Positions 1 to 64,000 of a stretch of DNA of 64,000 nucleotides are shown here, in pieces; positions within the stretch are counted from its first letter, which is position 1, and every line of letters starts with the position of its first letter. The notes below the pieces were generated by a model, which worked only from the letters and a program-made list of their open reading frames with translations, did not search any database and was not told the DNA's origin. The stretch lies in the IMG/VR virus record IMGVR_UViG_3300029705_000098; one strand, given 5' to 3'. Origin of the DNA: an uncultured virus (IMG/VR IMGVR_UViG_3300029705_000098) (lineage: Duplodnaviria > Heunggongvirae > Uroviricota > Caudoviricetes). The position numbers and the translations under genes are program-made.

Positions 1-1121
1 TTATAACGTGTTGTTAATTTTCCTACGCTGTTTCTGGCCTGCATCATCATATTTTTATCGTTCAGTGCTTTTCCATATAAGTATTTTTCCTTAGCCTTTC
101 TGATTTCACGTTCATACCTGCGTTGAACCTGTGTACACTCATACAATGTTCTATGCGTTCCATACTCGTCAACATACCCACGCTCGTTATCCTCAAGTAT
201 CTTGCTAAGTTGTTTCTGTGTGTACTGAGGCTCTGCACCCTTTTTTATCTTCATAAAGTAGTGCCTACAATTCCACTGTCCGATATTACGCTCAAACCCT
301 ACGTACTTATTTCCTTCTAAGTCCTCAAAGTCGGCACCAGACTGCATCTTTTCAACTTCAGCGAGCGCAAATTGATGTCCTTGAGCGGGTGCGTGGTCAG
401 GAGCAGGAAAAATATGAGCAGATAGCTCAACTGCATTAGCACCGAATTGTTTTCCCATAATATCCTGCATTTTGTTTATTAGATTTTTAACGCTGTCAAG
501 TACATTAAATCTAATAGCGGAATTTGCGCTTACAGTGTCTTGTACGCTGTCAGATGAGTTATTTATCGAATATCTTACGCCTTGCTCAAATAACTGCATT
601 TCCGTGCGTTTTATCGCTATGTCTTGTAGTTCTTTAGATACTTTATTATAACTAGTTGCTTCAGAAAGAACAGAACGATACGCCTTTTCTAATGTATACG
701 ACTTTACCACAGTAGGATTTTTTAAATCTCGCATAACGATAACTGGGTGCTTTAAAAGTGCAGATAAGTTCTTTTGGGCAGTATTCGTTAAAGTTGCAAC
801 AGCGTTAACCAAAGTTTTATTCATAGCGAGTTCTACTTTTGTCTCGTAGAACTTTAAACTTTCCATATAAATAACAAGAGCAACCCACCAAAAATCGTCT
901 TTAATGGATTTGTACTGAGATTTCAAATAGGAGTCATACAACTTATGTATATAGGAAATGTCCTTCTGTATAATAATTTCCTTATCTAGTGGTGAAAGCG
1001 TATCAAAGTCGGCAAGTTTAGATACTCTTTCCGCAATAACGCTAATCACAGAAAGGCTAAACTCGTCCTGCCGACTTGTATACTCATATAAAATCTTTTC
1101 AATCTGTTCGTCTGTAAGCAT
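1..1121 (-). CDS. Phage minor capsid protein (runs off the window's left edge)
   Basis: Not in the ORF track. Manual translation from the ATG at 1121, which overlaps the portal stop (TAATG), gives MLTDEQIEKILYEY...SAH..PAPDHAPAQG...WNCRH..., open to base 1. Located after the portal gene. Confidence 0.8.
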   Translation of the reverse strand, partial: MLTDEQIEKILYEYTSRQDEFSLSVISVIAERVSKLADFDTLSPLDKEIIIQKDISYIHKLYDSYLKSQYKSIKDDFWWVALVIYMESLKFYETKVELAMNKTLVNAVATLTNTAQKNLSALLKHPVIVMRDLKNPTVVKSYTLEKAYRSVLSEATSYNKVSKELQDIAIKRTEMQLFEQGVRYSINNSSDSVQDTVSANSAIRFNVLDSVKNLINKMQDIMGKQFGANAVELSAHIFPAPDHAPAQGHQFALAEVEKMQSGADFEDLEGNKYVGFERNIGQWNCRHYFMKIKKGAEPQYTQKQLSKILEDNERGYVDEYGTHRTLYECTQVQRRYEREIRKAKEKYLYGKALNDKNMMMQARNSVGKLTTRY

Positions 1122-2875
1122 TAGACACTATATTGATTATCTCCACTCTTAAAGTTGTTTTCCGAATTGTTATCCTTCGGGCTTTCCTTCTTATTACTAT
1201 CAGGTGTTTGTCCCAAAAGTGACATTTCATTAAGATTTTGCTGTACGCTTTCCAAACTCTCTTGTTGGACACGCATAAGGGCCTCTCGTGCCTGACGCTC
1301 TGTTTCTCCAAAGTACCACATACGAGTTTCAAGTTTGCTTGCGAGTCCGTTCTGAATAAGGATTATTCGCTTTGTAAGTTCCGTATCGCTGTCGTTGATA
1401 ATACTATCGTCCCACTCAAAGGACATTTCATACTCTCCGTCTGGAGTAATGTTGTATAAATCACAGTATACATTCATTACATACACGGCATCTTTAAGCA
1501 TATTTTCAATCGCTTGCTGGATATGGGCGTTAGTCTCATAACTTCTGATACGTAACATTCTTAACTCGGTTGCAGTTTTAGCCTCGCTAATAACGTCTGA
1601 CAGCGTTCCACGAGACATTCCTGCACCATCTTCAATACGCATTAAAATACAGTTAAGTCCATTAATCAAAGACTGGTCACGTAATGAAGGAGAAAATACC
1701 TCGTAAGTCTTATCATCATTCAAGTCAATTCTACGATAAAGCCTATCCTGAAGTTGGCTCATTACTGAGTGTCCGTCTTCAGGGTTATTGGGGTCGGTAT
1801 ACCACTTAAGGGCGTTTCTATCAATATCAATAGCGAGTTCACCGCCCTCAAACTCCCAAAGAAGCCTAGAATACTGCCTGTCCGCTTCCTTAATTAATCC
1901 CTTAACCTTATCAAACCCGCTTACTCCTAAAGGAGAGTGTGTGTCAATAGTATTTGCTTCAGGCATCTTAAAATAAGCGAAAAGAAGTCTGTCCACATCT
2001 GAAATTGTAGTTTCTGCGGAAAGCATAGCCCATTCAGGAACTTCAGATAGCGGAATTTCTTCTCCGAGATATTCTAATTTATCCGTTCTTGCAGAAGTTT
2101 TGTATGCCTTGTTTATAACAGTAACCGTGTTACCCTCTAATTTATGATACTCTAAACGACTATACACAAGGTCTTTGTCGTATTTACGCTGGATAAATGC
2201 AGCCTCAGTCATTTTACCGCTTGAACTAAAGGCTAAAGGATAAAACTCATTGGCCTGTATATAGTCAAATTCCATTGCATAGTCGGTATCAAATGTACTG
2301 TTAGGCTCTCCTGTTACAACGTTGGTTTGCTGTGAAGATACCTTTGTTTTCTTCGGAACAGGATACGGCTTTACAATAAGTCCTCCCTTTGCAATACCAT
2401 ACTCAATCTGTACTCTAAGGGCCTCCTTGAGTTTTGCATACTCCTGATTAAGATAGTCCGCTCTCTGCGTAGGTCCTTTGGGTACACTTTCAGGGATAAG
2501 GTGATTTGCAAGCATAGGTTCTGGCTTTCCGTCAGTTCCTATATTATCTGCTTGCATATAGTTAGGGGTAGCGGGCTTAATTTCCTTAATGGGAGTGGTA
2601 ATTTCACTCTCAAATTCAATTAGTGCTGTTCTTGCCTTCTCACTTGCAATCAGTTGAGGAAGCCCGAGAGACACAATACGAGACTTATCTTCATCTGTAG
2701 GCTCTTTTAACCAGGGTGATTTTCCCTCATACATAGCAGTCCACAACTCAATCGCATTTATCATCTCGTTTGAAATCGTGGGTTTAACCTTCAAAACGTC
2801 TTCTATGTTTTGTCTCCCAATCATTTTATTTACAAACCCCCTTATTTTTTCTGTAAATGTTGACCATATACTCAT
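1121..2875 (-). CDS. Portal protein (A118/SPP1-like)
   Basis: 584 aa. PLGVS, EF..G, TATE and WDDS motifs. Downstream of the terminase. Confidence 0.85.
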   Translation of the reverse strand: MSIWSTFTEKIRGFVNKMIGRQNIEDVLKVKPTISNEMINAIELWTAMYEGKSPWLKEPTDEDKSRIVSLGLPQLIASEKARTALIEFESEITTPIKEIKPATPNYMQADNIGTDGKPEPMLANHLIPESVPKGPTQRADYLNQEYAKLKEALRVQIEYGIAKGGLIVKPYPVPKKTKVSSQQTNVVTGEPNSTFDTDYAMEFDYIQANEFYPLAFSSSGKMTEAAFIQRKYDKDLVYSRLEYHKLEGNTVTVINKAYKTSARTDKLEYLGEEIPLSEVPEWAMLSAETTISDVDRLLFAYFKMPEANTIDTHSPLGVSGFDKVKGLIKEADRQYSRLLWEFEGGELAIDIDRNALKWYTDPNNPEDGHSVMSQLQDRLYRRIDLNDDKTYEVFSPSLRDQSLINGLNCILMRIEDGAGMSRGTLSDVISEAKTATELRMLRIRSYETNAHIQQAIENMLKDAVYVMNVYCDLYNITPDGEYEMSFEWDDSIINDSDTELTKRIILIQNGLASKLETRMWYFGETERQAREALMRVQQESLESVQQNLNEMSLLGQTPDSNKKESPKDNNSENNFKSGDNQYSV

Positions 2876-2878
2876 AAG

Positions 2879-3232
2879 TTACCTCTTTTTGTCTTCCTCA
2901 TCATCAAATTTTTCCGTCTTCTTACTTATAGTTATTAAATCATTGCCCTTCGTAAGTGCAACCGAATAATTTTCCCCTATTATTCGTGTACTTGCGCTAC
3001 GAACATTCCCGTATAATCCTGTTCTGGTTAATTCTCCAGCAATTCTGGAGGCCGCTTTTGCAGAATTAAGCTCATCAAAATTAGGATACATATCCTTATA
3101 GTTTAGTATAGCAGTAACTACCGCTTGATACCCAAACGTTTTCGGGTAAATACGAGATGCCCTATCTTTTTTAGTAACATCTTGTCGTTCTTCTTTAGTA
3201 GACAATCCGTAATATCTTGCTTTATTGGCCAT
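2879..3232 (-). CDS. Hypothetical basic protein
   Basis: 117 aa, translationally coupled to the upstream gene. Confidence 0.6.
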   Translation of the reverse strand: MANKARYYGLSTKEERQDVTKKDRASRIYPKTFGYQAVVTAILNYKDMYPNFDELNSAKAASRIAGELTRTGLYGNVRSASTRIIGENYSVALTKGNDLITISKKTEKFDDEEDKKR

Positions 3233-3849
3233 TATTCCTCTCCTTGTTCCCCTTTTGCGTGCTGGTAATGTATGTAATGAACAGGCCCAGGGTAATCGTC
3301 AAAGATATGTCCAAACATTAAAACCTCTTTTGGCTGAAGTCTAGTAAGCATTTCTTTATATCCACGCATATAATTTGTGCGTAACTCTTTATCACGCATA
3401 ATCCCTACGTTGGAAACAGCGACAATTCCTCCTTCAGGTTCTCCATCAAAGCACCAATTATAATCTTCGGGAAGTCCCCACTCAATCGTGGGTATAATAA
3501 TCGCTCCCATTTCTTGCCAATATGCTCCACACCAATGCTTACGATAGTGGTTAAATATCCTAACTGCTTTTGGAAAATCAAGATATGTTGAAAAATCAGG
3601 AGACATTACTGCTCCAAACTCCTTAAACGTTTTAGAATATCTCCAGGGAGCATTCCAAACACGTTCAAATTGATAATCGTCTATATAAAAATGAACTCCA
3701 GTGGTTTCCCGTTGCTTTTTTGTAGTCGATACGAAATTAAACCCTATCCAATCCTTAACATAGAGTTCAGTAACGGGCTTAATTTGAGGGATATGATACT
3801 CACCAACTCCATCAAACGCCATAGTTAGTAAATTCAGATACTCGCTCAT
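3232..3849 (-). CDS. DUF4417 domain protein
   Basis: GVHFYIDDYQFERVW, SPDFS, WNHYRKHW-like, IPTI.W and WCFDG motifs. Confidence 0.8.
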   Translation of the reverse strand: MSEYLNLLTMAFDGVGEYHIPQIKPVTELYVKDWIGFNFVSTTKKQRETTGVHFYIDDYQFERVWNAPWRYSKTFKEFGAVMSPDFSTYLDFPKAVRIFNHYRKHWCGAYWQEMGAIIIPTIEWGLPEDYNWCFDGEPEGGIVAVSNVGIMRDKELRTNYMRGYKEMLTRLQPKEVLMFGHIFDDYPGPVHYIHYQHAKGEQGEE

Positions 3850-3940
3850 AACATAATTCTATAACTTTTGTAGATGAAAGTAAATACCATTGAATTTTTT
3901 ACTGCAACCGCAATAAAAAATTCGGTAGCCTCAAAAAACT

Positions 3941-5200
3941 TTAATTACCTCTGCGATTACAATAGGTTTCCATAGCATATCTAACGGCGTCAATACTGTG
4001 GTTGTCGGCATCAGGGTAGGCGCTAATGAAGTTTCCATCTCTGTCACGTTCATACTCATAGTTTACAAACTCGTAATAAGTCTCGGGGCATCTGTTTTTG
4101 TCGATATAGATATGTCTAAGACCTTGTAGCCACTTAATTCCGTAACGAATACTATCAGGTCCTTTTTTTGCAGGCCTAATAAATGCTCCATATTCTCTAA
4201 AGTCGGCAATGGATTTTTCTTCCGCACTATCTGCTGTTACCAACTCTGCCCTCTTTAGCTTTCTTTCCTCATCATATAAGCGATGGAAAGTATCTTCGTT
4301 ACGTGTTTTATATGTAGTAAACTCATCAAAAATGTACAAGTCAAGTTTTTTGGCGTCAAAGTGCATACGAACAAATCTGAAGGGGTCTTTTGCAAAACCC
4401 CAGTCAATCCCATTGTATATATGGTCGAATGAGCCCACCATTTGTGACATATCAAGGTCACTCGCATTTTCAAAAACATCACCACCTGTGCCGGTAGCAA
4501 CGCCAAGATATTCGTGTTCATACGCTCTAGGGTTTATTGCCTTAAGTTCTTCCGCTTCCTCGTAGAATTGTTCGCCAAGCCATTCTCTGGGAACATCTAA
4601 ATAAGTGTTCCTGACAACTATTGTGTTCATAGAACGCTTATACATCTTCTCGGCATACATATTTGCCCAGTTATTCTTTGAGATAGGTGGATTGAAAGTT
4701 CTAAAGTCCCAGTACAGTTTACCCCCACGCATTGTGGACTGTGTAACTGTACGCAGTTCATTTTCTCCTGCAAACTGGTCCATTTCCTCGAACCAAGTAA
4801 TACCAATATATCCAAACTTAGGCTTAATGGATTTAATCTTCTGAGGTTTATCCAGTCCTAAGAAGTATATTTTCTGCCCAGTGGGTTTGAATACGATAGG
4901 GTTTGAATACGATGCAGGGATATTAAATAAATCCTGCAATCCCAGTTTATAAATTCCCCATTCGATTTGCGCTCTGATTGAGTTTTGAATAGTATTTCCT
5001 ACTTTTCTAAAGCAGGCCGCGTGAACAAGCGGGTTGTTTACGATTAAAAGCGGTATAACTAAACCAACGAAAGAAGATTTACAACTACCTCTTCCTCCAG
5101 GAAATACAAAGTGAGTATAAGAGTGTTCAAGTACGTCCTTAAGCACCTCATCATACATAGGGATAATGCAATCTTGTACGTTTATATTAATTTTAGGCAT
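3941..5200 (-). CDS. terL: Terminase large subunit (PBSX family)
   Basis: Walker A GGRGSCKS, WFEE, FNPP, nuclease motifs GIDWG and NHSIDAVRY. Confidence 0.95.
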   Translation of the reverse strand: MPKININVQDCIIPMYDEVLKDVLEHSYTHFVFPGGRGSCKSSFVGLVIPLLIVNNPLVHAACFRKVGNTIQNSIRAQIEWGIYKLGLQDLFNIPASYSNPIVFKPTGQKIYFLGLDKPQKIKSIKPKFGYIGITWFEEMDQFAGENELRTVTQSTMRGGKLYWDFRTFNPPISKNNWANMYAEKMYKRSMNTIVVRNTYLDVPREWLGEQFYEEAEELKAINPRAYEHEYLGVATGTGGDVFENASDLDMSQMVGSFDHIYNGIDWGFAKDPFRFVRMHFDAKKLDLYIFDEFTTYKTRNEDTFHRLYDEERKLKRAELVTADSAEEKSIADFREYGAFIRPAKKGPDSIRYGIKWLQGLRHIYIDKNRCPETYYEFVNYEYERDRDGNFISAYPDADNHSIDAVRYAMETYCNRRGN

Positions 5201-5589
5201 TAGTTTCCTGGTGTTCTTGAGGGTCTTGTAGCAACAAGATTACAAGATAATCCTTTCGCTTTCGTTCCGTCTGCTTTAATTAACTCCACATTGTCTTTGC
5301 AACTACCAAAATATCCTTCAAACGGTTCGGGTTGATAGGGTAACTGTACCATATGGCTTGCAACAGGCTCGGTAAGTTTCCACCAAAGTCTATCATATTC
5401 CTCTGCATTACGCGGAGTGATGAAATTAAGTGTAAAGTTATAGAATGTTCCTATAACTTCTCTGTGAAGAACACCGTCCTCAGTACGATTGGCAGTTAAG
5501 TCAAGAATATCTCCCTTTCTATCCATAGGAGAAAGGAGCGGTACTTTATACTCTATCCCGTCAATCTGTATGTACTTACTTATCGGCAT
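5200..5589 (-). CDS. Distal-tail (Dit)-like small tail protein, atypically located
   Basis: ILD..ANRTEDGVLHREVIGTFYN...YD.L...L..PV.SH...LPY resembles proteins usually encoded right after the tape measure in Clostridia siphophages. Confidence 0.5.
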   Translation of the reverse strand: MPISKYIQIDGIEYKVPLLSPMDRKGDILDLTANRTEDGVLHREVIGTFYNFTLNFITPRNAEEYDRLWWKLTEPVASHMVQLPYQPEPFEGYFGSCKDNVELIKADGTKAKGLSCNLVATRPSRTPGN

Positions 5590-6109
5590 TTAAGTCGTCC
5601 TCGTCATCATCGCATAAGTCAGGAGATGCTACATAGGGGTCGTTATCTTCTACATCAGGCAAATCGGGGTTAGTAGTATCATTAGACCTTCCCCAGTTAA
5701 GCGTAATCGTAAATTCGTTGTCCTTGCCTTTATTAGCAATTTCCTTTGCGTCAATCTGTCTCTTGGCAAGTTCCTTTGAGGCGTCAAGACGGTCCTTAAG
5801 AGTAGCATCAAGTCCGAATTGGTCTTTTACCTGTCCTCTCATAACTCTTGTTTGAAAGCACATAATTTCCTGTGCGCTTGCGATATGCTCACTCTGGAAG
5901 AGTTCAAATTGTTCGTCTACCTCTTTCTGTATCTTAGGCTTAGTAAGAAGTTTTCTTCCGTACTGCGCGGGAGAATTAGTATTAAACCCTGCTTGTTTAA
6001 CCGCCTTACCTGCATCTCCAAGTTCCAAGTACAGAGTTACGAACTTCTTTTCCCTAATAGACAGCTTATACTCCTGTCCTTTTGTGTTACCGTGTCCTCT
6101 TGTAGCCAT
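5576..6109 (-). CDS. terS: Terminase small subunit
   Basis: HTH region EKKFV..Y......AV..AG and DRL.AS.ELAKR. Upstream of terL. Confidence 0.85.
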   Translation of the reverse strand: MATRGHGNTKGQEYKLSIREKKFVTLYLELGDAGKAVKQAGFNTNSPAQYGRKLLTKPKIQKEVDEQFELFQSEHIASAQEIMCFQTRVMRGQVKDQFGLDATLKDRLDASKELAKRQIDAKEIANKGKDNEFTITLNWGRSNDTTNPDLPDVEDNDPYVASPDLCDDDEDDLNADK

Positions 6110-6111
6110 AA

Positions 6112-6429
6112 TCAGTGCTCCTCATAATATTTTGCCTTAGCCGCTTCCCAAATCTCATTATCGTGCGGGACTTCAAATCCCATAATCTCATAATAATAAT
6201 CTCTTAAAAACAGGGTAATCTGAATTTGAGAACAAGAGGAAAATAGTTCTGACTGAGTAGACTTATTCTTTTCCTCTGATTGAATTTGCTTTTTAACGTG
6301 ATAGCGGGTAACTACTTTATGCTTATCTACGCTATAAAATTGGGAAGTAGTAATAAGAATTAACTCCCCTTTAAAAAGGAGAGCCTGCTGTAACTTCTTA
6401 ATAGTACGAGTTTGACCTGCCGCACCCAT
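6112..6429 (-). CDS. Hypothetical protein
   Basis: 105 aa with an AGGAGG RBS. Confidence 0.6.
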   Translation of the reverse strand: MGAAGQTRTIKKLQQALLFKGELILITTSQFYSVDKHKVVTRYHVKKQIQSEEKNKSTQSELFSSCSQIQITLFLRDYYYEIMGFEVPHDNEIWEAAKAKYYEEH

Positions 6430-6450
6430 TATCGTCTCCTCCTGGAAGAC

Positions 6451-6711
6451 CTACGACTGCGAACCGCTCTCCGTCTGTATGTAACTTTCTGACGGCTTGC
6501 CATTCAAATCACCTACGCCTATCATAGTATTAGCATTTCCCTCTGTATACTGGTCCACTGAATACTCTTCAACGGGCAAACTAATATACCAGAGAAACGC
6601 GCCAATAGTAGCAAACCAAAGAGTTAGAACGACTATAAATGCTATAAACCACCTTCGGCTATTCGATTTAAGTTCGTGCAACATCTCGGTCGCAAGAGTT
6701 TCTTGTTCCAT
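6451..6711 (-). CDS. Small single-pass membrane protein
   Basis: Hydrophobic segment WFIAFIVVLTLWFATIGAFLWY. GAGG RBS. Confidence 0.6.
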   Translation of the reverse strand: MEQETLATEMLHELKSNSRRWFIAFIVVLTLWFATIGAFLWYISLPVEEYSVDQYTEGNANTMIGVGDLNGKPSESYIQTESGSQS

Positions 6712-7120
6712 AATCTATAATTCCTCATATCTGTAATTAAAATATACTGTTAATCCCTCGTCGTTCCTGCTCCGTAGAGACTTACTGGAGACCCTCGATA
6801 CAATGTATCTCTTAATTACATATACAACATAACATATTTTTACCCGATTAGTCAAGAACTTCTGGCTACAAAACTCGTGGACAAATTTGAAAATGATAAT
6901 CATTATCATTTTTACTTTTAATTTTTACGCTTTTACGGGGTGTCTTATGGGCGTTTTTGCCCCCACGCTTTCTCCAATCTCCAGACTACTTTTATATGAC
7001 CCCATACCCATATATTTCAACGATTTCCGTACTTTATCTACAAAGTTCGAGGAGATTGTATGCGTATCATAGTGACTCATGTTACCAAGGTGTGACCAAA
7101 TATGCCCACGTGTCACAATG

Positions 7121-7159
7121 TTTACAATTTATTCACAGATTGTTTACAGGCCGTTCATA
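7121..7159 (+). promoter_or_regulatory. Four 11-bp-period TTHACA-like boxes
   Basis: TTTACA-N5-TTCACA-N5-TTTACA-N5-TTCATA. Confidence 0.6.
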
Positions 7160-7287
7160 GGTCGCTAAGGGATAAGGGTTGACAAACAAATAATAATATG
7201 ATTGTCAAGTCAACCTATTTGTGCAATATGTCAAATATTTAATTGATTGTTTGACATAAAAAAATTATTGAATTGTCAATAAAATAG

Positions 7288-7316
7288 TTGACAAGTCTAC
7301 TGTATGACGTTATAAT
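7288..7316 (+). promoter_or_regulatory. Consensus sigma-A early promoter 1
   Basis: TTGACA-17 nt-TATAAT. Confidence 0.9.
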
Positions 7317-7397
7317 ATAGTCATAAAAGATAAGTAATAAATAACTACTACTTATCAAGTCAAGTCAAAAAAAGTTTGAAAAATTCAAAAAAAGTAC

Positions 7398-7426
7398 TTG
7401 ACAAACACTAAACAAGATGTTATAAT
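7398..7426 (+). promoter_or_regulatory. Consensus sigma-A early promoter 2
   Basis: TTGACA-17 nt-TATAAT with TG at the extended -10 position. Lies 110 bp after promoter 1. Confidence 0.9.
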
Positions 7427-7461
7427 AAAGACATAAAAGATAAGACAAAAACAAAAAGAAA

Positions 7462-7800
7462 GTGAGATTAACAACTATGACAAACACTTATGATTTCAAA
7501 GTCTTTTTCAAAGACAATACTACTAGAGTATATAAGAGTAGTTCATTACAGACACTCTACAAATATTTCCTGTATACCCCGCGACTTGAATTTTCTATAG
7601 ATGATATAGACCATATTGAGTTGGTGCGCCAGTATAAATACTTCTCTTATAAAAGAGGTTGTATGTGTATGTATGAGGTCGATGAGACACTATACAATAA
7701 ACTCGCCAATGAGTATCTCCTTGACAAGTCTAACTTGAGCAAGCACGGTATTACATCCATAGATGCGTATATTAAGTACGTGTTATCCTTTAATCTCTGA
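7462..7800 (+). CDS. First early hypothetical protein
   Basis: ORF directly after the tandem promoters. Confidence 0.55.
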   Translation: MRLTTMTNTYDFKVFFKDNTTRVYKSSSLQTLYKYFLYTPRLEFSIDDIDHIELVRQYKYFSYKRGCMCMYEVDETLYNKLANEYLLDKSNLSKHGITSIDAYIKYVLSFNL

Positions 7801-7864
7801 TATTCCGCGCGTATATGCGCTCGAATATATAAACTACTATTTTGTCATAAAGGAGGATATTACT

Positions 7865-8251
7865 ATGACATTTGAAACATTGGCTAAGTTAGCCGCAAAA
7901 GACACAATTACCTCTACTAATGAGGCTCATCGCACCATCACATTCCGCCGCAAGGGTTTCGGCCATATTGAGGCAACACTGTCCAAGGACGGTACCACGA
8001 TTACGTGTAGGTGCACTCCTAACTTCACCGAGGCTGGACTCGAATATGTCTACAATGAGAAGTCCTATCTGCATCCTGTAAGATTTAAGGCTATGCCTTA
8101 TGGGGAGTTCAGGAAACTCGTAACATTCCTCAACAATACGGAACTTGAGGGGAAGGCCCTTCCTAAGCCTGAACCTACAAGAATCCGCAAGCCGAACATC
8201 GAGGTCGATGAGGCAGAGGAACTTATCCAGGGTACAGTTGCAGGGGAGTAA
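7865..8251 (+). CDS. Early hypothetical protein
   Basis: Start moved to the ATG after AAGGAGG (MTFETLAK...). Confidence 0.65.
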   Translation: MTFETLAKLAAKDTITSTNEAHRTITFRRKGFGHIEATLSKDGTTITCRCTPNFTEAGLEYVYNEKSYLHPVRFKAMPYGEFRKLVTFLNNTELEGKALPKPEPTRIRKPNIEVDEAEELIQGTVAGE

Positions 8252-8313
8252 CCCTCCCCCGCACACCCTAAAAATCCACTTCTATAATTCCTATTAAGTT
8301 AGGGGGAAATTAC

Positions 8314-10141
8314 TATGGCTTATGTATATGACTATGCAAGACTCCTGAAGGAGAATGGTTACAAGTTCTGCCACGAGAATGTCGAAGGATTTGACAAGTG
8401 GTATACGCACGAATACAGGTTTGGGGAAGGCAGGTGATAGTATGTGGGACGAATTAACATACTACGGGGAATGCCGTAATGAAGCCGAGGAAGACTTCTA
8501 CCTCGAACTTTCTGAAAATGCAAACCGCTACTATAACCCCGATTTAGTAGAAGAATGACCGTTATCAGGGTGGTCAAGGGGGAAATCATTGACCACTCGA
8601 ATAACGACCATACTATAAAGGCCGTTAAGAAAGGGGAAGTCTTATATGAAACTTATAGACTGCCTAAATAAAATACTGGACCTATTTGACCAAACATACG
8701 CGTGTGCGGTTGTTAGTACCGCAACGGGGGAAATAATATGTCCTTTAGAAAGTCCACTGAAGATTACCACGCACGTTAATCACCATCTTAATGTGGGTAA
8801 ATGTGTATTTGACTTCGACCGAGAATCCATAATTATATACATCGAATAAAGGGGGAAATTATCTATGACTATCCAGCAACGCGAGAATTTTGCCATTGTT
8901 CCAACCATTTCCGTAATGTGTATGGCGTTTGTATCTGCGTATGACCCTGAGCCAACTATTGAAGTTCGCCACACCCATGTTAAAGGGGAAATACTGTTTA
9001 GGGGAACACGTACCGAAGTGATGAACCACTATATGAACACCGACTGGCTTCTGGCATCTATGGCGCTAAGAGATGGGTATATCGTAATGGCTGCCGCTCT
9101 TCCGAGTGAAGATATTTAAGTTTTAGGGGGAAATGACCTATGTCTATCTATGATTTACTTTATGTAATGGATAATATGAACTTCGATATTATTATCCAGA
9201 ATGATGCCCTGATTGATGAAAAGGGGGAAGGAGTACAGTTTGAAGGGGAAGTTTCCGACTTCAAAATGACTGACCTCTACGATGAAATCCAGGACGAGGA
9301 AGTAACTGACCTGTACACGCTTGCAGATGGAAGAATGTATATCTGCTATAACCAGTAAAGGGGGGGAATCACTATGAAAACCGCTGTACAAAGAAAATGG
9401 ACGGAAGAAACTATCCGCGTTCTTGTGCAAACAAACGATGGAGTATTATATGGTGCTTTAATGCAACTGTATAAGAGGCAGACTTCCGCAGAAAGAAGAG
9501 ATGGAACTACCAGAGTACGCAACGGGGAAGGCTTCAACTCCATAGATGCCAACTTTATGAGTAGCCTTGCCATATACTATATGCGGCACGGATATCTTAC
9601 AGATAACCAGAAGATTGTCGCCAGAAGAAAACTGCAAAAATACACCAAGCAACTTACCAAGATTGCGAATAAAGAAATCTAAGGGGGAAACCACTATGTA
9701 CACCGTAACAAATTTCAAGACCAAGAAAGCACTTAAGGAAGCAGTCACACGTGGAGATTGCGTCAGGGTTTATCAGCCAGGTCCATTCGGGGGAAACGAA
9801 CCGTCAGATGGCTGGGTATGTCTTGAGGGACCGCACTACCCTGAGCCACATAAATGGTATGCTGAGGCGCTATTACAGGGCGGTCACGTAGTTAAGGTAA
9901 AGTAAGAAGGGGGGGGGAACTCATGGAAACACCCGAATTTAGGAAAGCAAAATCAGTAATACTAAGTAACCTGAAAGATGGTTCAGTATCTGTAAAAAGC
10001 AGGAGGACGGGGGAGGACTTTATAATCGCAAGGCAGTATAACTCCTATGATGGCTGGTTTGTGTATAAGGGATGTGACCTTATCGTAGGAGATGTTACGA
10101 TTGACCACGCAATAAGGGTATTGTTGCAGGAAACAAGGTAA
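8314..10141 (+). other. Array of about 8 small early genes (e.g. 8646-8849, 8865-9119, 9140-9358, 9374-9682, 9696-9905, 9923-10141)
   Basis: Tightly packed short ORFs, most preceded by AGGGGG(G)AA-type RBSs. Confidence 0.7.
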
Positions 10142-10157
10142 CTATGTTTTGCGTGTG

Positions 10158-10212
10158 TTTACAGATTATTCACAGGTTATTGAAGATTTATTAAATGTTT
10201 TTATGCTATAAT
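10158..10212 (+). promoter_or_regulatory. Repeat-box promoter (extended -10, no canonical -35)
   Basis: TTTACA-N5-TTCACA-N5-TTGAAG-N5-TTAAAT followed by TGcTATAAT. Confidence 0.7.
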
Positions 10213-10356
10213 ATTAGTATAAATGATATATAAGGAGGAACTAAAATGAGCCCTTTGGATATGTTTTTTATGTTTATTGTTTGTTTTTCAGTATTTAAGA
10301 TTATCCAATTATGGATAGTTTGGGAGTTGAAGGGGGAAAAGGAGGTTAAATAATTT

Positions 10357-12139
10357 ATGGCTACTATTTATACAACTTATCCTGAGAAAGCAGAAATCGG
10401 AATACCCGAGTTCTATGGGAAACTTGCAAAGTTAATGTTTGGAAAAGAATACGACCACTACGACTGTTCTAAGGTATGTGTGGGGAAAAGTATTCAGGAC
10501 GACATATTCAACTATTACAAGGGAAAAGGAATAGAAGAATGGGAAATCGGAATGTTATGGGCATGCTATGGACCAAAAGCAACTCTTAACGGATATGAAG
10601 TCGAGGCAGATGCCGACTGGGCATCAGATGATTAAAGGAGGAATAACTATGGCACTTCATTGGTTATGGAAAGATAAATGTGGGGAAGCCACATTCAGAT
10701 TTTGGGACGGTGAAGAAAGAACCGTAAGCCTGTATGAGGGAAATGCTTTCCTTATATTCATTAACGAATACAAGGAGAATGGTAAGGATATGTATAACCT
10801 GTTCTCGTTCTTTGCGGACGAGAACCACGCAAAGAATATGTTAGGACTGGGTAAGGGGGAAAATGCACATAACACCTTTAACACGGAAAGAGAAAAGTTG
10901 ATTAAGGTACGCCTTAACAAGAAGAAGTGCAAAGCAGGAAAGATTATTTCCTTACTTGTGAGGGCGTTTGATGACCTTACGATTGAATTATACAAGGAGT
11001 GATTAGTATGGCAAGTGTATGGAGCATTGATGCCTGGGCAAACCCAGAAGGGTGGGATTATAACGACCGACAATACGTAGGAAACATTAGTGTGCCTGAA
11101 AATGCAACTAATGCGGATATTATAAATGCCCTATACGACGGGGAATTTATAAAAACAAAAGAGTTGGAGTTGTTTTCTATAGAGGATTACTTTAATGGTT
11201 CTGCACTTATATATGAGGTACAAAATGCAGAAACCTACGAACCCTTGTATGTGATAGAACTTAAGGAGCAATAATTATGAATAAGTACAGTTTTAAGTGG
11301 CACGGTAAGAAGTATTATCTTCTTGGGGAAGATGCTGACGGAGATAGATTCTACTTAGAAGAGGCACATTGGGATTGTGGCTGGTATTGGGGAGGCGGAT
11401 ACGTTGAAACCTTTACTAACAACAACTTCCCTGATAGGTCGAAAGACATAAGTTCTCACCAGCACTTTTATGGATTATTTCTTAATAACCCAAGATTGAA
11501 TGGGTTTGACGCTTTCAAAACGTTCTTTAGGGAAACTCCGTTCACTGATAAAGAACTGTGGGTGATAATCGAACTTATGAAATCCTTTTATACTGCAAGG
11601 GAGTATTCTGATTTCCTGCACATAGGGGGAGCGCACTATACTACTAACCCCTGTAAAGGAACGATAGTAAATGATGAGGAATATACAAGGATTAACGCAA
11701 GTGTAATCCCTGCACTTATGGAAGAACTTTACAAGATTTTAGGAGGTTAAGCGATATGGCTGAAAAACACTTCGGTTTACATCTGTTCTGGGGAAATCAT
11801 TATTACTTTATGGAGACTGACCGCAAGAACGTCACTGACGCTGTTTCCGAACTGTTTGCAAGGGAAATGTTCCTTAAACACAAGAAATACGATGTGTGGG
11901 AGCGTGCCTCTATTGCGGATAAACAGAAGATGATAAAGGTGCTTAAATCCTCAATACACCCGTGTGTGTTTGAGATAAAAGAAACCTCGACAAAAGTAAA
12001 GTACCTCTCATATCTAACCCTTGAACACGCACAGGACGAAAACTCAAGCAGAGGGGGAGGCTCAATTCCTGAAAAATACTGGGAGAAAGAAGTTACGATT
12101 TTCTGGGAGGGCGATTTAACGGAATACTTTGGAATGTGA
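10357..12139 (+). other. Five early hypothetical genes (10357-10635, 10649-11002, 10999-11274, 11277-11750, 11756-12139)
   Basis: Contiguous ORFs with GGAG/GGAGG RBSs. Confidence 0.7.
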
Positions 12140-12148
12140 TATATAATG

Positions 12149-12202
12149 TTTACAAATTATTCATAGGTTATTAAAGATTTATTAAATATTTTGCTGTATA
12201 CT
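12149..12202 (+). promoter_or_regulatory. Repeat-box promoter
   Basis: TTTACA-N5-TTCATA-N5-TTAAAG-N5-TTAAAT followed by TATACT. Confidence 0.7.
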
Positions 12203-12242
12203 ATAAGTATCAAAGCAAAAAGCACGAGACACGCAAAGTGAG

Positions 12243-12950
12243 GTGATGATTGTGGAAGAGGTATTTAGGGGAATAACTGCTCCCCTGTACAACGATTTAA
12301 TATCTCGCGGACAGAATATTTTAATCGCAGGAATGTGTGGGTCAGGTAAATCTGTAATCTGCAACGGAATGATAAATTCAATTCTGTATAAGAGCCTTGC
12401 GGAACATCAGATGGTTCTTATAGACCCGAAGAGAGTAGAGTTTAACAGGTACAAAGAAACCGCTCACTGTATTAAGTGTGCAACGGATTTACAGGAAATT
12501 GAAGAAACACTTGACGGAGTTCTCGGGCTAATCAATAAAAGATTTGCCTATATGCAGGGGAAAGGCTTGCAATTATATGACGGAACTACCATTCATTTAG
12601 TCATAGATGAGATGGCAGACCTTATGTTGACAAGTAAAACTGCGGTAAACAAGTTACAGAGAATTTGTCAGATAGGGAGAGCCGCTAAAGTACAAGTCAT
12701 ATCGGCTACACAATGTCCGTTAGCGAGCGTTATTCCTACGAAGATTAAAGTGAACTTTCCTATAATAATAGGACTGCATACGGCGTCTGCACGACACTCA
12801 AGGAACATCTTAGAAGTTGAGGGTTGTGAAACATTGCCGATGTACGGGGAGGCGCTGATAATGTATCCCACTACGGGAATTGAGCGCGTCAAAGTCCCAA
12901 TGATTTCCGAAGAATGGTTAAAGAAGATAATAATTGCGGATAAAAGATAA
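12243..12950 (+). CDS. FtsK/SpoIIIE-family ATPase (motor core only)
   Basis: ILIAG..GSGKS, LIDPK.VEF, LVIDEMADLM, GRAA and ATQ motifs. Confidence 0.85.
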   Translation: MMIVEEVFRGITAPLYNDLISRGQNILIAGMCGSGKSVICNGMINSILYKSLAEHQMVLIDPKRVEFNRYKETAHCIKCATDLQEIEETLDGVLGLINKRFAYMQGKGLQLYDGTTIHLVIDEMADLMLTSKTAVNKLQRICQIGRAAKVQVISATQCPLASVIPTKIKVNFPIIIGLHTASARHSRNILEVEGCETLPMYGEALIMYPTTGIERVKVPMISEEWLKKIIIADKR

Positions 12951-12962
12951 AGGAGAAATACT

Positions 12963-13268
12963 ATGGCAAAGATTATTAGTGGAGCATCAAAGACAGGACA
13001 GAAGTTATTGGCAAAAGCAAGTCATTTTGAAGGAACTGACTTAGATGATGTGTATGGTAGATACTCGTCGGCTAAGGCAAGTGCTATGCGAGATTGTAGG
13101 GATTGGTGCGCTGAAGATAATGGGTACAACTTCCGAATAATCAGTCACAACACAAGTAATTTCTCGGTTGCGTGGAATTACATCAACAAGGAAACAGGGG
13201 AAGAAATGACAAGAATTGAAACATCTTGCTCTCGGTATATCATAGACGGCTCAAGGGTAAGCGAATAA
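12963..13268 (+). CDS. Hypothetical protein
   Basis: 101 aa, AAGGAG RBS. Confidence 0.6.
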   Translation: MAKIISGASKTGQKLLAKASHFEGTDLDDVYGRYSSAKASAMRDCRDWCAEDNGYNFRIISHNTSNFSVAWNYINKETGEEMTRIETSCSRYIIDGSRVSE

Positions 13269-13285
13269 TTAGTAAGGAGAGTGCT

Positions 13286-13510
13286 ATGGATAATGCTGGG
13301 GAACTTTATCGTTTAATCGAAAGAATTAATAAGGAAAGAATAAAACAGGGAGTTTCTTATAGAGACTTGGCAGAGCGATGTGGGTATAAACGCGAACAGA
13401 TGAACCAAGTTGCTATCGTATTAAGCCATAAAGTTACTCCCAGACTTGACACGTTGTTAAAGATTATGAACGCTTTGGGTTTAACCCTTGCTATAACATT
13501 AAAGGAGTAA
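13286..13510 (+). CDS. XRE-family HTH regulator
   Basis: R...GVSYRDLAERCG...PRLDTLLKI..ALG. Start placed after AAGGAG. Confidence 0.8.
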   Translation: MDNAGELYRLIERINKERIKQGVSYRDLAERCGYKREQMNQVAIVLSHKVTPRLDTLLKIMNALGLTLAITLKE

Positions 13511-13514
13511 TGCT

Positions 13515-14828
13515 ATGTCGAACTATGAATTTATTGGAGATTTCATTCGTGGGGAAAAGAGATTTGGAGCGTACTGTCACTTAGGGTTTTCTGACGATAA
13601 GTTGTATAACTACTCCACAGTAATCTGCACGATTGACAGGGAGAACAAGAAGGCACGGGTAAACGTTATGAGGTATAGTGTTACTACCAGCCGTATTCAA
13701 AGTATGGTTAGAGGAGCATTAAGACAGAACGGATATGAGATAGAAGATTACGTAGGAGAGCCTTGCAGTTATTGGAACTATGGTTATCAGGGTGCGGGGA
13801 ACGTAACGATTGATGATATGAGGAGCAGACGTTATGAGTAAGGAACTTGCAAACAAACTGTATAAGTTGGTAATCGAAACTGAAGGAAATCCCAGCATAA
13901 GTCAAATCAAAGAGTTGGGTTATAGTGAAGGACAGGCGCTTGAAATGACTATCAGAATGGCAAACGCCGACAGAAAAAAGTTAGTAGAGATTGCGAAAGA
14001 ACGTATCACGGAGGATTAAGTATGGAAGAAAAGAAGTATCTGTATATGAAAAGATATAGACCTGACTATGCAATCATTGTGCAGTATTGTTGGGGAAAAT
14101 ACTATATTGCAAGAATGTGCTCCAGCGAACAGAAGGCCATTGCGTATACAATTAGAACATACAAGACGTTAAGCGGGGCATCACGTTATTTGGAACGCTA
14201 TGAGGAACGTTACGGGGAAAATGCAGGAACTACTCCTGAATTATCTTATGGAACAGAAAAGGAAATCATAGCAGGAAAATATTGGAGGGCGGAATGAAAA
14301 ACTTAATCACTTCTAAGTACACGCTTAAGATAAAGGAAATCAAGACAGGGAATATCGTTGATGCCAAAGTGTTTGATAACTACAATCAGGCCAACGAGTT
14401 TGTACGTAAACACCCTTGTGGGGAAGATGTACGATATGATTTTACCCGAATAGATTACTGCGGGGAAGAAGAAGTATCAGAAGTCGATGGAATAACAATA
14501 GAGATTTCGGAGGGAAATTAATATGGCATACGACTTATCAAAAGTTATGAAGATTGTGGATAGAAACTCGGACAGGGTTGTAATCAAAGTAAACGCGGAC
14601 GACCCTTTAACAATCGCTATGTACCCTTTTATTCCTGGCAATACTGCATACATTACAGTAACGCTTGGAGATAATCACGTTCTAACAGTAGTTAAAAAGG
14701 ATAATTCTACTTTTTCTTTTCACTGGGGACTTGGCGGGCATACCTTAATCAGCGACAGTTTGGAACAGTTACGCAGGGAAGTTGTTACTTTCCTAAAGGT
14801 GAATGGAGTTTACTTAAACTATTCATAA
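13515..14828 (+). other. Five early hypothetical genes (13515-13841, 13834-14019, 14022-14297, ~14294-14521, 14523-14828)
   Basis: Coupled ORFs with RBSs. Confidence 0.65.
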
Positions 14829-14875
14829 TTTGTTCACAAGTTGTTGAATATTTATTAAATGTTTTGTTGTATACT
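14822..14875 (+). promoter_or_regulatory. Repeat-box promoter
   Basis: TTCATA-N5-TTCACA-N5-TTGAAT-N5-TTAAAT followed by TATACT. Downstream leader shared with the 12149 promoter. Confidence 0.7.
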
Positions 14876-14906
14876 GTAAGTATCAAAGCAAAAACGAAAG
14901 TGAGCG

Positions 14907-15557
14907 TTGAATATGGAAAACGAAAAGATTTTGGAAAAAGTTAAGAAGTTATTTGCACTTGCGGATAACAATCCCTCCGCAGAAGAGGCAAAGTCAGCCG
15001 CACTTATGGCACAGAAGTTAATGGTGGAAAACAATATTGCTATGTGGGAAGTTGAGAACGTTGACCTCGAAAAGAAAGAGGAAATCGGGGAAGAGGAAAT
15101 CGAAGTTCCTGCAAAGAAGTGGAAGTACACATTAGCACATACTGTCGCAGACAACTTCCGTGTAAAATTCTTTTTGCGTGGAAAAGGAACATTTATCTTC
15201 TACGGGCATAAGACAGATGCCAAGATTGCAGTTGAAACCTTTAAGTATCTGTTTAATACGGGGAACAAACTCGGTATGCAGTTATATCGAGAAGCCAAGG
15301 AAAAGTATGGATATGCAGATAATGTTTATAACTCTTGCGTAATGGGTTTCTGTGCAGGTATTAGAGAGGCTCTTGCAGAACAGAGCAAAGCACTAATGGT
15401 AATTGTTCCTGAAGATGTTAAAGAGGCATACAAAGAGCGTTCCGCAGGGTTTAAAACATCTCACACATCTTCTCCCAGAGCATACAATGCAGGAGCATTT
15501 AGTACAGGGAAAACTCACGGATACAACGCTATGCGAAGAAAGGCGCTTAACGGGTGA
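14907..15557 (+). CDS. DUF2786 domain protein
   Basis: N-terminal KILEKVKKLFALA..NPS.EEA..A...AQKLM. Confidence 0.75.
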   Translation: MNMENEKILEKVKKLFALADNNPSAEEAKSAALMAQKLMVENNIAMWEVENVDLEKKEEIGEEEIEVPAKKWKYTLAHTVADNFRVKFFLRGKGTFIFYGHKTDAKIAVETFKYLFNTGNKLGMQLYREAKEKYGYADNVYNSCVMGFCAGIREALAEQSKALMVIVPEDVKEAYKERSAGFKTSHTSSPRAYNAGAFSTGKTHGYNAMRRKALNG

Positions 15558-15724
15558 TTGATTATGGCAAAAGAAATACCGATAAAAATAAAACTAAAGA
15601 CACTCTGCCACAATGCGTATGAATTTCATACAGTAATGCGAGGAAAATTCTTTAAGCGACAATACATCGGGTATACAAAGCAGGAAGCAGTTAAACGCTT
15701 TCAGAAGTGGTTGGGGGAACAGTT

Positions 15725-16724
15725 ATGACACTCTATGACTTACTAAAGGTATTCAACAGCGATTTTGATACCTATGACAATGTTTATGACGCGGCTGTTA
15801 CCGTATGTTCGTTTGATGAGGAAGATGAACAGTCAACGGAATATTATGATAAATTTCGTATAGAGATTATGAAGTTTATCGAGGTAACTAAAGGAAGTAA
15901 ACGAGCACTGTGGTGTAATTGGTCTGATTTTATCAAACGCAATATCCAGGTATTCAGAGAGTTTGAAGCCAAGTATTGGTGCAAGCAATATGTAGATGAG
16001 GACGATTTTATCTATCAGTGGATAAAAGAGATTGATGCCTGGGTAGCGGGGGCAGTCAGCGAGCATATATACAAGGAATTTGTTGAAAACTATATGTCAA
16101 GAATGAAGCCTGTTATGTCTGAAGGGGAAAAACTTATGCTTACCCTTAGCTGGTTGATTGAGCACGAACACGTATGGAATGATTTTAAATCTAAATACCC
16201 CGAAATTGCAAAGCCGTTTGAAAAGGAGGAAAAATAATAATGACAAGAGAAGATTTTGAAAACGGATTAATCGCAAAAATAGAGGACATCAAGGCGTTCT
16301 ATAAGCAGTACAACCCACAAGCATTTGAAGAAGGTGGTACCGTATATCTTACAATGTTTATTAACGGGGACTTTATAAACGCAAACAACAGATACTTCGT
16401 CCAAAACGAAAATAATCCTGACTGTACATTTGTTGTAAATTGTTCAAAGCGGGGAGATAATCCTGTACGCCACGAAAGGAAATTTTTAATATGACAAACG
16501 AAAAAATGATAGAGGAAGTCGGGAAGTGCAAGAAAAGATTTTCGCCCGAACTTATTGAAAGTCTGGTTAAATTCTATGATGAGTTTGACCCATATGGGGT
16601 GCTTGACGAATACGGAGACATTAGTGTTAAGTATCGTAGGGAACGACTGAAAAGGGATATTAGATATATTCTCAGGGAGGACCCCAGACAAGTAATTAAG
16701 GATATTAGAGCCGCTATGGCATAA
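15725..16724 (+). other. Three hypothetical genes (15725-16237, 16240-16494, 16491-16724)
   Basis: Coupled ORFs. Confidence 0.6.
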
Positions 16725-16784
16725 ATAAGATGGAAGTCGAGATAGTTCTCGTTTACCATAAATAAAAAATAAAGGAGCCAGAAT

Positions 16785-17621
16785 ATGGAAAAAGCAACAT
16801 TTTGTGAAACAATCAAGGAATTACTCAGTGATTTAGGCGAGGTAGTAGTCCAGAACGTACATAAGCCTCAGGGAGACTACACAGGACTGACACTTAAACT
16901 TAAGTCTGGTCTTTCCCCTATAGTTAACCTTGACAGACTGTATGATTATTATTGTGAACAGGGGTGTGACGTAAAGGACTGTGCCAATATCGCAAGAGAG
17001 ATTTTGCGTACTGCAACGGAGAAAATGCCCGAAATTAACGCTGATGATTTTCTTGATTGGGAAAAGATTAAGGACAAGTTGTTCTTAAGATTAGTAAGAG
17101 ACCCGTCAAACAATATTGCAAGAAAGGTTGCAGATTTGTTTTTAATCGCCTGCATACAGGTAGAAGAAAAAGATGGAACATCATTGGCTGGAGTTGTGCC
17201 TGACTTATTAAGTGCGTGGGGAGTTGACGAGGATACTGTGTTTGAGCAGGCAAAATCAGTACAGGAACACATCAGACCGCTTAAGTTTGGGTGCCTGCCT
17301 GACATTCTCGGGATAAATGTTAAAGAAAATGAAAGAGATATGTATTTAGTATCCGTTGAACAGGGCATATGTGGTGCATCTGCAATCTTCTATGACGGTG
17401 TTTTTGACAAACTGCGTGAAACTCTCGGGGACTTTTATCTTATACCCTCGTCCATTAACGAGTTCCTTGCTATTGCTAAAGCAAAGATACCTGACGTTAA
17501 AGAACTTGCTTGCTTTGTCAAGTTTACAAACGCCTCTAACGTTGACCCTAGAGACAGACTGTCCGACTCCGTATACGAATATGATTTTGACAAGAAGGAG
17601 TTTAGAAAGGTAGAATGTTAA
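16785..17621 (+). CDS. DUF5688-family protein
   Basis: DW..IKDKL..RLV, GAS.I.Y, FYLIPSSI.E and LSDSVY.YD motifs. Confidence 0.75.
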   Translation: MEKATFCETIKELLSDLGEVVVQNVHKPQGDYTGLTLKLKSGLSPIVNLDRLYDYYCEQGCDVKDCANIAREILRTATEKMPEINADDFLDWEKIKDKLFLRLVRDPSNNIARKVADLFLIACIQVEEKDGTSLAGVVPDLLSAWGVDEDTVFEQAKSVQEHIRPLKFGCLPDILGINVKENERDMYLVSVEQGICGASAIFYDGVFDKLRETLGDFYLIPSSINEFLAIAKAKIPDVKELACFVKFTNASNVDPRDRLSDSVYEYDFDKKEFRKVEC

Positions 17622-17770
17622 AGATTGAGTTTGAGTATAGGGACGCATACACAAGGGGAAATTGGTCTAAGCAGTCTTGTGTTGTTGGTTCGGTAGAAGA
17701 GTGCAAAAAGATATATGGTCTTGGAGTAGATTGTGAATATCGTATTGTAAAAGTTGAGGAGGTGAGTTAA
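17615..17770 (+). CDS. Small hypothetical protein (51 aa)
   Basis: Manual translation MLKIEFEYRDAYTRGNW...; below the ORF-track cutoff. Confidence 0.55.
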   Translation: MLKIEFEYRDAYTRGNWSKQSCVVGSVEECKKIYGLGVDCEYRIVKVEEVS

Positions 17771-17899
17771 ACTAGTAGCATCAATTTTGAGGTGTTACTA
17801 TGAGCGAGGAAGAACTTGAACTGTGGTTATTATATATTGCAGAGCAAGACACTTCCGATAATCAAAACCTTTAATCATCAATTTCCCATATTCCGACGC

Positions 17900-17935
17900 A
17901 AGCGCCCGTAGAGTAATCTGCGGACGCTTTATTTT
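17900..17935 (+). terminator. Rho-independent terminator ending the early region
   Basis: AAGCG-CCCGTAGA/TCTGCGG-A-CGCTT hairpin followed by a T-rich tail. Confidence 0.7.
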
Positions 17936-18096
17936 ATGTCTATATAATATATGCGTATTTAACTATGCTGTTATTCGCGAGGAATTGCACTAGGTTTCGC
18001 GTTGCATAATAAAACAACATAGCAACATACATTTCTATTAGAAGCGAAAATAGACTACATTCCACGCATTGTATCAATATGTGATTTTCTTGCATT

Positions 18097-18128
18097 AATA
18101 AAGGTGAGTAGAACTTAATCTACTCACC
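18097..18128 (-). terminator. Terminator after recA
   Basis: GGTGAGTAGA/TCTACTCACC 10-bp stem followed by TTTATT. Confidence 0.7.
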
Positions 18129-18159
18129 CAATTACAATACCTGCTGATTAAATATCTGA

Positions 18160-19200
18160 TTACGTACTACGCTCATCAACTAATTTTTCAAGTTGCTCTA
18201 ACACATCTGGATTTTCGTTAAGATAATTCTTTACTTTATCCTGTCCCTGTAACTTTACATCAGTAAGTTCAGGAATTGTATACCACGCGCCAGACTGCTC
18301 AACAATTCCGTACTCTTGTGCAACCTCAATTAAGTCTGCAAGATAGTCTATTCCCTTAGTGAAAATCAGTGTGTAATAACCTGTTCTGCGGTCAGGTAAT
18401 CCCGAAGTAGTCTTAACGATTGAGAATTGTATTTTAGCCCCTACGGGATTCCCAGCGGCACGAGTAAGTTCTTTTCCTTTATCATCAAAGAATGAACCCT
18501 GTCTAAAACTGACACGCAACGAGCACATATACTTCCAAGCCTTGCCACCCGGAGTTTTAGTTCCGCCCCACATACTGTTCATATCTTCTCTCTCTTGATT
18601 TATACCAACACACGTGCATTGATACTTACTGGCCATCATAGACATATCCCTTGCGAAACGAGAAAGCGACTTTGATATTCCACCATAAAACTGGTCAGAA
18701 TAGTCTTTCTTTTCATCTAACTCACCGTCACTCATCATAGCGGCAAGGCTATCAATAACGACCAAACAAATCTCCCCTGTTTTAACCGCCTCACGAATAA
18801 AAGTAAAAATTTCCTCGGCAGATTGGCTCTTAGGTTGGAAAATGTACAGTTTATCTATGTCTACTCCAATCTTAGTGGCCCATTCTTGGTTAAGTCTGTT
18901 TTCGGTATCACAATACAAAACAGCACGTTCTTGATAATCCTTATCTTCAGACACCTTACGTTCTTCCTCTTTCTGAAAGTGTGCAACAACATCTAAGGCC
19001 GTTGTTGTTTTTCCTCCACCTTCAGGTCCGAAAAACTCAATCAATTTATTAATCGGAATACCACCATAAGTACAGTAGTTTAATCTGGGGGAAGTAAATT
19101 TAATTTTTGAGTAATTAAACTGCAAAGAGCCTCTTGAGAGAACTTCCTCTTTTACTTTCTTGTTTACCTCTTTCATAAGAGCGTCCATCTTACTTGGCAT
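18160..19200 (-). CDS. recA: RecA/UvsX-like recombinase
   Basis: GPEGGGKTT, VVIDSLAAM, INQ.R, TPGGKAWK and GAWY motifs. Confidence 0.92.
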   Translation of the reverse strand: MPSKMDALMKEVNKKVKEEVLSRGSLQFNYSKIKFTSPRLNYCTYGGIPINKLIEFFGPEGGGKTTTALDVVAHFQKEEERKVSEDKDYQERAVLYCDTENRLNQEWATKIGVDIDKLYIFQPKSQSAEEIFTFIREAVKTGEICLVVIDSLAAMMSDGELDEKKDYSDQFYGGISKSLSRFARDMSMMASKYQCTCVGINQEREDMNSMWGGTKTPGGKAWKYMCSLRVSFRQGSFFDDKGKELTRAAGNPVGAKIQFSIVKTTSGLPDRRTGYYTLIFTKGIDYLADLIEVAQEYGIVEQSGAWYTIPELTDVKLQGQDKVKNYLNENPDVLEQLEKLVDERST

Positions 19201-20977
19201 TTAAAACACCTCTTTCTTCTAATATTGTTCTTACACCATACATATCTAGTATCGTTTCACATAAATCTTTCCACTCTCTATCACACACCCCATAATTAAA
19301 AAATCCACGCAAATAATCTTCGGAAATTGCTATCAAGTCCGAGTATTGTAACTGAATACTTCCAGGAATCATATCAGACAATTTTTTATTATTGAGCGTA
19401 TATCCGTTTTCTTCCAGCAACACGGGAAGATTAACGTTAAAGCGATAGATTTGGGTACTTGCATCTAATACCCACAATATTGGGGCCTCGAAAAATATTT
19501 TGATACAGTGGGTTGTCTCAAAATATTCTTTAGGGGACATTCCTGAAGGATTAATATGCCACTGAATTTCAGTTATGCGTAGCATCACGCACCTCCCATC
19601 ATATTAGTTAGCTGTTGCTCCTGCATCCTTCTGCTAATTGCTTTCTTACACGAGGATAATAATTCCTGTGCGTTATCTACTTTTGACTTAACAATCTTAT
19701 ATGCTGTCTTGTATGCAATATCTACCAACTGTTCCTGCTGTGCGGCTAATTCTGCAAGAGTGTTCTTATCGTCAATAGTTCCCTTTTCGAGACTATTACG
19801 AGAAGTGTTGTACATTTCCTTGTATACCGCAGTAGCGATAGAACTCCTTAACCCTAATTGTTCACACATTCCTCCAGCAAAATAAATAAGTGAAGATAGA
19901 TTAAGACAGAAAGTTTCAAGTTCTTGGTCTGTAGGGGGATTGTCTTTCTGACACAACCTATCGTCAATATGAGAAACATACCCATCAAGGTCTTTTACAT
20001 ACACCTTGATAATATCATCAACAATGCCGTCCATCTGCTTTGAGTTATCTTCAATATGCAATTTAATGGCATTAATCTTATCCATCTCGATGTTATCAAA
20101 TTTACTCATCTTCTTTACCCTCCTTCTTTTTCTCATTTAAGTACCAACTATACATAAATAACCAAAATAATATTGCCTGCATTACATTAAAACAAATACT
20201 AATTGTTAGTGCTATCTCCATCATTAGCTCCTTTCTCATTGGGGTCTATAACGAACTCATAAAGCGGATAAAAAAATACCAAACCCAGCATTATATTGCT
20301 TTGCCGAAAGTCTAATCTTCCCCTCTTTAAGGAGTTTCTTGAATGTAGACTTTGCCACGGTAGGGAACACCTCAAACCACCCGTCAAAATATGTTTGAGT
20401 GATTAACTGGTATGTTGCGCCATTATGCAGTATTCTGTCCTTCTCTGTAACCTCAAATGTTCTTTTCCCACACTTAATTTTCATTCTTTACCTCTTTCTG
20501 CATCTTTGCTTCACACACAGGACATTTAGCAATCGTGTTTACTAACGCACGAGTTCCACAATTAGAACAATAATAGGTATCATATGGAGTTTCTGATTTC
20601 TCTTTTACCCACTCTGCACATAATTTTTCTTTACTCATATCTTGCTCCTTAAGTAAATATAAATAACGTTTTGCCATTTCACAGATACAGTATAGGTTAT
20701 CTTGTTCTTCAAAGTGTTTTTGAATGGACTCGATTATCCTAAATAGTGGGTCTACATTATTGATTACTGCCTCACAGTCAACATCTGCATATTTTACCCA
20801 CCCGTTTACGTCTAACTTTGATTGCTCCATTTCAATTTCAGAAATGATTAAAGGCTTTATAGGAAGTAATTTAATCTCTCCCCCGTCAATCTGGTAATAA
20901 AGTGCGCGTTTATTAAAATCATCTTCTCCCATACAAGTCCTCCAAAAATTTATCCATCGCATATTCGAAATAAACAC
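19190..20977 (-). other. Four hypothetical genes (19190-19588, 19585-~20109 helical, 20257-20484, 20474-~20931 with C-terminal CxxC-CxxC ribbon)
   Basis: Coupled ORFs in the recombination operon. Confidence 0.6.
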
Positions 20978-21401
20978 GTTTCTTTTTGCCTGGAACTACT
21001 AGATGGGGAATCTTCTCTAGGTCTTGTATGTTAAGAGATTTGTATCCAAACCACATCATTGTCTTTATCATATCTATTGATACCCAAACAGTTAAATCAT
21101 GGTCTATAAACCATATCATAAATCCTGCTATTACTCCTGGTTTTAACCATTTCTCGCTCATTCCGTCTAACTGCCCTTTTCTGATACAAGAAAAAGGAAG
21201 TGTATTTCCCCTATGAGATTTACACTCCACATAAAGTTCGTGCGGTTTTTTATACACGATAAAATCAGAAGGGTTATCCACTCCCTTTAACTTCTTGGGA
21301 GCGTCACGAAGTCTGTCAATAGACACATCAGGAACTTTTTCAAACGATTCCCTTACCGCATCTTCAAACTTTTTACCGATGTTATTGCGCTTCCTAGCCA
21401 T
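20919..21401 (-). CDS. recU: RecU-like Holliday junction resolvase
   Basis: GKKFE, PSDF, VECKS and LPFS.I...Q motifs. Start moved to MARKRNN. Confidence 0.75.
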   Translation of the reverse strand: MARKRNNIGKKFEDAVRESFEKVPDVSIDRLRDAPKKLKGVDNPSDFIVYKKPHELYVECKSHRGNTLPFSCIRKGQLDGMSEKWLKPGVIAGFMIWFIDHDLTVWVSIDMIKTMMWFGYKSLNIQDLEKIPHLVVPGKKKRVYFEYAMDKFLEDLYGRR

Positions 21402-22188
21402 TACTATCCTTCTTACATAATTCCTTATAATTGCAATATGCACACTTTTTATCGTTTGCATCTTCAGGCTTAGGGGGAACTTCTTTCTTATCAACATAGG
21501 ATTGGCACGTATCTATCAGGTTTATAATGCCATTTCTCTCGCTCCCTGATACGTTGTACATATAGGCCTTATAGTCCACAATATCTCTGTTAATATATAT
21601 AAAGATAACATCGTCAATCTGTAGTTCAAGGCTGTATGTGCGTGCTTGGTTATAGTGCTTGGGGTCAACACCCTTTCTATCTTTCCACTTAAAACTGCTC
21701 TCTGTCTTAAACTCTACGATATAATATCTTCCCTTATATCTGATAATTCCGTCACACAAAAAACTGATGTTGCGGTTTTTATCATACAGCTTGGTCTCAT
21801 TACCACACTTCTCAACAATCTCTAAGTGGTCAAGCCCTCTTGACTTAACGTATTCCGCAACATCTATATACTCGCAGTCAAACCCATTCTCTTTCATTTT
21901 GGAGATTGCGTTCTGTATTCTCTCGTGTCGGTCAGTTCCGCTCTCGCAGATACCTACCATAATGTAGTTACTATCGGGCTCTACATCTACTCCCATTACT
22001 TGATAATACATAGAGCGAATACAGTTCATTCCTGAAGGCTTATATGTTTGAGAGGGCTTACGAGCATTTTTCATATCGTCCAACTCAATAGACCTCTTAA
22101 GATTATCTAAAAATTCCTGCTCAACAGGAACCTTTGAGTTTGCCTTTTCTATTGCCTTCAATACTGCGTTTAACGACCTTCTTGCCAT
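21394..22188 (-). CDS. Cas4-like PD-(D/E)XK exonuclease
   Basis: PS...C.R, GT..H, DGI, EFKT, Q...Y and C-terminal C..C.Y...C. Confidence 0.8.
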   Translation of the reverse strand: MARRSLNAVLKAIEKANSKVPVEQEFLDNLKRSIELDDMKNARKPSQTYKPSGMNCIRSMYYQVMGVDVEPDSNYIMVGICESGTDRHERIQNAISKMKENGFDCEYIDVAEYVKSRGLDHLEIVEKCGNETKLYDKNRNISFLCDGIIRYKGRYYIVEFKTESSFKWKDRKGVDPKHYNQARTYSLELQIDDVIFIYINRDIVDYKAYMYNVSGSERNGIINLIDTCQSYVDKKEVPPKPEDANDKKCAYCNYKELCKKDSNG

Positions 22189-22324
22189 TATATCTTCTCC
22201 TCTAAAAGTGTTAGTCTTACACTCTTTTATAAAAGATACCCGGCTGTAACGGGGAGAAAAACTACTAAACTCGCTATGAATTTCACATAAGAAAGTGAGA
22301 CATTACTATGACAAAGTATGTCTA

Positions 22325-22399
22325 TGGCTGAGGTGGCAGGATTCGAACCTACGAGTGTTGGAGTCAAAGACCAATGCCTTACCGCTTGGCGACACCTCA
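22325..22399 (-). tRNA. tRNA-Gln(UUG), CCA encoded
   Basis: Cloverleaf TGAGGTG/CACCTCA, anticodon loop CTTTGAC, T-loop TTCGAAT, GCCA end. Confidence 0.93.
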
Positions 22400-22479
22400 G
22401 TGTTTGCTAGTCTGTTCCTAGCAGCCAGCAAGTCCTTGAGTTTAAAGTCTGCATATGACTTGCAAGATTTAGACTGTTG

Positions 22480-22638
22480 GGGAGTAGATAAGGATTCGAA
22501 CCTTACATGAGATTATCCTCCTCGGAGCAACTTAAAAGGCTGATTTACGTTTTACTATAGCAACATAAATACTGCGCAATTAGTTGTACTTCCTAAACAT
22601 TTAAGTTTTCCGATGCAATTCCACTCTGCCACTACTCC
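22480..22638 (-). ncRNA. tRNA-shaped RNA with an 82-nt domain in place of the anticodon loop
   Basis: GGAGTAG/CTACTCC acceptor, D-arm, TCGGA/TCCGA stem, long variable arm, T-arm with TTCGAAT. Confidence 0.75.
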
Positions 22639-22644
22639 ATATTT

Positions 22645-23060
22645 TACCTACTTTCCGTCGGGTGTTGCGAACACTCGACGGGTTCGGCATCACACTCTAC
22701 CTTGTTTATATACCGCGCGGTTGAGTTGGTAAACTGGCGGTATAGGACATTCTTCCCGATGCACCGTTTAACTCTCACGAACTTTTCTCCAGTCGGATTA
22801 CTCCTGTATCGCTAGTGAGTAGAAGTTTGTCCTAAGTGGATAGTTGGAGCAACCTCAAAGTCCCTATCCGTAGACTTAATAGTTGTGTCATTGTCCCAAC
22901 TATCAAAGGCTGGTATATATCGTTTTGCCTACGCCTGACTTTGTTGCGAGCAGGTATCAGGAATGTACCTGTTTGTGTATAACAAACGTTAATCAGGTTT
23001 ACCACTTCACAAGCATACCGCATCAGGGTTTACCATTCCAATCAAAGATTGTTACACACG
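22645..23060 (-). ncRNA. Candidate large structured ncRNA inside the tRNA island
   Basis: No credible ORF. Many nested helices and a possible long-range pairing. Confidence 0.55.
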
Positions 23061-23161
23061 TTGGTGATAGGTTTTTGAAGAGATACCTAACAAACTCTTT
23101 AACAAGGCACGGCTTTAAGAATTAACAGTTCTTTGCTTTAATTGCTGTATGTGCCTTTAAG

Positions 23162-23238
23162 TGGTGCTTTCGACGAGACTTGAACTCGTAACCCTGTGAT
23201 TAAAAATCACATCTTCTAGCCGATTGAACTACGAAAGC
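23162..23238 (-). tRNA. tRNA-Lys(UUU), CCA encoded
   Basis: GCTTTCG/CGAAAGC acceptor, TGTGA-TTTTTAA-TCACA anticodon arm, TTCAAGT T-loop, ACCA end. Confidence 0.93.
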
Positions 23239-23254
23239 GTCCTGTTTATTTTAA

Positions 23255-23343
23255 ATACTCACCGAGACAAAATACGTGTGGTTAACAATCTTAGGTATCA
23301 AACAAGGAGTAATTATCTTATAAGAATATGTCTCGGTGAGTAT
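23255..23343. repeat. Perfect 15-bp inverted repeat in the tRNA-operon leader
   Basis: ATACTCACCGAGACA ... TGTCTCGGTGAGTAT. Confidence 0.85.
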
Positions 23344-23380
23344 CTTTTACTTCATCTCTCTTTCTTTTTTTGTTAAGAAC

Positions 23381-23435
23381 ATTATACTACACGATTACGT
23401 GGTACTCAATGAACTAATTGTAAACAATTTGTAAA
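23381..23435 (-). promoter_or_regulatory. Promoter of the tRNA/ncRNA/recombination operon with upstream TTTACA boxes
   Basis: TTGAGT-17-TATAAT. Upstream TTTACA-N5-TTTACA-N5-TTCATT. Confidence 0.75.
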
Positions 23436-23436
23436 C

Positions 23437-23724
23437 TTAGAAGAGTGTAGTCTGATTATCGGCAAGATGTTTTTTCCAACAAACATCTCCATACCCGCGC
23501 TGTTGCGCCTCTGGGTTTGTAAGTTTTCTCCCACATCTAATACACTTTGGGATTGATGAGCCCTTATCTAACTTATCGAACACAGACTTAACATCAACTT
23601 TTGGAATTTCCCTACAAACTCCTTTAATGCACATCGTATCTTTGAAATGCACCGTTACTTCCTCATTTATTTGCCACTCGGGTACATCCTTAATTTCGAT
23701 ATATGCTTTTACATACTTTGTCAT
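23437..23724 (-). CDS. DUF6011-like zinc-finger protein
   Basis: C.RCGRKLT.P....RGYG..C. Ends in QTTLF. Confidence 0.65.
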   Translation of the reverse strand: MTKYVKAYIEIKDVPEWQINEEVTVHFKDTMCIKGVCREIPKVDVKSVFDKLDKGSSIPKCIRCGRKLTNPEAQQRGYGDVCWKKHLADNQTTLF

Positions 23725-24671
23725 AGAATATTTACCAACAGATAATCAATCGACAACTCATCTTCAATTTTGCCTGTGATTATTCCTTTCTGTATTTTCT
23801 GTATCATCTTTAGTATTCTAAAGAGTTCATTCGTTGTGTAGTAATTGCACTTATCCTTTGCACACTTTACCTGCCAAGGAGTAAGTCCTGTGGATTTGCA
23901 CACTTCTTTACCTTCATACGATTGTACTTGTAATACTTGTTTGGCATTATTGTACAACACAGAAAGTATTACCATACTCGCCTCATTTACTTGTCGGCAC
24001 TGGTCTAACAGATAGTAAACATCATTAATCCTTCTCTTTAGGATAGCATCAACAAGGTCAAATATAGCATCTTTAGGGGGAATTGAAAATGCTCCCTCTT
24101 TTAAAAGATACTCAAATGCAGTATCGTATCGTGATTGACCCTCTATCTTACTCTCTACTGCCATCAAATACTTCTTAATCTTGTCTATCTCTAAAAGTAT
24201 ACGTGAATAGTCATTCTCACATATAGCGATTAAACGCTCACAATTAGCGTTATTTAGTTTTATCTCACGTTGACAATACTTGATAAGCATTTCAGTTGAT
24301 AAGTGCTCAAACAGAACGATTTTATCAGCATTGGCCTTATAGAATTTTGTGCGCTTATCTGTACTTGTAACAAGATTGATAATTACATTTCCGTTCAATC
24401 GGTTATGCTCTATTTGAGACTGAAGTGTATCGTCTTGTAATAAGTCTTTATCATCACGCACAACATACACACGAGGATTTCCAAACAATACAGGACTTGT
24501 TATATCTTCCCAAACTTCCGAGATGCTATCCACACGTAATACTTCGTAGTTAAGAACTTCCGCTATCTTATTTATATAAATTCTTTGGATTTCTATCTCA
24601 TCTCCAGAAAATATATAGTAGGGCTTAATCGTTTTGTTCTTAATATCGGTTTTTACATCAGCGATATTCAT
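23721..24671 (-). CDS. holA: Clamp-loader delta subunit-like protein
   Basis: YIFSGDE, LFG, EIDK and IFDLVDAI in HolA-like order. Confidence 0.75.
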   Translation of the reverse strand: MNIADVKTDIKNKTIKPYYIFSGDEIEIQRIYINKIAEVLNYEVLRVDSISEVWEDITSPVLFGNPRVYVVRDDKDLLQDDTLQSQIEHNRLNGNVIINLVTSTDKRTKFYKANADKIVLFEHLSTEMLIKYCQREIKLNNANCERLIAICENDYSRILLEIDKIKKYLMAVESKIEGQSRYDTAFEYLLKEGAFSIPPKDAIFDLVDAILKRRINDVYYLLDQCRQVNEASMVILSVLYNNAKQVLQVQSYEGKEVCKSTGLTPWQVKCAKDKCNYYTTNELFRILKMIQKIQKGIITGKIEDELSIDYLLVNIL

Positions 24672-25498
24672 GCCCAATCCTCTCGTATTGAAACAACCCA
24701 CTGGTCAAACAGCATTTGCTTATTTATACCACGAATGTTTAACTGCTGTGCGTATTCCCCTGTAATCCCGATTGCTCTCGCATACTTAAGCGGGTCATCT
24801 CCGCTCTTCATTCTATCTACGCACAAAACATTAAATGCTTTCCAAAACAGTTTAAGACTGTACTTATCTTCCTCGTCCTTAAGCGCAATATTGTTGCCTA
24901 TCTTAAAAGCGTTACTATCCTGAACATCTGCAATATTATCAATTACTAAATTCACGTAACTTATAAAGTCTGGAAGATTTGTGGACCATAAGTAATTAAT
25001 GTCACCGGGAGTAGTCGCAGTATCTAATGCAAACTCTATTTCTTTATCTGTCCATTTATTCATGTCGTACATCATATTTACATAATCACACTTATCCATG
25101 TAAGAATAAGGTTCGAGCATATAAGTTACTCCTCTACTTCTAATCGTAGAGAGTAAATTTTCCTCATTTTCACACGTAAGTATAAAATACGCATTCCTGG
25201 GAGGCTCTTCTGTGACTTTCAAAAGCGCATTTGCGGCCGCAAGAGAAAGATTATCACAATCAGGGATTATATAAAAGATTGGCAAATCTGCTTTATAGCA
25301 CGTTTCTATGATATTTCGGATTGTGTCTACTTTAATATCAGGAGCAACCCACGCCGCGCGTCCCGACATTTGCGCTATACTCTTTGCAAGTTCCTTTTTA
25401 CCGCTTCCTTTTTCTCCTATCAAAATAGAAAATCTAGGAAATCTATCTCTCTCTACCTGACCACCTATCTTATTAAGTAGTTCCAGTTGTCCTACCAT
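24668..25498 (-). CDS. holB: Clamp-loader delta-prime-like protein
   Basis: GEKGSGK, AANALLKVTEEPP and TIRSR motifs. Confidence 0.8.
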   Translation of the reverse strand: MVGQLELLNKIGGQVERDRFPRFSILIGEKGSGKKELAKSIAQMSGRAAWVAPDIKVDTIRNIIETCYKADLPIFYIIPDCDNLSLAAANALLKVTEEPPRNAYFILTCENEENLLSTIRSRGVTYMLEPYSYMDKCDYVNMMYDMNKWTDKEIEFALDTATTPGDINYLWSTNLPDFISYVNLVIDNIADVQDSNAFKIGNNIALKDEEDKYSLKLFWKAFNVLCVDRMKSGDDPLKYARAIGITGEYAQQLNIRGINKQMLFDQWVVSIREDWA

Positions 25499-25788
25499 TA
25501 CTCTTCTCCCTCCTCTAATGCCTCGAAATGCTCATCAAGACATAATCCGTTCTTGTCATACCACTCGAACCAGCCCCGCGCATCTTCGTCCCACTCCTCA
25601 AGACCTGCCGCAGAACAGTGGTCACTAAAAACGCCCTCTTTGATTTTTGTGTTAAGGAAACGAGCGATACTGTCAATTACGAGTTTTGCCTCTTCAGGTG
25701 TCTTGACTTCCTGATAATAGGGGTCTGTACCTAAAATCGTGTACCATACTCTTAACTTCTCCTCCATGTTAATTCTCCTTATTTTCAA
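25498..25788 (-). CDS. Small acidic protein resembling the P22 gp17 family
   Basis: KLRVW...V...EEA...D.C...GL......W.EWYD pattern. Confidence 0.5.
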   Translation of the reverse strand: MKIRRINMEEKLRVWYTILGTDPYYQEVKTPEEAKLVIDSIARFLNTKIKEGVFSDHCSAAGLEEWDEDARGWFEWYDKNGLCLDEHFEALEEGEE

Positions 25789-25935
25789 TCAGTTTGCGAA
25801 CTTTTTTCATAAGTTCCTCTTGTTTTGTAACTAAAAGATAAATTACAACTTCTGTGAAAATTAATGGAATGAGTTATTGATAACTCTAACAGTTCAAGTT
25901 CCTCTTTAGTAAAATCGTTCATTTGTTCCAAGCTC

Positions 25936-26256
25936 CTATAACTGATTTCCGTATTTAACCAAAGTACAATTTGAGGAGTGAACCAAATAAGTTTTTCCCT
26001 CTACAGTTATCTGTAGTTGGTCTCCGTCCTCAAAGTCTCTCCAGGAAGTAACTTTTCCCTCAACAACCTCTCCGTTCTGTAACTCGATATACGCATAATC
26101 ATATGCGTAAGTTAAATCTATCGTATTATAATTACACGCAGTAATTATCCCTGCACACATAATCAATAATATCGCAACAATAGAAAGAATAGCCTTAACT
26201 TTACCCAGTTTCACGCTCATATCAAGTTCTTTCTTATAATCATTAATGCACTTCAC
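25936..26256 (-). CDS. Putative lipoprotein
   Basis: Hydrophobic signal followed by an ITAC lipobox-like site. Confidence 0.6.
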   Translation of the reverse strand: MKCINDYKKELDMSVKLGKVKAILSIVAILLIMCAGIITACNYNTIDLTYAYDYAYIELQNGEVVEGKVTSWRDFEDGDQLQITVEGKTYLVHSSNCTLVKYGNQL

Positions 26257-26314
26257 GTTGTTTCTCCTCTTTGTAAATCTTTGTGTTTATAAGAACACAC
26301 ATTAAACCAGTACA

Positions 26315-27322
26315 TTACTCTCCCGTAATACACCACGCCTCAATTCGTGCTTTAGGGTTTGTATCCCACTTTATATCTGCTTGCAAATTAATCAATGCAG
26401 ATAACAGTTCTTCCTGTGTATTAACATTCTCGTACTCAAGGAACGCGGATGTTATATCTTCTGTCATAGGGCAATTCAAATATCCCTTAGCACCCAAAAT
26501 CCACTTACTAAAATCAAGGATAAAGTTTGTGAAATGCTTTATGAACTGTTTTAAGTCATAACCCGACATATACACTTCATTAATTATCTTAAGGCGCTCT
26601 TCCTTGTTATAATCAAAATATGCCCTGAACATTCTTAATAGCAAGTCATAACTGGGTATTCCAAGTGCTTTAACTACACTATCAACGGTTAAATTCGTTG
26701 AGTAGGACAAGCACTTATCCAACATAGTAAGCGCATCTCTCATATGTCCTTGTGCCTGTTTTGCAATATACTCAAGTGCGGATTTTTCTGTTTTTCCCTT
26801 AATATTTTCACTCTTAAGAACATAGGATAATCTATTCGTTATTTCCTTTTGACTAATCATTTGGAAATCAAATCTCTGCGCACGGCTTAAGATTGTTCTA
26901 GGGATTTTCTGCGGGTCAGTTGTACACATAATAAATATAGATTTTGCAGGGGGTTCTTCAAGAACTTTCAACATAGCCTGCCAAGCACTGTTTGATAGTG
27001 CGTGGACCTCGTCCATAATGAATACATTATACTCACTATTTAAGGACGCTGTCTTTGCCTTCTTTATAATATCTCTTACATCGTCTACGGAATTATTACT
27101 TGCGGCATCAAGTTCAATAGGATTACCCTTTCCCTGATTAATTCTATTTGCAAAAATTCTTGCACAAGTTGTTTTACCCGTTCCTGCTCCCCCGCAAAAC
27201 AAGTAAGCATTTTTAAAATCTCTCTGTTCCAACTGTTGCTCAAGAACTACTTTGGTAGCGGTCTGTTCAACAACTTCGTCAAAGCTATTGGGCCTGTATT
27301 TAACGGCTAACGACATACTCAT
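26315..27322 (-). CDS. dnaX: Clamp-loader gamma/tau-like ATPase
   Basis: LAVKYRP, G..GTGKTT, ELDAASN, DEVHAL, LEEPP and G.MRDA motifs. Confidence 0.9.
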   Translation of the reverse strand: MSMSLAVKYRPNSFDEVVEQTATKVVLEQQLEQRDFKNAYLFCGGAGTGKTTCARIFANRINQGKGNPIELDAASNNSVDDVRDIIKKAKTASLNSEYNVFIMDEVHALSNSAWQAMLKVLEEPPAKSIFIMCTTDPQKIPRTILSRAQRFDFQMISQKEITNRLSYVLKSENIKGKTEKSALEYIAKQAQGHMRDALTMLDKCLSYSTNLTVDSVVKALGIPSYDLLLRMFRAYFDYNKEERLKIINEVYMSGYDLKQFIKHFTNFILDFSKWILGAKGYLNCPMTEDITSAFLEYENVNTQEELLSALINLQADIKWDTNPKARIEAWCITGE

Positions 27323-28461
27323 TTATCAAATCCACCTTCACTGTTTGGAAAATTAAAATCATTTGCTTCATCTGAATTGTTAATGGGGATACTCTCAATA
27401 ATATCTACGTTCTCGGGGTGTGCCATATATCTTATAAAGAACTCCCCAATAGTATCAACCGTGTTTTCGAGTTTACTCACTTTGATTGATAAATGCGTTA
27501 TCACTAAAGCAATTCCGATAAGTATGATTGATATAATAATTGCAACAACAATTTTATCCATTAGGTTTCCTCGCTCTTAACAAGAATATACTTTGCAACC
27601 TTAGTCTTTTCTCCGAACCGATTAACGCAATCAATCATAACTGTTATGATGTTATATCCCAAATTCTTTAAGTCATAGATAATTCCCGAAAGTCGAGTAA
27701 TTCCATACTTACGCCACATAGACATACTTGTGACTTCGTTTCCTGCAATAAGTTCGTTAAGAACTGCTTGTCTCTGGCCTCTCATTCGTCGTCCTCCTCA
27801 TACCCGTTTTCTACTGCCTTCTTGTTTGCCATCTGAACGTACTCATCACACACAGCAATTAAATGGTCATAATCTCCAGAAGTTGCCTTTTCCATCATCT
27901 CATCATTTAAATTTCCAAGACCTTCTCTCCTCAATGCGGTAGATGTGTATGCCATAATTGCATACGCATTTCCATTAACTCCAACCAATGTGTACTTGCT
28001 CATTCGTATTCCTCCTGTTTATTTACTTAAATAATCTTGCATTTCATCAATGTATATGTGTTTAAAACTTCCATCGGGTAATTCTATCCCGCACGAAGTA
28101 GAATTAACAAACACTAATTTAGCACCAATCTTTTTAGCAAATGCACGACAAATCTCTTCCCAATCTTTCATCTGCGATTCAGACACAGTTAGAACCGTTC
28201 TATCTCCGCTCATTTATTACCTCCTTGTTGTTCTTGTTTTTTCTGCGCTCTCTTTACTTTCGTAACACGCAGGTAATAATCACGATGATATGCTTTCTTG
28301 TCCGTGATTTTTACCTTTACTTCTACTTTAGGATAACCATTAATAACATCAATGGCCTTATCAATTCCTAGATTGAACATCTTACTATCTTCTGTATCTT
28401 CGGAAGAAAACTTCGATGCGTTTAAATCTTCGATAATCTTATCAACGTCCTTTAACGTCAT
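27319..28461 (-). other. Five small genes (membrane protein 27319-27561, HTH-like 27561-27785, 27782-28003, 28019-28213, 28210-28461)
   Basis: Coupled ORFs with RBSs. Confidence 0.6.
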
Positions 28462-28509
28462 TCGTATACTAACCTCACTTTCTTTTGTTGTTCTTGTAAC
28501 TCTGTAAAC

Positions 28510-28538
28510 ATTATACTAAATGATTAATTGAATGTCAA
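28510..28538 (-). promoter_or_regulatory. Sigma-A promoter with conserved spacer
   Basis: TTGACA-ttcaattAATCATTTAG-TATAAT. Confidence 0.85.
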
Positions 28539-28564
28539 GACTTTTGTTTTAATTAAAATGCGCA

Positions 28565-29167
28565 TTATTCGTATTGTGGTGTACCAAATGGAAACTTAAC
28601 CTTATAAATATTCTGATAGTTGCTACCGTACTTTGCCATATCCTTATATGACTTGAAATACAAATCTACGTGACGTTTCTTTACTGCACTTCCAGTATCC
28701 TCTACGACATACAATCTGCCGTCAACCTCGATAACATCGCCGAACTTAAGATACTTCGGAACGTCTGCCGCACAGGTAGTTACTGTACCCTCGTGACAGG
28801 TTTTTCCGCTCGCCGTTGTCTTGCTGCCTGTCTCTTCGTGATTGTAAGCGGTAACGTAGTACCTTCCAATAGGCTCGGTTGCATACATCAAGCAACTATA
28901 ATTTTCCAAATCAACGGGAACTGTATAACAAATAACAGGACAAGTATTTATAAAATTTTGAAACTGCGTGTGCATTTCCATAGCAACATCATAGGGTTCA
29001 ATCTGCTTTTCTATAACATTTTCTATAACAGGCGTATGTTCTTCTATTATGATAGAATCGGATACACTAGGAATCTGCTCAATAAGTATTTCAGAATATC
29101 CAATAAGCAAATAAGCAAGTACACAAAGAAAAAAGCAAATATCGCGACATTTTGTTTTCATACGCAA
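28565..29167 (-). CDS. Membrane-anchored 3D-domain (peptidoglycan-active) protein
   Basis: TAY, TASG, AAD, EDTG and VDLY motifs. N-terminal hydrophobic helix. Confidence 0.8.
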   Translation of the reverse strand: MRMKTKCRDICFFLCVLAYLLIGYSEILIEQIPSVSDSIIIEEHTPVIENVIEKQIEPYDVAMEMHTQFQNFINTCPVICYTVPVDLENYSCLMYATEPIGRYYVTAYNHEETGSKTTASGKTCHEGTVTTCAADVPKYLKFGDVIEVDGRLYVVEDTGSAVKKRHVDLYFKSYKDMAKYGSNYQNIYKVKFPFGTPQYE

Positions 29168-31763
29168 TTATCCACTCTCTTTATCAGTTCCTCTTCAAAC
29201 GCTCGAATGTAACAGTTAAAGGAGTCGTGCTTTTTCTTTTTAAGAAAATTGATACAGTTTTTAATATGCGAAGTTTGCATTTCACAAATCTTTAATACTT
29301 TTCCCTCTTTTGTAACCCAAAGGCCAGCATTACACTGTCTTCTTATTGCACCTAAATTATCCTTGAACCCAAATTCAAGTTCATAAGCGTGGTCTGCTAA
29401 ATAGTCACTTCCTAAACTCATTCTGCAACTCCTTTCACAACATCTTCTTTAACTCGTATGCCATAAACCTCATACGTTCCCGCACCTTTAGTACGGACGT
29501 AATAGATAGGTTCATTGTCTTTTCCAACATAGATTGTTTCAACAACGCCTTTAATTAAAACATCATCACCGACATTAAATTTAGTAGTCATTTCGCACCA
29601 CCTTTCTACGATAAGTTATATAAATAGCCGATGTTGGATAGTTAAAATCATACGGGTAAAGGTTGCCATCTTCTTTTATGGTGCCTATTCCGCAAAACAG
29701 GTGTTCTTTAGAGCATTTGAAATAACGCTTGCTGGCAATTACAATATCACGACCTGTTCTGTTTTTTCCTTTGTTAGGAAAAACAAGGTAAGTTTTCGGT
29801 CTTTTCTCAAAACCCTTGTAAATCTGGAATTCTGCTTCACTCTTTTCTACTTCGGGCGGTGTTCTCTGTTCAAGTGCCTCAATGCCCCTTGTTAGGGCAT
29901 GGGCAAGGTCTTGCATTTTCTTGTAGTATTCTGGTGATTTGCCTGCATCTTTCAGGTGTATTGCCACATGTCTGTATTCTTCTGTTAGTATCTCAATAGC
30001 TTGTCTGTCTGTCATACTGTGCCGCCCCTTTCACTCTCCAAAAGTGTCAAGCATACATCTGTTAATTGCTGATATTAACTCACTGCCTTTAACTGTGTAT
30101 CTTTCTCCCTTTACTTCCAATTCAACAAACTTTCCGATATTCCAATGATTATGAACACGAATAGGTGTTTTTGATGGTTCACTGTAATCATTGATTTCTG
30201 CCGTTATTTTCATTCCGCACCGCCTCTCATATCTGCCCCACAGTTAGGACAGAAATTCATATTATTATCCTTTGGTGTGCCTGCTGACAAAAACCAAGGT
30301 TCACCGCAATTAGAACATTCATAATATTCATCACCGTCATATCCATCAACGGTTTTCCACTCGCCTTTCGGTCTGTCGCACTTGCCTTGTGCCACTCCAA
30401 CCTCATAACCTTGCTCCCAAGCGATTTGGTCGCTCGGTCTTTTATCAATTACATTCTGCAATTCCGCTTTCAAGTCTGCTACTGCTTTTTCATCAGCGGT
30501 TTCGGTAAAAACTGTTACTTGCGGTACTGCCTGTGCATTTTCTATATCTTTTACAGATACATATTCTTTTGTAAAACCGCCACAACCATCATAATCACCG
30601 CCTTGGGAGTGTTTTAAAATTTCACTACGGCTTATTAAATCACCTGACGGATTGTAAGGTGTGCCGTTTGAGATAGCATCTGCAATCATATCTCTGTCAT
30701 ATTCATCAAGGTTATCAAATGTCATAATGCCGTGTTTCTTAAAGGCATCAAACATCTTATCGCTAATATCAATTATCAGTTTCATTTTCTTCATTTTCGA
30801 TACCTCTTGCATCTTTCGTTATATAAACTAACCCCTACAAATGAAATGACCAAAAAAGTCAAAAGAATTGCCAAAATCATAAGAATACTGTCATTCATTT
30901 GTTGCCTCGCTTTCCTTACACTCATAACTTTCGCACAACGAATGTAAATCGAAGTTTTCTCTATGTTTTTTACACCAGGCAACTGTTCTGCTGCCTGTGG
31001 GAAAAGGTTTCATAACAACCTTGCAAAACTTGCAAGAACTGCAACACATACCAAATAACTGCATTTACCATTCCTCGCTTTCCTGATGTAACCACCCTAT
31101 ACAGATGTTCCACCATAAAAAATTTATGTAAAGATATGTCTCCCCAAAAGCGTGAGAAAAGCAACTGCCAAAACTCCAACAACCGCTAACGTGTTTATCC
31201 ACTCTCACACCAAATTTATATTCTGAATATTCGCCCATTTACTGAACCTCGCTTTCTTCATCATCGTTAGAGTAGTCAGTAATCAGCACACAAGGAATAT
31301 CTGTACCGAAAAATGCATATGTATCTAAATGCAAGCCGAATACCGCTCCTACAGTTCCGAAAAGCTCCGTTTTCTTTGTCATTACTTCTAAATCATCAGG
31401 AAACTCTGCTAACTTCTCTCTTAATTCCTTTACTGTCATTTACTTGTCCTCGCTTTCATCATCGTTGTTATTTGACAACAAACCACCAAAAAAGGCTATT
31501 GCAAGCAAAAATAGTATAAGTTCCATTTACTTATCCTCCACAATTCTTCCACAATATGGGCAATAGGGGTAATGCGCTATCAGCAAACGACTGCACTTGA
31601 TACATTTAAACTGCAATCCGCCCTCTCCAGGCTCGCACTTTAACTGCGTAAGTCCTGGCTGATAATCTTTCTTCGCCTGTTCATATCCTCTGTCATACGC
31701 CTTGTGCAGATTATCCCTACTATCAGATACTAAATTATTGATTTGTGTATACTTCCTAGCCAT
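29158..31763 (-). other. Hypervariable array of small genes, including zinc-ribbon proteins 30210-30812 and 31527-31763
   Basis: Short coupled ORFs with CSNC...FCPNCGADM motifs and shared junction sequences. Confidence 0.6.
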
Positions 31764-32097
31764 TGTTATCTAACATCTCCTTTAACATTAAAAATGTCTT
31801 TTCATCAAGAACATAGTAATTCTCCCCATCACCGAAACTGAACGCTAGTGCGCTATAAGATTTTCCCATAGCAAATCTCTCTTCCCTATTCTTATCTAAC
31901 CACTCCTTTTTAATCGAAAAGGACTTTGCTTCATTTACTTTGGTTTTACACTCTATAAGCCAACTATCTGTGATAACATCACCCTTATTAAATGCTGTTG
32001 CTCCAGAATTACTAACTTGTTTTCCTCTAATAGATTTTGCAACACTTTTCTCTTGTCTACTACTATAATATCTTGTAGATTTCTTATTATATGTCAT
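31756..32097 (-). CDS. PD-(D/E)XK nuclease / resolvase-like protein
   Basis: S..QE..VA, SGA..F.KGD and IECKT motifs. Confidence 0.7.
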   Translation of the reverse strand: MTYNKKSTRYYSSRQEKSVAKSIRGKQVSNSGATAFNKGDVITDSWLIECKTKVNEAKSFSIKKEWLDKNREERFAMGKSYSALAFSFGDGENYYVLDEKTFLMLKEMLDNNG

Positions 32098-32836
32098 ACG
32101 TCATCCTCCAAAAACAATAATCCCAATAATAATCCCAACAATCAAACCAGCTACACCTGCAATAATGCGTATTAATACTTTCGTATTGTTTTCCATATCA
32201 TACCTCTTCCACGTGTTTAATCATTTCTTACTTTCATCTGCTGTACCCTTTCCGAATTTACAATCATGCTGGATATACCCACTTAAATCTGTACAACAAA
32301 GATTCCCGTATCTATCCACCTCCGTATAGCAAATTAAATGGCCATCACCGCTAAAACCTAATCTTTCAAAAATATCTTCTAACTGTGCTACCCTACGCTC
32401 TAAATCTTTTATTCTCTCTTTATCAGTCATTGATTATCTCCTTTCATATCTGCACCACAACCCAGCGTTTGCTTACCGCCTTTGATGTACTTGTTGTATG
32501 CTTCGATGAATACCTCTTTCGGTAATATTAATTCTGATGTATAGCCTGCGTAATCATCAACATTGATTATTCTTGATATTCCTCTTTCTCCAACAATAAA
32601 CTCGCCTAAAGTATGCCCGTCATAAGTCTTAGGTAAACTCATTCCGCACCGCCTTTCATATCTTCAACAGTAGTATCAATATGTAACCTTGTTGTTTTAT
32701 GAGTATGAATATCAACACAAGCCACATAACTATTTGTGTTACTGATGAGATGACCTGCCCGATAAACACGACCATTGAACTTAAATAACTCACCTATCTT
32801 AAAAAAGCCTAATGATTTCTCCATTCTGCACCACCT

Positions 32837-33337
32837 TTATGAATTACCCCACGGATATATTCCCAAGTCCGAACAATCAACCATATCGTTTATATATGTC
32901 GGGTCTGCTATTCCGTCGTTGTGGTCATAAACAGTATTAAATGTTTCTTCCTTGGGTTGCTCACTCTCTTCTTGTTCAGATGAAGTTTCATCCCACTCAC
33001 CTTTCGGTCTTTTCAAATCTCTCTCGGCTTGTTTATATCCGTGGTTATAGTAAAATCTCCAATCTTGCTCGACCGCCTGTGCCTTGTCAATATCGCAAAC
33101 AGGAACAACATATTTGTGTAATTCTCTTGAGTAAACTTTTTGTTCTTTCAAATCCGCACGGTACATACTTGCGCCTGACAGGTTTGCTCTTCTGAAATCT
33201 GCTTTTCTTAAATCACTATAAGAAAAAGACTTATCTGTTAGTGTCATTCCCGCTAATGATAATCTCTCACCAGTAAGGTGGTCTTCCAACCAAAGGCGGT
33301 GATTACTTAATAACCGACTAAGTGTTTCATAATTCAT
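32837..33337 (-). CDS. Pentapeptide-repeat fragment fused to RPKGEW-type segments
   Basis: H.LWL...GER...SDLRKADFRRANLSGASMYRADL followed by unrelated sequence. Confidence 0.55.
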   Translation of the reverse strand: MNYETLSRLLSNHRLWLEDHLTGERLSLAGMTLTDKSFSYSDLRKADFRRANLSGASMYRADLKEQKVYSRELHKYVVPVCDIDKAQAVEQDWRFYYNHGYKQAERDLKRPKGEWDETSSEQEESEQPKEETFNTVYDHNDGIADPTYINDMVDCSDLGIYPWGNS

Positions 33338-33570
33338 ATCAATTTACCTCACTCTCTTTGTCCGCTTCGTACTGTTGTGCGTCCCAGTTCATATCTTCTT
33401 TCCATGTGTCATCATCAAGTTTAGAAGTCTTATGTAATGCTTCCTTAAAAGCGTCTGCTCTTCCCATTTGATACGCAGTAAACATATTACATCCTTCACA
33501 ATGCTCTAATACGTAGTCCTCACAAAACGTGCCTGAGCGCACTTTACGTTGAGCATTAGCGGGACACTGT

Positions 33571-34155
33571 TCAAACTTCGCCATTTACATCCTCCTCGCT
33601 TAAAATTGCTGATTTAATAATCCACCCTTCCCACTCTAATTTGTTAAGAACTGTCTCACGATATATTTTTACCGCTTGCTCAAGTTCTTCTCTTGAGTAG
33701 AAAGGATTAATATAATTATGACAACCACATTCGGGTCCCATTCCAAAATACTGAGATACTGGATTTGTTATAGGTCTTCCGCATTTAAGACAATGCAAAG
33801 TTTTTTCTGATGTAATGTCCCCGTGAAGTTTCATATAAACCATTCCACGAGTTTCTTTCTCGACAGTGCCAACCATAGTTCGCAACGGCATAGGAATATT
33901 ATTATTCCAATCGCGCATAAAAGTAAAATCGTCTGTTGCTTGCCGTGTCATATACTGCTTAACAGTAATCTTCTTCAGAGTATGCTCTGGATTCGCTCTC
34001 ATTTGCGTTCTACGAGCGTTCTCACGATTAGATGATAACTTTATCGTAATTGTGTCGCTATCGCTCACAAACGATTTTAGAGCGTCTTTTACGCTATCGT
34101 ACTTTTTGCCGTTAATCTCGATATTACCTTTGTAATCCTTAAGCATTGATAACAT
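33571..34155 (-). CDS. DUF6011-containing protein
   Basis: C.KCGRPIT.P.S...GMGPEC motif. Confidence 0.65.
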   Translation of the reverse strand: MLSMLKDYKGNIEINGKKYDSVKDALKSFVSDSDTITIKLSSNRENARRTQMRANPEHTLKKITVKQYMTRQATDDFTFMRDWNNNIPMPLRTMVGTVEKETRGMVYMKLHGDITSEKTLHCLKCGRPITNPVSQYFGMGPECGCHNYINPFYSREELEQAVKIYRETVLNKLEWEGWIIKSAILSEEDVNGEV

Positions 34156-34884
34156 ATCAATTTTCCTCAATATTCTGTGCCACAATACAGACATACGCCT
34201 GTTAATTTACTTACTTTACCTCCGCAATTCACGCAATTATGCGGGATTGTGGTATGTTCAAGTTCTCCGTGATTGTAAACAATCGGATTAGTTATAGGCT
34301 CCTGTACTCCTATAAGTTCTTTTGCTTCCGCTAATGATATAATTGGTGTTTCAAGTAGTTTTAACAAAGTATCTCGATTTATTAAATCATTATCTGTCAT
34401 ATCAATCTACCTCAAATAATACTGCATAACCCTTAGCATTAAACATTTTGGTCATATAAACCATACCTGCGAGTAGCAAATCTCGACTAAGTTCATATAC
34501 GTTAGCGTCTGTGCCTCTTGGGTCTGTTGTTACTATTTTAAGGGTTTCAGGTTTCCACTCACTAATCGTAAATACAATAGGGCTTTCTTCTCGTGTCATA
34601 TCAATACCTCGACATAGTAGGATTTACCACATCCATAATTTCAACGGCATCATTGCTTGTTACTACTTCTAAACTAACAAGAATGAGCAATATTCCGTGA
34701 ACTATTCCTCTGAAATAACCGGAGTCAAACTTAATTGCTTTTTCTAATTTTTCACGAACAATCTTTGCAAACTCGGTTTTGTTTTCTTCATCATACTTCT
34801 CAATCTTATTAATAATAATGTTTGTTACGTTTTCATTCATACGCTGGTCTCACTTTCTCGTTGATTATCTTATCAACTGTAAAC

Positions 34885-34913
34885 ATTATACTAAACGATT
34901 AATTGAATGTCAA
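34885..34913 (-). promoter_or_regulatory. Sigma-A promoter with conserved spacer
   Basis: TTGACA-ttcaattAATCGTTTAG-TATAAT. Confidence 0.85.
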
Positions 34914-34925
34914 GTATTATTTTAC

Positions 34926-34960
34926 AAACAAAAGTAGGAGCGATATTTCACGCTCCTACT
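34926..34960 (-). terminator. Terminator after the clamp gene
   Basis: AGTAGGAGCG/CGCTCCTACT stem followed by a T-run. Confidence 0.8.
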
Positions 34961-34985
34961 AAATGATTATTACTTATGGGAGATA

Positions 34986-36083
34986 TTACGTTTGCTTCAT
35001 CAGTGCAATCATTTGCGTCATATCCCCATCAATCAACTTGATACAGATTTCATTACCGTAATACAGGTCAACAACATCAGAACTATACGCCTTTAACTGA
35101 TTTCTAAGCCTGTCAATATTAATCTTAAACGTAATATCTTGTACATCTTTACTCTCCGTGTACTCAACACGCTCAATACCGCTACTTGCAATAGACGATA
35201 CTTCGACATACTTATCAGTAAAGTGCAGTTCGATAGCACCTTCATCAAACTTGCTTACAAACAAGGAAAGTCTATCGAGAAGTTCTAACATTTGAGATTT
35301 CTTGAAACGACAGAATGATGGAACTTCAAATGCAGAAAACTGGTTAATAGCATCTATATTAAAGTCTTTTATATCGTTTAATACGGGAGTACATATCGCA
35401 ATTCCGCACTTCTCTCCTATAGTTGCCTCTGCAACAAGCATATCATCACTTCTTGAAAGTGCTACATCTGAAGCACCAACTCCCATCAACTCTACGAACT
35501 TTCGGTCAAGCAAGTAAGGTGTATCAAAAATCTTACGATTAAAGGTGCTCATCATTATCCTGTCTGTACCTGCAATAAAGTCACCAAAAAAGTAATATGA
35601 GTAAATACTTCCTGCAACTGAACTCAATGAGGGTTTAACAGTTGTATTTATTGCAATAACATCGGGTGCAGTTATCTTTCCAATATCTGTTGTATCTCCA
35701 GGGAACTTATCAGGGAAAGACAACGGGTTTCCTTCATCGTCAACAACCAGTTCGAGGCTATACTTTCCGTTTCCTTTTACGATAAGGGCGTTATCATCTA
35801 CCTCAAGTTCAACTGTTTCTGAATTAATCTTTCCAACAAGTTTTGAAAAGGTATCTGCGTTTACAGTAACGTCCATATCATCTGCAACACAACTATCGGA
35901 TACACTCAAATAGTTTGTTCCATCAGTTGTATTAAGATATAATACTCCATCGTCTACTCTTATTCCGATAAAGTTAGACAATTCAAGAAGTTTATTAAAA
36001 CCTGCTCCCTGAATTGCATAAGATACCAACTGCTTCAATCTCTCTGTGCTAAATGTTGACACTGTTCTATCCTCCTTTAACAA
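34986..36083 (-). CDS. dnaN: DNA sliding clamp (beta-clamp-like)
   Basis: 365 aa, acidic. TTDG, GTD and LLDRLSLF motifs. C-terminal MIALM as in DnaN. Confidence 0.72.
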   Translation of the reverse strand: MLKEDRTVSTFSTERLKQLVSYAIQGAGFNKLLELSNFIGIRVDDGVLYLNTTDGTNYLSVSDSCVADDMDVTVNADTFSKLVGKINSETVELEVDDNALIVKGNGKYSLELVVDDEGNPLSFPDKFPGDTTDIGKITAPDVIAINTTVKPSLSSVAGSIYSYYFFGDFIAGTDRIMMSTFNRKIFDTPYLLDRKFVELMGVGASDVALSRSDDMLVAEATIGEKCGIAICTPVLNDIKDFNIDAINQFSAFEVPSFCRFKKSQMLELLDRLSLFVSKFDEGAIELHFTDKYVEVSSIASSGIERVEYTESKDVQDITFKINIDRLRNQLKAYSSDVVDLYYGNEICIKLIDGDMTQMIALMKQT

Positions 36084-36310
36084 TTAATTGCGTTATCAAG
36101 ATTTCCTATATCTTCTTCAAGACTATCCACAACATCGCCCATAATATCTATTGCGTCTGACATTGCAGAACCCTTTTCTCCGTCTTGAAGAGACTCCGGT
36201 AAGTTATCGTATGCGTCTTGCTCTTCGCCTTGACATTCCTCAATAATTGATTTTGCCTGGTCCATTAAGGTCTGAGCCTCTTCCAGTCTTTTTCTTCTTG
36301 ATTTGTTCAT
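36077..36310 (-). CDS. Small acidic helical phage protein
   Basis: MNK.RRK.L...EEQ.AYDNLPESLQ.GE pattern. Confidence 0.6.
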   Translation of the reverse strand: MNKSRRKRLEEAQTLMDQAKSIIEECQGEEQDAYDNLPESLQDGEKGSAMSDAIDIMGDVVDSLEEDIGNLDNAINC

Positions 36311-36323
36311 TAGTCTTTCCTCC

Positions 36324-36911
36324 TTAAATATGCACTAATTTACGTTCTATTTCATTTCTTAAATCAGTGTTTGTCTTAAATCTTCCGTGAAGGACTGTAA
36401 CATCTGTAAATCCGTCACTCTTTGCTCCTCTGGCAGATACGCAAGCGTGGTCTCCTTTAATGTTTACGAATACATCGGGTGAGCCGGTTGCAAGTGAAAT
36501 ACACTCCGCTATATCTTCTGCCATTTTCTCTTGAAGTTGCAATCTCTTGGAACACAAATCAACAATTCTAGGAATTTTAGATAATCCAATTACTTCGTAC
36601 TTGCCGTCTTCAATCTGTCTTGGGATATAAGCAACTGTTACAGTCATATTAAACATCAAAGCCAAATGATGTTCACAGTGACTGTATACATTCTTCACTT
36701 CTTTAACAACAAGTGGGTCAGAAGTTGTAATGAACTTCTTGGAATACATCTTGGCGATTTCTGCATTGGTATATTTCATACCCTCAAGCAGTTCTTCCCA
36801 ATATCCTGCTACTCGTCTTGGAGTATCAACAAGTCCTTCTCGTGTCACATCTTCTCCAAATGCAACAAGTAAATCTTTAATAGCCTGTTCTACTTTTGCT
36901 TTATCCATCAT
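36324..36911 (-). CDS. folE: GTP cyclohydrolase I
   Basis: REGL.DTP.RVA, CEHH, GLSKI.R, LQLQE and H.C...RG motifs. Confidence 0.95.
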   Translation of the reverse strand: MMDKAKVEQAIKDLLVAFGEDVTREGLVDTPRRVAGYWEELLEGMKYTNAEIAKMYSKKFITTSDPLVVKEVKNVYSHCEHHLALMFNMTVTVAYIPRQIEDGKYEVIGLSKIPRIVDLCSKRLQLQEKMAEDIAECISLATGSPDVFVNIKGDHACVSARGAKSDGFTDVTVLHGRFKTNTDLRNEIERKLVHI

Positions 36912-37540
36912 ACACCTCTTTTATTAGGGTCCCATATATACTTGTGTAACTGAATTTGCATACGCCAATTATAAAGTTTGTGGCTCTTCAAAAATTCTGC
37001 AATCTCAACCAATTCAATTTTACCAAATACAGGGCTTACAAAGATTTGAGCAACAATTCCATTTTCTTCAACAAACGAAAGTGCCTGATTAAGGTCCTCT
37101 GCGCTTGATACAACAAACTTTACAACGTCTGTGGTATCAAGAGCCTTAAACGCCTCTATATTCATCTTATCAGATACTCCGCTACACTTTGTTTTGTAGT
37201 CAACGGTATACAATACTCCATCAACTTCAGGAACAATAGAACCGTTTGTTTCGACATTAACTTTGTAACCCTGTCGTACTAATTGTTCGAGTAGTGTGCT
37301 GATGCCGGGTTGAACTAAAGGCTCTCCTCCAGTAATAGTAACATTGGGACAGTGATATACTGCCATCTCATCGAGTATTTCCTGGATACTCATTACTCGA
37401 TATTCAGTTCCCTCACAAGCATATCGGCTATCACAATAAGAGCACTTAAGGTTACACCCAAAAAATCTAACAAATACGCACGGTATTCCTGCTCTTGCGC
37501 CTTCACCTTCGATACTGTAAAAAATCTCATTTACTCTCAT
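36908..37540 (-). CDS. queE: 7-carboxy-7-deazaguanine synthase (radical SAM)
   Basis: EIF.SI.GEG, CNLKCSYCD, TGGEP, ETNG and QLHK motifs. Confidence 0.95.
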   Translation of the reverse strand: MRVNEIFYSIEGEGARAGIPCVFVRFFGCNLKCSYCDSRYACEGTEYRVMSIQEILDEMAVYHCPNVTITGGEPLVQPGISTLLEQLVRQGYKVNVETNGSIVPEVDGVLYTVDYKTKCSGVSDKMNIEAFKALDTTDVVKFVVSSAEDLNQALSFVEENGIVAQIFVSPVFGKIELVEIAEFLKSHKLYNWRMQIQLHKYIWDPNKRGV

Positions 37541-37543
37541 AAA

Positions 37544-37897
37544 TCACTCCTCAAGGTCGTAAGTTGCGATGTTTCCTTCACTCTCTTGGACCGTTACTCG
37601 ATAACAATAGCCTACCTCACATATCTTAGTAACCTCATCACAAATCCATCGTGCTAAATTCTCTGCGGTAGGGTTGAAGTCAACAACATCGTTGATGAAC
37701 TGGTGGTCAATTTTATCGCTGATTACTTCCTTAATCTTCTTGAAATCGACAATCATTCCATAATCGGTTAATCTATTTGCTTTACAGGAAATAGTAATAA
37801 TCCAGTTATGGCCGTGTATATTTTTACACTTACTCTCATAAGGAAGATTAAGATAATGTGCTCCTGCAATCTCTAATCTTTTTGTTACGTAATACAT
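37544..37897 (-). CDS. queD: 6-carboxytetrahydropterin synthase
   Basis: AH.L, C...HGHNW, DH and PTAEN motifs. Confidence 0.95.
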   Translation of the reverse strand: MYYVTKRLEIAGAHYLNLPYESKCKNIHGHNWIITISCKANRLTDYGMIVDFKKIKEVISDKIDHQFINDVVDFNPTAENLARWICDEVTKICEVGYCYRVTVQESEGNIATYDLEE

Positions 37898-38278
37898 TTA
37901 CTTTTCCTCCATTTCCCACGGAAATACAATCCAATTATCTTCTTTTCTACATAAATAATTATCGGGAACTACTCCCAGCGTGTTGTGTTTATAATACATT
38001 GTTGCTATTTTGTAGTCTTGAGCCTTGTCACCCGAACTATTCTTAACGTAATGAAGTAAGGACTCTCCTGTGTCACAAATATCATCTACAATTAAACACC
38101 CAGGTGCAGGACTCATAAGCAAAGGAATTTTCAGTTTATGAGAAAGCATAACTGCCAGTACCAATCCGCCTCTAGGGAGACCATATACCCCGCTATACTT
38201 TATTCCCTTACGTCTGCTAATGTCTGTCATATAATTAACAAACTCTTCGACTTGCTTCCAAGTTACATATTCTTTCAT
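37898..38278 (-). CDS. Type I phosphoribosyltransferase (Gpt-like)
   Basis: RGG loop, LIVDDICDTGES PRPP motif, C-terminal WIVFPWE. Confidence 0.88.
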   Translation of the reverse strand: MKEYVTWKQVEEFVNYMTDISRRKGIKYSGVYGLPRGGLVLAVMLSHKLKIPLLMSPAPGCLIVDDICDTGESLLHYVKNSSGDKAQDYKIATMYYKHNTLGVVPDNYLCRKEDNWIVFPWEMEEK

Positions 38279-38280
38279 AC

Positions 38281-38982
38281 TTAATCTCCTATCGCAGGGT
38301 CTTTGATACCATTTTCTTCAAATGCCTTTGCTCTATCAATACAAGTACCACATTTTCCACAAGGCTTATCGCCACCCTTATAACAACTCCAAGTAAGATG
38401 ATAAGGAGTATTAAGAGACAACCCCAATGAAACTACTCCTGCCTTATTAAGTCGTACAAGCGGTGCTACAAGATGAACCTTATTGTAAGTTCCAATAGAT
38501 ATTGCGCTATCCATAGCAGATGTAAATTCCTCTGAACAATCAGCGTAGGCCTCTCCCGCGGCATCATCTGCGTGTGCTCCTAAATAAATATCAACATAAT
38601 CATCTGGATACAAAGACATAGCAAGTGCCGCAACTGCCGACAACATTAACCCATTTCTAAAAGGAACATATGTCGTAACCATTCCCTCTCCGTTTTTTGC
38701 TATCTGCTCGGCGTATGAAAGTTCAGGAACTTCTTCTGTTGACTTGCTCAATAACGGACAATTACTATCGTCCATTATGTGAGTATTGGATAGGTCAATA
38801 ACACGATGAGATACCCCAAAGAAGTTTGCTATCTTCTCTGCACACTCTAACTCCTTACTATGTTTCTGCCCATAAAATACGGAAACAGTAGTCACGTTTT
38901 GTACTCCCACATCTCTGATTGCAATAGAGATACACGTTGTGGAATCTACTCCTCCACTACTCAAAACTAGTGCTTTTCTCAT
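38281..38982 (-). CDS. queC: 7-cyano-7-deazaguanine synthase
   Basis: SGGVDS, YGQKH, YVPFRN, Y.DC and TWSCY...CGKCGTC motifs. Confidence 0.95.
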   Translation of the reverse strand: MRKALVLSSGGVDSTTCISIAIRDVGVQNVTTVSVFYGQKHSKELECAEKIANFFGVSHRVIDLSNTHIMDDSNCPLLSKSTEEVPELSYAEQIAKNGEGMVTTYVPFRNGLMLSAVAALAMSLYPDDYVDIYLGAHADDAAGEAYADCSEEFTSAMDSAISIGTYNKVHLVAPLVRLNKAGVVSLGLSLNTPYHLTWSCYKGGDKPCGKCGTCIDRAKAFEENGIKDPAIGD

Positions 38983-38994
38983 TTTTGTTCCTCC

Positions 38995-39825
38995 TTAAAA
39001 TAAATTTATCTGTGTTAAATTTGGTTGTGTCGCTTTCTTCTCTTCTCTTTGAAGCAACCACTCCCTCATAAAGTCAAGATTGAAACGTATGCGCTCTTCC
39101 ACTGAATTAGATATTTTCTCAAAATCATACCCGTGATTTTCAACATAGTTAATTATGAATGGGTCATACAGCCCTCGTGTTTCAGAAACGATAAGCCTGC
39201 CGTACTCACTTAACAACTCACCATTAATCGCGGCGAAATACCAAGTAGAACTATCGGCGCTGTATATCCTGTCCCAATACTTATCAAGTAACTCTAATGT
39301 TGATACACCAAATAAATGTACTTTATGAGACTTCGGGATTATTGAAAAACACTCTCGTAAAAATGTATCTCTAACCCCAGTATTCTTTATCGGAGCAATT
39401 CCGCCCAATGCGATATATGGAGCATTATCGCACAATCTCTCCAGATACTTTAAGTTTTCTCCAAAGTGAAATGTAGGGATAACTTTAGAAAATGCTTCAG
39501 GGTTTAAACGTGTTCGCATATAATTATAGTTTTCTAAATTCTTATCACTACAATCAGGAGTTTTGCCAATAATATCCAAAGAGGCTACAGCCTCATAAGA
39601 GAGATGATGAGCATTAATAAAATCACAATACGCATCTATATCCAACGATATGCTTTTTCTCATAGCACTGAAGGCTCCTGAGTCCAAAAACACTTTTTGA
39701 GGGTAATTGAAATACTTTTCTAACGACTTTCTATCAACATAGAAACTGAATAGTCTGTTAAATCCTAATTCCGTAATGTAATCATCTAATGGACTATTGC
39801 AACTTGCGGATAAATAAAAATTCAT
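38995..39825 (-). CDS. dpdA: TGT-fold DNA 7-deazaguanine transglycosylase (DpdA-like)
   Basis: FLDSGAFS, LD.IG, P.FH, YIALGG, HLFG and SADSSTW motifs. Adjacent to the que genes. Start MNFYLS overlaps the polA stop. Confidence 0.78.
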   Translation of the reverse strand: MNFYLSASCNSPLDDYITELGFNRLFSFYVDRKSLEKYFNYPQKVFLDSGAFSAMRKSISLDIDAYCDFINAHHLSYEAVASLDIIGKTPDCSDKNLENYNYMRTRLNPEAFSKVIPTFHFGENLKYLERLCDNAPYIALGGIAPIKNTGVRDTFLRECFSIIPKSHKVHLFGVSTLELLDKYWDRIYSADSSTWYFAAINGELLSEYGRLIVSETRGLYDPFIINYVENHGYDFEKISNSVEERIRFNLDFMREWLLQREEKKATQPNLTQINLF

Positions 39826-42173
39826 ACTGCTACTCTTTCTCCATACCATTCTCGTGTAATTTCAACATCGCACTTAAACGGCATACTTAATATCTTCTCT
39901 GCGGCCTTTGACATTACTTCTGCTAAAAGGGTTGCACACTCTTTTGCATTTTCTTCAGGACACTCTGCTATGATTTCATCGTGAACAGGAACTAACATTC
40001 TGAAACCTAATTTCCTGAGTTCTTCGTTATTGTACAAGTCAATCATAGCCAACTTAGTTAAGTCTGCGGCAGACCCTTGAATACGAGCATTAACACATTG
40101 TCTTGTGGCGTCTGCTATCTTTCCGCCATTATCAATAATGTTTATCCCGTCTTTTTCTCTGGCCTCATCAATGATTTTGCGCTTTTGCCAAAACTTCGCT
40201 TGCTTTAACTTTCTCCAATACTTGTTGCAGAGTTCTTCAGGAACTTCTGTATTAACTTCTCCGTCAAAGTCAAGTACATCATCTGACTTAGGAGCATCTA
40301 CCCACTCGAACTCATATTCATCAAGTTGCAAATCAGGTAATCTTCTCTTACGGCCACAGATGGTTGTTACATATCCTAAATCTTCTCCCATCTCTAATGA
40401 CTTTCTCTCGAATATCATTATCTCTGGATACTTCTTAAACAGATTTGCTTTTAACTTCTTTGCCTCTTCAAAAGTTATACCCATTCCTTCTGCTACGCTC
40501 TTATCTCCTCTACCATATAAGATACCTAACAACACTGGTTTTGCTTTATTTCTAATTGCTTTGCCTTCTTTGTTAGTAGTTCCGTCAGGATTATGCTCTA
40601 AACATTGTTCGTAAGGGAGATTAAAACAAGCACTTGCTACTGCACTGTATAAGTCTCCTCCACTACGCCTAACATCATATAGTTTGTCATAACCCATTTC
40701 TTTACAGAATGAAGCAAGGCAAGAAGGCTCTTGCTGTGAGTAGTCACTTGACATAAGAACATATCCAGGACTTGCTATAAACATCATACGTGTTTTATCG
40801 TGAGGGATATTCTGCATATTAGGTTCTTCAGAACTCATACGGCCCGTGTCCGCCCCGTACTGATTAAACTTACAGTGTACTCTTCCGTCGTTCGGGTTTA
40901 AGTTCTCTCTAGGTATCTTATCAATATAAGTTCCTAAAAGTTTATCAATCGCACGACATTCAAGAATAGCACGTGTGAGTTCAGTATCCCATTTTGTTAA
41001 AATCTCTTCTCCCGTACCACGTGGACTTTTATCATCAACAACGTCATATTCAAGAACGTCATAAAACAGAACTGCCAACTGTTGAGGACTTCCTATGTTT
41101 ATGGGAGTAGACAATATTGGCTTAGGTCTCTGCTCTTTTCCAGCGTGTATAAGATTGAATTGATTTGCATTACGATTATACTCATCAATCTTGGGTTGTA
41201 ACTCATCTATCAACGCATAAACTTTCTGCAATATCTGGTCCTTTTTAGCGTGATACTCTACTGATAACTTTTTAGAATACTCGGTATCAAGAAGAATACC
41301 CGTATCTTCTACTTCACACATTACATCTACTAACGGCATTTCGATATTAAAGAAACACCACGCTACACCATTCATACCGTTTCTATCGCTAAAGGGCATA
41401 TCTGGGTCATAGTACAAATACTGTTTTTGAAACTCCACGAGTTCGTGTGTTACAACTCCGTCGTGAGCACCATACAAAGTTGCAATATCAATAGGAACAA
41501 TGTCGAATACTTTTATTCCGAGTTTCTTAAAGATGTCCGCAAAACTAAACTCATCTGTCTTTCCTTCAAGCACATACTTTGCGTGTAAGTCTTTCAGTCC
41601 TCGTTTACCCTGAGGCTCATTCTCATTCATACTACGAGCGGCAAGATATCCGTCCCACGTACAGTGCAACATAACACCCAAGTCGTTCTTAATAAATCTC
41701 GTATCGAACTTAGCATTAAACATTTCACACTCTTTAATGCCTACTAACAACTCAAGATATTTTGCAACGACTTCAGGGCTTAACTGATTTGATAATAACT
41801 CACCTGTAATATATGAGATATGTCTAATCGGGATATATGCAGGACTTCCACCAGGATAGTATAAACATATACCCACAATCTTATCGAGCATCGGGTCAAG
41901 TCCTGTTGTTTCGGTATCAATCGCAACGCACTGTGCTTTAAGACACGCCTTAATATAAAACTCCAACTGCATTTCAGTAGTAATCGTTGTGTATATATCA
42001 CGATACTTTCCCAAATACTCATCAACAAAATCGCGGAGACGCTTTATCATAGAAGATATACTCCCGCTTTTTACAACGGGAGTATTTTTCTTTGATTTAG
42101 CCGCTCTGGCTGTTGATATATCTGAACTCTTATCGGGACGAGTTAAATCACCGAACAATGACAACTGTTCCAT
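39822..42173 (-). CDS. polA: Family A DNA polymerase with 3'-5' exonuclease
   Basis: DTETTGL, TGRMSS..PN.QNIP, DYSQQE, K...LG..YG and VHDE motifs. N-terminal QLSLF. Confidence 0.95.
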   Translation of the reverse strand: MEQLSLFGDLTRPDKSSDISTARAAKSKKNTPVVKSGSISSMIKRLRDFVDEYLGKYRDIYTTITTEMQLEFYIKACLKAQCVAIDTETTGLDPMLDKIVGICLYYPGGSPAYIPIRHISYITGELLSNQLSPEVVAKYLELLVGIKECEMFNAKFDTRFIKNDLGVMLHCTWDGYLAARSMNENEPQGKRGLKDLHAKYVLEGKTDEFSFADIFKKLGIKVFDIVPIDIATLYGAHDGVVTHELVEFQKQYLYYDPDMPFSDRNGMNGVAWCFFNIEMPLVDVMCEVEDTGILLDTEYSKKLSVEYHAKKDQILQKVYALIDELQPKIDEYNRNANQFNLIHAGKEQRPKPILSTPINIGSPQQLAVLFYDVLEYDVVDDKSPRGTGEEILTKWDTELTRAILECRAIDKLLGTYIDKIPRENLNPNDGRVHCKFNQYGADTGRMSSEEPNMQNIPHDKTRMMFIASPGYVLMSSDYSQQEPSCLASFCKEMGYDKLYDVRRSGGDLYSAVASACFNLPYEQCLEHNPDGTTNKEGKAIRNKAKPVLLGILYGRGDKSVAEGMGITFEEAKKLKANLFKKYPEIMIFERKSLEMGEDLGYVTTICGRKRRLPDLQLDEYEFEWVDAPKSDDVLDFDGEVNTEVPEELCNKYWRKLKQAKFWQKRKIIDEAREKDGINIIDNGGKIADATRQCVNARIQGSAADLTKLAMIDLYNNEELRKLGFRMLVPVHDEIIAECPEENAKECATLLAEVMSKAAEKILSMPFKCDVEITREWYGERVAV

Positions 42174-42883
42174 TAGAACCTATCTCCGCGACCTCTTCTT
42201 GTAGTTGCTCTTTCGCTACGTGCTGTCTCTCTTGTACTCTCTCTACGAGAGCGTGTGTCCTCGCCTCTACGAACTACGTTCTCTCTCTCTTCCTCAGGGA
42301 ACTGTTCGTGCTTAAGATAGTATTCCATATCTTCTGCTGACTTATCCATTATCTTTGTTCCGAGAGCAGACGGAAGTTCATCAAAACCACAATCTGCAAG
42401 AATATCGTCAACAGTTGTTCCGTCGGGCTGTCCTACTGGGTAGAAAGAATAATCAGACTTCTTTCCCTTTGCTCCGTGTCTCTCTACATCGAATACTTGT
42501 GAAACAATGTGAGGAAATCTTCCACAAAGGCTTGAAAGTTGACTATAAAAACTATTGGGTCTATCCCAAAACTTAATTGCACCATCTGTCTCGTCGAACA
42601 CAGGGATATAAACTCTTGCCTGTCTCTTAAGTCCTGCCTGACAAAAAGGACAATCTGAAACTGTGCCTTCACTGTCAAAAAGACAATTTACGGGCAACTC
42701 GTAGTCTCCCACTTGAACTCTGTGAACTACAAAGCCCTCAATATCTTCTGCTCCATCGTATAGAAGTCTAATCTTACCTGTATCTTTATCATCTTTCAAG
42801 GAATTAAAGTAATTAATCTTTGTTCCGTCTCCACTTCCTTCGTTCCTAAACTGTTCAATGTTTGCACCTGTTAATCTTGCCAT
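42173..42883 (-). CDS. Single-stranded DNA-binding protein (gp32-like)
   Basis: H...C...CPFC zinc site. Located between primase and polymerase. Confidence 0.6.
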   Translation of the reverse strand: MARLTGANIEQFRNEGSGDGTKINYFNSLKDDKDTGKIRLLYDGAEDIEGFVVHRVQVGDYELPVNCLFDSEGTVSDCPFCQAGLKRQARVYIPVFDETDGAIKFWDRPNSFYSQLSSLCGRFPHIVSQVFDVERHGAKGKKSDYSFYPVGQPDGTTVDDILADCGFDELPSALGTKIMDKSAEDMEYYLKHEQFPEEERENVVRRGEDTRSRRESTRETARSERATTRRGRGDRF

Positions 42884-42937
42884 AAACTGTTTCCTTTCTG
42901 CTATTTTAAAGTTGTTGTGTATTTATTACACGTAATC

Positions 42938-42966
42938 ATTATACTAAATGATTGCTTCAAAGTCAA
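42938..42966 (-). promoter_or_regulatory. Sigma-A promoter with conserved spacer
   Basis: TTGACT-ttgaagcAATCATTTAG-TATAAT. Confidence 0.8.
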
Positions 42967-43940
42967 TATAAAGTTTCTCGCAAATTTAGAAGTTCATCGT
43001 CTGTACACTCACCTATATCTTTACGATTATCGGGAAGTATAGCGGTTGTCATAAGTTTGCCCCTTACTAATTTCTTCAATCGCTCTGTTGCAGATATTCC
43101 TGCCTTATCATTATCCAGTGCAAAGATAAGTTTACGTGTAGGCAACTCGCATAAGTCTTTTATCTGTTTATCACTAAACAGACACCCAAACCCTGCTACT
43201 GCATACTTTCCTACACACCACAATCTCAAGCAATCAAATAATCCCTCGCACACGTATACTTCATTAAATCTATCAGTTCCTTCCTTTGTCTGAAGAGTAT
43301 GATACAGTTCGTACTCACCATATAAAGGCTTATCAATATCTTTAGGTAAATCAAACTGCTTATACTTGATTTTTCGCTTTGCAACAAATTTACAACACCC
43401 ACTATAACTATCTCTGACAGGAAATGTTATACTGTCCGTTTGTTTATCATACCCAATATCAAAGAGTTCAATAACATCGTTTGTTAATCCTCTTTCTCGC
43501 ATATACGGGTGATAGTATCTATACCCATCTAATTCTTCTTCAGACACGTAAGTTTGATAGTGCTCACTCGTTTGTGGCGCTCTGCTTAAATTCAGGTTTA
43601 ATACTCGATTACTCTCCTGCATAACTACGAAAGTATCTCTTAACCACTTCTTCCCAAACGTGTTAAGCGGGTCTGATTTTCCGAAACAGTTTTCTATCAT
43701 CTCAGGAAGCGAATGAGTTTCTCCACACGCAAGGCAATGGCACATACCATCTGCTTTACGTATTCCCATACTAGGGTTATTCTCTTGTCCGTCTTTATGA
43801 TAAGGACAGCATACCATAAGGTCATCCGAGCTGTCTTTTGTTTTTGCAAACAACGATATACCACGCTCTGAAAGTTGGCGCTTAAGTTCTGCTATAATGT
43901 CAGAAACTTCTGCGTTGATAATCATTCCATCTACTATCAT
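42963..43940 (-). CDS. dnaG: DnaG-type primase
   Basis: CPYH...PS...C..C zinc finger. Toprim EG.FD and DND.AG. Confidence 0.88.
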   Translation of the reverse strand: MIVDGMIINAEVSDIIAELKRQLSERGISLFAKTKDSSDDLMVCCPYHKDGQENNPSMGIRKADGMCHCLACGETHSLPEMIENCFGKSDPLNTFGKKWLRDTFVVMQESNRVLNLNLSRAPQTSEHYQTYVSEEELDGYRYYHPYMRERGLTNDVIELFDIGYDKQTDSITFPVRDSYSGCCKFVAKRKIKYKQFDLPKDIDKPLYGEYELYHTLQTKEGTDRFNEVYVCEGLFDCLRLWCVGKYAVAGFGCLFSDKQIKDLCELPTRKLIFALDNDKAGISATERLKKLVRGKLMTTAILPDNRKDIGECTDDELLNLRETLY

Positions 43941-45253
43941 CAGAATACGTCCTTTCCGCTTGCTTTCTTTCTTTCGCGTCTTTCCTCTCTCTGCTCTCGC
44001 GTCATATTATCAGGACTTTCTGTGTATATAAACTCTCCTACATTTATGTTCCAAATGTACTTAAGTTTTTTACCCACAGGTCCGTATCTATTTTTATTAA
44101 CACGCATTTCAAGATTTCCATTATCCTGCCTTAATGCAATAATCTTTGTTGCGCACTGTCCAATGCCGTCACTTCCACTAATATTCTCATTCCCAGGAAC
44201 ATCATCTTTCGCTCCCTCTCTGTTGGCTTGAGATACAACAATAATGGGTACGTGCATTTCAACGGACAAGGACATCAAGTCTTGGCTGATATGGGTTAAT
44301 GAAAGTGTGTCACTATCTCCACGCCTATATCGTTCATCAGTCAAATATGACACCCCATCTATTGCAAGCATATCTAGTTTATACTGCTTTATGTAATTAC
44401 GTAACTTGCTTATGGTTATTCGATTATCAAAATCAGAAGGAACTGAAACAATGAATTTGTTTTTATGCTCCGCAAGAGCCGTAATATCTTCTTCATATTT
44501 TTCAACGTCAATATCAGTAAGGCCCCACATCAAACTAGTGTTTGAATACCCGTTACTAATCGTGTCAAATCTGTATCCGATGTTATCGTCACTCATTTCT
44601 GGAGATATATATCCTACATTAAATCCCAGCTTCCAAATATGAGCGATTATGGCAACAAGCACCCATGACTTTCCTTGTCCTAATCTCGCAAACAATACAA
44701 TCAGTTCTTCAAAACGCTGTATTCCGTGTAAAATCTCATCAAGTTCGTGGAATCCTGTTGTAAAGTACCAATCATCTTGATTTTCAACACGTTCTTTGTA
44801 ATGCTCATATCTTTTACGTGCAAACTCAATAATATTTACTCCGCCAAGACCATAGTTTACTTCTAAGTCCTTAAGAGCGTGTATCATATACTCTACACCT
44901 GCGTTTGCATCTTTTACGAATATCTCTCCTGCTTTCTGCAATATAGGAGCACCCTGACGGAAAAGATATTCTTCTCGCAACGTTTCAACTAACCATTCGT
45001 CACTTTCATTTACTTCAGGAAGTCCGTCGTCCTTATAAATAGGAAACTTGTTTAGAAAAGTAGTTTCATCAGGAACATTTCCATACTTCTCATAATGAGA
45101 CTTAATAAAGCGAAACTCTTCCTCATACCCTACAGTATCATTTCCCTTATTGTCTTTCGGACCTTTAAAGTAATCTTCGGTGATGCAGTTATTTTCTATT
45201 ATAGAAAAATCCTTAGTAGCAATAATCTTACTTAAAATCTGCAACTCAACCAC
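43940..45253 (-). CDS. dnaB: DnaB-like replicative helicase
   Basis: TGF..LD, AR.GQGKS, SPEM, SQANR and KNRYG motifs. Confidence 0.9.
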   Translation of the reverse strand: MVELQILSKIIATKDFSIIENNCITEDYFKGPKDNKGNDTVGYEEEFRFIKSHYEKYGNVPDETTFLNKFPIYKDDGLPEVNESDEWLVETLREEYLFRQGAPILQKAGEIFVKDANAGVEYMIHALKDLEVNYGLGGVNIIEFARKRYEHYKERVENQDDWYFTTGFHELDEILHGIQRFEELIVLFARLGQGKSWVLVAIIAHIWKLGFNVGYISPEMSDDNIGYRFDTISNGYSNTSLMWGLTDIDVEKYEEDITALAEHKNKFIVSVPSDFDNRITISKLRNYIKQYKLDMLAIDGVSYLTDERYRRGDSDTLSLTHISQDLMSLSVEMHVPIIVVSQANREGAKDDVPGNENISGSDGIGQCATKIIALRQDNGNLEMRVNKNRYGPVGKKLKYIWNINVGEFIYTESPDNMTREQREERRERKKASGKDVF

Positions 45254-45902
45254 GCATATCACCACCCTTTATCTCAACTACCAAACTGTTTCCCATAACT
45301 CTACTTGCTAATCGCTCTCCGATTACTTCTCCAAGTTTCTTAATGTCAGTTATGTTGGAAGTGAATATAATTGATTTACCTGATAACATTCTACTATCAA
45401 CTAAAGTAAATAGTTGCAAATAATCATACTGCGACAGACCTGTTATTGCTATATCATCAAGTATAAGCAAATCACACGACTTTAGATTTTCCTTATATTC
45501 ATTAGACAATGGGTTATTGAAATCTTTTAATTTTAAAAGTAAATCAGGAACAGATACAAACATTCCCTTTACAGTGAATATATTTCCTTCAGCAACATAA
45601 TGGAAGTATGTTTGTAACATCTTAATAGCCCAAGATGTTTTCCCGTTTCCAGGTATCTCACCACAGATATACAAGTTCTTTCCCTGCTCAACGAACTCAT
45701 CAATATCCTCTCGTATATCAGCCAACTTATTAAATGCCCTAACATCATTTGATTGTGGTCTTAAATGTATTGGAGCATACTTTGATTTAGGAAGACCGCT
45801 GTTATCAAACTGCCACATCATTTGAGGGTACACTAAACAGGCAGAACAATCTTCATTACACTTACTTGCGTACCAGCAATCAGTATTCTTTGAGTTCTCC
45901 AC
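45246..45902 (-). CDS. dnaC: DnaC/IstB-like helicase loader
   Basis: G..GNGKTS, LLILDD, FTSN and R..SR motifs. Confidence 0.85.
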   Translation of the reverse strand: MENSKNTDCWYASKCNEDCSACLVYPQMMWQFDNSGLPKSKYAPIHLRPQSNDVRAFNKLADIREDIDEFVEQGKNLYICGEIPGNGKTSWAIKMLQTYFHYVAEGNIFTVKGMFVSVPDLLLKLKDFNNPLSNEYKENLKSCDLLILDDIAITGLSQYDYLQLFTLVDSRMLSGKSIIFTSNITDIKKLGEVIGERLASRVMGNSLVVEIKGGDMRG

Positions 45903-46650
45903 GTTCTACCGCCTTTCTCATTTCTTCTTTTTCTTCTGCTGAAACACGATACTTCGGACCATTACTAGAGATTTCTTCGGCGTTACATCTGCGCTTATTA
46001 TTATAACGACCCTCTAAAATTCTATCGAACTTATCTTCCTTAAGAAGGAAGTCAATATCTGCTTTCCAACCGCTATCGTTCTTTCCCTTACAAAAATCTG
46101 AACTTTCAAGGTTCTTACAAGCGGTCACGATTTCTTCTTCAGTGTATGTTTTTAAGATACGACTAATAGCCCTACTTCGCTTTGCATTAAGACGCTGGCA
46201 CTTAGGCAGTGAAACGCAAATTGAATTATACGTAGCAACTAACCACTGAGCCCTGTCTTTTTTTCTTACTTCTAATACTTCTTTATCTTTATTATTAGTA
46301 TTAAATAAAGTTTGTTGAATATTAGTATTATTCTCTCTAATATCTGTATTAATATGCTCGTCAATTTGACTACTCTGCCTCGTCAATTTGACTACTCTCA
46401 ATGTTCTAACTCTTCCATCAAATGAACTCTCAATCAATCCTAACTTCTTAAGGTGAGATATTGCTCTGGTAACTGTACTCTCGCTAACCTTAAAGAAGTT
46501 GATAAAATATTCGTTGCCTGCTGTACAACCATTATCTCCATCAAGACTATCAATCTCTGCGAAAATAGCCTTTTCAGTTATATCTAATTTATCGTTTAAC
46601 CATATATCTTTAGGTATCCATATACCCTTAAAGTCTCTTTCCATAAGCAT
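45880..46650 (-). CDS. Replication initiator (N-terminal wHTH, O-like)
   Basis: RDFKGIWIP, HTH and C-terminal WKADIDFL...F.RILEGRY. Upstream of dnaC. Confidence 0.75.
   Translation of the reverse strand: MLMERDFKGIWIPKDIWLNDKLDITEKAIFAEIDSLDGDNGCTAGNEYFINFFKVSESTVTRAISHLKKLGLIESSFDGRVRTLRVVKLTRQSSQIDEHINTDIRENNTNIQQTLFNTNNKDKEVLEVRKKDRAQWLVATYNSICVSLPKCQRLNAKRSRAISRILKTYTEEEIVTACKNLESSDFCKGKNDSGWKADIDFLLKEDKFDRILEGRYNNKRRCNAEEISSNGPKYRVSAEEKEEMRKAVERGELKEY
46357..46398. repeat. Iteron-like direct repeat (putative origin)
   Basis: Two copies of CTCGTCAATTTGACTACTCT with 22-bp period, next to an AT-rich tract inside the initiator gene. Confidence 0.65.
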
Positions 46651-46664
46651 CTCCTAATTTTTAA

Positions 46665-46796
46665 GCAACAAAAAACTTGTCAAAGAAGTTAGGTGAGAAC
46701 TTCAGTGACAAGTCTGTTGCATTTGTCGGTTATTCAGTTATAGCGGTCATACGCTCACCTCATATAACCGACATAAGACTGTAGTGCTACAATCTT
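46665..46796 (-). ncRNA. Structured leader upstream of the initiator (three hairpins plus pseudoknot)
   Basis: Long stems. AGGTGAG in hairpin 2 is complementary to the CTCACCT loop of hairpin 3. Confidence 0.6.
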
Positions 46797-46815
46797 TAAG
46801 TGTGAAATGATTATA

Positions 46816-47905
46816 TCATCTTTTTCGTTTTTCTTCAAGTACGTGATTTATCGTATCTTGCATTTGAACGTCCACAGTATAGTTTACATCATCCCAGAGT
46901 TTTTCACGTTCTTTGTCCAAGTCTACTCCCTCAACATCGGGGATAGTTCTTTCTTCTGAAAACTCTAACGTATAAAAATCGTCAAAGATTTTTGCGCTGA
47001 CCCTGGAAGTCGCTTTAATTTGCGTTGTAATCGCTTTACTCTCGTATTTAGTATTGTTACTCATATTTTAGTCTCCTCGCTCATTTAGATATGTTTCCTC
47101 GCGATTTAAGATAACTTCGTATCCCAGATATTAAAGCAATTAAGATAAATGCGCCAATCTCTGAGCCGATTGTACACAAAATCCCGAGTACAAAAGGGCT
47201 AATATAAATATTCACATTAGTCTCCTTTCTTTCCTTTCTTTGCGCTCTTAATAGTAAGTGTTGGGATTTCTTTTACGTGTGTACACGTTTCCATAGCCGC
47301 AACCATTTCAGTTGGCAATTTCTCATTATAGATTTCGCTTTCCAACGTATCCATGTCAATATACTCACGTGTTTTAATACACTCTGTATCAGGAGCATAC
47401 TTATGCAGATACTCGATGAGTTTTTCTTCATCAATACTGGATTTCCTTGTAACGCTATAATGTACCCTTGAACCATCATCAAGTTCAACATCTTCCATAC
47501 CTAAGTTTTCCATCGCTTGCTTGATGTTTGTATTAAGGCTATCTGCCTGCTTTTTGAATTTATCGGCTTCCTGCTTTGAAAAGATATAGCCGTCTGCCCA
47601 CATCTTTAATTGTTCCAGTTCTGTCATTTTGTTACTTGTCCTTTCTTTAAATATTTTTGCGTTACAGAGCCCATTACGCCCTTACAGCCTTTAGGAACCT
47701 TCTGTTTAAACTCGATAAGGGCAGGAATATCTGACTTGTGCCACATTCTCTGACCTCTGCCCTCAAGTGTAATATAGTTAGGCAAAAGTCTTGCGTACTC
47801 GTTATCAGGATTTTCCCTCTTAAACTTGTACCAGTTGTTTACTGACTGAACAGAAACCCCACAGGCCATAGCAACTTCTTCAATTCTTAAAAGTGTTAAT
47901 CCCAT
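46816..47905 (-). other. Hypothetical genes 46816-47064 and 47217-47627, and HTH DNA-binding protein 47624-47905
   Basis: LRIEEVA..CGVS.QSVNNWY HTH in 47624-47905. Confidence 0.6.
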
Positions 47906-47957
47906 TGTATCTCCTTTCTTTCATTTATTAAATTATAAACATTATAATATATGTTTT

Positions 47958-49715
47958 TTATGATAACAAGTAGTTAATTAAAGCATTTTTGTCTCCCTCA
48001 ATTTTTCCGTCAATCAATATTTCACTCATCTGTCCTTTCTTTTCTACGAGTGAGTTAATTCGTTCATCAATGGTTCCCTTGCAGAGCAACGTATAAACGG
48101 TGATGTTAGAGTTCTGTCCAATTCTGTGGCATCTATCTATTGCTTGTTCCTTAAGAGCCATATTCCAGGGTTCATCTAAAAAGATTTCTACTGAACCAGC
48201 AGTTAGCGTAAGACCTGTACCCATAGCACCTATCGTACCGATTATGAATTTAACTTTATCGTCATTCTGAAATGCCTCTACACTAGCCTGCCTTTCGTTA
48301 TCTTTTGTCTCACCTGTAATCATTACACCCCTATACTTCTTCGATAGTCTCTTAAACGCTGGATTAGTAATCTGTGTCCAGTTAGAGAAGATAACAACCT
48401 TTCTTCCGTTATCAACTGCGTCATCTACAAGTTCTTCCATTCTGTCAAACTTTGCACTATCAGTAACAGTAGGAGTAAGAATATTGGGGTTACCCGTTGC
48501 CTGTCTCAATCTAATAAGTTCTGCAAGCGGGTTGTTTGCCATCTTCAAACTATCGAGATTACTAATAATATCTGAATGGGCCATATCATAAACTTTCGAT
48601 TGCTCTTTACCCATTTCAACGTACTCGTTAATGAGTGTCTTTTCAGGCAAATCAAGAACATCGTCCTTAAGCCTACGCAACATCATTGTATCGAGCGTAT
48701 CTTCAATCTCTTCCAAGTTTTTATAACCAACAACTTGTGTTCCGTTGAAGCCGCCTAAACGACCATAATGTGTCTTAAACTGCCAGAATGTATGCTTTTC
48801 GTATCCGAGCCAGTTAAGTATCGGGTATAAGTCAATCGGTGCGTTCATCAGAGGAGTACCCGTCATAGCAATTTGAATTGGGGTATGTAGCATCAACAAC
48901 TGCTCGGTTTGACTTGCCTCTGGGTTTTTACACTTGTGAAACTCGTCAACGGCAATCATATCAATCTCACCGCTCGCACATAGTTCTTTTAACTTATCAG
49001 TAATAGGATAGATATATTCATCTTCTTCGACAAATTTTCCCTTTTTCTTTACCACTATTTTTCTTCCCGTCTTTACTTTGTAACGTAAAGTCTCAATATT
49101 AGTAATAACAAATCTGGGAAGGCACTCAAAGTTTTCAAGGTCTAATAGTCTGTCTGCATTAGAACCAATCCTTATGTCTGTTCCGCCTCGAATAAACTTC
49201 TGCCCCAATATCCACGCACTTTCGTCAGTGTGAATACTAACCTCATTCTTCCAGTTCCATTTCAAACCGTTTACGCAACAAACAATAAGACAGTGCTTTA
49301 CATTTCTTAATCTCGCAATATCAATTACCTGCTTTGTCTTACCAAGTCCCTGCTCATCACCAAGTAACCACTTATCGTGATTAAGTCCGAACTCAACGCC
49401 CTCTATCTGATGTTCAAAAGGTTTTGTCTTGAAATTGAAATAAGGTGGTATCTTTTTCTCGCTTGTTTCAAGTTTGATATACTTTCCTGAAATAGTAATC
49501 TCATACTTCGATAACTTGTTTACGAGATTACCCAACTGATTAAACGGAAGTTCCCACGTTTTATCATTTTTATTGTAGTTCCTAGTAGGAAATGATTTAA
49601 CAATATCTACAATATCGGCATTGTAATCGAATGATACAAAAAGGGAATAGTCCCCATTACACATTACACTGTTTTTAATTACAATGTTTATCATCTGTTT
49701 TTCGCTCTCTTTCAA
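47958..49715 (-). CDS. SNF2-family helicase
   Basis: DEQGLGKT, DEFH, TGTP, MLRRLK, GTGLTL and QAIDRCHRIGQ motifs. Confidence 0.92.
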   Translation of the reverse strand: MKESEKQMINIVIKNSVMCNGDYSLFVSFDYNADIVDIVKSFPTRNYNKNDKTWELPFNQLGNLVNKLSKYEITISGKYIKLETSEKKIPPYFNFKTKPFEHQIEGVEFGLNHDKWLLGDEQGLGKTKQVIDIARLRNVKHCLIVCCVNGLKWNWKNEVSIHTDESAWILGQKFIRGGTDIRIGSNADRLLDLENFECLPRFVITNIETLRYKVKTGRKIVVKKKGKFVEEDEYIYPITDKLKELCASGEIDMIAVDEFHKCKNPEASQTEQLLMLHTPIQIAMTGTPLMNAPIDLYPILNWLGYEKHTFWQFKTHYGRLGGFNGTQVVGYKNLEEIEDTLDTMMLRRLKDDVLDLPEKTLINEYVEMGKEQSKVYDMAHSDIISNLDSLKMANNPLAELIRLRQATGNPNILTPTVTDSAKFDRMEELVDDAVDNGRKVVIFSNWTQITNPAFKRLSKKYRGVMITGETKDNERQASVEAFQNDDKVKFIIGTIGAMGTGLTLTAGSVEIFLDEPWNMALKEQAIDRCHRIGQNSNITVYTLLCKGTIDERINSLVEKKGQMSEILIDGKIEGDKNALINYLLS

Positions 49716-49739
49716 TGTTTTTTGACTGATTTCGAGAAC

Positions 49740-49768
49740 ATTATACTAAATGATTGAACGTAAGTCAA
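49740..49768 (-). promoter_or_regulatory. Sigma-A promoter with conserved spacer
   Basis: TTGACT-tacgttcAATCATTTAG-TATAAT. Confidence 0.8.
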
Positions 49769-49781
49769 CAAAAATTTATGC

Positions 49782-49815
49782 AAAAGAAAAGTAGCGAGCC
49801 TCTCCTCTCGCTACT
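49782..49815 (-). terminator. Terminator
   Basis: AGTAGCGAG/CTCGCTACT stem followed by TTTCTTTT. Confidence 0.75.
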
Positions 49816-49869
49816 CTCCCAAAAAGAAAGACAGAACAATAAAGAATGTTCTAATATTTTATTATAACA

Positions 49870-50346
49870 TCATCTTTTCATCTGCTCAATCGCTTTGCGA
49901 TAACTTTCTCTTTCGTCCTCACTACGAGCGTTACGCATCATTTCCGTAAGATGCTCAATCATCTCGTCTTTACTGTGTCGGCTATAACCGTCGTATGAAC
50001 TGTCACGACTAGTAAAGCGACCCATAGCGTCACGACCTCTACGATAAGAGCCATCTTCGCTATATCTTCCATCGCCGTCACCATCACGCCCTCTGCGAGC
50101 ATAAGAGTTATAAGAATCATAAGCGTTGGCATAATCGTCTGAATAGCCTCTCGAATAATCTCTCGCGTAATCTCTTGAGTACCCTTCTTGCTCTGCCTTG
50201 TGCATAGCATCGACCGTTGTAACGTCCTTAACAATGTCGACCATCTTATAGATGTTTTCGAGGTCTGTCGAGGATATTTCTTCTTTCTTACAAATCTTTT
50301 TAAGTTCATCTTCGAGTATATCCTGTATTTCATATAATACTTTCAT
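49870..50346 (-). CDS. Hypothetical protein with Y/S/R/D low-complexity region
   Basis: YSRDYARDYSRG and RGRDAMGRF. Start MKVLYE. Confidence 0.7.
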   Translation of the reverse strand: MKVLYEIQDILEDELKKICKKEEISSTDLENIYKMVDIVKDVTTVDAMHKAEQEGYSRDYARDYSRGYSDDYANAYDSYNSYARRGRDGDGDGRYSEDGSYRRGRDAMGRFTSRDSSYDGYSRHSKDEMIEHLTEMMRNARSEDERESYRKAIEQMKR

Positions 50347-50359
50347 ACTTTCTCCTTTC

Positions 50360-50812
50360 TCACGCAATACGTGTAATGGTGAGGTTAGCATTTTGAACCT
50401 CAATAGTAGGTGTTGGTGTTACTGCGGGGTTATCTGTTGTTGCGTCAACATAGTCAACGGCTACTGTGAAACAGCACCCTCTAGGAACTGTGATAATTGC
50501 TGTGCTTGTAACATTGCCATAAGTGTCCACGGCAGCAGGAACAAAGATTGCTCTTGAAGTGGGACGCTGTTCACCCTGAACTGTAATTGCAATAGCAATG
50601 GGAGTTACTGCACCACCAGCAGGGATTGCAATATTACCGTTAAAAATTACCTGATAACGCGCAAAGCAATTATTAGTGATACCGCGCAGAGTAAAAACAC
50701 CGGTTTCGTCATCGTGAAGAACACAACCACGAGTACAAGGTATAGATGCTGAAAACACAATGGGAGCGTTTAACGCCACGTTTTGTACTGCGTTAGCAAG
50801 ATATTCTGCCAT
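50360..50812 (-). CDS. Hypothetical beta-rich protein (BclA-C/C1q-like shape)
   Basis: Beta-strand pattern ending NANLTITRIA. Confidence 0.55.
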   Translation of the reverse strand: MAEYLANAVQNVALNAPIVFSASIPCTRGCVLHDDETGVFTLRGITNNCFARYQVIFNGNIAIPAGGAVTPIAIAITVQGEQRPTSRAIFVPAAVDTYGNVTSTAIITVPRGCCFTVAVDYVDATTDNPAVTPTPTIEVQNANLTITRIA

Positions 50813-50827
50813 AAGTATCACCTCACA

Positions 50828-51679
50828 TTACATTCCGCAACCGCAACCTACATTCTGATTGCAAGTGAAAATGGGAGTTCTGCCATAAACAGGGGTTGAC
50901 GGAACAGGACAGTTAGAAAGCCTATTGTAGAGCGCATCGACCTCATCAGAGAAACCCTTTTGGATAAATGCGTTCTGTGCCGTCTGACTAGCAGACAGAG
51001 TAGCCATATTGAGTTGAGTACGGAGATTATCGTTCTCCCTCTTGTAACCGTCGAGTTCAAGTTGGCAAAGTTTGTCAAGAATAGCCTGCGTATTTGCCGT
51101 GCTTGTCTGTCTTGTGTTACAAGCCTCTGTTGCGATTGTGTACTTAACATCTGCTGTTGCGGCTCTGTTATCACAACAACACTGTGCCAACTGAGACTGA
51201 ATTGCCTGCATACCCTGTGTAGAAGCTGTTTGAGCGTTGAAACTTCTTTCCATATCTGCAATCTGATTGGTGTAAAGTTGCTGTGCTACAGCGTTCTGCG
51301 CACCGTTTACAGATGCGGTTACACCTGCAAAGCCGCTACACAACTGCTGAGAAATATCTCCGCCAAGATTACAGATTTGGGTGGATAATGAAGATACTCC
51401 ATCACGAATGGAAGTAATATTGTCGTTGAGCAGAGCGTTCTGGAATCCTGTGTTAGTGTTTGCGTTAATTCCAGACTGTCCATTAAGCAACCAAGGAAAA
51501 TCATAGCCGAGAGCGTTTCCACCGAAACCGCCACCAAAGCCATTATTACCCCAACCGCCAGCGAACAAGAGGAGAAGTAAAATCCACCAACCGTCTCCGC
51601 CCCAAGAGCCGAAACCGCTATTGCCACTTCCGTACATAGGAGCTACTGGCATTACCATTTGTTCTGAACCATTAGTCAT
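50828..51679 (-). CDS. Gly-rich, hydrophobic-segment, coiled-coil protein with CCC motif
   Basis: GGDGWWILLLLLF, QLAQCCCDN, ILDKLCQ and C-terminal GCGCGM. Confidence 0.7.
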   Translation of the reverse strand: MTNGSEQMVMPVAPMYGSGNSGFGSWGGDGWWILLLLLFAGGWGNNGFGGGFGGNALGYDFPWLLNGQSGINANTNTGFQNALLNDNITSIRDGVSSLSTQICNLGGDISQQLCSGFAGVTASVNGAQNAVAQQLYTNQIADMERSFNAQTASTQGMQAIQSQLAQCCCDNRAATADVKYTIATEACNTRQTSTANTQAILDKLCQLELDGYKRENDNLRTQLNMATLSASQTAQNAFIQKGFSDEVDALYNRLSNCPVPSTPVYGRTPIFTCNQNVGCGCGM

Positions 51680-51856
51680 AATAGTTCTCCTTTCATAAAT
51701 TTTTATATCTACTGTTGCAACGAATAGAAAACTGAATTAAAATAGAAATACCCAATGTGATTAAACTTCTCATTCGGTTTTTACTTCCTGAGAGCGATGC
51801 CGTGCTACCTTCCCATAACGACATCGCTTTTTAATTTAGTCATTCAACTATTCAAC

Positions 51857-52889
51857 TTAATCATTTGAGATTAAATTACGAAATTGTGGGTCATTCTTCA
51901 TCTTCATAACCCTGTTTATCTGTTCTTGACTTACCTGGCCACTGTTAAGCAAATATTGAAGTATCTGATTTGGGTCTGTCATATCTTGTGGAATGTTATA
52001 CTTACGAGAAAGCATAGACATTGGGTTTTGCTTAAATTGATTGAGCATACTTATAAAATTATTCTGTGGCTGAAGTTGCTGATAGAGAGGTGAACTCATA
52101 ATCACTCCTCCTTATTTTTCTTATATGTGTTATTAGTCGGTTGTTTAGACTGCTTTAATTCTGCTCTGATTTCGTTTCTAAAAGCGTCAAACTCATTTCG
52201 TGAGATATATTCTGTTTTTTGCTCTTGTGCGTTAGAACTTGATTGTGAGCGTTCTTTGTAGTCAAAAATTCTCAACGGAAGCGGAACACCGCTTTGGTCT
52301 GTTGATTTGATGTACATAACAGGACTTTCGCTGTCCATTAAAAGCACACTTCTTCCTGCCGCTACGGGATATGATTTCGCAGAGTTTTCTCCTTGAACCC
52401 ACGTGATGCCATCATTTTGCTGTTGCGTATTATTAGCAACCATTTGTGGCATATACTGCTGTGTGGGTTGATAATACTGTTGATACGGATTGTAGCCAAA
52501 TGCCATTGTCAGTTCTCCTTCTTAAAGTAAAAGATTGGAATTTCGTTACCGCTGTCCCAGGTGTCGTAGTAATCACCGTTGACAATCGTAACAACGTGCG
52601 TGCCTGTTGCAAGAAGATACAAGCCTTCAGGATGGTCAATACAAAAATCTTTAATCGTATAACAATCAGGACAAGTGTCTGGAATGATGTAGCGTCTAAA
52701 CCCGTTGTGCTTTAAGTAAGCACTCCAAATAGCATTTGAAGATGGCATATCTTTTAATTTATATCCTTGCGTAGTTACACCTAAGTAAGATGTGTCCCAA
52801 TCTTGATTAAGAGCCAACGAGATTGCTCGTACAACACAGTCACCTACAAGATTTGCTTTGGGATTAGGATTATAGTATTGCCAACCCAC
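51857..52889 (-). other. Three cassette genes (51857-52105, 52102-52506, 52509-52889)
   Basis: Q/N-rich proteins. 52509-52889 has YNPNP...GDCVVRA...H......DTWD, a possible Cys-His peptidase-like fold. Confidence 0.65.
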
Positions 52890-53021
52890 AGACTTATACC
52901 TTCTCGCTCTGTATTAAAATAAGGAAAGCAATTACTTCGTTACATTTGTAACGTTCCATTATTTCTAATAGTTCGTTGCTTATGTCTCTCATAATTACCT
53001 TCCCCTTTGACATAAGCATAC

Positions 53022-53056
53022 AAGTAAAAGAGCAACCGTATTTGCACGATTGCTCT
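53022..53056 (-). terminator. Terminator after the lysis/HTH genes
   Basis: AGAGCAATCGT/ACGGTTGCTCT stem followed by a T-run. Confidence 0.7.
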
Positions 53057-53080
53057 CTAAAAATTTTATGAAAATTGTAC

Positions 53081-53281
53081 TTAAATTACCCTAAGTATCT
53101 TGTTCTTTACTGACTTTGCTAATTTAGAAACCTTGCTTTCTGATATGTTCATCTTTATCGAGATTTGAAAGTTGCTATAATGCTTTGCCCGAAGATTGAA
53201 ATATTCGAGTTCATCTGGGGTAAAGTTGCACTCTTTTCTAAATCTTTCAAGTTCCCGCTCTACGAAGTCATATAATTTCAT
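53081..53281 (-). CDS. LuxR/sigma-4-like HTH protein
   Basis: NFT.DE...F.LR....S..QIS..MNISES.V pattern. Confidence 0.7.
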   Translation of the reverse strand: MKLYDFVERELERFRKECNFTPDELEYFNLRAKHYSNFQISIKMNISESKVSKLAKSVKNKILRVI

Positions 53282-54033
53282 ACCGCGCTAAGATATGACA
53301 TAGATACCCACATACCACTTCCTATTTTTGCCCAGTTACCGTTTGTTTCAAAAACAGATACTAACGCTCCATTGTAGAGTTCACCTACTTTATTTGCGTC
53401 ATTCTGGGCAACAACGGGAGTGCTCCTTATGGCCAAGAACGTATGAATGTTCACAACTCTATACGTTTTTACTATATCAGGTTCGGGCTCAGGAGTTGGT
53501 TGAGGCTTAGGTTCAGCCTCATACTTGATAAGAGGTAATTTACCCCACTCGTCCCATTCACTCGCTTTTGATTTTACCGTGCCGTATGCGTGTCCTTTGG
53601 CTTCTACAACAGTTCCGCTATTGTCGACGATAAACCCAACATGGTGTCTTATACCGTTTTTTACTTTGAAGACACCAAGTCCAATTTTTTCACTGGGGAG
53701 AGTATTAATCTTTCCTTTTTCGGTGCACTTATTGTATAAAGTATTTGAGCCCCAATCTTCACTAGCCTTGTAGGTTGGAGTCTTATCTTCCATACTCTTT
53801 GCCCATAAGAACCACTTGAAAAGTCCTGCACAATCTGTTACAGGCTTTCCGAAGTCATCAACGAAACTAGCTTCAGTCCAACTCTTAGGCGGATAATACT
53901 GAGTATAGTCAGCCTTTTTCTGATTGTACAGACTACGGCTTGCCTTTTGCCCAAAACAGCCCATCCAGTAAGCAGTCCCAACTACCTCAAGACAGAATTT
54001 CGCAAGATTAGTATTGGTACGCTCAATAGCCAT
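53278..54033 (-). CDS. Endolysin (NlpC/P60-like catalytic domain plus SH3b)
   Basis: DCAGL, HVG and VEAKG motifs. P/E linker. L.IR...WAKI...WVS..YL C-terminus. Confidence 0.85.
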   Translation of the reverse strand: MAIERTNTNLAKFCLEVVGTAYWMGCFGQKASRSLYNQKKADYTQYYPPKSWTEASFVDDFGKPVTDCAGLFKWFLWAKSMEDKTPTYKASEDWGSNTLYNKCTEKGKINTLPSEKIGLGVFKVKNGIRHHVGFIVDNSGTVVEAKGHAYGTVKSKASEWDEWGKLPLIKYEAEPKPQPTPEPEPDIVKTYRVVNIHTFLAIRSTPVVAQNDANKVGELYNGALVSVFETNGNWAKIGSGMWVSMSYLSAV

Positions 54034-54036
54034 AAG

Positions 54037-54321
54037 TTACTCCTCGCTGAACAGTGTTTTAAGTTTCTTAACAACCTGATTTACACCTGTTGCGGCAAGT
54101 CCAGAAAATCCGCCGATTACACTTGCAGTAAGCCAATCAGACGCAGGGATAATATTTGGAATTGTATAGAACGATACAAGTCCAAGAATAACACCTACGA
54201 TTGCACAAATGCCAGGAATAAAGTCATTAAGTTTCTCATTCTTGAATAACTTAACGATGTAACCCACAAGATAACAGAAACCTACAATTACGGGTACTGT
54301 TACGATTTCACCAATATTCAT
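54037..54321 (-). CDS. Holin
   Basis: Three hydrophobic segments, SGLAATG.NQ. Adjacent to the lysin. Confidence 0.85.
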   Translation of the reverse strand: MNIGEIVTVPVIVGFCYLVGYIVKLFKNEKLNDFIPGICAIVGVILGLVSFYTIPNIIPASDWLTASVIGGFSGLAATGVNQVVKKLKTLFSEE

Positions 54322-54421
54322 TGTTTGTCTCCTCCTTTATCATTTCGTATAAATATTGCCATAAATGCAAATATTCCACAAAGTAGTATAACTAAAACCA
54401 GCGTCCAAAACTCGTAATCTA

Positions 54422-54670
54422 TCATATATTAAGTAATTTTTGAACTTGCTTTTCAATATCTTCAAGTTTTTCCCGAAAAGATAATACATCTTTTTCCAGA
54501 AGTATAACCTTCTCTTTAAGTTTATCTTGATTGCTGATATACTTATCAAGTTTAATCTCTAATTGCTCTATACGATAATTAGAGAGTTTGCTTGAAATCA
54601 TAATACCGCTTATTGAACCCGTAACTGTTCCTATAAGGGCTATGATTGCAACAAGAACCTCGCTGTCCAT
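54422..54670 (-). CDS. Holin-associated membrane/coiled-coil protein
   Basis: N-terminal transmembrane helix and YRIEQLE.K. Confidence 0.65.
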   Translation of the reverse strand: MDSEVLVAIIALIGTVTGSISGIMISSKLSNYRIEQLEIKLDKYISNQDKLKEKVILLEKDVLSFREKLEDIEKQVQKLLNI

Positions 54671-54761
54671 TGTGATTGCCCTCCTTACCCATTTTTCTTT
54701 ATTATAACATTTTATACCACCAAGTGTGCAAATTAAATGGCGTTTGTCTGAAAATTATCTT

Positions 54762-55901
54762 TCAGATTACATACCTATACTCACCACTCCAGTATAATTT
54801 TGAACCACTTGGTATAGTAGTAACAGAAATAAGGGTGTGATATGTTTTGCCGTAAGTTTGAACAGAGCCATACCCGTCTGTGCCCACATTATGCGCGTAG
54901 GAACCCAAACCCGCGGGATGTAAAATCATATGTAACTCCGCACCATCATCATATTGTAAGATAATGTCAGGTTGCTTGTTGACCATTAAATACGCGGATT
55001 CCAAATCTGCCTTAACAATTACTAATTCATCATTAGGAATAACAATATTAACAACATTCTGATTTACATACTGCATACCATAATATTTGCTAAATCTAAT
55101 ATCGTCAAGCAACTCAATATATACTTCCACGTTCATAGTGTCAGTAAGGCTATAAACTCTCGTTTCCAAAATTGCAGGTGTTGCACCCTCAAAAGTATTA
55201 CCTGTGATTGTTTGAGCAAAATACAGCTTATTCTTTGCTACAAACCTTACAGTGCCCCAATAAATTCCATCAGAAGTTATCTCTTGGTTATTTACTAGTA
55301 TTTTTAAATCCAACTCTTCTGCGGTAGGACAATCAACGCCCCCGACATTAACACTGTGGTTACCTCCTGTCCACAAGCCTCCACTCCAACCCGTTTTGTC
55401 AATCGAAAACGGTCCAATAATGTCGGTTGAGGCGGTCATATAATGTTTCTGCTCTACAAAACCAATATCATCTACCAAAAAACCAAGTCCAACATTAACT
55501 AATTGGAATAAATTATTAGGTCCGCGTCTATGAAACTCTCTAGCCAAGAATAATCCCTCGCCAAGATAAGCAAAGTGTGTATACTGATTATTACTTACCA
55601 GTAGACAATTTTCTTTTCTGATTACAGCATCCTCATATCGGCAGGCATATGAAGTAACACCCGTAGAAGTTTTTTCATTGATATACAGATATCCGTCATA
55701 TTCGACATCAAAGAAACAAATATGATTTGTATAATCAGCAGGATATTCGGAGCCACCACAAGTGATAACTTGTTTTATTGGGGTTGATTGTCCCCCGACA
55801 ATAAGCGACTGCCCGATAACGACAATGCAACCGCCAACAGTTGTAACAAAGCCGATTAACTGATTAACTGTGAATGAAATTGTGTTGTCCATATCACTCA
55901 C
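54762..55901 (-). CDS. Tail-region beta-rich protein with hydrophobic N-terminus
   Basis: 379 aa between the tail fibre and the lysis genes. Confidence 0.55.
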   Translation of the reverse strand: MSDMDNTISFTVNQLIGFVTTVGGCIVVIGQSLIVGGQSTPIKQVITCGGSEYPADYTNHICFFDVEYDGYLYINEKTSTGVTSYACRYEDAVIRKENCLLVSNNQYTHFAYLGEGLFLAREFHRRGPNNLFQLVNVGLGFLVDDIGFVEQKHYMTASTDIIGPFSIDKTGWSGGLWTGGNHSVNVGGVDCPTAEELDLKILVNNQEITSDGIYWGTVRFVAKNKLYFAQTITGNTFEGATPAILETRVYSLTDTMNVEVYIELLDDIRFSKYYGMQYVNQNVVNIVIPNDELVIVKADLESAYLMVNKQPDIILQYDDGAELHMILHPAGLGSYAHNVGTDGYGSVQTYGKTYHTLISVTTIPSGSKLYWSGEYRYVI

Positions 55902-58146
55902 CGCCTCGCTTCTTGCTTATCGGTTCATCGCCGATAGTCTTGATTTCTTCTTTCGGCTCGTCAATTTCTTTCGTCTTTTCGGTATCTTCGCTTTCCTCTG
56001 TCGGTTCTTCTTCGCTACCGCTATTGCTACTGCCCAAGAACACACCGCCAAGTGATTTAGCACCGCCACCGCCAGAATGATTACTTACATACTGCTCAAC
56101 ACTCACCTTGTATTCCACTGCACAATCACCTGTATCTGCGTAGATATTGTTTGTGCCGTTGAGTGTGATGATAGGCTCTCCGTCAGGTAAAGCAATGACG
56201 TAAGATGTTCCGAGAGGATAAACAACCTGTGCTCCTGTTGTCGGTGTTGCACCTTGCGAATAGGCATCCATAGAACTTATCCACGGCTCGTTTATTGCCT
56301 CTCCGTTGTAAGACGCAATATAATTGTGTGTTACCTCAAACTGCCTATGTCCTGCCTTGTCCTGCGTGAAATGACCACCATAGTAAGTGCCACCGAGGTT
56401 GATTACTTCGGTATTGCCGTTGTATGGTTTAAAAAAAGCAGCTACATCTATCTCAAACTCTAAATTATAACGAGCCATTATCTTGTTATATGTTTCTTCT
56501 GTTTGTGGATAGAAAATCAAGCCTGTTAAGATAATGCTTGCGTCACCAATAGCGGTGTTCTTTTTGTTTGTTTGAGGTGCACCGTTCTGTACAACCCAGC
56601 GATACTCTCTTGTTGTTATTTGTTCTGTTCCGTCCCACTTGCTATCTACAAAGCCAAAACTAATGCCCGACAAATCAACCGATACGTCTTTGTCAATCAG
56701 AGATACGTTTATAACCGCATTGGGAACGCACGACCTCAAAACATAGTACGAACTTCTCACCGCTACCCAATCGCTAAATGGCTTTACGTCCACAAGATTG
56801 TCTCCGCACTTCGCAAGGCTAATCTTACTCCAACCGCTTATCGGCAAAGGCGAGGCAGGTGTAGGTGTTCCGCTTTTCTGCACCGCATTTACATCAACCT
56901 CTAATGACTTGATAGGCAGAGCCAAGTCTGTCTCAAAGTTCGCAACACCACCGCTTGCCGTATCATCAGGCAGGATATTATAGACAATATCATCAACTTG
57001 TGCTTTGGTGTAGGTAGTGCTCTTATCGGCTTTATCGTCAAGAAGATCATCAACTTCGCTATTGGTATAAATGCCGTCAAGTCTCGCTCTGACCTTATTG
57101 CCGTTAGCGTCAAACTCGAACTTTACGTTTGTCGTGTCCTCAAAATCAACCGCACCGCTTGAAATGCCGTTGCCAAGAACTTCTGTTCCGTTGACCTTGA
57201 TGTTACGCCAAGTGTCGTTATCTTCATCACCAGACGGAATATAAACCCATTCAGAGCCGTTGGAAATGAATGCATCACCGACCTTTGCGGTCTGTCCTGC
57301 GTATGTTCCGTCAGTAATAACCTTGTACGTCCAACCCTCATTATAATCACTTGCAACAGGCAGAACTTCAATCGTACCGCCTGTGCCTAATGTTCCCTTA
57401 AAGACCATAGGTGCAGGAAGATTGTCAATACGTCTGTCAAGGCGTGAGATTTCGCTTGTAAGGCTCTTGTTTCTGTTAAAGGTTAAATCACCTGCAAGGG
57501 TTTCATTACCACTCCAGTCGAGTATACGAGCGTTAGAGCGTTCTCTTATACCCGTGCCGTTGCCGATAATCTCAATATAGTTGCCTCTTCCCGATGAAGA
57601 CACCGTGCTATCGTCAGGCGTGTTGAACTCACCAAAGACGTGCTGACTTCTGTGGTTTGCAACTGTACTCCTACCCCCAGCAAACGAAGCATAACCGCTT
57701 GCTGTATTTCCGTCACCAACAGCCACCGACCGATTACCAACATCGCCCGGTTTTCGGTTAAGACTTAACGACCCTGTTCCTGTCGGGTTAGCCTTGTCCA
57801 GTTTATTTGCAAGAGCACTTGTTACATCAGTAGAGTCAGCCTTGCCGTCAACAACACCTGAAAGAGTATCAATAGCAGATTTCACGCTCTGTACATCATC
57901 AGCAAGTTTGATATTAAGCCACTTCTCACTATCAAACTCTTCGGGTTCGTCAATAGCGGTAATGCACCTATAAAGCAGACTTTCTTGGATTACATACTCG
58001 CCTACCGCATAAGTTCTCTCACTAGAGTATTTATTCGCAATAACCTTAACAGCCGTATCGCCGTCAATAACATAAACAGAACCAAAGTCCACATCAAGGT
58101 TCTCATTAGAACTTTCAAATGTAACATCTAATTCAACGTCAGCCAT
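55894..58146 (-). CDS. Tail fibre / receptor-binding protein (mosaic)
   Basis: Y.VGEYVI....LYRC module, YadA-head-like SVAVG..NTASG.ASFAGG repeats, KADK..TYTK..VD repeats. Confidence 0.75.
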   Translation of the reverse strand: MADVELDVTFESSNENLDVDFGSVYVIDGDTAVKVIANKYSSERTYAVGEYVIQESLLYRCITAIDEPEEFDSEKWLNIKLADDVQSVKSAIDTLSGVVDGKADSTDVTSALANKLDKANPTGTGSLSLNRKPGDVGNRSVAVGDGNTASGYASFAGGRSTVANHRSQHVFGEFNTPDDSTVSSSGRGNYIEIIGNGTGIRERSNARILDWSGNETLAGDLTFNRNKSLTSEISRLDRRIDNLPAPMVFKGTLGTGGTIEVLPVASDYNEGWTYKVITDGTYAGQTAKVGDAFISNGSEWVYIPSGDEDNDTWRNIKVNGTEVLGNGISSGAVDFEDTTNVKFEFDANGNKVRARLDGIYTNSEVDDLLDDKADKSTTYTKAQVDDIVYNILPDDTASGGVANFETDLALPIKSLEVDVNAVQKSGTPTPASPLPISGWSKISLAKCGDNLVDVKPFSDWVAVRSSYYVLRSCVPNAVINVSLIDKDVSVDLSGISFGFVDSKWDGTEQITTREYRWVVQNGAPQTNKKNTAIGDASIILTGLIFYPQTEETYNKIMARYNLEFEIDVAAFFKPYNGNTEVINLGGTYYGGHFTQDKAGHRQFEVTHNYIASYNGEAINEPWISSMDAYSQGATPTTGAQVVYPLGTSYVIALPDGEPIITLNGTNNIYADTGDCAVEYKVSVEQYVSNHSGGGGAKSLGGVFLGSSNSGSEEEPTEESEDTEKTKEIDEPKEEIKTIGDEPISKKRGGE

Positions 58147-58477
58147 CTTGAGCCTCCTCTACTTGAATAACTCCGCCCTTGTAAATTTCTAAAATATCTT
58201 CATCATTGCCCTCATTAGCAAGCGCAGTCCCATCGTCAAGTAAAATACGTAACTGAATGATAGCATCTCCCGCTTTAAGATTGAGCGTATCGTCTTGCGT
58301 AAGGGTTACAAGTATCTTTTTATTCTCATAATCAAATACGCAATCAGAGATAGTCTTGTCTACTTTAGGCTTTTTCTGTTGAGAGATATAAAACCATACC
58401 TGAACTACATCGTGTAAATCAATATCATTTTTGATATTAGCACAGATTGTTGGAGTTGTTCCACGAATAATGCTCAT
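58139..58477 (-). CDS. BppU-N-like baseplate protein
   Basis: IIRGTTP, LTQDDTL and IQLR motifs. Confidence 0.6.
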   Translation of the reverse strand: MSIIRGTTPTICANIKNDIDLHDVVQVWFYISQQKKPKVDKTISDCVFDYENKKILVTLTQDDTLNLKAGDAIIQLRILLDDGTALANEGNDEDILEIYKGGVIQVEEAQDG

Positions 58478-58489
58478 ATTATTTCTCCT

Positions 58490-60061
58490 TTACTCGTATA
58501 CCTCTTGAAGCGTGTATTCTACGGTCATCGCCTGCGAACCACTCTTCTGAATAGGGGTAGGCAAGTTGAACAGCGTAGTGTTTAACATCTTGTTTGCAAG
58601 GATAAATCTTTCAGTATACAGCGGATTGCTGTTACCGCCTACTCCGATTGCAAAGAACGAAGGCTTATATGTGTTACCAAAAGCCATTGAGTAAGAGTTA
58701 CTTGAGGCACCTGTAAGACTTGCGTTCTTACAACTATATCCTGTTGTTCCATTTACAACTATTCCGCTAACATTTCCCATTTCATTCCACTGGTTACCAC
58801 AAGAAACTAATAATTCACCACCATAAGCAGGCTGTGTGTAGTAACCCTGTGCGGTGTTAAACGTCACTGTTGTCTGGTCAGATTGATTTGTAAAGTTAAT
58901 CTTTTTATATCCATTAACAGATAAACCAGCTTCAGGTGCAGTAGGAAAATAGAAGTAGTTTCCTGACTTAATGATTGCGTTAGTATTTATTCTACGTCTC
59001 CAGCTATATCCCTCATTAAGGTTAACAACTCCTAAGCAGGCGATATTCGCTGTGTCGCTTATAACAGTACCGTGTGCAGTTTCAACTTCGTTTTCACAAT
59101 CAATAACGATATAGTTGATATGGTCCTTAGAATATGCTTGCGCTGTGCTAGTCATATTAGAGAACAGATATAACAACTTATTCTCATAGTCAAAGTAGTA
59201 GCAAGGGTTTGTATAGAATGTGATATTGCTGGAAGTAATTTTGAATTTCCTAACAAAGTCGTTATTAACATTCCATCTCTCAAACAGGCCCGCTTTTCCA
59301 AAAGGAAATCTCTTAATGTAAATCATAATTTCATTTGTAGAAAAGATGTTGACAGTATCAGTATACTGTCCGTCACTTCCAATCTTAAATACAAAACCAT
59401 GATAATCGTCATACTGGCCAAAGAGTGTTTCATCAGAAATCAAGCACTTTGCAGGCGTAGCAACCTGAGTAAAAGAACTCGCGTTGATTATATCGAACGG
59501 CACAAAGTTTTGAAATGCGTATGTGTTAGAACCAAGTCCTGCGTCTCCTGTATCTGTATGTGTAAGAGACAGTGCAGAGATAGTTCCATTGCCGTGAGTA
59601 GTTCCCCACTCATACACGTACTTAACTTCATTTTCAGAAAATGCGTATGCCGCTGTTGTAGGATTTCCTCTGCGTAAGTCATCGTCATGGCTGGAGTCTA
59701 TTGTTGTTTGTCCAGCATGAGCAACAAGATGATTTACGTTATCTGCTTGAGGATAGTAATTGTCAGGGTCAAGCACTTGCTCACCACCAACTTCAACAGT
59801 CGGGTGAGGATTCTGATAGAGAAGAACTCCGCCAAACCACTTCTTCCAAACACCGCTGTCGCCAAAAATCTTACTATAATCAACGGCTCCGCAGTAGTTA
59901 TTTGCAAGAATGTCGCGCACCGCATTAGTGACGATGTTATCGCCCTCTATTACCTCATTCTTGCCGTTCTTACAGTTATGAAGTGTAATCTTAATATGTC
60001 CCTTGAACCTAGGCATCTTTACTTGTGAAAACCCTTCAATTTTTCTTGTGTCTTTTATCAT
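58490..60061 (-). CDS. Tail/baseplate protein
   Basis: 523 aa. NIVT, RRG, YEWGT..GNG.I and NL.TPI.K...Q.M.V.Y motifs. Confidence 0.65.
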   Translation of the reverse strand: MIKDTRKIEGFSQVKMPRFKGHIKITLHNCKNGKNEVIEGDNIVTNAVRDILANNYCGAVDYSKIFGDSGVWKKWFGGVLLYQNPHPTVEVGGEQVLDPDNYYPQADNVNHLVAHAGQTTIDSSHDDDLRRGNPTTAAYAFSENEVKYVYEWGTTHGNGTISALSLTHTDTGDAGLGSNTYAFQNFVPFDIINASSFTQVATPAKCLISDETLFGQYDDYHGFVFKIGSDGQYTDTVNIFSTNEIMIYIKRFPFGKAGLFERWNVNNDFVRKFKITSSNITFYTNPCYYFDYENKLLYLFSNMTSTAQAYSKDHINYIVIDCENEVETAHGTVISDTANIACLGVVNLNEGYSWRRRINTNAIIKSGNYFYFPTAPEAGLSVNGYKKINFTNQSDQTTVTFNTAQGYYTQPAYGGELLVSCGNQWNEMGNVSGIVVNGTTGYSCKNASLTGASSNSYSMAFGNTYKPSFFAIGVGGNSNPLYTERFILANKMLNTTLFNLPTPIQKSGSQAMTVEYTLQEVYE

Positions 60062-60074
60062 ACTTTACCTCCAC

Positions 60075-60749
60075 TTAACTTGCTAACCAGCCGCGCAACT
60101 TTGAGCCATTGTCGATTGTGTCGTAAATATATGTTTCGTCAATCTCATCATACAAGCACCACTGATTATCGTTATATGCGGGTACGAATCTATGAACAAG
60201 CACATCGCTTTCATAAATTTCAAACCAAAATAAGCGCATATACACTGAATTTTGCGATGGACTCCACCCGTCAACCGCTTCTGATAAGTTTTCTATAAAA
60301 ATACCCATAGGACCGTTTGCGTCTGCGATTGTTCCTGTTGTGGTCAAAGAGCGAGTGGTTGTTACATCACTCTCCCTATACCATGAGATTGCATTTCCAA
60401 CTGCCTCGAAAATACAGGGTACATTTGTCCAATTTGATGATGTTGAACTTTCACCTGCAAGAATTGTATCGCCTTGGTTCCATGCGTTCTTTGTCATATA
60501 GGCAAGCTGTGTGCTGTCACCTATTGAGAAACCCATAGCGTTAGTTCTCCAGTTGCCTTGCTCATACCCAAAAATCGCACGCCACCCACCGCTTATAGCG
60601 TCTATTGCGGCTTTCATTTTTATTTTTGTAGTTGTCTTGTGTTTATATCCTGTGTTGAAACCAACTTTCCCAACATTATAGATATAACTTTCATAAGACG
60701 GAGTTGGTGTCGGACTACTGCCGCCCTTTTTAACTTCATACCAAGCCAT
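60075..60749 (-). CDS. Tail protein with lectin/LamG-like C-terminal domain
   Basis: FNTG...EIY....LVH.FVP......CLYD pattern. Confidence 0.55.
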   Translation of the reverse strand: MAWYEVKKGGSSPTPTPSYESYIYNVGKVGFNTGYKHKTTTKIKMKAAIDAISGGWRAIFGYEQGNWRTNAMGFSIGDSTQLAYMTKNAWNQGDTILAGESSTSSNWTNVPCIFEAVGNAISWYRESDVTTTRSLTTTGTIADANGPMGIFIENLSEAVDGWSPSQNSVYMRLFWFEIYESDVLVHRFVPAYNDNQWCLYDEIDETYIYDTIDNGSKLRGWLAS

Positions 60750-61213
60750 TAACTTATCCTCACTTTCACGCTAATGTCACTTTGCTGGGCAGGAAAGGTA
60801 ATAACTATCTGTCCCGTTGTTGTAACTATATCTGTAGGCGCAATTAAATCTGAAAATGCCCCGACGTTTTCAAACACCTGTATGGTGCTGTTTGTAGTAA
60901 TAGCAGGGTTCTGTATCGTCAATGACGTACTACCCGCTAAAAGAGTGGCAACTAAGTCTGTCCAAGTAGAGCCAGAGATAGCAGAAACAATTTCGTTAAT
61001 TGCTCCTTCAACTGTTTTATTGTTTGTCTGCAAGTTAGCAAACGTCATACTTTCAACTGCGTGCGCACCAAGTTGGTTAGGAGTAGTTGTTAAAGAGGTA
61101 TACCCTGTATCTCCTTGTTGTGTATAACTAGCAATCGCAATCAGGTCATTAGCGCCGTTTAATTGTACGGGGTGGTCCGTCTTTAAATCTGAAAATTTAA
61201 TTAAATCTGGCAT
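60749..61213 (-). CDS. Minor tail protein
   Basis: L.T.NKTV.GAINE fibre motif. Confidence 0.6.
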   Translation of the reverse strand: MPDLIKFSDLKTDHPVQLNGANDLIAIASYTQQGDTGYTSLTTTPNQLGAHAVESMTFANLQTNNKTVEGAINEIVSAISGSTWTDLVATLLAGSTSLTIQNPAITTNSTIQVFENVGAFSDLIAPTDIVTTTGQIVITFPAQQSDISVKVRIS

Positions 61214-61224
61214 TTAGTCTCTCC

Positions 61225-63201
61225 TTACTCTGTTGTAAATCGGTCGCTATTTTCTGCTCCGATATAGTTTCCATCTTCTGTTGCAAAATCAAATCCTCCT
61301 CGTAAGAAAATTTGTGGTTGCAACGTGCCAGTTCCTTCTGCTAACGGTATGCCTTCAACACTATCAATATTATACAGTAAAAGTGTATCAGCAACACTAA
61401 TAAATGGAACACTAATAAGCGTAATTGTGCAATCATCAGACATATCAAGTATTCCCATATCTGCAATAGTGCCGATGAAGGCAGAATCCTCAATTCTAAT
61501 GAGACCACTGAACCCTGTAATGTCTGTAAGTTCTTGACCTATGAGACTTGCTTGTAATGTTCTTGCAGGTATAATAACTGTTCCGTTACGAATCGTCATA
61601 TATACCTCAAACTCATATCGCATATTTGGCTCAAGCGCAACAACGGGATATGCGACAGTAATAATGTGCTTACCATTCTCTAGTTTTTCAGTAGCAACAT
61701 ACGGCTCTTCATTACTAGGAAGTCTGACTGAATTGAGCGTATAGAATATGTCTACTTCACATCGTCCATCTCTCAAATAAGTGTAAGTGTTCTCTGCTAT
61801 ACCCGTTAGTGATACAGGGTTTCCGTTAATGTCTGTGATAGTTGTCTCTTGCTCATTGTAGTATGCTTTTACAGGTACGCTAACGTCCTCAGTTGTAGTG
61901 TCAACAACATCTGGAACATCAACGTCAACAAGAATAGTAGCAACAAACAATGCGTCTGTTTTTGAGCTAGGATTGAATATACACTCACCTATCTTGCTTG
62001 TCTGCAAATCTCCTATATTCGTCTGTCTAGGATTAGTGAATGATATGAACTGTAACTTGCTTCTCTCAATAGCCTGTGTGAGTATTCGGTTGCTCTCACT
62101 AGCAAGAACAGAACCGCCCTCTAAATACGGATTAAGCCCTTCACTATCAATCGTCATTCCCTGATGGAATCGCCACTCAATACTTGTAATGAGCGTATAG
62201 ATAGTTCCGTTTCTTGTTATAAGTTCAAGTCTGTCACCACAATCGAATGACGGGTCACTCGGCATGTCCATATCGACAGGAGTATATTCGTCAATCGACT
62301 GTAAATGATTAAACAGATTATCCGTTTTTGTCTGCTGTGCTTCCTCTGAACCATAGTCCCACGCAGGTGCATCTTCAATAATCATTACAAGTCCCTGGTC
62401 GAGCACACTTGTGGTGTGCTTTGTGTACGTTCCAGCCAAACTTGAAATAGATATACCAACATACTTGCACTTATAGTCTGCGGGCACTAAAGTAAACCAA
62501 TCGCTCATAGTAAGTGACGCGTCTGCGGTGCTAGAAAATCCCTTTATTGCTAACTGACCATCTCTGCTCGCATATGCAAAACAGCCAAGTAACTGACATA
62601 TCATCTTAACCACATCTCTATATGTGTGTATGCCTCTTTCTTCGCTTGCGTCTGCTTGATAAGTATAGTTAGGAAAATTCGTAAGATAAAGTTCATCGAA
62701 ATCAAGTTCCATTCCCGTATTTGCAGATACGGCTTGAAATAACTCCCACGGAAGTCCTGTTAAGAATGTTCCACCCAACTGCTTATCAAGGAGCGACATA
62801 TTATCATAGCAAGTCAGTGTAACTCTATCTGTTGGTCTTTCTGCGTCCGCTACTGTATAGATGCCAAGCGGCACCTCTTCAAAGATAGGCACAGATGTTT
62901 CTCCAGAAGTATCTATGCCAGTTTGAATTTTGTATGTTAATTCAATGCTTGCGCCGTAAAAAGCGTATCTCTCCAAATCTGTGAGAATGGATATTTTAAG
63001 TACGCTGGTGAACACACCACCAAACATTAACTCGTCATCGTCTATACACTGTTTACTGATAGACAAGGAATTAGACGGCAGATTAGAACCATCAATGGCC
63101 ATTGTCGTGCCGTCTGCAAATGTTAGTGTGCCGTAAACAGTATTGTAGGGTCTGCTTGCGGCACGTATTGCTGTCTTGTACGCCTGACTAGTGTTATACA
63201 T
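61225..63201 (-). CDS. Baseplate hub / Tal-like tail protein
   Basis: MY..S..Y..AI, FGG, EEVPLG.Y.V, YD.M..LD and P..D.GD motifs. Follows the tape measure. Confidence 0.7.
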   Translation of the reverse strand: MYNTSQAYKTAIRAASRPYNTVYGTLTFADGTTMAIDGSNLPSNSLSISKQCIDDDELMFGGVFTSVLKISILTDLERYAFYGASIELTYKIQTGIDTSGETSVPIFEEVPLGIYTVADAERPTDRVTLTCYDNMSLLDKQLGGTFLTGLPWELFQAVSANTGMELDFDELYLTNFPNYTYQADASEERGIHTYRDVVKMICQLLGCFAYASRDGQLAIKGFSSTADASLTMSDWFTLVPADYKCKYVGISISSLAGTYTKHTTSVLDQGLVMIIEDAPAWDYGSEEAQQTKTDNLFNHLQSIDEYTPVDMDMPSDPSFDCGDRLELITRNGTIYTLITSIEWRFHQGMTIDSEGLNPYLEGGSVLASESNRILTQAIERSKLQFISFTNPRQTNIGDLQTSKIGECIFNPSSKTDALFVATILVDVDVPDVVDTTTEDVSVPVKAYYNEQETTITDINGNPVSLTGIAENTYTYLRDGRCEVDIFYTLNSVRLPSNEEPYVATEKLENGKHIITVAYPVVALEPNMRYEFEVYMTIRNGTVIIPARTLQASLIGQELTDITGFSGLIRIEDSAFIGTIADMGILDMSDDCTITLISVPFISVADTLLLYNIDSVEGIPLAEGTGTLQPQIFLRGGFDFATEDGNYIGAENSDRFTTE

Positions 63202-64000
63202 TAGAAACTTGTACCTCTAATCATTCTTTGTTGATTGACATATCTTGCGTTTGCTTTGCCAATCTCTTTGTCTCCGATAGTCAAGTTCTTGCTCTCGACT
63301 ACCTGTATTAACTGCTGTAATAATTGTATCATTTCTGCGTTACCACTGGTAGCCAATACTTCTGCAACCGCTTGCTTAATTGTATCGAGCGGAGCTTCAA
63401 TATTAGTGCCGTGCGACTGGTCACCCAGAACTGCCATAAACTCTCTGTTAGGAGGAATAACTGCGCCCTGAGCAAGATGCGGAACTCTTGCAAGAGTTAC
63501 GTGTTTCAAATTAAACCCAACAGATTTTCCACCCCAGTCTGGAACCCAGTTAGGAATATCTATCTTGATTTTATTAAGAGCGTCTGCAATCCCGTTTACC
63601 ATTTTTTCAAGCCCACCAATTAGGACATTTATAATTGATATTATAGAGTTTACGGGAGTTTCAATATAACCCTTCAGTCTGTTCCAAATCAATCTAATGT
63701 CCTCTGCAAGTGTGTTAAAGGTGTTAGTTGCCGCAACACGAATTGCCACCCACGTATCTGCTAAAAACTGTTTAAAGGCAGATACCTTTTTAGAGAACCA
63801 ATTAAACTTTTCGTCAGTGATGCCAAGCAACGATGCAATAACACCTACACCAAGCCAAAAAGCACTCTTAATTGTTTCCCATCCATCAACTATTCCTTGA
63901 ACAAGCTCCGAAAAACTTATATTTTCAATTCCCTGATGAACATTATCGAGCCACCCAGATATATCTGTACCATAAATATCATCAAGTACACTTGCAACAA
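63201..64000 (-). CDS. Tape measure protein (C-terminal part; runs off the window's right edge)
   Basis: Frame is open to the window end. IPNWVP..GG, P.LAQGAVIPPNREF.AVLGDQ and IG.ANA motifs. Confidence 0.85.
   Translation of the reverse strand, partial: VASVLDDIYGTDISGWLDNVHQGIENISFSELVQGIVDGWETIKSAFWLGVGVIASLLGITDEKFNWFSKKVSAFKQFLADTWVAIRVAATNTFNTLAEDIRLIWNRLKGYIETPVNSIISIINVLIGGLEKMVNGIADALNKIKIDIPNWVPDWGGKSVGFNLKHVTLARVPHLAQGAVIPPNREFMAVLGDQSHGTNIEAPLDTIKQAVAEVLATSGNAEMIQLLQQLIQVVESKNLTIGDKEIGKANARYVNQQRMIRGTSF

Follow-up and report, generated by a model that had tools for sequence, protein, structure and literature searches.

In the 64-kb stretch of DNA from an uncultured virus of the Caudoviricetes that was analyzed here as a whole (the window), GGGGAA is under positive selection and occurs in nearly a single orientation within a fast-evolving early gene block beside the packaging genes. 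The hexamer is enriched and polar, is under selection at synonymous sites, and serves as the ribosome-binding core in the first operon of the block, while relatives carry other words. We consider it possible, with a probability of roughly 0.3, that a directional DNA machine reads the word in cis as a polar signal on DNA; the prime candidate for this machine would be an FtsK-like ATPase that lacks the gamma domain.

The early gene block and its GGGGAA array

The block comprises 32 small co-oriented genes (35 to 278 amino acids) in four transcription units (7477..17770, + strand) and is the sole + strand coding region of the window. It is presumed to be early from its consensus promoters: a perfect match to a sigma-70/sigma-A-type promoter (TTGACA-17-TATAAT, 12/12; 7288..7316, +) lies upstream of it, and a second perfect match (12/12 plus a TG extension; 7398..7426, +) lies 50 nt ahead of the first gene at 7477. 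A repeated promoter/operator element occurs in three copies (10151..10230, 12142..12221, and 14815..14894, all +), with the operator-like TGTTTACA..TTCAYAGGT additionally found at 7117-7162, and a Cro/C1-type HTH protein of 74 amino acids is encoded at 13286..13510 (+). Pfam gave no match for 26 of the 31 block products scanned. The genes for the small (5576..6109) and large (3941..5200) terminase subunits lie on the − strand to the left, and on the right the block meets the replication module at a convergent junction (17906..18129) with terminator-like hairpins at 17906-17923 on the + strand and 18129-18102 on the − strand. Physical genome ends were sought for the window and not found.

The first operon (nine genes, 8315-10141, +) carries a repeated ribosome-binding cassette, AGGGGGAAAnnnCTATG (8301..9925), whose copies start at 8301, 8850, 9125, 9360, 9682, and 9912. 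GGGG(G)AA is the ribosome-binding core in eight of these nine genes. Outside the operon, a GGGG-type Shine-Dalgarno (SD) sequence precedes just 1 of the 21 remaining block genes and, on the minus strand, 1 of 80 open reading frames.

Inside 8149-17660 (+) we counted 40 copies of GGGGAA on the + strand and a single one, at 16913, on the − strand, close to the about 39 and 1 in 9.5 kb given by the original prediction; likewise, the dozen or so copies estimated for the remaining ~54 kb became 4 on the + strand and 9 on the − strand. The 54 copies on both strands of the window compare with 18.4 ± 4.0 (largest value, 26) in 100 dinucleotide-preserving shuffles. The array begins 2 kb upstream of the small terminase gene and thins with distance, from 7.7 copies per kb (7801-10145) through 3.5 (10146-12140), 3.7 (12141-14830), and 1.7 (14831-17800) to ~0.6, the level across 17801-64000 being ~0.1 per kb per strand. 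Density tracks distance and not operon borders, which we count in favor of a polar DNA signal. All 40 + strand copies lie on the sense strand and, as no other part of the window is coding on the + strand, the + strand and the sense strand are inseparable for this word; GC skew exceeds zero solely in 8001-18000.

The copies are regularly spaced, with coefficients of variation of 0.42 (P = 0.0001) and 0.57 (P = 0.005). Between 7865 and 16237, 24 of 27 genes contain at least one copy within the coding sequence (CDS), against 17.9 ± 1.7 expected (P = 0.0006), and none contains more than two, irrespective of gene length. The bases flanking the copies are unconstrained, so the copies are not fragments of a longer repeat. 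Under an order-1 Markov model GGGGAA reaches a z score of 14.0 in the block, while across 144 other viral loci, of which many belong to relatives, the best hexamers in 274 windows of 10 kb have a median z of 7.8 and a 90th percentile of 12.4; the bias is therefore strong, yet not unique among phages.

Selection beyond coding constraint

The enrichment persists under a codon-preserving shuffle. When synonymous codons were shuffled within each gene, the 34 in-CDS copies compared with 14.54 ± 2.59 (maximum of 23 in 1,000 shuffles; z = 7.5), and the expectation was 10.72 ± 2.67 when codons were pooled over the block. In a synonymous-shuffle scan of all hexamers, GGGGAA ranked first (z = 8.0), with the runner-up at ~5. 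The dipeptide Gly-Glu is written GGG-GAA in 23 of 30 cases in the block versus 3 of 82 in the other genes, and the two further frames show the same preference, the word being used at 6/10 and 5/25 opportunities in the block versus 3/58 and 1/94 elsewhere. On the sense strand of the other genes GGGGAA is mildly depleted (7 versus 13.65 ± 3.22). Glycine codons that do not precede Glu are GGG in 34 of 159 cases in the block and 84 of 824 in the rest. At four orthologous positions, the relative L004 keeps the amino acids of the window and encodes them with codons that do not form the word.

It had been claimed that ribosome binding alone does not explain the copies, and this holds: 31 of the 40 are purely coding, 6 are purely intergenic SD sequences, and 3 are both coding and the SD sequence of the next gene. 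Since ribosome binding, codon use, and dipeptide use are insufficient, an oriented signal under selection can fairly be inferred. What was proposed was an oriented signal at the DNA level in presumably first-entering DNA; the orientation stands, reading at the RNA level is also possible, and first entry of this segment is putative. The four mechanisms put forward for the signal, a Chi-like site, a KOPS/SRS-like translocase signal, a binding site for a protective protein, and a target for 7-deazaguanine insertion, are all putative as well.

Other words at the same place in relatives

The flanks of the block are syntenic between the window and its relatives, with identities of 78 to 81% for the large terminase subunit (TerL), 56 to 65% for the small one (TerS), and 48 to 56% for UvsX, and the block itself is hypervariable, the ATPase gene being its sole gene common to every relative. 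The GGGGAA array is absent from the syntenic relatives examined. Absence from related phages had been named as a refuting observation; GGGGAA is indeed missing there, but two relatives, L001 and L005, have another word in the same place. Both carry CGGAA arrays (40 versus 19.5 and 40 versus 19.7, z = 6.4 each), and they have 8 of 36 block genes in common. In L004, with the ATPase and 12 of 31 block genes, no outlier word was found, the top word, AAGAA (z = 5.2), being within the noise of the scan. The word is lineage specific and independent of gene content. By gene content, L004 is the closest relative.

In distant relatives, one-way GCAGAAG arrays lie directly downstream of an FtsK-family ATPase gene and adjoin a TerS-like gene, in and beside which they peak. 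Among 82 viral loci picked by anchoring on the ATPase gene, 44 have at least 10 one-way copies of GCAGAA, CAGAAG, or TCAGAA within 4 kb downstream (orientation ratios of 443:18, 238:17, and 29:0, respectively), and no such array was seen upstream of the gene in the 82 loci; because of the anchoring, the side and direction of the arrays are independent observations and their nearness to the ATPase gene is not. The relatives' arrays ramp over 6 to 13 kb and span replication and terminase genes, and the per-gene evenness of the word is not seen in relatives. One complete genome of 46 kb (G004) has a single array that climbs over ~13 kb and ends at the junction. Relative to transcript polarity, the ramp is 5′-dense in the window and 3′-dense in the L046 group.

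At five loci the array stays on its own strand within an ATPase gene that runs the other way (19:1), a persistence that could instead come from late read-through transcripts. Past the junction, four further + strand copies in the window (19088, 21005, 21474, and 24077; 19088..24082), antisense to the − strand genes, compare with 0.9 expected, and none occurs on that strand over the following 39 kb; array-strand copies beyond the junction likewise number 8 versus 5.3 expected in L001 and 12 versus 6.0 in L005, while sense-strand copies number 3, 1, and 3 in the window, L001, and L005. This array-strand excess is modest. An ACGGAA array also occurs in a viral record of 131 kb, 76% of which was searched for PF01580 with no match, so arrays can exist without this ATPase. 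Arrays of the ACGGA type are further present in L186 and L221, which are unrelated records.

A possible polar DNA signal and the FtsK-family ATPase

The FtsK/SpoIIIE-family ATPase of the block (232 amino acids; 12252..12950, +) consists of the RecA-like beta domain only (PF01580, E = 4.9e-23; profile match to residues 208-464 of Pseudomonas aeruginosa FtsK, 2IUU, E = 6e-40), its C terminus lying ~30 residues past that domain. FtsK_gamma was not detected at E ≤ 0.01 in the 31 block proteins scanned, the ATPase included, nor was it found in 19 proteins from relatives, although a divergent gamma-type reader may still be present among them.

The favored reading is that GGGGAA would be a signal of the KOPS or Chi kind, read by a machine that tracks along the DNA toward the interior, starting from the side nearer the terminase genes, where copy density is highest. 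The likeliest motor would be the phage's own ATPase, encoded within the array and, because it lacks the gamma domain, in need of a separate specificity factor, which would evolve fast and set the word. In every lineage, a reader of its own would then go with a purine-rich word that costs little to write into the local coding strand. As to purpose, we can only conjecture that the motor draws in the remaining genome after the first-entering segment or handles concatemers at packaging. The selection acting on nucleotides, with 34 in-CDS copies versus 14.5 ± 2.6, speaks for such a signal, as do the lineage-specific words, the one-way arrays downstream of the ATPase gene, the array strand kept inside that gene and past the junction, and the profile match of the ATPase to FtsK; the missing gamma domain in the ATPase and the other block proteins scanned, the lack of an outlier word in L004, the array without an ATPase, and the sense-strand location and regular spacing of the array copies in the window speak against it.

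KOPS and SRS words are read by FtsK and SpoIIIE, and TRS repeats (clt) lie beside traB of Streptomyces plasmids. Like the words of the arrays, these are polar and rich in purines; they give an FtsK-family motor its direction, and a cis-site adjoins the motor gene, as do the arrays downstream of the ATPase gene at 44 of 82 loci. The Bacillus subtilis SRS GAGAAGGG, as given in PMC8190038, and the relatives' unit GCAGAAGGG agree in seven of eight letters; the word of the window, in contrast, has six letters instead of eight and is dissimilar to the KOPS and SRS words quoted in that report. The phage ATPase also differs in having no alpha, gamma, or membrane part, one relative has it without the word, and binding is putative here. 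The KOPS/SRS-like option of the original prediction is thus right in that an FtsK-family ATPase is encoded in the region, and is weakened by the ATPase being a beta domain only and by L004, which has the ATPase and lacks the word.

According to PMC8190038, the small terminase of the Bacillus phages Sam46 and Sam112 carries an FtsK_gamma domain; the authors put forward, as a speculation, that the terminase is loaded at KOPS/SRS-like sites, which would also give packaging its orientation. FtsK-type word reading would there, too, be tied to the start of packaging, which fits the peak of the distant relatives' arrays at the TerS-like gene; the case described is one of domain fusion, with no array reported, whereas in the present phages arrays were found and a gamma domain was not.

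Extending this reading to a whole family, we regard it as doubtful, though worth stating, that phages of gut Clostridia type possess a phage-borne counterpart of KOPS, made of a gamma-less ATPase and a polar array that begins at its gene or just downstream, adjoining the packaging genes. Reader and word would change together and rapidly, giving GGGGAA, CGGAA, and GCAGAAG among lineages whose TerL is still 78 to 81% identical or that have the ATPase alone in common, and the motor would pull in the genome after the early segment or feed concatemers to the terminase.

Chi, KOPS, and similar polar words belong to the small set of DNA signals that give molecular machines a direction. Until recently such words were known almost solely from bacterial chromosomes, one-way Chi clusters of phages having been described in 2025. 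Uncultured gut phages have comparable arrays, with lineage-specific words at very high density, confined to one genome region that adjoins packaging genes and an FtsK-family ATPase. If their reader is phage encoded, they would represent a new directional DNA-handling system.

Alternative readings

The word may instead tag early transcripts and be read on RNA by a phage or host factor, an RNA-binding protein or endoribonuclease with sequence specificity, that shuts off or processes early messages, removing the SD sequence in the first operon and cutting within coding sequences elsewhere. We hold this to be possible but somewhat unlikely; if true, it would be a new early shut-off code. T4 RegB, an endoribonuclease that targets GGAG in the ribosome-binding sites of early genes, is the nearest parallel, its target also being a short G-rich word in early messages, largely an SD sequence, and rare in later genes. 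The sense-strand location of all 40 copies, the SD role in eight of nine first-operon genes, and the mild depletion in other genes are in keeping with such a tag, and the regular spacing with one or two copies per gene in 24 of 27 genes suits a per-transcript function better. Unlike the T4 case, most copies in the window are intra-CDS, and no RegB-like or other nuclease was found among the scanned proteins: Pfam revealed no RNase or RNA-binding family in 31 block and 53 other small proteins, although, as most of these lack any Pfam match, an unrecognized RNase may be among them. The predicted unpaired fraction is 0.50 for the word and 0.48 for other purine-rich hexamers (P = 0.69). The relatives also argue against a tag, with their lack of per-gene evenness, arrays across replication and terminase genes that are not of one temporal class, and a ramp whose sense relative to transcript polarity is opposite in the window and the L046 group.

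A Chi-like array near a DNA end, recognized by a host enzyme of the AddAB/RecBCD type, halting degradation and promoting recombination, appears unlikely to us. Terminally clustered, co-oriented Chi sites have been described in the phages LLS, MD8, and P1 (Zheng et al., Genome Res 2025; PMC12315714). In that report, the lambdoid Escherichia coli phage LLS has 23 Chi sites, 20 of them in active orientation and half in the last 22% of the genome, and P. aeruginosa phage MD8 has 32 in one orientation and 0 in the other, the role of Chi being demonstrated for LLS and inferred for MD8. Like these, the arrays consist of tens of nearly one-way copies of a short word in one part of the genome, beyond what codon use explains, and the word differs between host groups. 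A word set by the host would explain why L001 and L005 both have CGGAA despite few common genes and why the unrelated L186 and L221 both have ACGGA-type arrays; the arrays would then disclose which Chi words uncultured Clostridia use, and hosts could be predicted from the sequence of a phage. In the L046 group, the purine-rich word points at, and is densest at, the junction beside the TerS-like gene, as in LLS if the pac cut is made there, and a Lachnospiraceae metagenome-assembled genome with such an element, the putative host of a relative, has 271 copies of GCAGAAGG versus 101 of the reversed word, but the strands are mixed within its contigs, to which no replication direction is assigned.

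In the window, however, neither candidate end reconciles a G-rich Chi with both the orientation and the gradient. An end at ~7 kb suits the gradient, but a RecBCD-type enzyme would then read TTCCCC, which resembles no known G-rich Chi; an end at ~18 kb, at the convergent junction, suits the orientation but has the sparsest part of the array next to it. Moreover, the hexamer reaches 2 to 8 copies per kb versus ~0.5 per kb for Chi in LLS (PMC12315714), lies wholly in early genes on the sense strand, and doubles as an SD sequence. The window also encodes a UvsX-like recombinase, a Cas4-like nuclease, and a resolvase, whereas phages with their own recombination genes mostly lack Chi, according to the same report.

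The array could also be a by-product with no reader, arising, in a foreign or fast-turnover block, from a duplicated ribosome-binding cassette together with a bias, either in codon pairs or in context-dependent mutation, that is specific to the lineage; this, too, we judge unlikely. The AGGGGGAAAnnnCTATG cassette is plainly duplicated from gene to gene, GGG is commoner in the block also away from Glu, the block is hypervariable, and one-way hexamers with z > 12 occur in about one-tenth of the viral 10-kb windows examined. Codon-pair bias, however, concerns one frame and the word is favored in three, the unconstrained flanks show that the copies are not parts of a larger repeat, and neither the even spacing nor the independent retention of CGGAA in two diverged relatives is expected from drift.

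The known contexts of 7-deazaguanine insertion in other phages span two or three bases. It is very improbable that GGGGAA is a dense insertion target for the phage's DpdA-like transglycosylase, since nothing ties the pathway to this word or to a single strand of a single block and relatives switch the word at a short evolutionary distance. The genes of the pathway, for FolE, QueE, QueD, a phosphoribosyltransferase-like protein, QueC, and the DpdA-like enzyme, lie at 36324..39849 on the − strand, and with them present the DNA of this phage is probably modified at some guanines.

Genome setting of the block

The window represents the majority of a tailed-phage genome of roughly 70 kb; contigs carrying homologues of its FtsK-like ATPase are 70 to 74 kb long. 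The portal, large terminase (TerL), and small terminase (TerS) genes lie on the minus strand at 1121 to 6109, and further minus-strand genes, from 64000 down to 18160, are those for the tail, for a full set of replication and recombination functions, and for a 7-deazaguanine pathway. The sole plus-strand coding stretch, here called the block, comprises 32 called small genes (7477 to 17770) and is also apparent from the GC skew. Two perfect (12/12) sigma-A-type promoters are found at 7288 to 7316 and 7398 to 7426, an 80-nt promoter/operator element heads later units in three copies (10151, 12142, and 14815), and a convergent junction with terminator-like hairpins on both strands lies at 17.9 to 18.1 kb. 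From this promoter and gene layout, we infer that the block is early. A Pfam scan of 31 block proteins left 26 without a match, and the matches include the FtsK/SpoIIIE-family ATPase (12252 to 12950), a Cro/C1-type helix-turn-helix (HTH) protein, a DUF2786/DUF7168 protein, and a DUF5688 protein. The closest terminase matches are to Blautia and Clostridium phages (45 to 48% identity), and the window sequence is present in animal fecal and gut metagenome runs, of which 24 are listed, none of them an RNA data set.

The operator-like sequence TGTTTACA-N6-TTCAYAGGT occurs twice at 7117 to 7162, ahead of the early consensus promoters, with one further copy in each internal promoter element (10154 to 10181, 12145 to 12172, and 14818 to 14845). 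A phage regulator probably binds this sequence, and the Cro/C1-type HTH encoded at 13286 to 13510 is a candidate for that role. The promoter cluster at 7170 to 7430 holds numerous TTGACA/TGTCAA repeats together with both 12/12 promoters, and contigs from many other organisms align at 7368 to 7405, where the depth is 34 to 43 versus 2 to 10 elsewhere. On the minus strand, at 36324 to 39849 and immediately downstream of the DNA polymerase gene, FolE, QueE, QueD, a phosphoribosyltransferase-like protein, QueC, and a DpdA-like transglycosylase make up a complete 7-deazaguanine DNA modification set.

Enrichment and polarity of GGGGAA

The enrichment of GGGGAA is real and strong. Both strands of the window hold 54 copies, compared with 18.4 ± 4.0 (largest, 26) in 100 dinucleotide-preserving shuffles. 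The original prediction had described a strand-polarized concentration at 8149 to 17660, and its counts are correct: there are 40 copies on the plus strand and a single minus-strand copy, at 16913, inside this interval, and 4 plus and 9 minus copies in the rest of the window. The density is 7.7 per kb at 7801 to 10145, then 3.5 and 3.7, and falls to 1.7 per kb at 14831 to 17800, with one copy altogether in the five last block genes (16240 to 17770), whereas positions 17801 to 64000 have some 0.1 copies per kb on each strand. Past the junction, four plus-strand copies lie antisense to minus-strand genes, versus 0.9 expected, and the next 39 kb has none.

Ribosome-binding sites alone do not account for the word, as had been predicted, since 31 of the 40 copies are coding only. 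Six are wholly intergenic, 3 to 7 nt ahead of a start codon, where they form part of a copied cassette, AGGGGGAAAnnnCTATG, and three stand at the end of a gene and at most 13 nt ahead of the following start. The ribosome-binding core (SD) is of the GGGG type in 8 of 9 first-operon genes (8315 to 10141). Among later block genes (1 of 21) and minus-strand open reading frames (ORFs; 1 of 80) this type is rare, and both groups mostly have a GGAG-type core. An internal GGGGGAAATAAT-ATG at 8727 to 8779 resembles a full ribosome-binding site and opens merely a 13-codon out-of-frame ORF within the gene at 8646 to 8849.

Coding bias is not the explanation either. The enrichment survives the codon-preserving shuffle proposed with the original prediction: 34 copies are observed within coding sequences, versus 14.54 ± 2.59 (maximum, 23) when synonymous codons are shuffled per gene (n = 1,000) and 10.72 ± 2.67 expected with codons pooled across the block. 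In the synonymous-shuffle scan over all hexamers, GGGGAA ranks first (z, 8.0). Gly-Glu pairs are written GGG-GAA in 23 of 30 cases in the block (GGG being used in 27) versus 3 of 82 elsewhere, and the other two frames, which contribute six and five in-CDS copies, take up 6 of 10 and 5 of 25 opportunities, compared with 3 of 58 and 1 of 94 in other genes. The sense strand of those other genes is mildly depleted in GGGGAA (7 versus 13.65 ± 3.22). The word is under nucleotide-level selection, is polar, and is particular to one region that adjoins the packaging genes.

The copies are spread evenly over the genes. At 7865 to 16237, in-CDS copies are present in 24 of 27 genes, where gene length would predict 17.9 ± 1.7 (P = 0.0006); no gene has more than two, and the number is independent of gene length (rho = 0.22, P = 0.27). 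The gaps between copies are regular, with a coefficient of variation of 0.42 at 8100 to 9950 (P = 0.0001) and 0.57 at 10300 to 16200 (P = 0.005). No flanking position around GGGGAA is conserved beyond a mild purine preference 3′ of the hexamer; a longer motif was therefore rejected, and the unit is the hexamer itself.

Syntenic relatives

Alignment of ATPase homologues retrieved 80 viral loci, and blocks in relatives were delimited by a skew-based finder. Three of the 80 (L001, L004, and L005) share synteny with the window, at identities of 78 to 81% for TerL, 56 to 65% for TerS, and 48 to 56% for the UvsX-like protein. Between those flanks, their plus-strand block of 9 to 11 kb is hypervariable: L004 has 12 of 31 block genes in common with the window, the ATPase gene is the only one that the window has in common with L001 and L005, and these two overlap each other in 8 of 36 genes.

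The expectation that related phages would carry GGGGAA did not hold for the word itself, which is not enriched in any of the three (0 to 3 plus-strand copies), but in L001 and L005 it is replaced by CGGAA, often as ACGGAA or CGGAAG, with by-strand block counts of 42:6 and 40:2. Against synonymous shuffling, the values are 40 versus 19.5 in L001 and 40 versus 19.7 in L005 (z, 6.4 each), and in the CGGAA blocks the rare Thr codon ACG precedes GAA in 10 of 22 uses. The complete L005 record (74 kb) has ACGGAA 49 times in reverse versus 37 times in forward orientation, the word being frequent on the sense strand outside the block as well, so that this block is enriched only about 2.7-fold, a weaker case than that of GGGGAA in the window (roughly 24-fold). 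The synonymous-shuffle hexamer scan found no outlier word in L004. Sixteen window copies in shared genes could be aligned to L004, which at the four positions with identical amino acids reads GGA GAG, GGC GAA, GGT GGG AAC, and GTG GGA AAG. Over a short evolutionary distance, relatives swap GGGGAA for other words. The first four genes of the L001 block (4065 to 4918) have a GGGGG-type SD (AAAGGGGGTTTAAttATG), so that the unusual G5 core of the first early operon is shared despite the differing coding word.

Distant relatives

In more distant relatives, the ATPase is 43 to 49% identical, the plus-strand block measures just 1.5 to 3 kb with the ATPase gene last, and TerL and portal lie on the opposite side of this block. 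In 44 of 82 loci, the 4 kb that follow the ATPase gene contain at least 10 one-way copies of GCAGAA, CAGAAG, or TCAGAA, although 6 of the 44 duplicate another locus's count pattern and, of the other 38 loci, many have less than 3 kb of flanking sequence. Counted over distinct loci, the three words have orientation ratios of 443:18, 238:17, and 29:0. In L046, CAGAAG occurs 36 times versus 14.9 after synonymous shuffling (z, 8.2; frames 17/15/4).

In L046, L082, L028, and 41 further IMG/VR loci, as well as in the virus record G004, one-way GCAGAA/CAGAAG arrays climb over 6 to 13 kb and peak at up to 18 per kb, with the unit GCAGAAGGG. They terminate at a GC-rich noncoding junction next to a TerS-like gene and lie directly downstream of the gene for an FtsK-family ATPase that lacks a gamma domain, itself located between terS and terL. 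G004, complete at 46 kb, has a single array (9900 to 23381) which climbs over about 13 kb and ends at the junction. The array of the distant relatives spans primase genes and the gene of a TerS-like protein (phrog_606; PF16677 in L026) and, past the stop codon of the latter gene, goes on as GCAGAAGGG units into the GC-rich noncoding junction. Five loci keep the array strand within an oppositely oriented ATPase gene (19:1), and the L026 array is 37:1 overall, the gene directions being confirmed via family matches. Contig ends at the 80 ATPase-anchored loci fall within 500 nt downstream in 8 cases versus 2 upstream, a difference confounded by short contigs. An L046-type element with a GCAGAAG array lies midway in a 279-kb contig (L283) of a Lachnospiraceae metagenome-assembled genome, a location which suggests that the L046 group is temperate and that Lachnospiraceae is a candidate host family.

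Possible functions of the word

A polar DNA array would serve a directional phage machine, with the FtsK-like ATPase as the prime candidate. We give this reading a tentative probability of about 0.3. A signal at the DNA level is favored by the ramps with distance, by the fixed position of the arrays 3′ of the ATPase gene, by the antisense excess that the window, L001, and L005 show past the junction, and by some relatives in which the array keeps its strand across an opposite gene, although late read-through transcription could mimic this persistence. The beta domain of the phage ATPase is genuinely of the FtsK family (match to 2IUU residues 208 to 464; E value, 6e−40), but unlike FtsK the protein lacks a gamma domain, and none was detected nearby. 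In Bacillus phages, a TerS-FtsK_gamma fusion has been described, for which the authors suggest KOPS-like packaging sites (PMC8190038).

A tag of early transcripts that is read on RNA is possible but somewhat less probable. In the window, it agrees with the position of the copies on the sense strand, their use as SDs, their even distribution over the genes at regular intervals, and the depletion elsewhere; in the relatives, however, the evenness and regular spacing are absent. Predicted RNA accessibility of GGGGAA equals that of purine-rich controls and is uninformative on DNA versus RNA.

A Chi-like array is unlikely. Phage LLS has 20 of 23 Chi sites co-oriented, half of them close to one end, and in phage MD8 the orientation is 32:0, as described in PMC12315714. 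The L046-type arrays match this geometry if pac is at the junction, but the window array appears to fit neither candidate end, and the window phage has its own recombination genes. That the word is a by-product we regard as similarly improbable, and its use as a target for 7-deazaguanine insertion is highly improbable; part of the probability is assigned to none of these readings. Four further readings were dropped: a G-quadruplex (G runs 40 to 640 nt apart), a −1 frameshift slippery site (unsuitable frame), evasion of Type III or BREX sites (which accounts for the polarity, not the enrichment), and iterons or a centromere (irregular spacing, copies within genes).

Further searches and unrelated arrays

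Against GenBank phages, a megablast search with the block returned nothing, no close relatives emerged from scans with the UvsX-like protein or the DUF5688 protein alone, and one metagenome scan for such relatives returned only short contigs with 30 to 55% identity. An SD-cassette pattern scan of viral contigs gave 118 stretches with one match each, and none of the 80 retrieved is related to the block. The nearest virus record, G001, is 37.9 kb long and 52% complete, contains two copies of GGGGAA, and evidently lacks the block; ATPase homologues with 78 to 98% identity exist outside the virus records compared. Contigs from the sequencing runs X2, X4, X6, and X7 are identical to the window, so that positions 1 to 20000 offer no polymorphism for testing word conservation, and their alignment there revealed no molecule ends.

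Two unrelated records also carry one-way arrays, with ACGGAA at 28:0 in L186 (the final 10 kb of a viral record of 131 kb) and GACGGA at 15:0 in L221. Neither yielded an FtsK-family gene in the part examined, PF01580 being unmatched in that of the 131-kb record. Their core is the one found in L001 and L005, which hints that some words may be host-set.

Follow-up and report, generated by a model that had tools for sequence, protein, structure and literature searches.

Annotations of phage tRNA clusters usually show tRNA genes with empty spacers in between. The window analysed here, a 64,000 nt stretch of DNA from an uncultured caudovirus (IMG/VR record IMGVR_UViG_3300029705_000098), carries such a spacer, and a first-pass annotation had read nt 22645–23060 as a candidate for a single ornate non-coding RNA of about 400 nt, possibly a relative of ROOL or GOLLD or a new class. 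The question is whether this spacer encodes RNA at all and, if so, of what kind.

Genomic context

The stretch lies in a phage replication module in which every gene is on the minus strand. It does lie between tRNAs, as first noted, both of them on the minus strand: tRNA-Lys (23238–23162) and tRNA-Gln (22399–22325). An unannotated tRNA look-alike (minus, about 22638–22478) adjoins the start of 22645–23060, and the gap between tRNA-Lys and the look-alike measures 523 nt (23161–22639, minus strand). The surrounding features are:

23381–23409, minus strand: sigma-70-type promoter-like site (TTGAGT, 17 nt, TATAAT; 10 of 12 matches), upstream of the whole RNA cluster
23254–23344, minus strand: leader hairpin with a 15-bp perfect stem and a 59-nt loop (inverted repeat I1); local z -2.1 to -2.5
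23162–23238, minus strand: tRNA-Lys(UUU), CCA encoded (ARAGORN; Rfam tRNA, 63.4 bits)
22478–22638, minus strand: unannotated type-II tRNA look-alike, returned by ARAGORN only with introns allowed
22325–22399, minus strand: tRNA-Gln(UUG) (ARAGORN, Rfam), the sole RNA gene of the cluster common to the closest relatives

The surroundings of the promoter-like site (23438–23378) are conserved in the relatives L033 and L005, and no terminator-like site was found on the minus strand from there to the exonuclease gene. The leader hairpin, which sits between the promoter-like site and tRNA-Lys, returned no homologue, and complements of its loop to downstream modules (I3, I11, I12) occur at or near chance expectation. 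The tRNA look-alike retains an intact acceptor, D arm, long variable arm, T arm and CCA, and carries an insert of ~78 nt in place of the anticodon loop; by MFE it folds as a cloverleaf whose anticodon arm is extended. It belongs to a family of 93–188 nt, G[AG]AGUAGUGGC...CUACU[UC]C, with members in the window, L115, L125, L128 and L130.

Four relatives (L005, L006, L033 and L082; flanking exonuclease 72–85% identical) have only tRNA-Gln at this place, which marks the block as an insertion specific to this lineage. Other, unrelated G+C-rich inserts occupy the spot in L001 (563 nt, with an aberrant tRNA-like inside) and in L004 (180 nt, with a T-arm/acceptor minihelix). Searches with the whole gap returned only tRNA-Gln from INPHARED phages (E ≤ 1e-5) and only tRNA-Lys from plasmids. 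Nothing in the gap matched 76 related loci (blastn and tblastx), nothing significant was found in the whole records G001–G006, and a search of 401 genomes from G004's order yielded six short chance-level matches, none at a tRNA. When viral contigs were scanned for the pair of GTTTACC copies, for a 28-mer and for the look-alike's 3' end, there was no match, nor were relatives of the flanking clamp-loader gene found in viral contigs. A decayed tRNA array was rejected as the main explanation: a scan for T-arm and acceptor pairing, which recovers the known tRNAs and the aberrant one in L001, found nothing in the gap, and similarity to tRNA-Lys or tRNA-Gln was not above that of shuffles. Also rejected was a remnant of the 106-aa ORF that lies behind the same promoter in L033 and L001, the gap having no tblastx match.

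Coding potential, composition and folding

Four ORFs of at least 40 aa are present: 22832–23023 (minus, 63 aa), 22836–22982 (plus), 22883–23125 (plus, 80 aa) and 22644–22778 (minus, 44 aa). The ORFs gave no match in Pfam or PHROGs at E ≤ 0.1 and none by tblastx against the 76 related loci, and the first three are disrupted by indels in related strains, one strain having +C behind 22942 and another lacking 1 nt at 23072. The fourth contains no listed indel, and for it the non-coding call is that of the empty searches. No ORF in 22645–23060 is credible; the stretch is non-coding and inside a phage tRNA cluster, as had been proposed.

The outstanding feature of the stretch is its G+C content of 0.43–0.45, compared with 0.30–0.37 in most other non-coding gaps. 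Its folding is no more than chance, like that of ordinary sequence of this phage. The MFE z-score of the 416 nt against dinucleotide shuffles was -2.22 on the minus (tRNA) strand and -2.52 on the plus strand, but among 24 other 416-nt segments of the same phage (mean z -0.99, sd 1.15) three were at or below -2.2, and z was nowhere below -3.0 in sliding segments of 150 nt. The helices on which the first-pass annotation was built are all present on the plus strand: CCGTCG (22655)/CGACGG (22676); GCATC (22687)/GATGC (22758) with TATACCGC (22709)/GCGGTATA (22737); GGATAG (22838)/CTATCC (22864); AATAGTTG (22878)/CAACTATC (22897), with A opposite C at the first position; and the nest of CCTGA/TCAGG, TTTGTT/AACAAA and CAGGTA/TACCTG at 22934–22997. 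So are TGGTAAAC (22727) and the GTTTACCA copies at 22997 and 23028. For the motif GGTTTACCA, at up to one mismatch, the window has 11 occurrences where 13.7 would be expected.

Conserved elements M1, M2 and D1

Read in the direction of the tRNAs, the gap divides into the following segments:

23104–23157, minus strand: M1, a clamp AAGGCAC/GUGCCUU with AUACAGCAAUU after the 5' strand, enclosing a small hairpin with a 7-nt loop, CUGUUAA
23062–23096, minus strand: M2, a hairpin AGUUUGUUAGGU-loop-ACCUAUCACCA with a 7–8 bp stem, then CCA
22974–23059, minus strand: A1, a predicted hairpin domain of ~86 nt (MFE fold) closed by GUGUGUAACAA/UUGUUAUACAC and holding two UGGUAAACC copies
22835–22973, minus strand: A2 and two hairpins (the CAGGTA/TACCTG nest, AATAGTTG/CAACTATC and GGATAG/CTATCC), fast-evolving filler
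22739–22834, minus strand: D1, a 96-nt conserved element predicted to form a three-way junction, with one GUAA-capped and one near-palindromic hairpin (CGGUGCAUCG)
22639–22738, minus strand: B, two hairpins, UAUACCGC/GCGGUAUA and CCGUCG.../...CGACGG, reaching the tRNA look-alike; replaced in strain X9

Of the three conserved elements, M1 has the widest distribution. It begins 5 nt past tRNA-Lys. In Bacillus phage vB_BcoS-136 a gap in the tRNA cluster matches it at 23 of 23 nt, oriented like the tRNAs of that phage. There are 7–8 copies in the vB_BcoS-136 tRNA cluster, and others in about twenty uncultivated phage contigs, a spread from a soda-lake Bacillus phage to gut phages. An M1 17-mer is present in about 27–28 viral loci, although its conservation is partly by construction since the loci were seeded with the exact 17-mer; GTGCCTT follows 42–128 nt downstream in 20 of 28 loci, and 19 of 28 have same-strand tRNAs nearby. 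When 52 sites with the M1 core motif were considered, a perfectly complementary heptamer was found 25–160 nt downstream in 37, as 13 helix variants, and upstream in three. This 37-to-3 contrast is the only unbiased one for M1, because the rows behind the count of covarying pairs (6 of 7) were chosen for having a partner. The adjoining ACAGCAAYU is invariant, which implies a specific partner. The clamp uses G-U pairs on the tRNA strand, and its orientation always follows the tRNAs; 12 of the 37 paired sites end 7–13 nt before a tRNA and eight start 2–29 nt after one. The contents of the clamp vary among phages between a hairpin, a whole tRNA body and a permuted tRNA body, the hairpin being the form in the window. 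The copy at 23157–23104 has the 7-bp covarying helix with (N)NACAGCAAYU directly 3' of its 5' strand and, in keeping with the definition of the family, shares its strand with the tRNAs of a phage array.

Nine copies of M2 were found in four contigs (the window, four in L115, three in L125 and one in L128). In the M2 helix 70 of 72 cells are paired, three pairs have changed on both sides, and G-U intermediates occur on the tRNA strand; slid controls were 25–60% paired, and the observed values were reached in 14 of 500 shuffles. Every copy has a terminal CCA, directly followed by the next module. The window copy (23096–23062) shows the defining order of AGUUUG-N-UAGGU, a loop of 11–13 nt, ACCUAUCA and CCA, with the covarying helix. 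Two further candidates in the window were rejected, both lacking a CCA tail: only the 5' arm of 22905–22876 resembles M2, and 22870–22835 does not align to it.

D1 is the only part of 22645–23060 with relatives elsewhere; homologues of the remainder were not found. The copies in L128/L133 (87.5% identity), L132 (86.3%) and L130 (81.3%), from three other viral contigs, were matched at E values of 1e-27 to 3e-18. They lie within tRNA arrays, 2–3 nt after a CCA end, and stand alone between tRNAs. The window copy agrees with them in length (about 92–96 nt), in being more than 80% identical to those of L128, L130 and L132, and in its place within a tRNA array, immediately behind a CCA end. A covariance model of D1 found no further copies in 30 sources. 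The consensus fold, predicted from four similar sequences, has 24 pairs, two of them with compensatory change, a level of covariation not beyond shuffles (57–102 of 500 reach it). Covariation, a suggested check on the stretch, is seen in M1 and M2, outside 22645–23060, but does not stand out in D1, inside it.

Lineage-specific segments and strain variation

Outside M1, M2 and D1 the gap is specific to this lineage and diverges rapidly between strains, with exchange of blocks whose borders are also module borders. No search returned a homologue of A1, and A1, A2 and B, being without relatives, are possibly meaningless. In L130 a similar GCGGUAUAUAAA hairpin follows D1, its likeness to B being judged by eye. 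Strain X9 keeps 22741–23448 and swaps 22405–22740 for 293 other letters; the edge of the replacement (22740/22741) is the 3' edge of D1, and helices GCATC/GATGC and TATACCGC/GCGGTATA are cut by it. Within 22741–23161 this strain has 19 listed differences, of which 14, including the +C behind 22942, are within the 139 nt of 22835–22973. By module the counts are two in 101 nt for M1 and M2 together, two in 87 for A1, six in 68 for A2, eight in 71 for the two hairpins and one in 94 for D1. The low strain divergence of M1, M2 and D1 could be due to mosaic recombination rather than selection. Strain differences break predicted pairs, and the fold is preserved no better than under random mutations. 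Three of the five helix groups first described (those at 22835–22997) lie in the segments changing fastest between strains; M1 and M2, the best-supported conserved elements, are at 23062–23157, just beyond the end of the stretch as it was first delimited.

Searches for catalogued RNA families

Rfam 15 was searched with 1301 nt and 601 nt, on both strands, at the gathering score and at E ≤ 10, and the only matches in the window were the two tRNAs, tRNA-Lys and tRNA-Gln. At E ≤ 10 there was no match to ROOL (RF03087, threshold 99.1 bits) on either strand of the 1301 or 601 nt, to GOLLD (RF01998) in either length, to YrlA (RF02553, threshold 69 bits) in the window, or to tRNA (RF00005) within the gap 22639–23161. 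As a positive control, the same tool returned ROOL at 323.2 bits in an M1-bearing phage, beside the tRNA array (L134, 885–260). No Rfam 15 model reached its gathering threshold for the conserved elements in the window and 12 of the M1-bearing loci, L115 being the sole M2/D1-bearing locus run, and a literature search found no description of M1, M2 or D1. A part of the "spacer" consists of conserved RNA elements, and M1, M2 and D1 match no catalogued RNA family. The suggestion of a new RNA class holds to the extent that these elements are absent from Rfam; they are not one unit, and only D1 is inside 22645–23060.

Interpretation

All modules share the strand of the tRNAs, follow a single promoter-like site and have no terminator-like site between them. 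The M1, M2 and D1 families are found again in the tRNA arrays of other phages, there too on the tRNA strand and at tRNA-like spacing. From these sequence comparisons it is probable (about 0.6) that the gap 23161–22639 is a string of tRNA-sized non-coding modules in one phage tRNA operon, the co-transcribed passenger RNAs being cut by tRNA-processing enzymes and some of them being tRNA-part mimics of the Y-RNA kind. The operon would be transcribed as a single precursor, from which the enzymes responsible for maturing the neighbouring tRNAs (RNase P at the 5' ends, 3' trimming to CCA) would release modules of ~55–100 nt. M2, with its stem of 7–8 bp and (A)CCA, may mimic a tRNA acceptor end and so act as a processing or punctuation mark between non-tRNA modules. 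M1 would be a Y-RNA-like clamp that elsewhere holds a permuted or whole tRNA body, or an anticodon-arm-like hairpin, and in the window a hairpin. The module RNAs might conceivably bind tRNA-handling proteins as decoys or scaffolds; no partner protein for such a role was found in the window, and no Ro60/TROVE in five M1-bearing phage records.

A tentative extension, less likely than not, goes further. M1, M2 and D1 may be three undescribed RNA families that form a phage "tRNA-mimic operon", in which M2 would be a CCA acceptor-stem microhelix letting RNase P and 3' trimming enzymes punctuate non-tRNA RNAs, and M1 a Ro60-independent Y-RNA-like clamp displaying an anticodon arm or tRNA body. The released RNAs might then titrate host tRNA-directed enzymes, for example the anticodon nucleases of anti-phage defence.

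Of the competing explanations, the one that survives best is that the whole gap is residue of tRNA-gene gain, loss and recombination in a phage tRNA island, M1, M2 and D1 being recombination-prone repeats or recent transfers and the RNAs idle. Such an origin would account for the absence of the block from the closest relatives, its mosaicism between strains, the unrelated G+C-rich inserts of L001 and L004 at the same spot, a 30-nt similarity between 22926–22897 and the look-alike insert (score 26 against 18.7 ± 2.3 for shuffles) and the failure of natural variants to protect the predicted fold. It sits poorly with an M1 helix that pairs through 13 variants, with ACAGCAAYU fixed, from soda-lake Bacillus phage to gut phages, with the contrast between D1 (one strain difference in 94 nt) and the adjoining 139 nt (14), and with G-U pairs on the tRNA strand, and we consider it unlikely.

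A second alternative places the function in DNA: the inverted repeats of M1 and M2 would be recombination sites or cassette borders (integron-like or homing) that shuffle tRNA-sized cassettes, with the RNA incidental. The contents bracketed by M1 do range from a hairpin to whole and permuted tRNA bodies, module edges are exchange points, and the arrays of relatives differ by whole modules. This is nevertheless improbable, given that no recombinase or endonuclease gene adjoins the cluster, that several helix variants use G-U, which is A-C on the opposite strand, that the orientation is always that of the tRNAs, and that the long M1 forms follow the T/acceptor-like/D order set out for YrlA in PMC4201824.

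A single RNA of ~400–500 nt folding as one ROOL- or GOLLD-like particle is disfavoured and very improbable. Size, G+C of 0.43–0.45, position among phage tRNAs and gut/rumen-type origin do resemble ROOL as characterised in PMC5737381; the true ROOL of one M1-bearing phage lies beside its tRNA array, and the long-range complement TGGTAAAC/GTTTACCA exists. Yet Rfam is empty at E ≤ 10 with the ROOL control positive, z is unexceptional on both strands, strain X9 loses 22405–22740 and retains the rest, only the 96-nt D1 is conserved elsewhere, alone between tRNAs, and strain differences break the proposed helices. The first observation is partly confirmed and its reading partly supported, and for the stretch as first described the result is negative: it is not a giant RNA of the ROOL/GOLLD type but modules with separate histories, three of the five helix groups (22835–22997) being in the least conserved part. 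Small proteins are highly improbable, since the 63-aa and 80-aa ORFs are present in the sequence but have no match in Pfam, PHROGs or the 76 related loci, and the two indels, each in a different strain, shift both frames.

If the reading as tRNA-part mimics freed by the tRNA-processing machinery is true, a class would be added to the small RNAs of phages, the mimics could bear on tRNA-targeting defence and counter-defence, and a cultivable test system would be offered.

Comparison with known systems

ROOL is non-coding, has raised G+C and occurs among phage tRNAs in gut/rumen-type habitats, according to Weinberg et al. 2017 (PMC5737381). The stretch shares these traits with ROOL and GOLLD, being non-coding, G+C-enriched, adjoining phage tRNAs and from a habitat of gut/rumen type, and in one phage, L134, ROOL and M1 elements occur together. 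It differs in having no model match at E ≤ 10 and in being modular and partly replaceable, not one collinear conserved unit.

A YrlA gene is expected within about 4 kb of one for Ro60/Rsr (TROVE), both on one strand. For YrlA RNAs, Chen et al. 2014 (PMC4201824) give a GNCGAAN0-1G motif near the 5' end and a tRNA-like domain that runs from a T arm through a closed acceptor-like stem to a D arm. M1 is similar in its stem formed from the 5' and 3' ends, its conserved motif on the 5' side and its tRNA size. The long M1 forms of other phages also enclose a tRNA-like body with these parts in the same order, a domain seen by eye in L097, L098, L099, L104, L109 and L117. In L098 (900–1011), L099 (918–807) and L104 (653–559) the M1 element is covered over its full length by the Rfam YrlA model. 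Such full-length matches score 27.7–34.3 bits, and scores for long forms as a whole (23.8–34.3 bits) are sub-threshold (gathering score 69). In contrast, the M1 of the window has neither a YrlA match nor a tRNA-like body: its 54 nt enclose one small hairpin, with no T/acceptor-like/D domain. The 5' motif of M1 is (N)NACAGCAAYU, not GNCGAAN0-1G; the window copy reads AAGGCACAUACAGCAAUU, and GNCGAA is absent. M1 elements are inside tRNA arrays, not beside rsr. Ro60/TROVE (PF05731) was found in none of five M1-bearing phage records, four of them at least 90% complete, with the control positive in two of 14 genomes, and in none of the 55 window ORFs scanned (of 114 listed).

The tRNA gene cluster of phage T4 encodes stable non-tRNA RNAs, and tRNA "punctuation" of polycistronic transcripts is known. 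The modules of the window would resemble the former as small RNAs co-transcribed with tRNAs and freed by tRNA-processing enzymes, and the latter in the use of tRNA-like structures as cutting marks, the processing and the cutting being those proposed here for M2 and its neighbours.

Genomic setting of the probable tRNA operon

The locus is best read as a phage tRNA operon with small passenger RNAs. The window comes from a phage genome and has genes for portal, terminase, DNA polymerase, helicases, clamp loaders and a UvsX-like recombinase. A run of preQ0 (7-deazaguanine) pathway genes (nt 36324–38982, minus strand) specifies GTP cyclohydrolase I, a radical-SAM QueE-like protein, a PTPS/QueD-like protein, a phosphoribosyltransferase-like ORF and QueC; phages use such gene sets for DNA modification. 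All genes around nt 22645–23060 are on the minus strand, and this span lies in a gene-free stretch of 1.25 kb, between a DUF6011 ORF and a Cas4-like exonuclease gene, that is most simply read as one tRNA operon. The features are as follows.

23724–23437, minus-strand surroundings: small DUF6011 ORF
23409–23381, minus: sigma-70-type promoter-like site, TTGAGT/17 nt/TATAAT (10/12 matches)
23238–23162, minus: tRNA-Lys(UUU), found by ARAGORN and Rfam
23157–23151 with 23110–23104, minus: 7-bp helix of module M1, AAGGCAC/GUGCCUU
23096–23062, minus: module M2, after M1, reading AGUUUGUUAGGUAUCUCUUCAAAAACCUAUCACCA
22834–22739, minus: module D1
22638–22481 plus CCA (to 22478), minus: unannotated type II tRNA look-alike, directly after the span start
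22399–22325, minus: tRNA-Gln(UUG), found by ARAGORN and Rfam
22188–21394, minus-strand surroundings: Cas4-like exonuclease gene

Both tRNAs and the promoter-like site are on the minus strand, with no terminator-like site found downstream of the promoter-like site on that strand, and therefore the minus strand is the relevant one if an RNA is made. Downstream of the promoter (nt 23345–23360, minus), a Shine-Dalgarno-like AAGAGAG followed by ATG AAG TAA looks like the stump of a 106-aa ORF carried here by two relatives (loci L033 and L001). The leader also has a hairpin (nt 23254–23344, minus) with a perfect 15-bp stem and a 59-nt loop, parts of which are complementary to downstream modules (23278–23292/23045–23059, 23291–23299/23082–23090 and, in D1, 23305–23313/22797–22805), each near chance expectation when taken singly.

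In the tRNA look-alike, the acceptor stem is perfectly paired over 7 bp, and a D arm, a T arm and a long variable arm are present; an insert of ~78 nt, which prolongs the anticodon helix, takes the place of the anticodon loop. Neither ARAGORN at default settings nor the tRNA model of Rfam detected this gene. Its position sets the true gap at nt 23161–22639 (523 nt). Similar genes of 93–188 nt (G[AG]AGUAGUGGC...CUACU[UC]C) occur at four viral loci (L115, L125, L128, L130), sharing the acceptor, D and T arms around middles of very different lengths. The listed differences of a related strain, X8 (substitutions at 22506, 22509 and 22513, insertion behind 22613), are, by eye, consistent with the cloverleaf. 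A 30-nt similarity (minus strand) links nt 22897–22926, in the fast-evolving part of the gap, with nt 22528–22553 of the look-alike insert (score 26 vs 18.7 ± 2.3 in shuffles), and each can form an anticodon-arm-like hairpin.

Four relatives (L005, L006, L033 and L082; exonuclease 72–85% identical) share the promoter region and tRNA-Gln with the window, and are without tRNA-Lys, gap sequence or tRNA look-alike; in L033 and L001 the 106-aa ORF follows the promoter in place of the block. Its absence from close relatives indicates, from sequence comparison, that nt ~23377–22413 are a lineage-specific insertion. Relatives L001 and L004 carry different G+C-rich inserts at the same spot. L001 (exonuclease 71% identical) has a 563-nt gap (nt 1599–2161, 44% G+C) between tRNA-Gln and tRNA-Met, containing an aberrant 121-nt tRNA-like element (nt 1693–1813) with a 7-bp acceptor, T arm and large insert; a second, degenerate one lies upstream (nt 1238–1330) and has its T arm in common with the window look-alike. 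L004, the closest relative (exonuclease 92% identical), has a 180-nt insert (nt 33–214, 49.5% G+C) before tRNA-Gln, with an acceptor-like stem around a T arm (minihelix).

Folding, known families and coding capacity

The first-pass annotation had proposed a single ornate non-coding RNA of ~400 nt at nt 22645–23060. Each helix that it named is present at the stated coordinates, as is the TGGTAAAC/GTTTACCA complement; these features are weak support for such an RNA. The minimum free energy of the 416-nt span, relative to dinucleotide shuffles, gave z = −2.22 (minus) and −2.52 (plus), so there is no strand asymmetry, and three of 24 further 416-nt stretches taken from this phage scored as low or lower (mean −0.99, sd 1.15); the ornate fold was thus not borne out. 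Sliding 150-nt windows ranged from +0.8 to −3.0. The 9-mer GGTTTACCA was not enriched (≤1 mismatch; 11 found vs 13.7 expected). The span has a G+C of 0.43–0.45 vs 0.30–0.37 in most other gaps.

Strain variation was read from DNA contigs of sequencing runs. Strain X9 retains nt 22741–23448 with 27 substitutions and four indels, and has 293 other letters in place of nt 22405–22740, which cuts two of the proposed helices and removes TGGTAAAC. When the 18 listed substitutions were applied, the predicted fold was kept no better than by random substitution sets of the same kind, 28–72% of which equalled or surpassed it, whichever strand was folded. Several of the X9 substitutions break plus-strand pairs of predicted probability >0.9 in the nest at nt 22934–22997.

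Kinship with the large phage RNAs ROOL or GOLLD, also suggested, did not hold up: the gap drew no Rfam 15 match, either with the gathering score applied or with the limit relaxed to E ≤ 10 (searches of 1301 nt and of 601 nt). The negative is meaningful for ROOL, as a true ROOL in a different phage (L134, nt 885–260) scored 323 bits with the same tool; this control applies to ROOL alone. That full-length RNA (L134 260–885, minus; G409:C1:16959–17584) adjoins an M1-bearing tRNA array in the phage of locus L099. The span is unlikely to be protein-coding, since Pfam and PHROGs searches gave no match for its ORFs and single-base indels in two related strains, one behind 22942 and the other at 23072, put three of its four ORFs of at least 40 aa out of frame; the fourth (nt 22644–22778, minus, 44 aa) has no indel among those listed.

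Conserved modules M1, M2 and D1

The gap is modular, and membership of ROOL and GOLLD is lacking, which does not support a single RNA. The proposal of non-coding RNA in the tRNA cluster stands in the form of three conserved families outside Rfam, of which only D1 lies inside the span first marked. Sequence comparison places M1, M2 and D1 within phage tRNA arrays, on the same strand as the tRNAs, with covariation in the M1 and M2 helices.

When the gap was compared with phage records by blastn at a relaxed cutoff (E ≤ 1), a single match emerged, in Bacillus phage vB_BcoS-136: nt 23161–23139 (minus; the first 23 nt after tRNA-Lys) recur there without a difference, oriented like the tRNAs, in a 173-nt unannotated interval flanked by tRNA-Tyr and tRNA-Leu. 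Seeding viral contigs with a 17-mer gave 27 loci. With the Bacillus phage (n = 28), GTGCCTT occurs 42–128 nt downstream in 20 and same-strand tRNAs are nearby in 19; the remaining loci look like chance matches in coding DNA. In M1, the element so defined, the sequence (N)NACAGCAAYU adjoins the 3' side of the 5' helix strand. Using the relaxed core ACAGC[AG]A[ACT]T, and leaving out nine near-duplicate loci (L102, L111, L113, L116, L124, L127, L128, L129, L133), a perfectly complementary heptamer (G-U allowed, 25–160 nt away) was found downstream of 37 of 52 core sites vs upstream of 3. Thirteen helix variants occur (e.g., UAGACAC/GUGUCUA, AAGGCGC/GCGCCUU, AAGACUC/GAGUCUU). In 17 aligned short forms, 119/119 cells are paired and 6/7 pairs changed on both sides, but these rows had been selected because a partner was present, which leaves 37 vs 3 as the unbiased comparison.

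M1 elements are 50–141 nt long; of the 37, twelve end 7–13 nt before a tRNA and eight start 2–29 nt after one. Read by eye, their contents are of three kinds: a small hairpin alone, a complete tRNA body, and a tRNA body permuted to the order T arm, closed acceptor-like stem, D arm. The window has the small hairpin form, with an anticodon-loop-like 7-nt loop, CUGUUAA. In the cultivated phage vB_BcoS-136 (L097; MH884508.1, nt 53907–57929), unannotated gaps of the 18-tRNA cluster hold 7–8 M1 elements (locus positions ~400, 467, 1416, 1611, 2003, 2482, 2991 and 3300), several surrounding tRNA-like bodies.

The M1+M2 unit is 77% identical to L115 over 104 nt, and the M2 hairpin alone has four copies in L115, three in L125 and one in L128 (nine with the window). 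Across these, 70/72 cells are paired, three pairs changed on both sides, and the G-U intermediates lie on the tRNA strand; slid helices were 25–60% paired and 14/500 shuffles reached the observed values. Every copy has a 7–8 bp stem, then CCA, then at once the next module or tRNA look-alike. This likeness to a tRNA acceptor end suggests that M2 may be a processing mark between modules.

Downstream of the M2 copy in L128 comes a 92-nt element 87.5% identical to nt 22834–22739 (E = 1e-27). A D1 seed search added L130 (81.3%) and L132 (86.3%); L131 was rejected as a chance match. D1 starts 3 nt after a tRNA CCA in L130 and L132 and ends, in L132, 4 nt before tRNA-Thr, which argues that it is a unit in its own right, of tRNA size, within tRNA arrays. 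The RNAalifold consensus is a predicted three-way junction, and two of its 24 pairs show compensatory change (U-A to C-G; G-U to U-A in a near-palindromic hairpin); covariation did not exceed shuffles in these four similar sequences, and a model search of 30 sources gave no further copy. Within the span, only D1 has relatives elsewhere. It is also the least changed part between strains: the 19 listed X9 differences in nt 22741–23161 (the listing omits 3 of the 27 substitutions) fall as 2 in 23161–23061, 2 in 23060–22974, 6 in 22973–22906, 8 in 22905–22835 and 1 in 22834–22741. Most of the proposed helices fall in segments with no relative in any search, namely A1 (23059–22974), A2 with two hairpins (22973–22835) and B (22738–22639); of the two hairpins, 22905–22876 is like M2 in the 5' arm alone, and 22870–22835 gives no alignment with M2.

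Proposed expression and comparison with YrlA Y RNAs

The modules may be co-transcribed from the promoter-like site at nt 23409–23381 and would be released by RNase P and 3' trimming; by mimicking parts of tRNA they could bind proteins, acting as decoys or scaffolds. Literature searches covering Y RNAs and phage tRNA clusters brought up no account of M1, M2 or D1.

As described in PMC4201824, YrlA Y RNAs have a permuted tRNA-like body (T arm, closed acceptor-like stem, D arm), an architecture shared by the permuted M1 forms of other phages, and a 5' motif, GNCGAAN0-1G, which M1 lacks. A Ro60/TROVE gene was found in none of five M1-bearing phage records (control: 2/14 genomes), nor among the window ORFs scanned. 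The Rfam YrlA model aligned end to end with three permuted M1 elements at 27.7–34.3 bits, against a threshold of 69. The gap RNAs, M1 included, are thus not members of the YrlA family any more than of ROOL or GOLLD; three of the passenger RNAs belong to conserved non-Rfam families of a tRNA-mimic or Y-RNA-like kind.

Follow-up and report, generated by a model that had tools for sequence, protein, structure and literature searches.

A putative clamp-docking tail on the DpdA-type DNA transglycosylase of an uncultured phage

The genome of an uncultured phage (~72 kb) carries a gene for a DpdA-type DNA transglycosylase and the complete preQ0 pathway, along with a replication set of the bacterial type that consists of a DnaN-type clamp, a clamp loader of three genes, PolA, a single-strand DNA-binding protein (SSB), a helicase and a primase. 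We analyzed a stretch of 64,000 nucleotides from this phage (IMG/VR IMGVR_UViG_3300029705_000098), referred to here as the window, in which the C-terminus of DpdA and the N-terminus of PolA carry putative clamp-binding motifs. The reading that we favor, with moderate confidence, is that both termini dock on the sliding clamp, so that 7-deazaguanine modification of the phage DNA would be tied to its replication. No DNA nearly identical to the window was found in the phage collection that we searched. The genes and sites of the DpdA block are as follows.

42938..42966, minus strand: promoter-like site upstream of SSB (11/12 consensus positions; weak)
42173..42883, minus strand: single-strand DNA-binding protein, first gene of the block (phrog_14578 3.7e-34)
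39822..42173, minus strand: PolA, family A DNA polymerase with 3'-5' exonuclease, 783 aa (PF00476 2.4e-80, PF01612 1e-11, phrog_17 4.4e-131)
42153..42167, minus strand: QLSLF, PolA residues 3-7, exact beta-clamp pentapeptide consensus (translation)
38995..39825, minus strand: DpdA-like DNA guanine transglycosylase, 276 aa (phrog_887 E 1.6e-42, AF2 model, conserved residues)
38998..39036, minus strand: DpdA C-terminal tail KATQPNLTQINLF, of low model confidence (residues 264-276, pLDDT <50)
38998-39012, minus strand: QINLF, last five DpdA residues, putative clamp-binding motif (translation)
38281-38982, minus strand: QueC, preQ0 gene (Pfam PF06508)
37898-38278, minus strand: PRTase-like, in the preQ0 gene group at 36324..38982 (Pfam PF00156)
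37544-37897, minus strand: QueD, preQ0 gene (Pfam PF01242)
36908-37540, minus strand: QueE, preQ0 gene (Pfam PF04055)
36324-36911, minus strand: FolE, preQ0 gene (Pfam PF01227)
36077..36310, minus strand: small acidic protein phrog_4068, between FolE and clamp (phrog_4068 1.1e-19)
34986..36083, minus strand: DnaN-type sliding clamp (phrog_947 8.7e-24, PDB profile matches, AF2 fold)
34933..34960, minus strand: terminator-like hairpin directly past the clamp stop codon (10-bp stem, then T-run)

All genes of the block lie on the minus strand, in the order SSB, PolA, DpdA, QueC, PRTase-like, QueD, QueE, FolE, phrog_4068 gene and clamp, and the intergenic distances across these ten genes range from -7 to +13 nt. 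The stop codon of PolA (TGA, 39822-39824) and the start codon of DpdA (ATG, 39823-39825) overlap as ATGA. The initial annotation had described this overlap and had placed DpdA, PolA, the que genes and the beta-clamp in one operon; the coordinates agree with the overlap, and the tight spacing of the ten-gene, operon-like block supports the operon. Because the promoter and terminator scan returned site counts no higher than in shuffled sequences, we infer the operon mainly from gene spacing. Since none of the scanned block genes matched QueF or an amidotransferase, the predicted product in DNA is dPreQ0.

The longest open reading frame for DpdA spans 38995-39849. Each of the 12 full-length close homologues (P0002-P0013; 276-280 aa) begins at the position of an internal MNFYLSAS, and we therefore trimmed the start to this position, which gives the gene of 276 aa at 38995-39825. 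The AF2 model of the protein (pLDDT 85.7) has a TGT-type TIM-barrel fold, its best Foldseek matches are tRNA-guanine transglycosylases (E ~1e-10, TM 0.64-0.71), and residues D48, D84, H170 and D191 are invariant across 60 diverse homologues. In tblastn searches DpdA matched the annotated DpdAs of phages Flasso, Dp-1, CAjan and 9g, with 28-33% identity to those of 9g, CAjan and Dp-1. Against the curated bacterial DpdA equivalog NF041059 it scored 24.1 bits, far below the cut-off of 200, and a Pfam search at E 0.01 returned no family, TGT included; the enzyme is thus not of the bacterial type, and by these searches it is classed among phage DpdAs only. Like the phage DpdAs of subfamilies DpdA1-DpdA4 (PMC6884629, PMC10516641), it has a predicted TGT fold and is encoded within a FolE/QueD/QueE/QueC cluster.

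We further analyzed the C-terminus of DpdA. In the AF2 model, the 13-residue tail (264-276, pLDDT <50) comes after a helix formed by residues 242-263. In an alignment of 14 sequences, conservation reaches 90% or more at Q272, L275 and F276, whereas residues 261-271 are variable. Judged from the model and the alignment, the terminal motif behaves as a short linear motif, with a low-confidence tail, conserved Q/L/F and a variable linker. Compared with the pentapeptide consensus of bacterial, that is cellular, beta-clamp ligands, QL(S/D)LF (PMC9690074), QINLF keeps Q1, L4 and F5 and differs at positions 2-3 (I-N). Among 14 close DpdA relatives, 12 end in Q-x-x-L-F and 13 in LF. In wider samples, [LMI]F lies within the last five residues of 58/120 DpdA homologues and 63/150 DpdA cluster representatives, compared with 15/320 stop-to-stop open reading frames of the window, only three of which end exactly in LF. 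When 117 non-overlapping window frames were considered, DpdA and a DUF6011 protein (23437-23724) were the only ones with an [LMI]F ending. Most DpdA relatives lack the Q and end in a basic stretch followed by LF ([KR][KR]xLF), and the phage DpdAs show clade-specific flavors of the motif, namely QxxLF, KKxLF and QELF.

In PolA, QLSLF comes before a 60-residue stretch that leads up to the exonuclease domain, which begins at residue 61. Among PolA homologues, [LMFI]F falls within the first 10 residues of 115/120, and 62/120 show Q.[SDL]LF. In named phages with the gene order queE-queC-queD-folE-dpdA-clamp-polymerase, the polymerase starts with M..D..G[LMIF]FW in 12/12 cases. The initial annotation had read the DpdA C-terminus as ...QPNLTQINLF-stop and the PolA N-terminus as MEQLSLFG, and had named QL[S/D]LF as the canonical bacterial beta-clamp ligand; our translations reproduce both termini, and the consensus given in PMC9690074 is the same. 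Its suggested check, whether DpdA homologues conserve the terminal Q-x-x-L-F and whether this motif co-occurs with phage clamp genes, also came out in its favor, as described below for the clamp genes. Within the same phages, the motif pairs of PolA and DpdA both carried the Q in 2 distinct cases, neither carried it in 29 and DpdA only in 4, with 3 unscorable, and we regard co-variation of this residue as suggestive only. In L008, for which the script chose a wrong start, both peptides read QKSLF by eye.

Further candidate ligands are found among the following genes of the window.

26315-27322, minus strand: clamp loader gamma/tau-like (one of the clamp-loader genes at 23721..27322, phrog/Pfam matches)
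24668-25498, minus strand: clamp loader delta-prime-like (same gene group and evidence)
23721-24701, minus strand: clamp loader delta-like, with SPVLFG (same gene group and evidence)
23437..23724, minus strand: DUF6011 zinc-ribbon protein, 95 aa, C-terminus NQTTLF, third candidate clamp ligand (PF19474 1.1e-11)

Taken together, the three clamp-loader genes match phrog_5846 (8.7e-84 and 3.1e-32) and phrog_20214 (4.8e-49), and the Pfam families PF13177, PF22608 and PF21694. Of 13 relatives of the DUF6011 protein, 9 have an xLF after the ribbon.

The clamp homologues are 355-358 aa long and suggest a start approximately 7 codons inside the open reading frame at 34986..36083. As a single sequence, the clamp scored below the Pfam PF00712 cut-off (19.5 bits vs 24.4) and also below the TIGR cut-off. 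A profile built from 46 clamp homologues matched 12 PDB beta clamps (best 3t0p_A, 3.1e-15), the AF2 model (pLDDT 91.7) has the three-domain beta-clamp fold, and the best 50 Foldseek matches listed for it are DnaN clamps (TM 0.76-0.82); solved clamps share 12-20% identity with the phage protein. Going by the profile and the model, the window clamp is a true DnaN fold.

Among named phages, 15 of 19 DpdAs have an LF end followed by at most three further residues, including those of 9g (C-terminus QDLFDE), CAjan and Dp-1, and every one of the 15 phages with such a DpdA encodes a clamp. In 14 of the 19, dpdA is followed by the clamp gene at a distance of 0-2 genes, and in 9g and CAjan the clamp gene directly adjoins the dpdA with the LF tail. 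We also scored the co-occurrence of tail and clamp in 89 viral records. A clamp, whose absence is uninformative in incomplete records, was present in 35/39 records with an LF tail (15/15 of those at least 90% complete), in 18/19 records with a GFxL/IGL-type DpdA tail and in 0/20 records with a tail-less DpdA ending in W..RG (0/6 complete). Taking all tail-bearing records that are at least 90% complete, 25/25 have their own clamp. Rosebush combines a DpdA lacking the LF tail with a genome lacking a clamp, and phiSM is an exception in which a clamp is present and DpdA is tail-less.

Tail-less DpdAs frequently stand beside a ParB-like gene. By Pfam, such a gene was found at 16-17 of 23 tail-less loci and in none of 119 neighboring open reading frames at 31 tail-bearing loci. 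A local HMM, whose training set was 14 of the loci later scored, detected it at 20/20 tail-less loci vs 0/58 tail-bearing ones; with the same HMM, no ParB-like gene was found in any of the six frames of the window. Rosebush gp1, annotated as ParB-like in its record, was matched neither by the local HMM nor by NCBIfam. An identification of these neighbors as DpdB was rejected, as their NCBIfam name is ParB/Noc-type and no DpdB model matched. On the DpdA tree of the 89 records, independent contrasts of tail vs clamp yielded 4 supported contrasts (sign test p = 1), and those of tail vs ParB-like neighbor likewise yielded 4 (sign test p = 1). Because only 4 contrasts are supported, with p = 1, neither association can be claimed as independent evidence, and on this tree the co-occurrences of tail, clamp and ParB-like gene rest on few independent lineages.

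In the mechanism that we propose, the QINLF at the end of the floppy tail of 13 residues would dock DpdA in the clamp cleft, on the second protomer of the ring or else on clamps that stay behind on finished DNA. Tethered in this way, DpdA would slide along freshly made duplex DNA and exchange guanine for preQ0, which the operon genes would make from GTP. Since the operon would supply preQ0 from GTP, we propose that the genome may be protected while it is copied. A clamp tether of this kind, by which nascent DNA would be modified right behind the fork, had been put forward in the initial annotation, and it is partly supported by the conserved motifs and the co-occurring clamp genes; the binding of the clamp itself stays putative.

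The tail probably serves efficiency and targeting and takes no part in catalysis. It is not required for catalysis because the tail-less DpdA of clamp-less Rosebush modifies DNA heavily (~96,530 dPreQ0 per 10^6 nt; PMC6884629), because 9g DpdA alone inserts dPreQ0 into plasmids in E. coli (PMC6884629), and because the co-occurrence reduces to few independent lineages. Tail and clamp are dispensable for activity and for high modification levels, which weighs against the docking reading.

An unlikely but serious alternative is that the DpdA tail has another partner or role, such as binding to another replisome protein (polymerase or SSB), self-association (TGT enzymes act as dimers), a basic DNA-binding tail with a hydrophobic wedge, or a stability or degradation signal. 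The [KR][KR]xLF ending of most relatives is basic and deviates from canonical beta-clamp motifs, and clamp co-occurrence could mark one large phage lineage; however, the tail in the window, EEKKATQPNLTQINLF, is not basic, and the AF2 model leaves it unpacked against the fold. Moreover, a like motif occurs at the opposite (N) terminus of polymerases; this favors a shared docking hub and speaks against a tag for degradation at the C-terminus. SPVLFG is also found in the delta subunit, whose family binds clamps.

We consider it quite improbable that the motifs are real clamp ligands whose target is the beta clamp of the host and not that of the phage, or both. QLSLF is indeed the cellular consensus (PMC9690074), and 9g DpdA, with its QDLFDE end, works on plasmids in uninfected E. 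coli (PMC6884629). Nevertheless, the 25/25 complete tail-bearing records and the 15/15 named phages have a clamp of their own, usually beside dpdA, the window also encodes its own clamp loader, and the motif flavors vary by phage clade, as would be the case for ligands that each match the clamp of their own phage. That the terminal residues resemble a clamp ligand by chance, or persist as a neutral, functionless relic of the lineage, is extremely improbable and was rejected: five-residue motifs arise easily and this one is degenerate across the DpdA family, but it is enriched approximately tenfold over window open reading frames and keeps its exact terminal position among DpdAs that are 28-35% identical and differ in tail length, while the adjoining linker varies freely.

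Docking of DpdA on the phage clamp, our preferred reading, would have several partial parallels. As in the bacterial beta-clamp clients described in PMC9690074, which include polymerases, repair proteins and regulatory proteins, a flexible terminus bears a short Q-x-x-L-F peptide, a DnaN-fold partner is predicted, and there are several candidate clients per genome, here PolA, DpdA, DUF6011 and delta. The window differs from them in that a putative client would hypermodify DNA by base exchange, that the phage itself encodes the clamp, and that many DpdA relatives have only basic residues plus LF. Our literature searches found no DNA base-exchange enzyme among described beta-clamp clients.

The bacterial DpdA requires DpdB, a ParB-like ATPase whose model has a tunnel wide enough for duplex DNA (PMC10164549), whereas those of phages apparently work on their own (PMC10164549; PMC6884629). 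The likeness to the bacterial system would lie in a DNA transglycosylase that needs or profits from a second factor bound to DNA; the differences are that the window has no ParB-like gene by the local HMM and a putative clamp-docking tail instead, and that tail-less phage DpdAs keep a ParB/Noc-type neighbor (NCBIfam) with no DpdB equivalog. Dnmt1-PCNA maintenance methylation (PMC9690074) is similar in that a DNA-modifying enzyme carries a clamp-binding motif and new DNA is marked when made; that system is eukaryotic and uses a PIP box on PCNA for methyl transfer, whereas the window has a bacterial-type clamp and base exchange. For T4 alpha-glucosyltransferase and gp45, it has been proposed that a DNA-modification enzyme of a phage travels on the phage's own clamp, an interaction that a re-test failed to reproduce in vitro or in vivo (bioRxiv 10.64898/2025.12.06.692756). 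Unlike for DpdA, no conserved terminal motif is cited for that enzyme in the available text of the preprint, and the case is a caution that couplings between modification and clamp call for direct proof.

The initial annotation had considered such coupling to be undescribed for phage Dpd systems, and our searches, including word searches of DpdA papers, likewise found no literature link between DpdA and a clamp. The word 'clamp' is absent from the DpdA papers searched, PMC6884629 and PMC10516641 among them, and in the passages of these two that we consulted, we found no discussion of the LF tail or its link to the neighboring clamp gene; phage DpdA insertion is described there as post-replicative, which counts against the docking reading.

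It is conceivable, although we hold this only tentatively, that phage DNA transglycosylases need a DNA-encircling helper, of which there would be two interchangeable kinds, a ParB/DpdB-like partner or the clamp reached through an LF tail. Tail-bearing phages, including 9g, CAjan and Dp-1, would then perform co-replicative, clamp-dependent insertion instead of a free reaction after replication, with the tail setting the extent and speed of protection. The 7-deazaguanine modification of DNA shields many phages from restriction enzymes. If true, a clamp-docking tail would explain how many phage DpdAs find and open duplex DNA and would tie DNA modification to replication, and it might bear on the differences in modification level between DpdA subfamilies. 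The apparent either/or of tail and ParB-like neighbor may also serve as a simple annotation rule for sorting phage DpdA systems.

The initial annotation had named a DpdA-like enzyme and a beta clamp, and family scans and predicted structures supported both identities. DpdA, the putative DNA 7-deazaguanine transglycosylase of the window, matched phrog_887 (1.6e-42), and its predicted model (pLDDT 85.7) resembled tRNA-guanine transglycosylases (TM 0.64-0.71). Residues D48, D84, H170 and D191 were unchanged in 60 of 60 diverse homologues, and the nearest annotated DpdAs came from Bacillus phage Flasso (31%) and from two Streptococcus phages, MS1 and Dp-1 (28%). Because it scored 24 bits with the curated model of bacterial-type DpdA, against a cut-off of 200, we filed it with the phage DpdAs only. 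The clamp matched phrog_947 (8.7e-24), its predicted model (pLDDT 91.7) resembled solved DnaN clamps (TM 0.77-0.82), and a profile of 46 clamp homologues picked up 12 PDB beta clamps (best 3.1e-15).

The genes discussed here are all on the minus strand of the window. Based on family scans, the two genes belong to a ten-gene block in the order SSB, PolA, DpdA, QueC, PRTase-like, QueD, QueE, FolE, phrog_4068 and clamp, with the following members located:

42173-42883, minus strand: SSB
39822-42173, minus strand: PolA, 783 aa, PF00476 and PF01612, N-terminus MEQLSLFG
38995-39825, minus strand: DpdA, 276 aa, C-terminus QPNLTQINLF-stop (longest ORF form, 38995-39849)
37898-38278, minus strand: PRTase-like protein, 126 aa, within the preQ0 cluster
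36077-36310, minus strand: small acidic phrog_4068 protein, 77 aa, between FolE and the clamp, with a 7-nt overlap into the start of the clamp ORF

The shorter DpdA form was chosen because homologues begin at the internal MNFYLSAS, which was the start in 12 of 12 close full-length homologues. Translation reproduced the two termini and the ATGA overlap (PolA TGA stop, DpdA ATG start) described initially, and the proposed single operon with que genes and clamp agrees with the family matches and the intergenic spacing of -7 to +13 nt. There is a promoter-like site ahead of SSB and a terminator-like hairpin after the clamp, but sites of these kinds were no commoner than in shuffles. Other genes of the window specify a clamp loader of three subunits (gamma/tau-, delta-prime- and delta-like), a DnaB-type helicase, primase and helicase loaders; by these family matches, the phage has a bacterial-style replisome of its own. 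The reference collection contained no near-identical phage. The SSB C-terminus (TTRRGRGDRF) is basic with a final F, whereas bacterial SSB tails are acidic, of the D-D-D-I-P-F type. The best matches of the PRTase-like protein, under the cut-off, were xanthine/hypoxanthine-guanine PRTases. Further phage que clusters contain this domain as well, either on its own or as a FolE fusion; as a guess, the protein might recycle guanine freed by base exchange.

We further analyzed the DpdA tail. The last helix of the model stops at residue 263, and residues 264-276 have pLDDT <50. Across 14 aligned relatives (42-74% identical), Q272, L275 and F276 showed at least 90% conservation, in contrast to the freely varying positions 261-271; 12 relatives ended in Q-x-x-L-F and 13 in LF, and one in QISFM. 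Of the 117 non-overlapping ORFs in the window, just two had an ending of this type, DpdA and a DUF6011 protein. Judged by sequence and model, the tail has the properties of a short linear motif and is a putative clamp ligand. An [LMI]F in the last five residues was found in 58 of 120 DpdA homologues and 63 of 150 representatives (50% clustering), against a background of 15 of 320 window ORFs; on these counts the LF tail is a family-wide DpdA feature. Most relatives carry no more than basic residues plus LF, which counts against clamp docking.

Nineteen named phages were examined, 15 of which had an LF-type DpdA ending; phiSM, Cracklewink and Rosebush had no LF tail.

DpdA endings in named phages
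Flasso: SQGKLF
Dp-1: RQRRLF
CAjan: RVMELF
9g: LQDLFDE
pVco-14: TQGLF
JG054: IQELF
RHEph05: EQRLF
MMDA13: ADLFS
PSASB_03: EQMELF
Ssp-JY38: DPVLF
BcepGomr: QQGLFV
1.117.O and GH32: DQPGLF
Me-ZS1: DQPELF
83AMN: KLELF
Achromobacter phage ART: KQMELLG

All 15 tailed named phages encode a clamp; phiSM, with a clamp and no DpdA tail, is an exception to the co-occurrence. In 14 of the 19 named phages, the clamp gene lay 0-2 genes past dpdA, and the polymerase usually came next; small ORFs separated dpdA and clamp in several. Of 31 metagenomic loci with a tail-bearing DpdA, 16 have PolA directly upstream of dpdA, as in the window.

Other proteins carry comparable motifs and are likely ligands of the same clamp. 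An [LMFI]F occurs in the first ten residues of 115 of 120 PolA homologues, and Q.[SDL]LF in 62. In named phages with the order queE-queC-queD-folE-dpdA-clamp-polymerase, 12 of 12 polymerases (L084, L085, L087, L088, L090-L094, L096, L097, L180) start with M..D..G[LMIF]FW[EQD], a candidate clamp-binding element. The delta-like subunit of the window contains SPVLFG; in E. coli delta, an L-F pair serves in the element that binds beta. Just downstream of the delta gene, the DUF6011 zinc-ribbon protein (23437-23724, minus strand; 95 aa) ends NQTTLF; among 13 relatives encoded by related phages, 9 have [KRNP]xLF after the zinc ribbon, terminal or a few residues from the end, and 2 more have LW, so that this protein may be a further clamp client. 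The delta-prime-like ORF (24668-25498, minus strand) starts MVGQLELLNK and matched a loose N-terminal Q..[LMIV][FLM] pattern, which may reflect chance or a wrong start codon. Among loci L132-L177 and L049-L068, one DpdA group ends P.WPW.FK....GF[GDE][LIF] and another, from 135-166 kb phages, ARRIGL. These phages, too, encode clamps (18 of 19), and the GFxL/IGL-type endings may represent another kind of clamp ligand.

The likeliest mechanism, with clamp-docked PolA and DpdA, which we regard as moderately probable, builds on the observed genes, folds, motifs, low model confidence of the tail, conservation and synteny. The loader would put the clamp of the phage onto primed DNA, one cleft would be gripped by PolA via QLSLF, and DpdA would grip another cleft, or clamps left behind, via QINLF, swapping G for preQ0 that the operon would make from GTP. 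Because no QueF or amidotransferase match was found among the block's genes scanned, the expected product is dPreQ0. It counts against this mechanism that tail or phage clamp is unnecessary for catalysis. According to one study (PMC6884629), 9g DpdA alone modifies plasmids in E. coli at 0.03-0.3% of G, and at 9-18% with Gat-QueC, and Rosebush DNA contains ~96,530 dPreQ0 per 10^6 nt. Rosebush is a clamp-less phage with a tail-less DpdA. A further point against is that a comparable claim, coupling of T4 alpha-glucosyltransferase to gp45, failed to reproduce (bioRxiv 10.64898/2025.12.06.692756).

The initial annotation took DpdA-clamp coupling to be apparently undescribed for phage Dpd systems. 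Consistent with this, within the text reached by full-text literature searches, no paper linked DpdA, 7-deazaguanine or the transglycosylase to a sliding clamp, processivity factor or replisome, and the word "clamp" was absent from the main text of the published DpdA papers checked. Modification genes have been noted as adjoining polymerase genes (PMC10484667).

Finally, DpdA C-termini were classified with author-defined regular expressions, and larger contigs were searched for clamps (47 of 80 loci of one set, plus L002, and 44 of 80 of another), two loci being removed from clamp counts as records already counted.

DpdA ending, clamp and ParB-like neighbour (local HMM, trained on 14 neighbours of tail-less DpdA and thus partly circular when scoring loci)
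LF tail: clamp 35/39; at least 90% complete 15/15; ParB-like 0/39
GFxL/IGL-type: clamp 18/19; at least 90% complete 10/10; ParB-like 0/19
Tail-less W..RG: clamp 0/20; at least 90% complete 0/6; ParB-like 20/20
Other endings: clamp 8/11; at least 90% complete 2/4; ParB-like 1/11

The co-occurrence of terminal LF with phage dnaN, which the initial annotation had proposed to check, was thus seen in raw form, and all four clamp-less LF records were incomplete (32-82%). On the DpdA tree, the tail-clamp and tail-ParB associations each amount to four supported contrasts (p = 1), and they may reflect a few old lineage splits.

By Pfam, a ParB_N protein lay directly downstream of tail-less DpdA in 16-17 of 23 loci, and none of 119 ORFs neighbouring tail-bearing DpdA at 31 loci matched ParB_N. 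In the sets examined, the ParB_N gene directly follows tail-less DpdA (L100-L160; phiSM gp51; Cracklewink gp1), never a tail-bearing one. The local HMM also picked phiSM gp51 and Cracklewink gp1, and found no ParB-like gene in the six frames of the window. As DpdB equivalogs these neighbours were rejected, NCBIfam calling them ParB/Noc-type. In bacteria, DpdA depends on the ParB-like ATPase DpdB, and the DpdB model forms a tunnel that could take duplex DNA (PMC10164549). The ParB_N neighbour suggests that phages have an equivalent of this DpdA-DpdB pair. Our results suggest two alternative DNA-bound helpers for DpdA, a clamp or a ParB-like protein.
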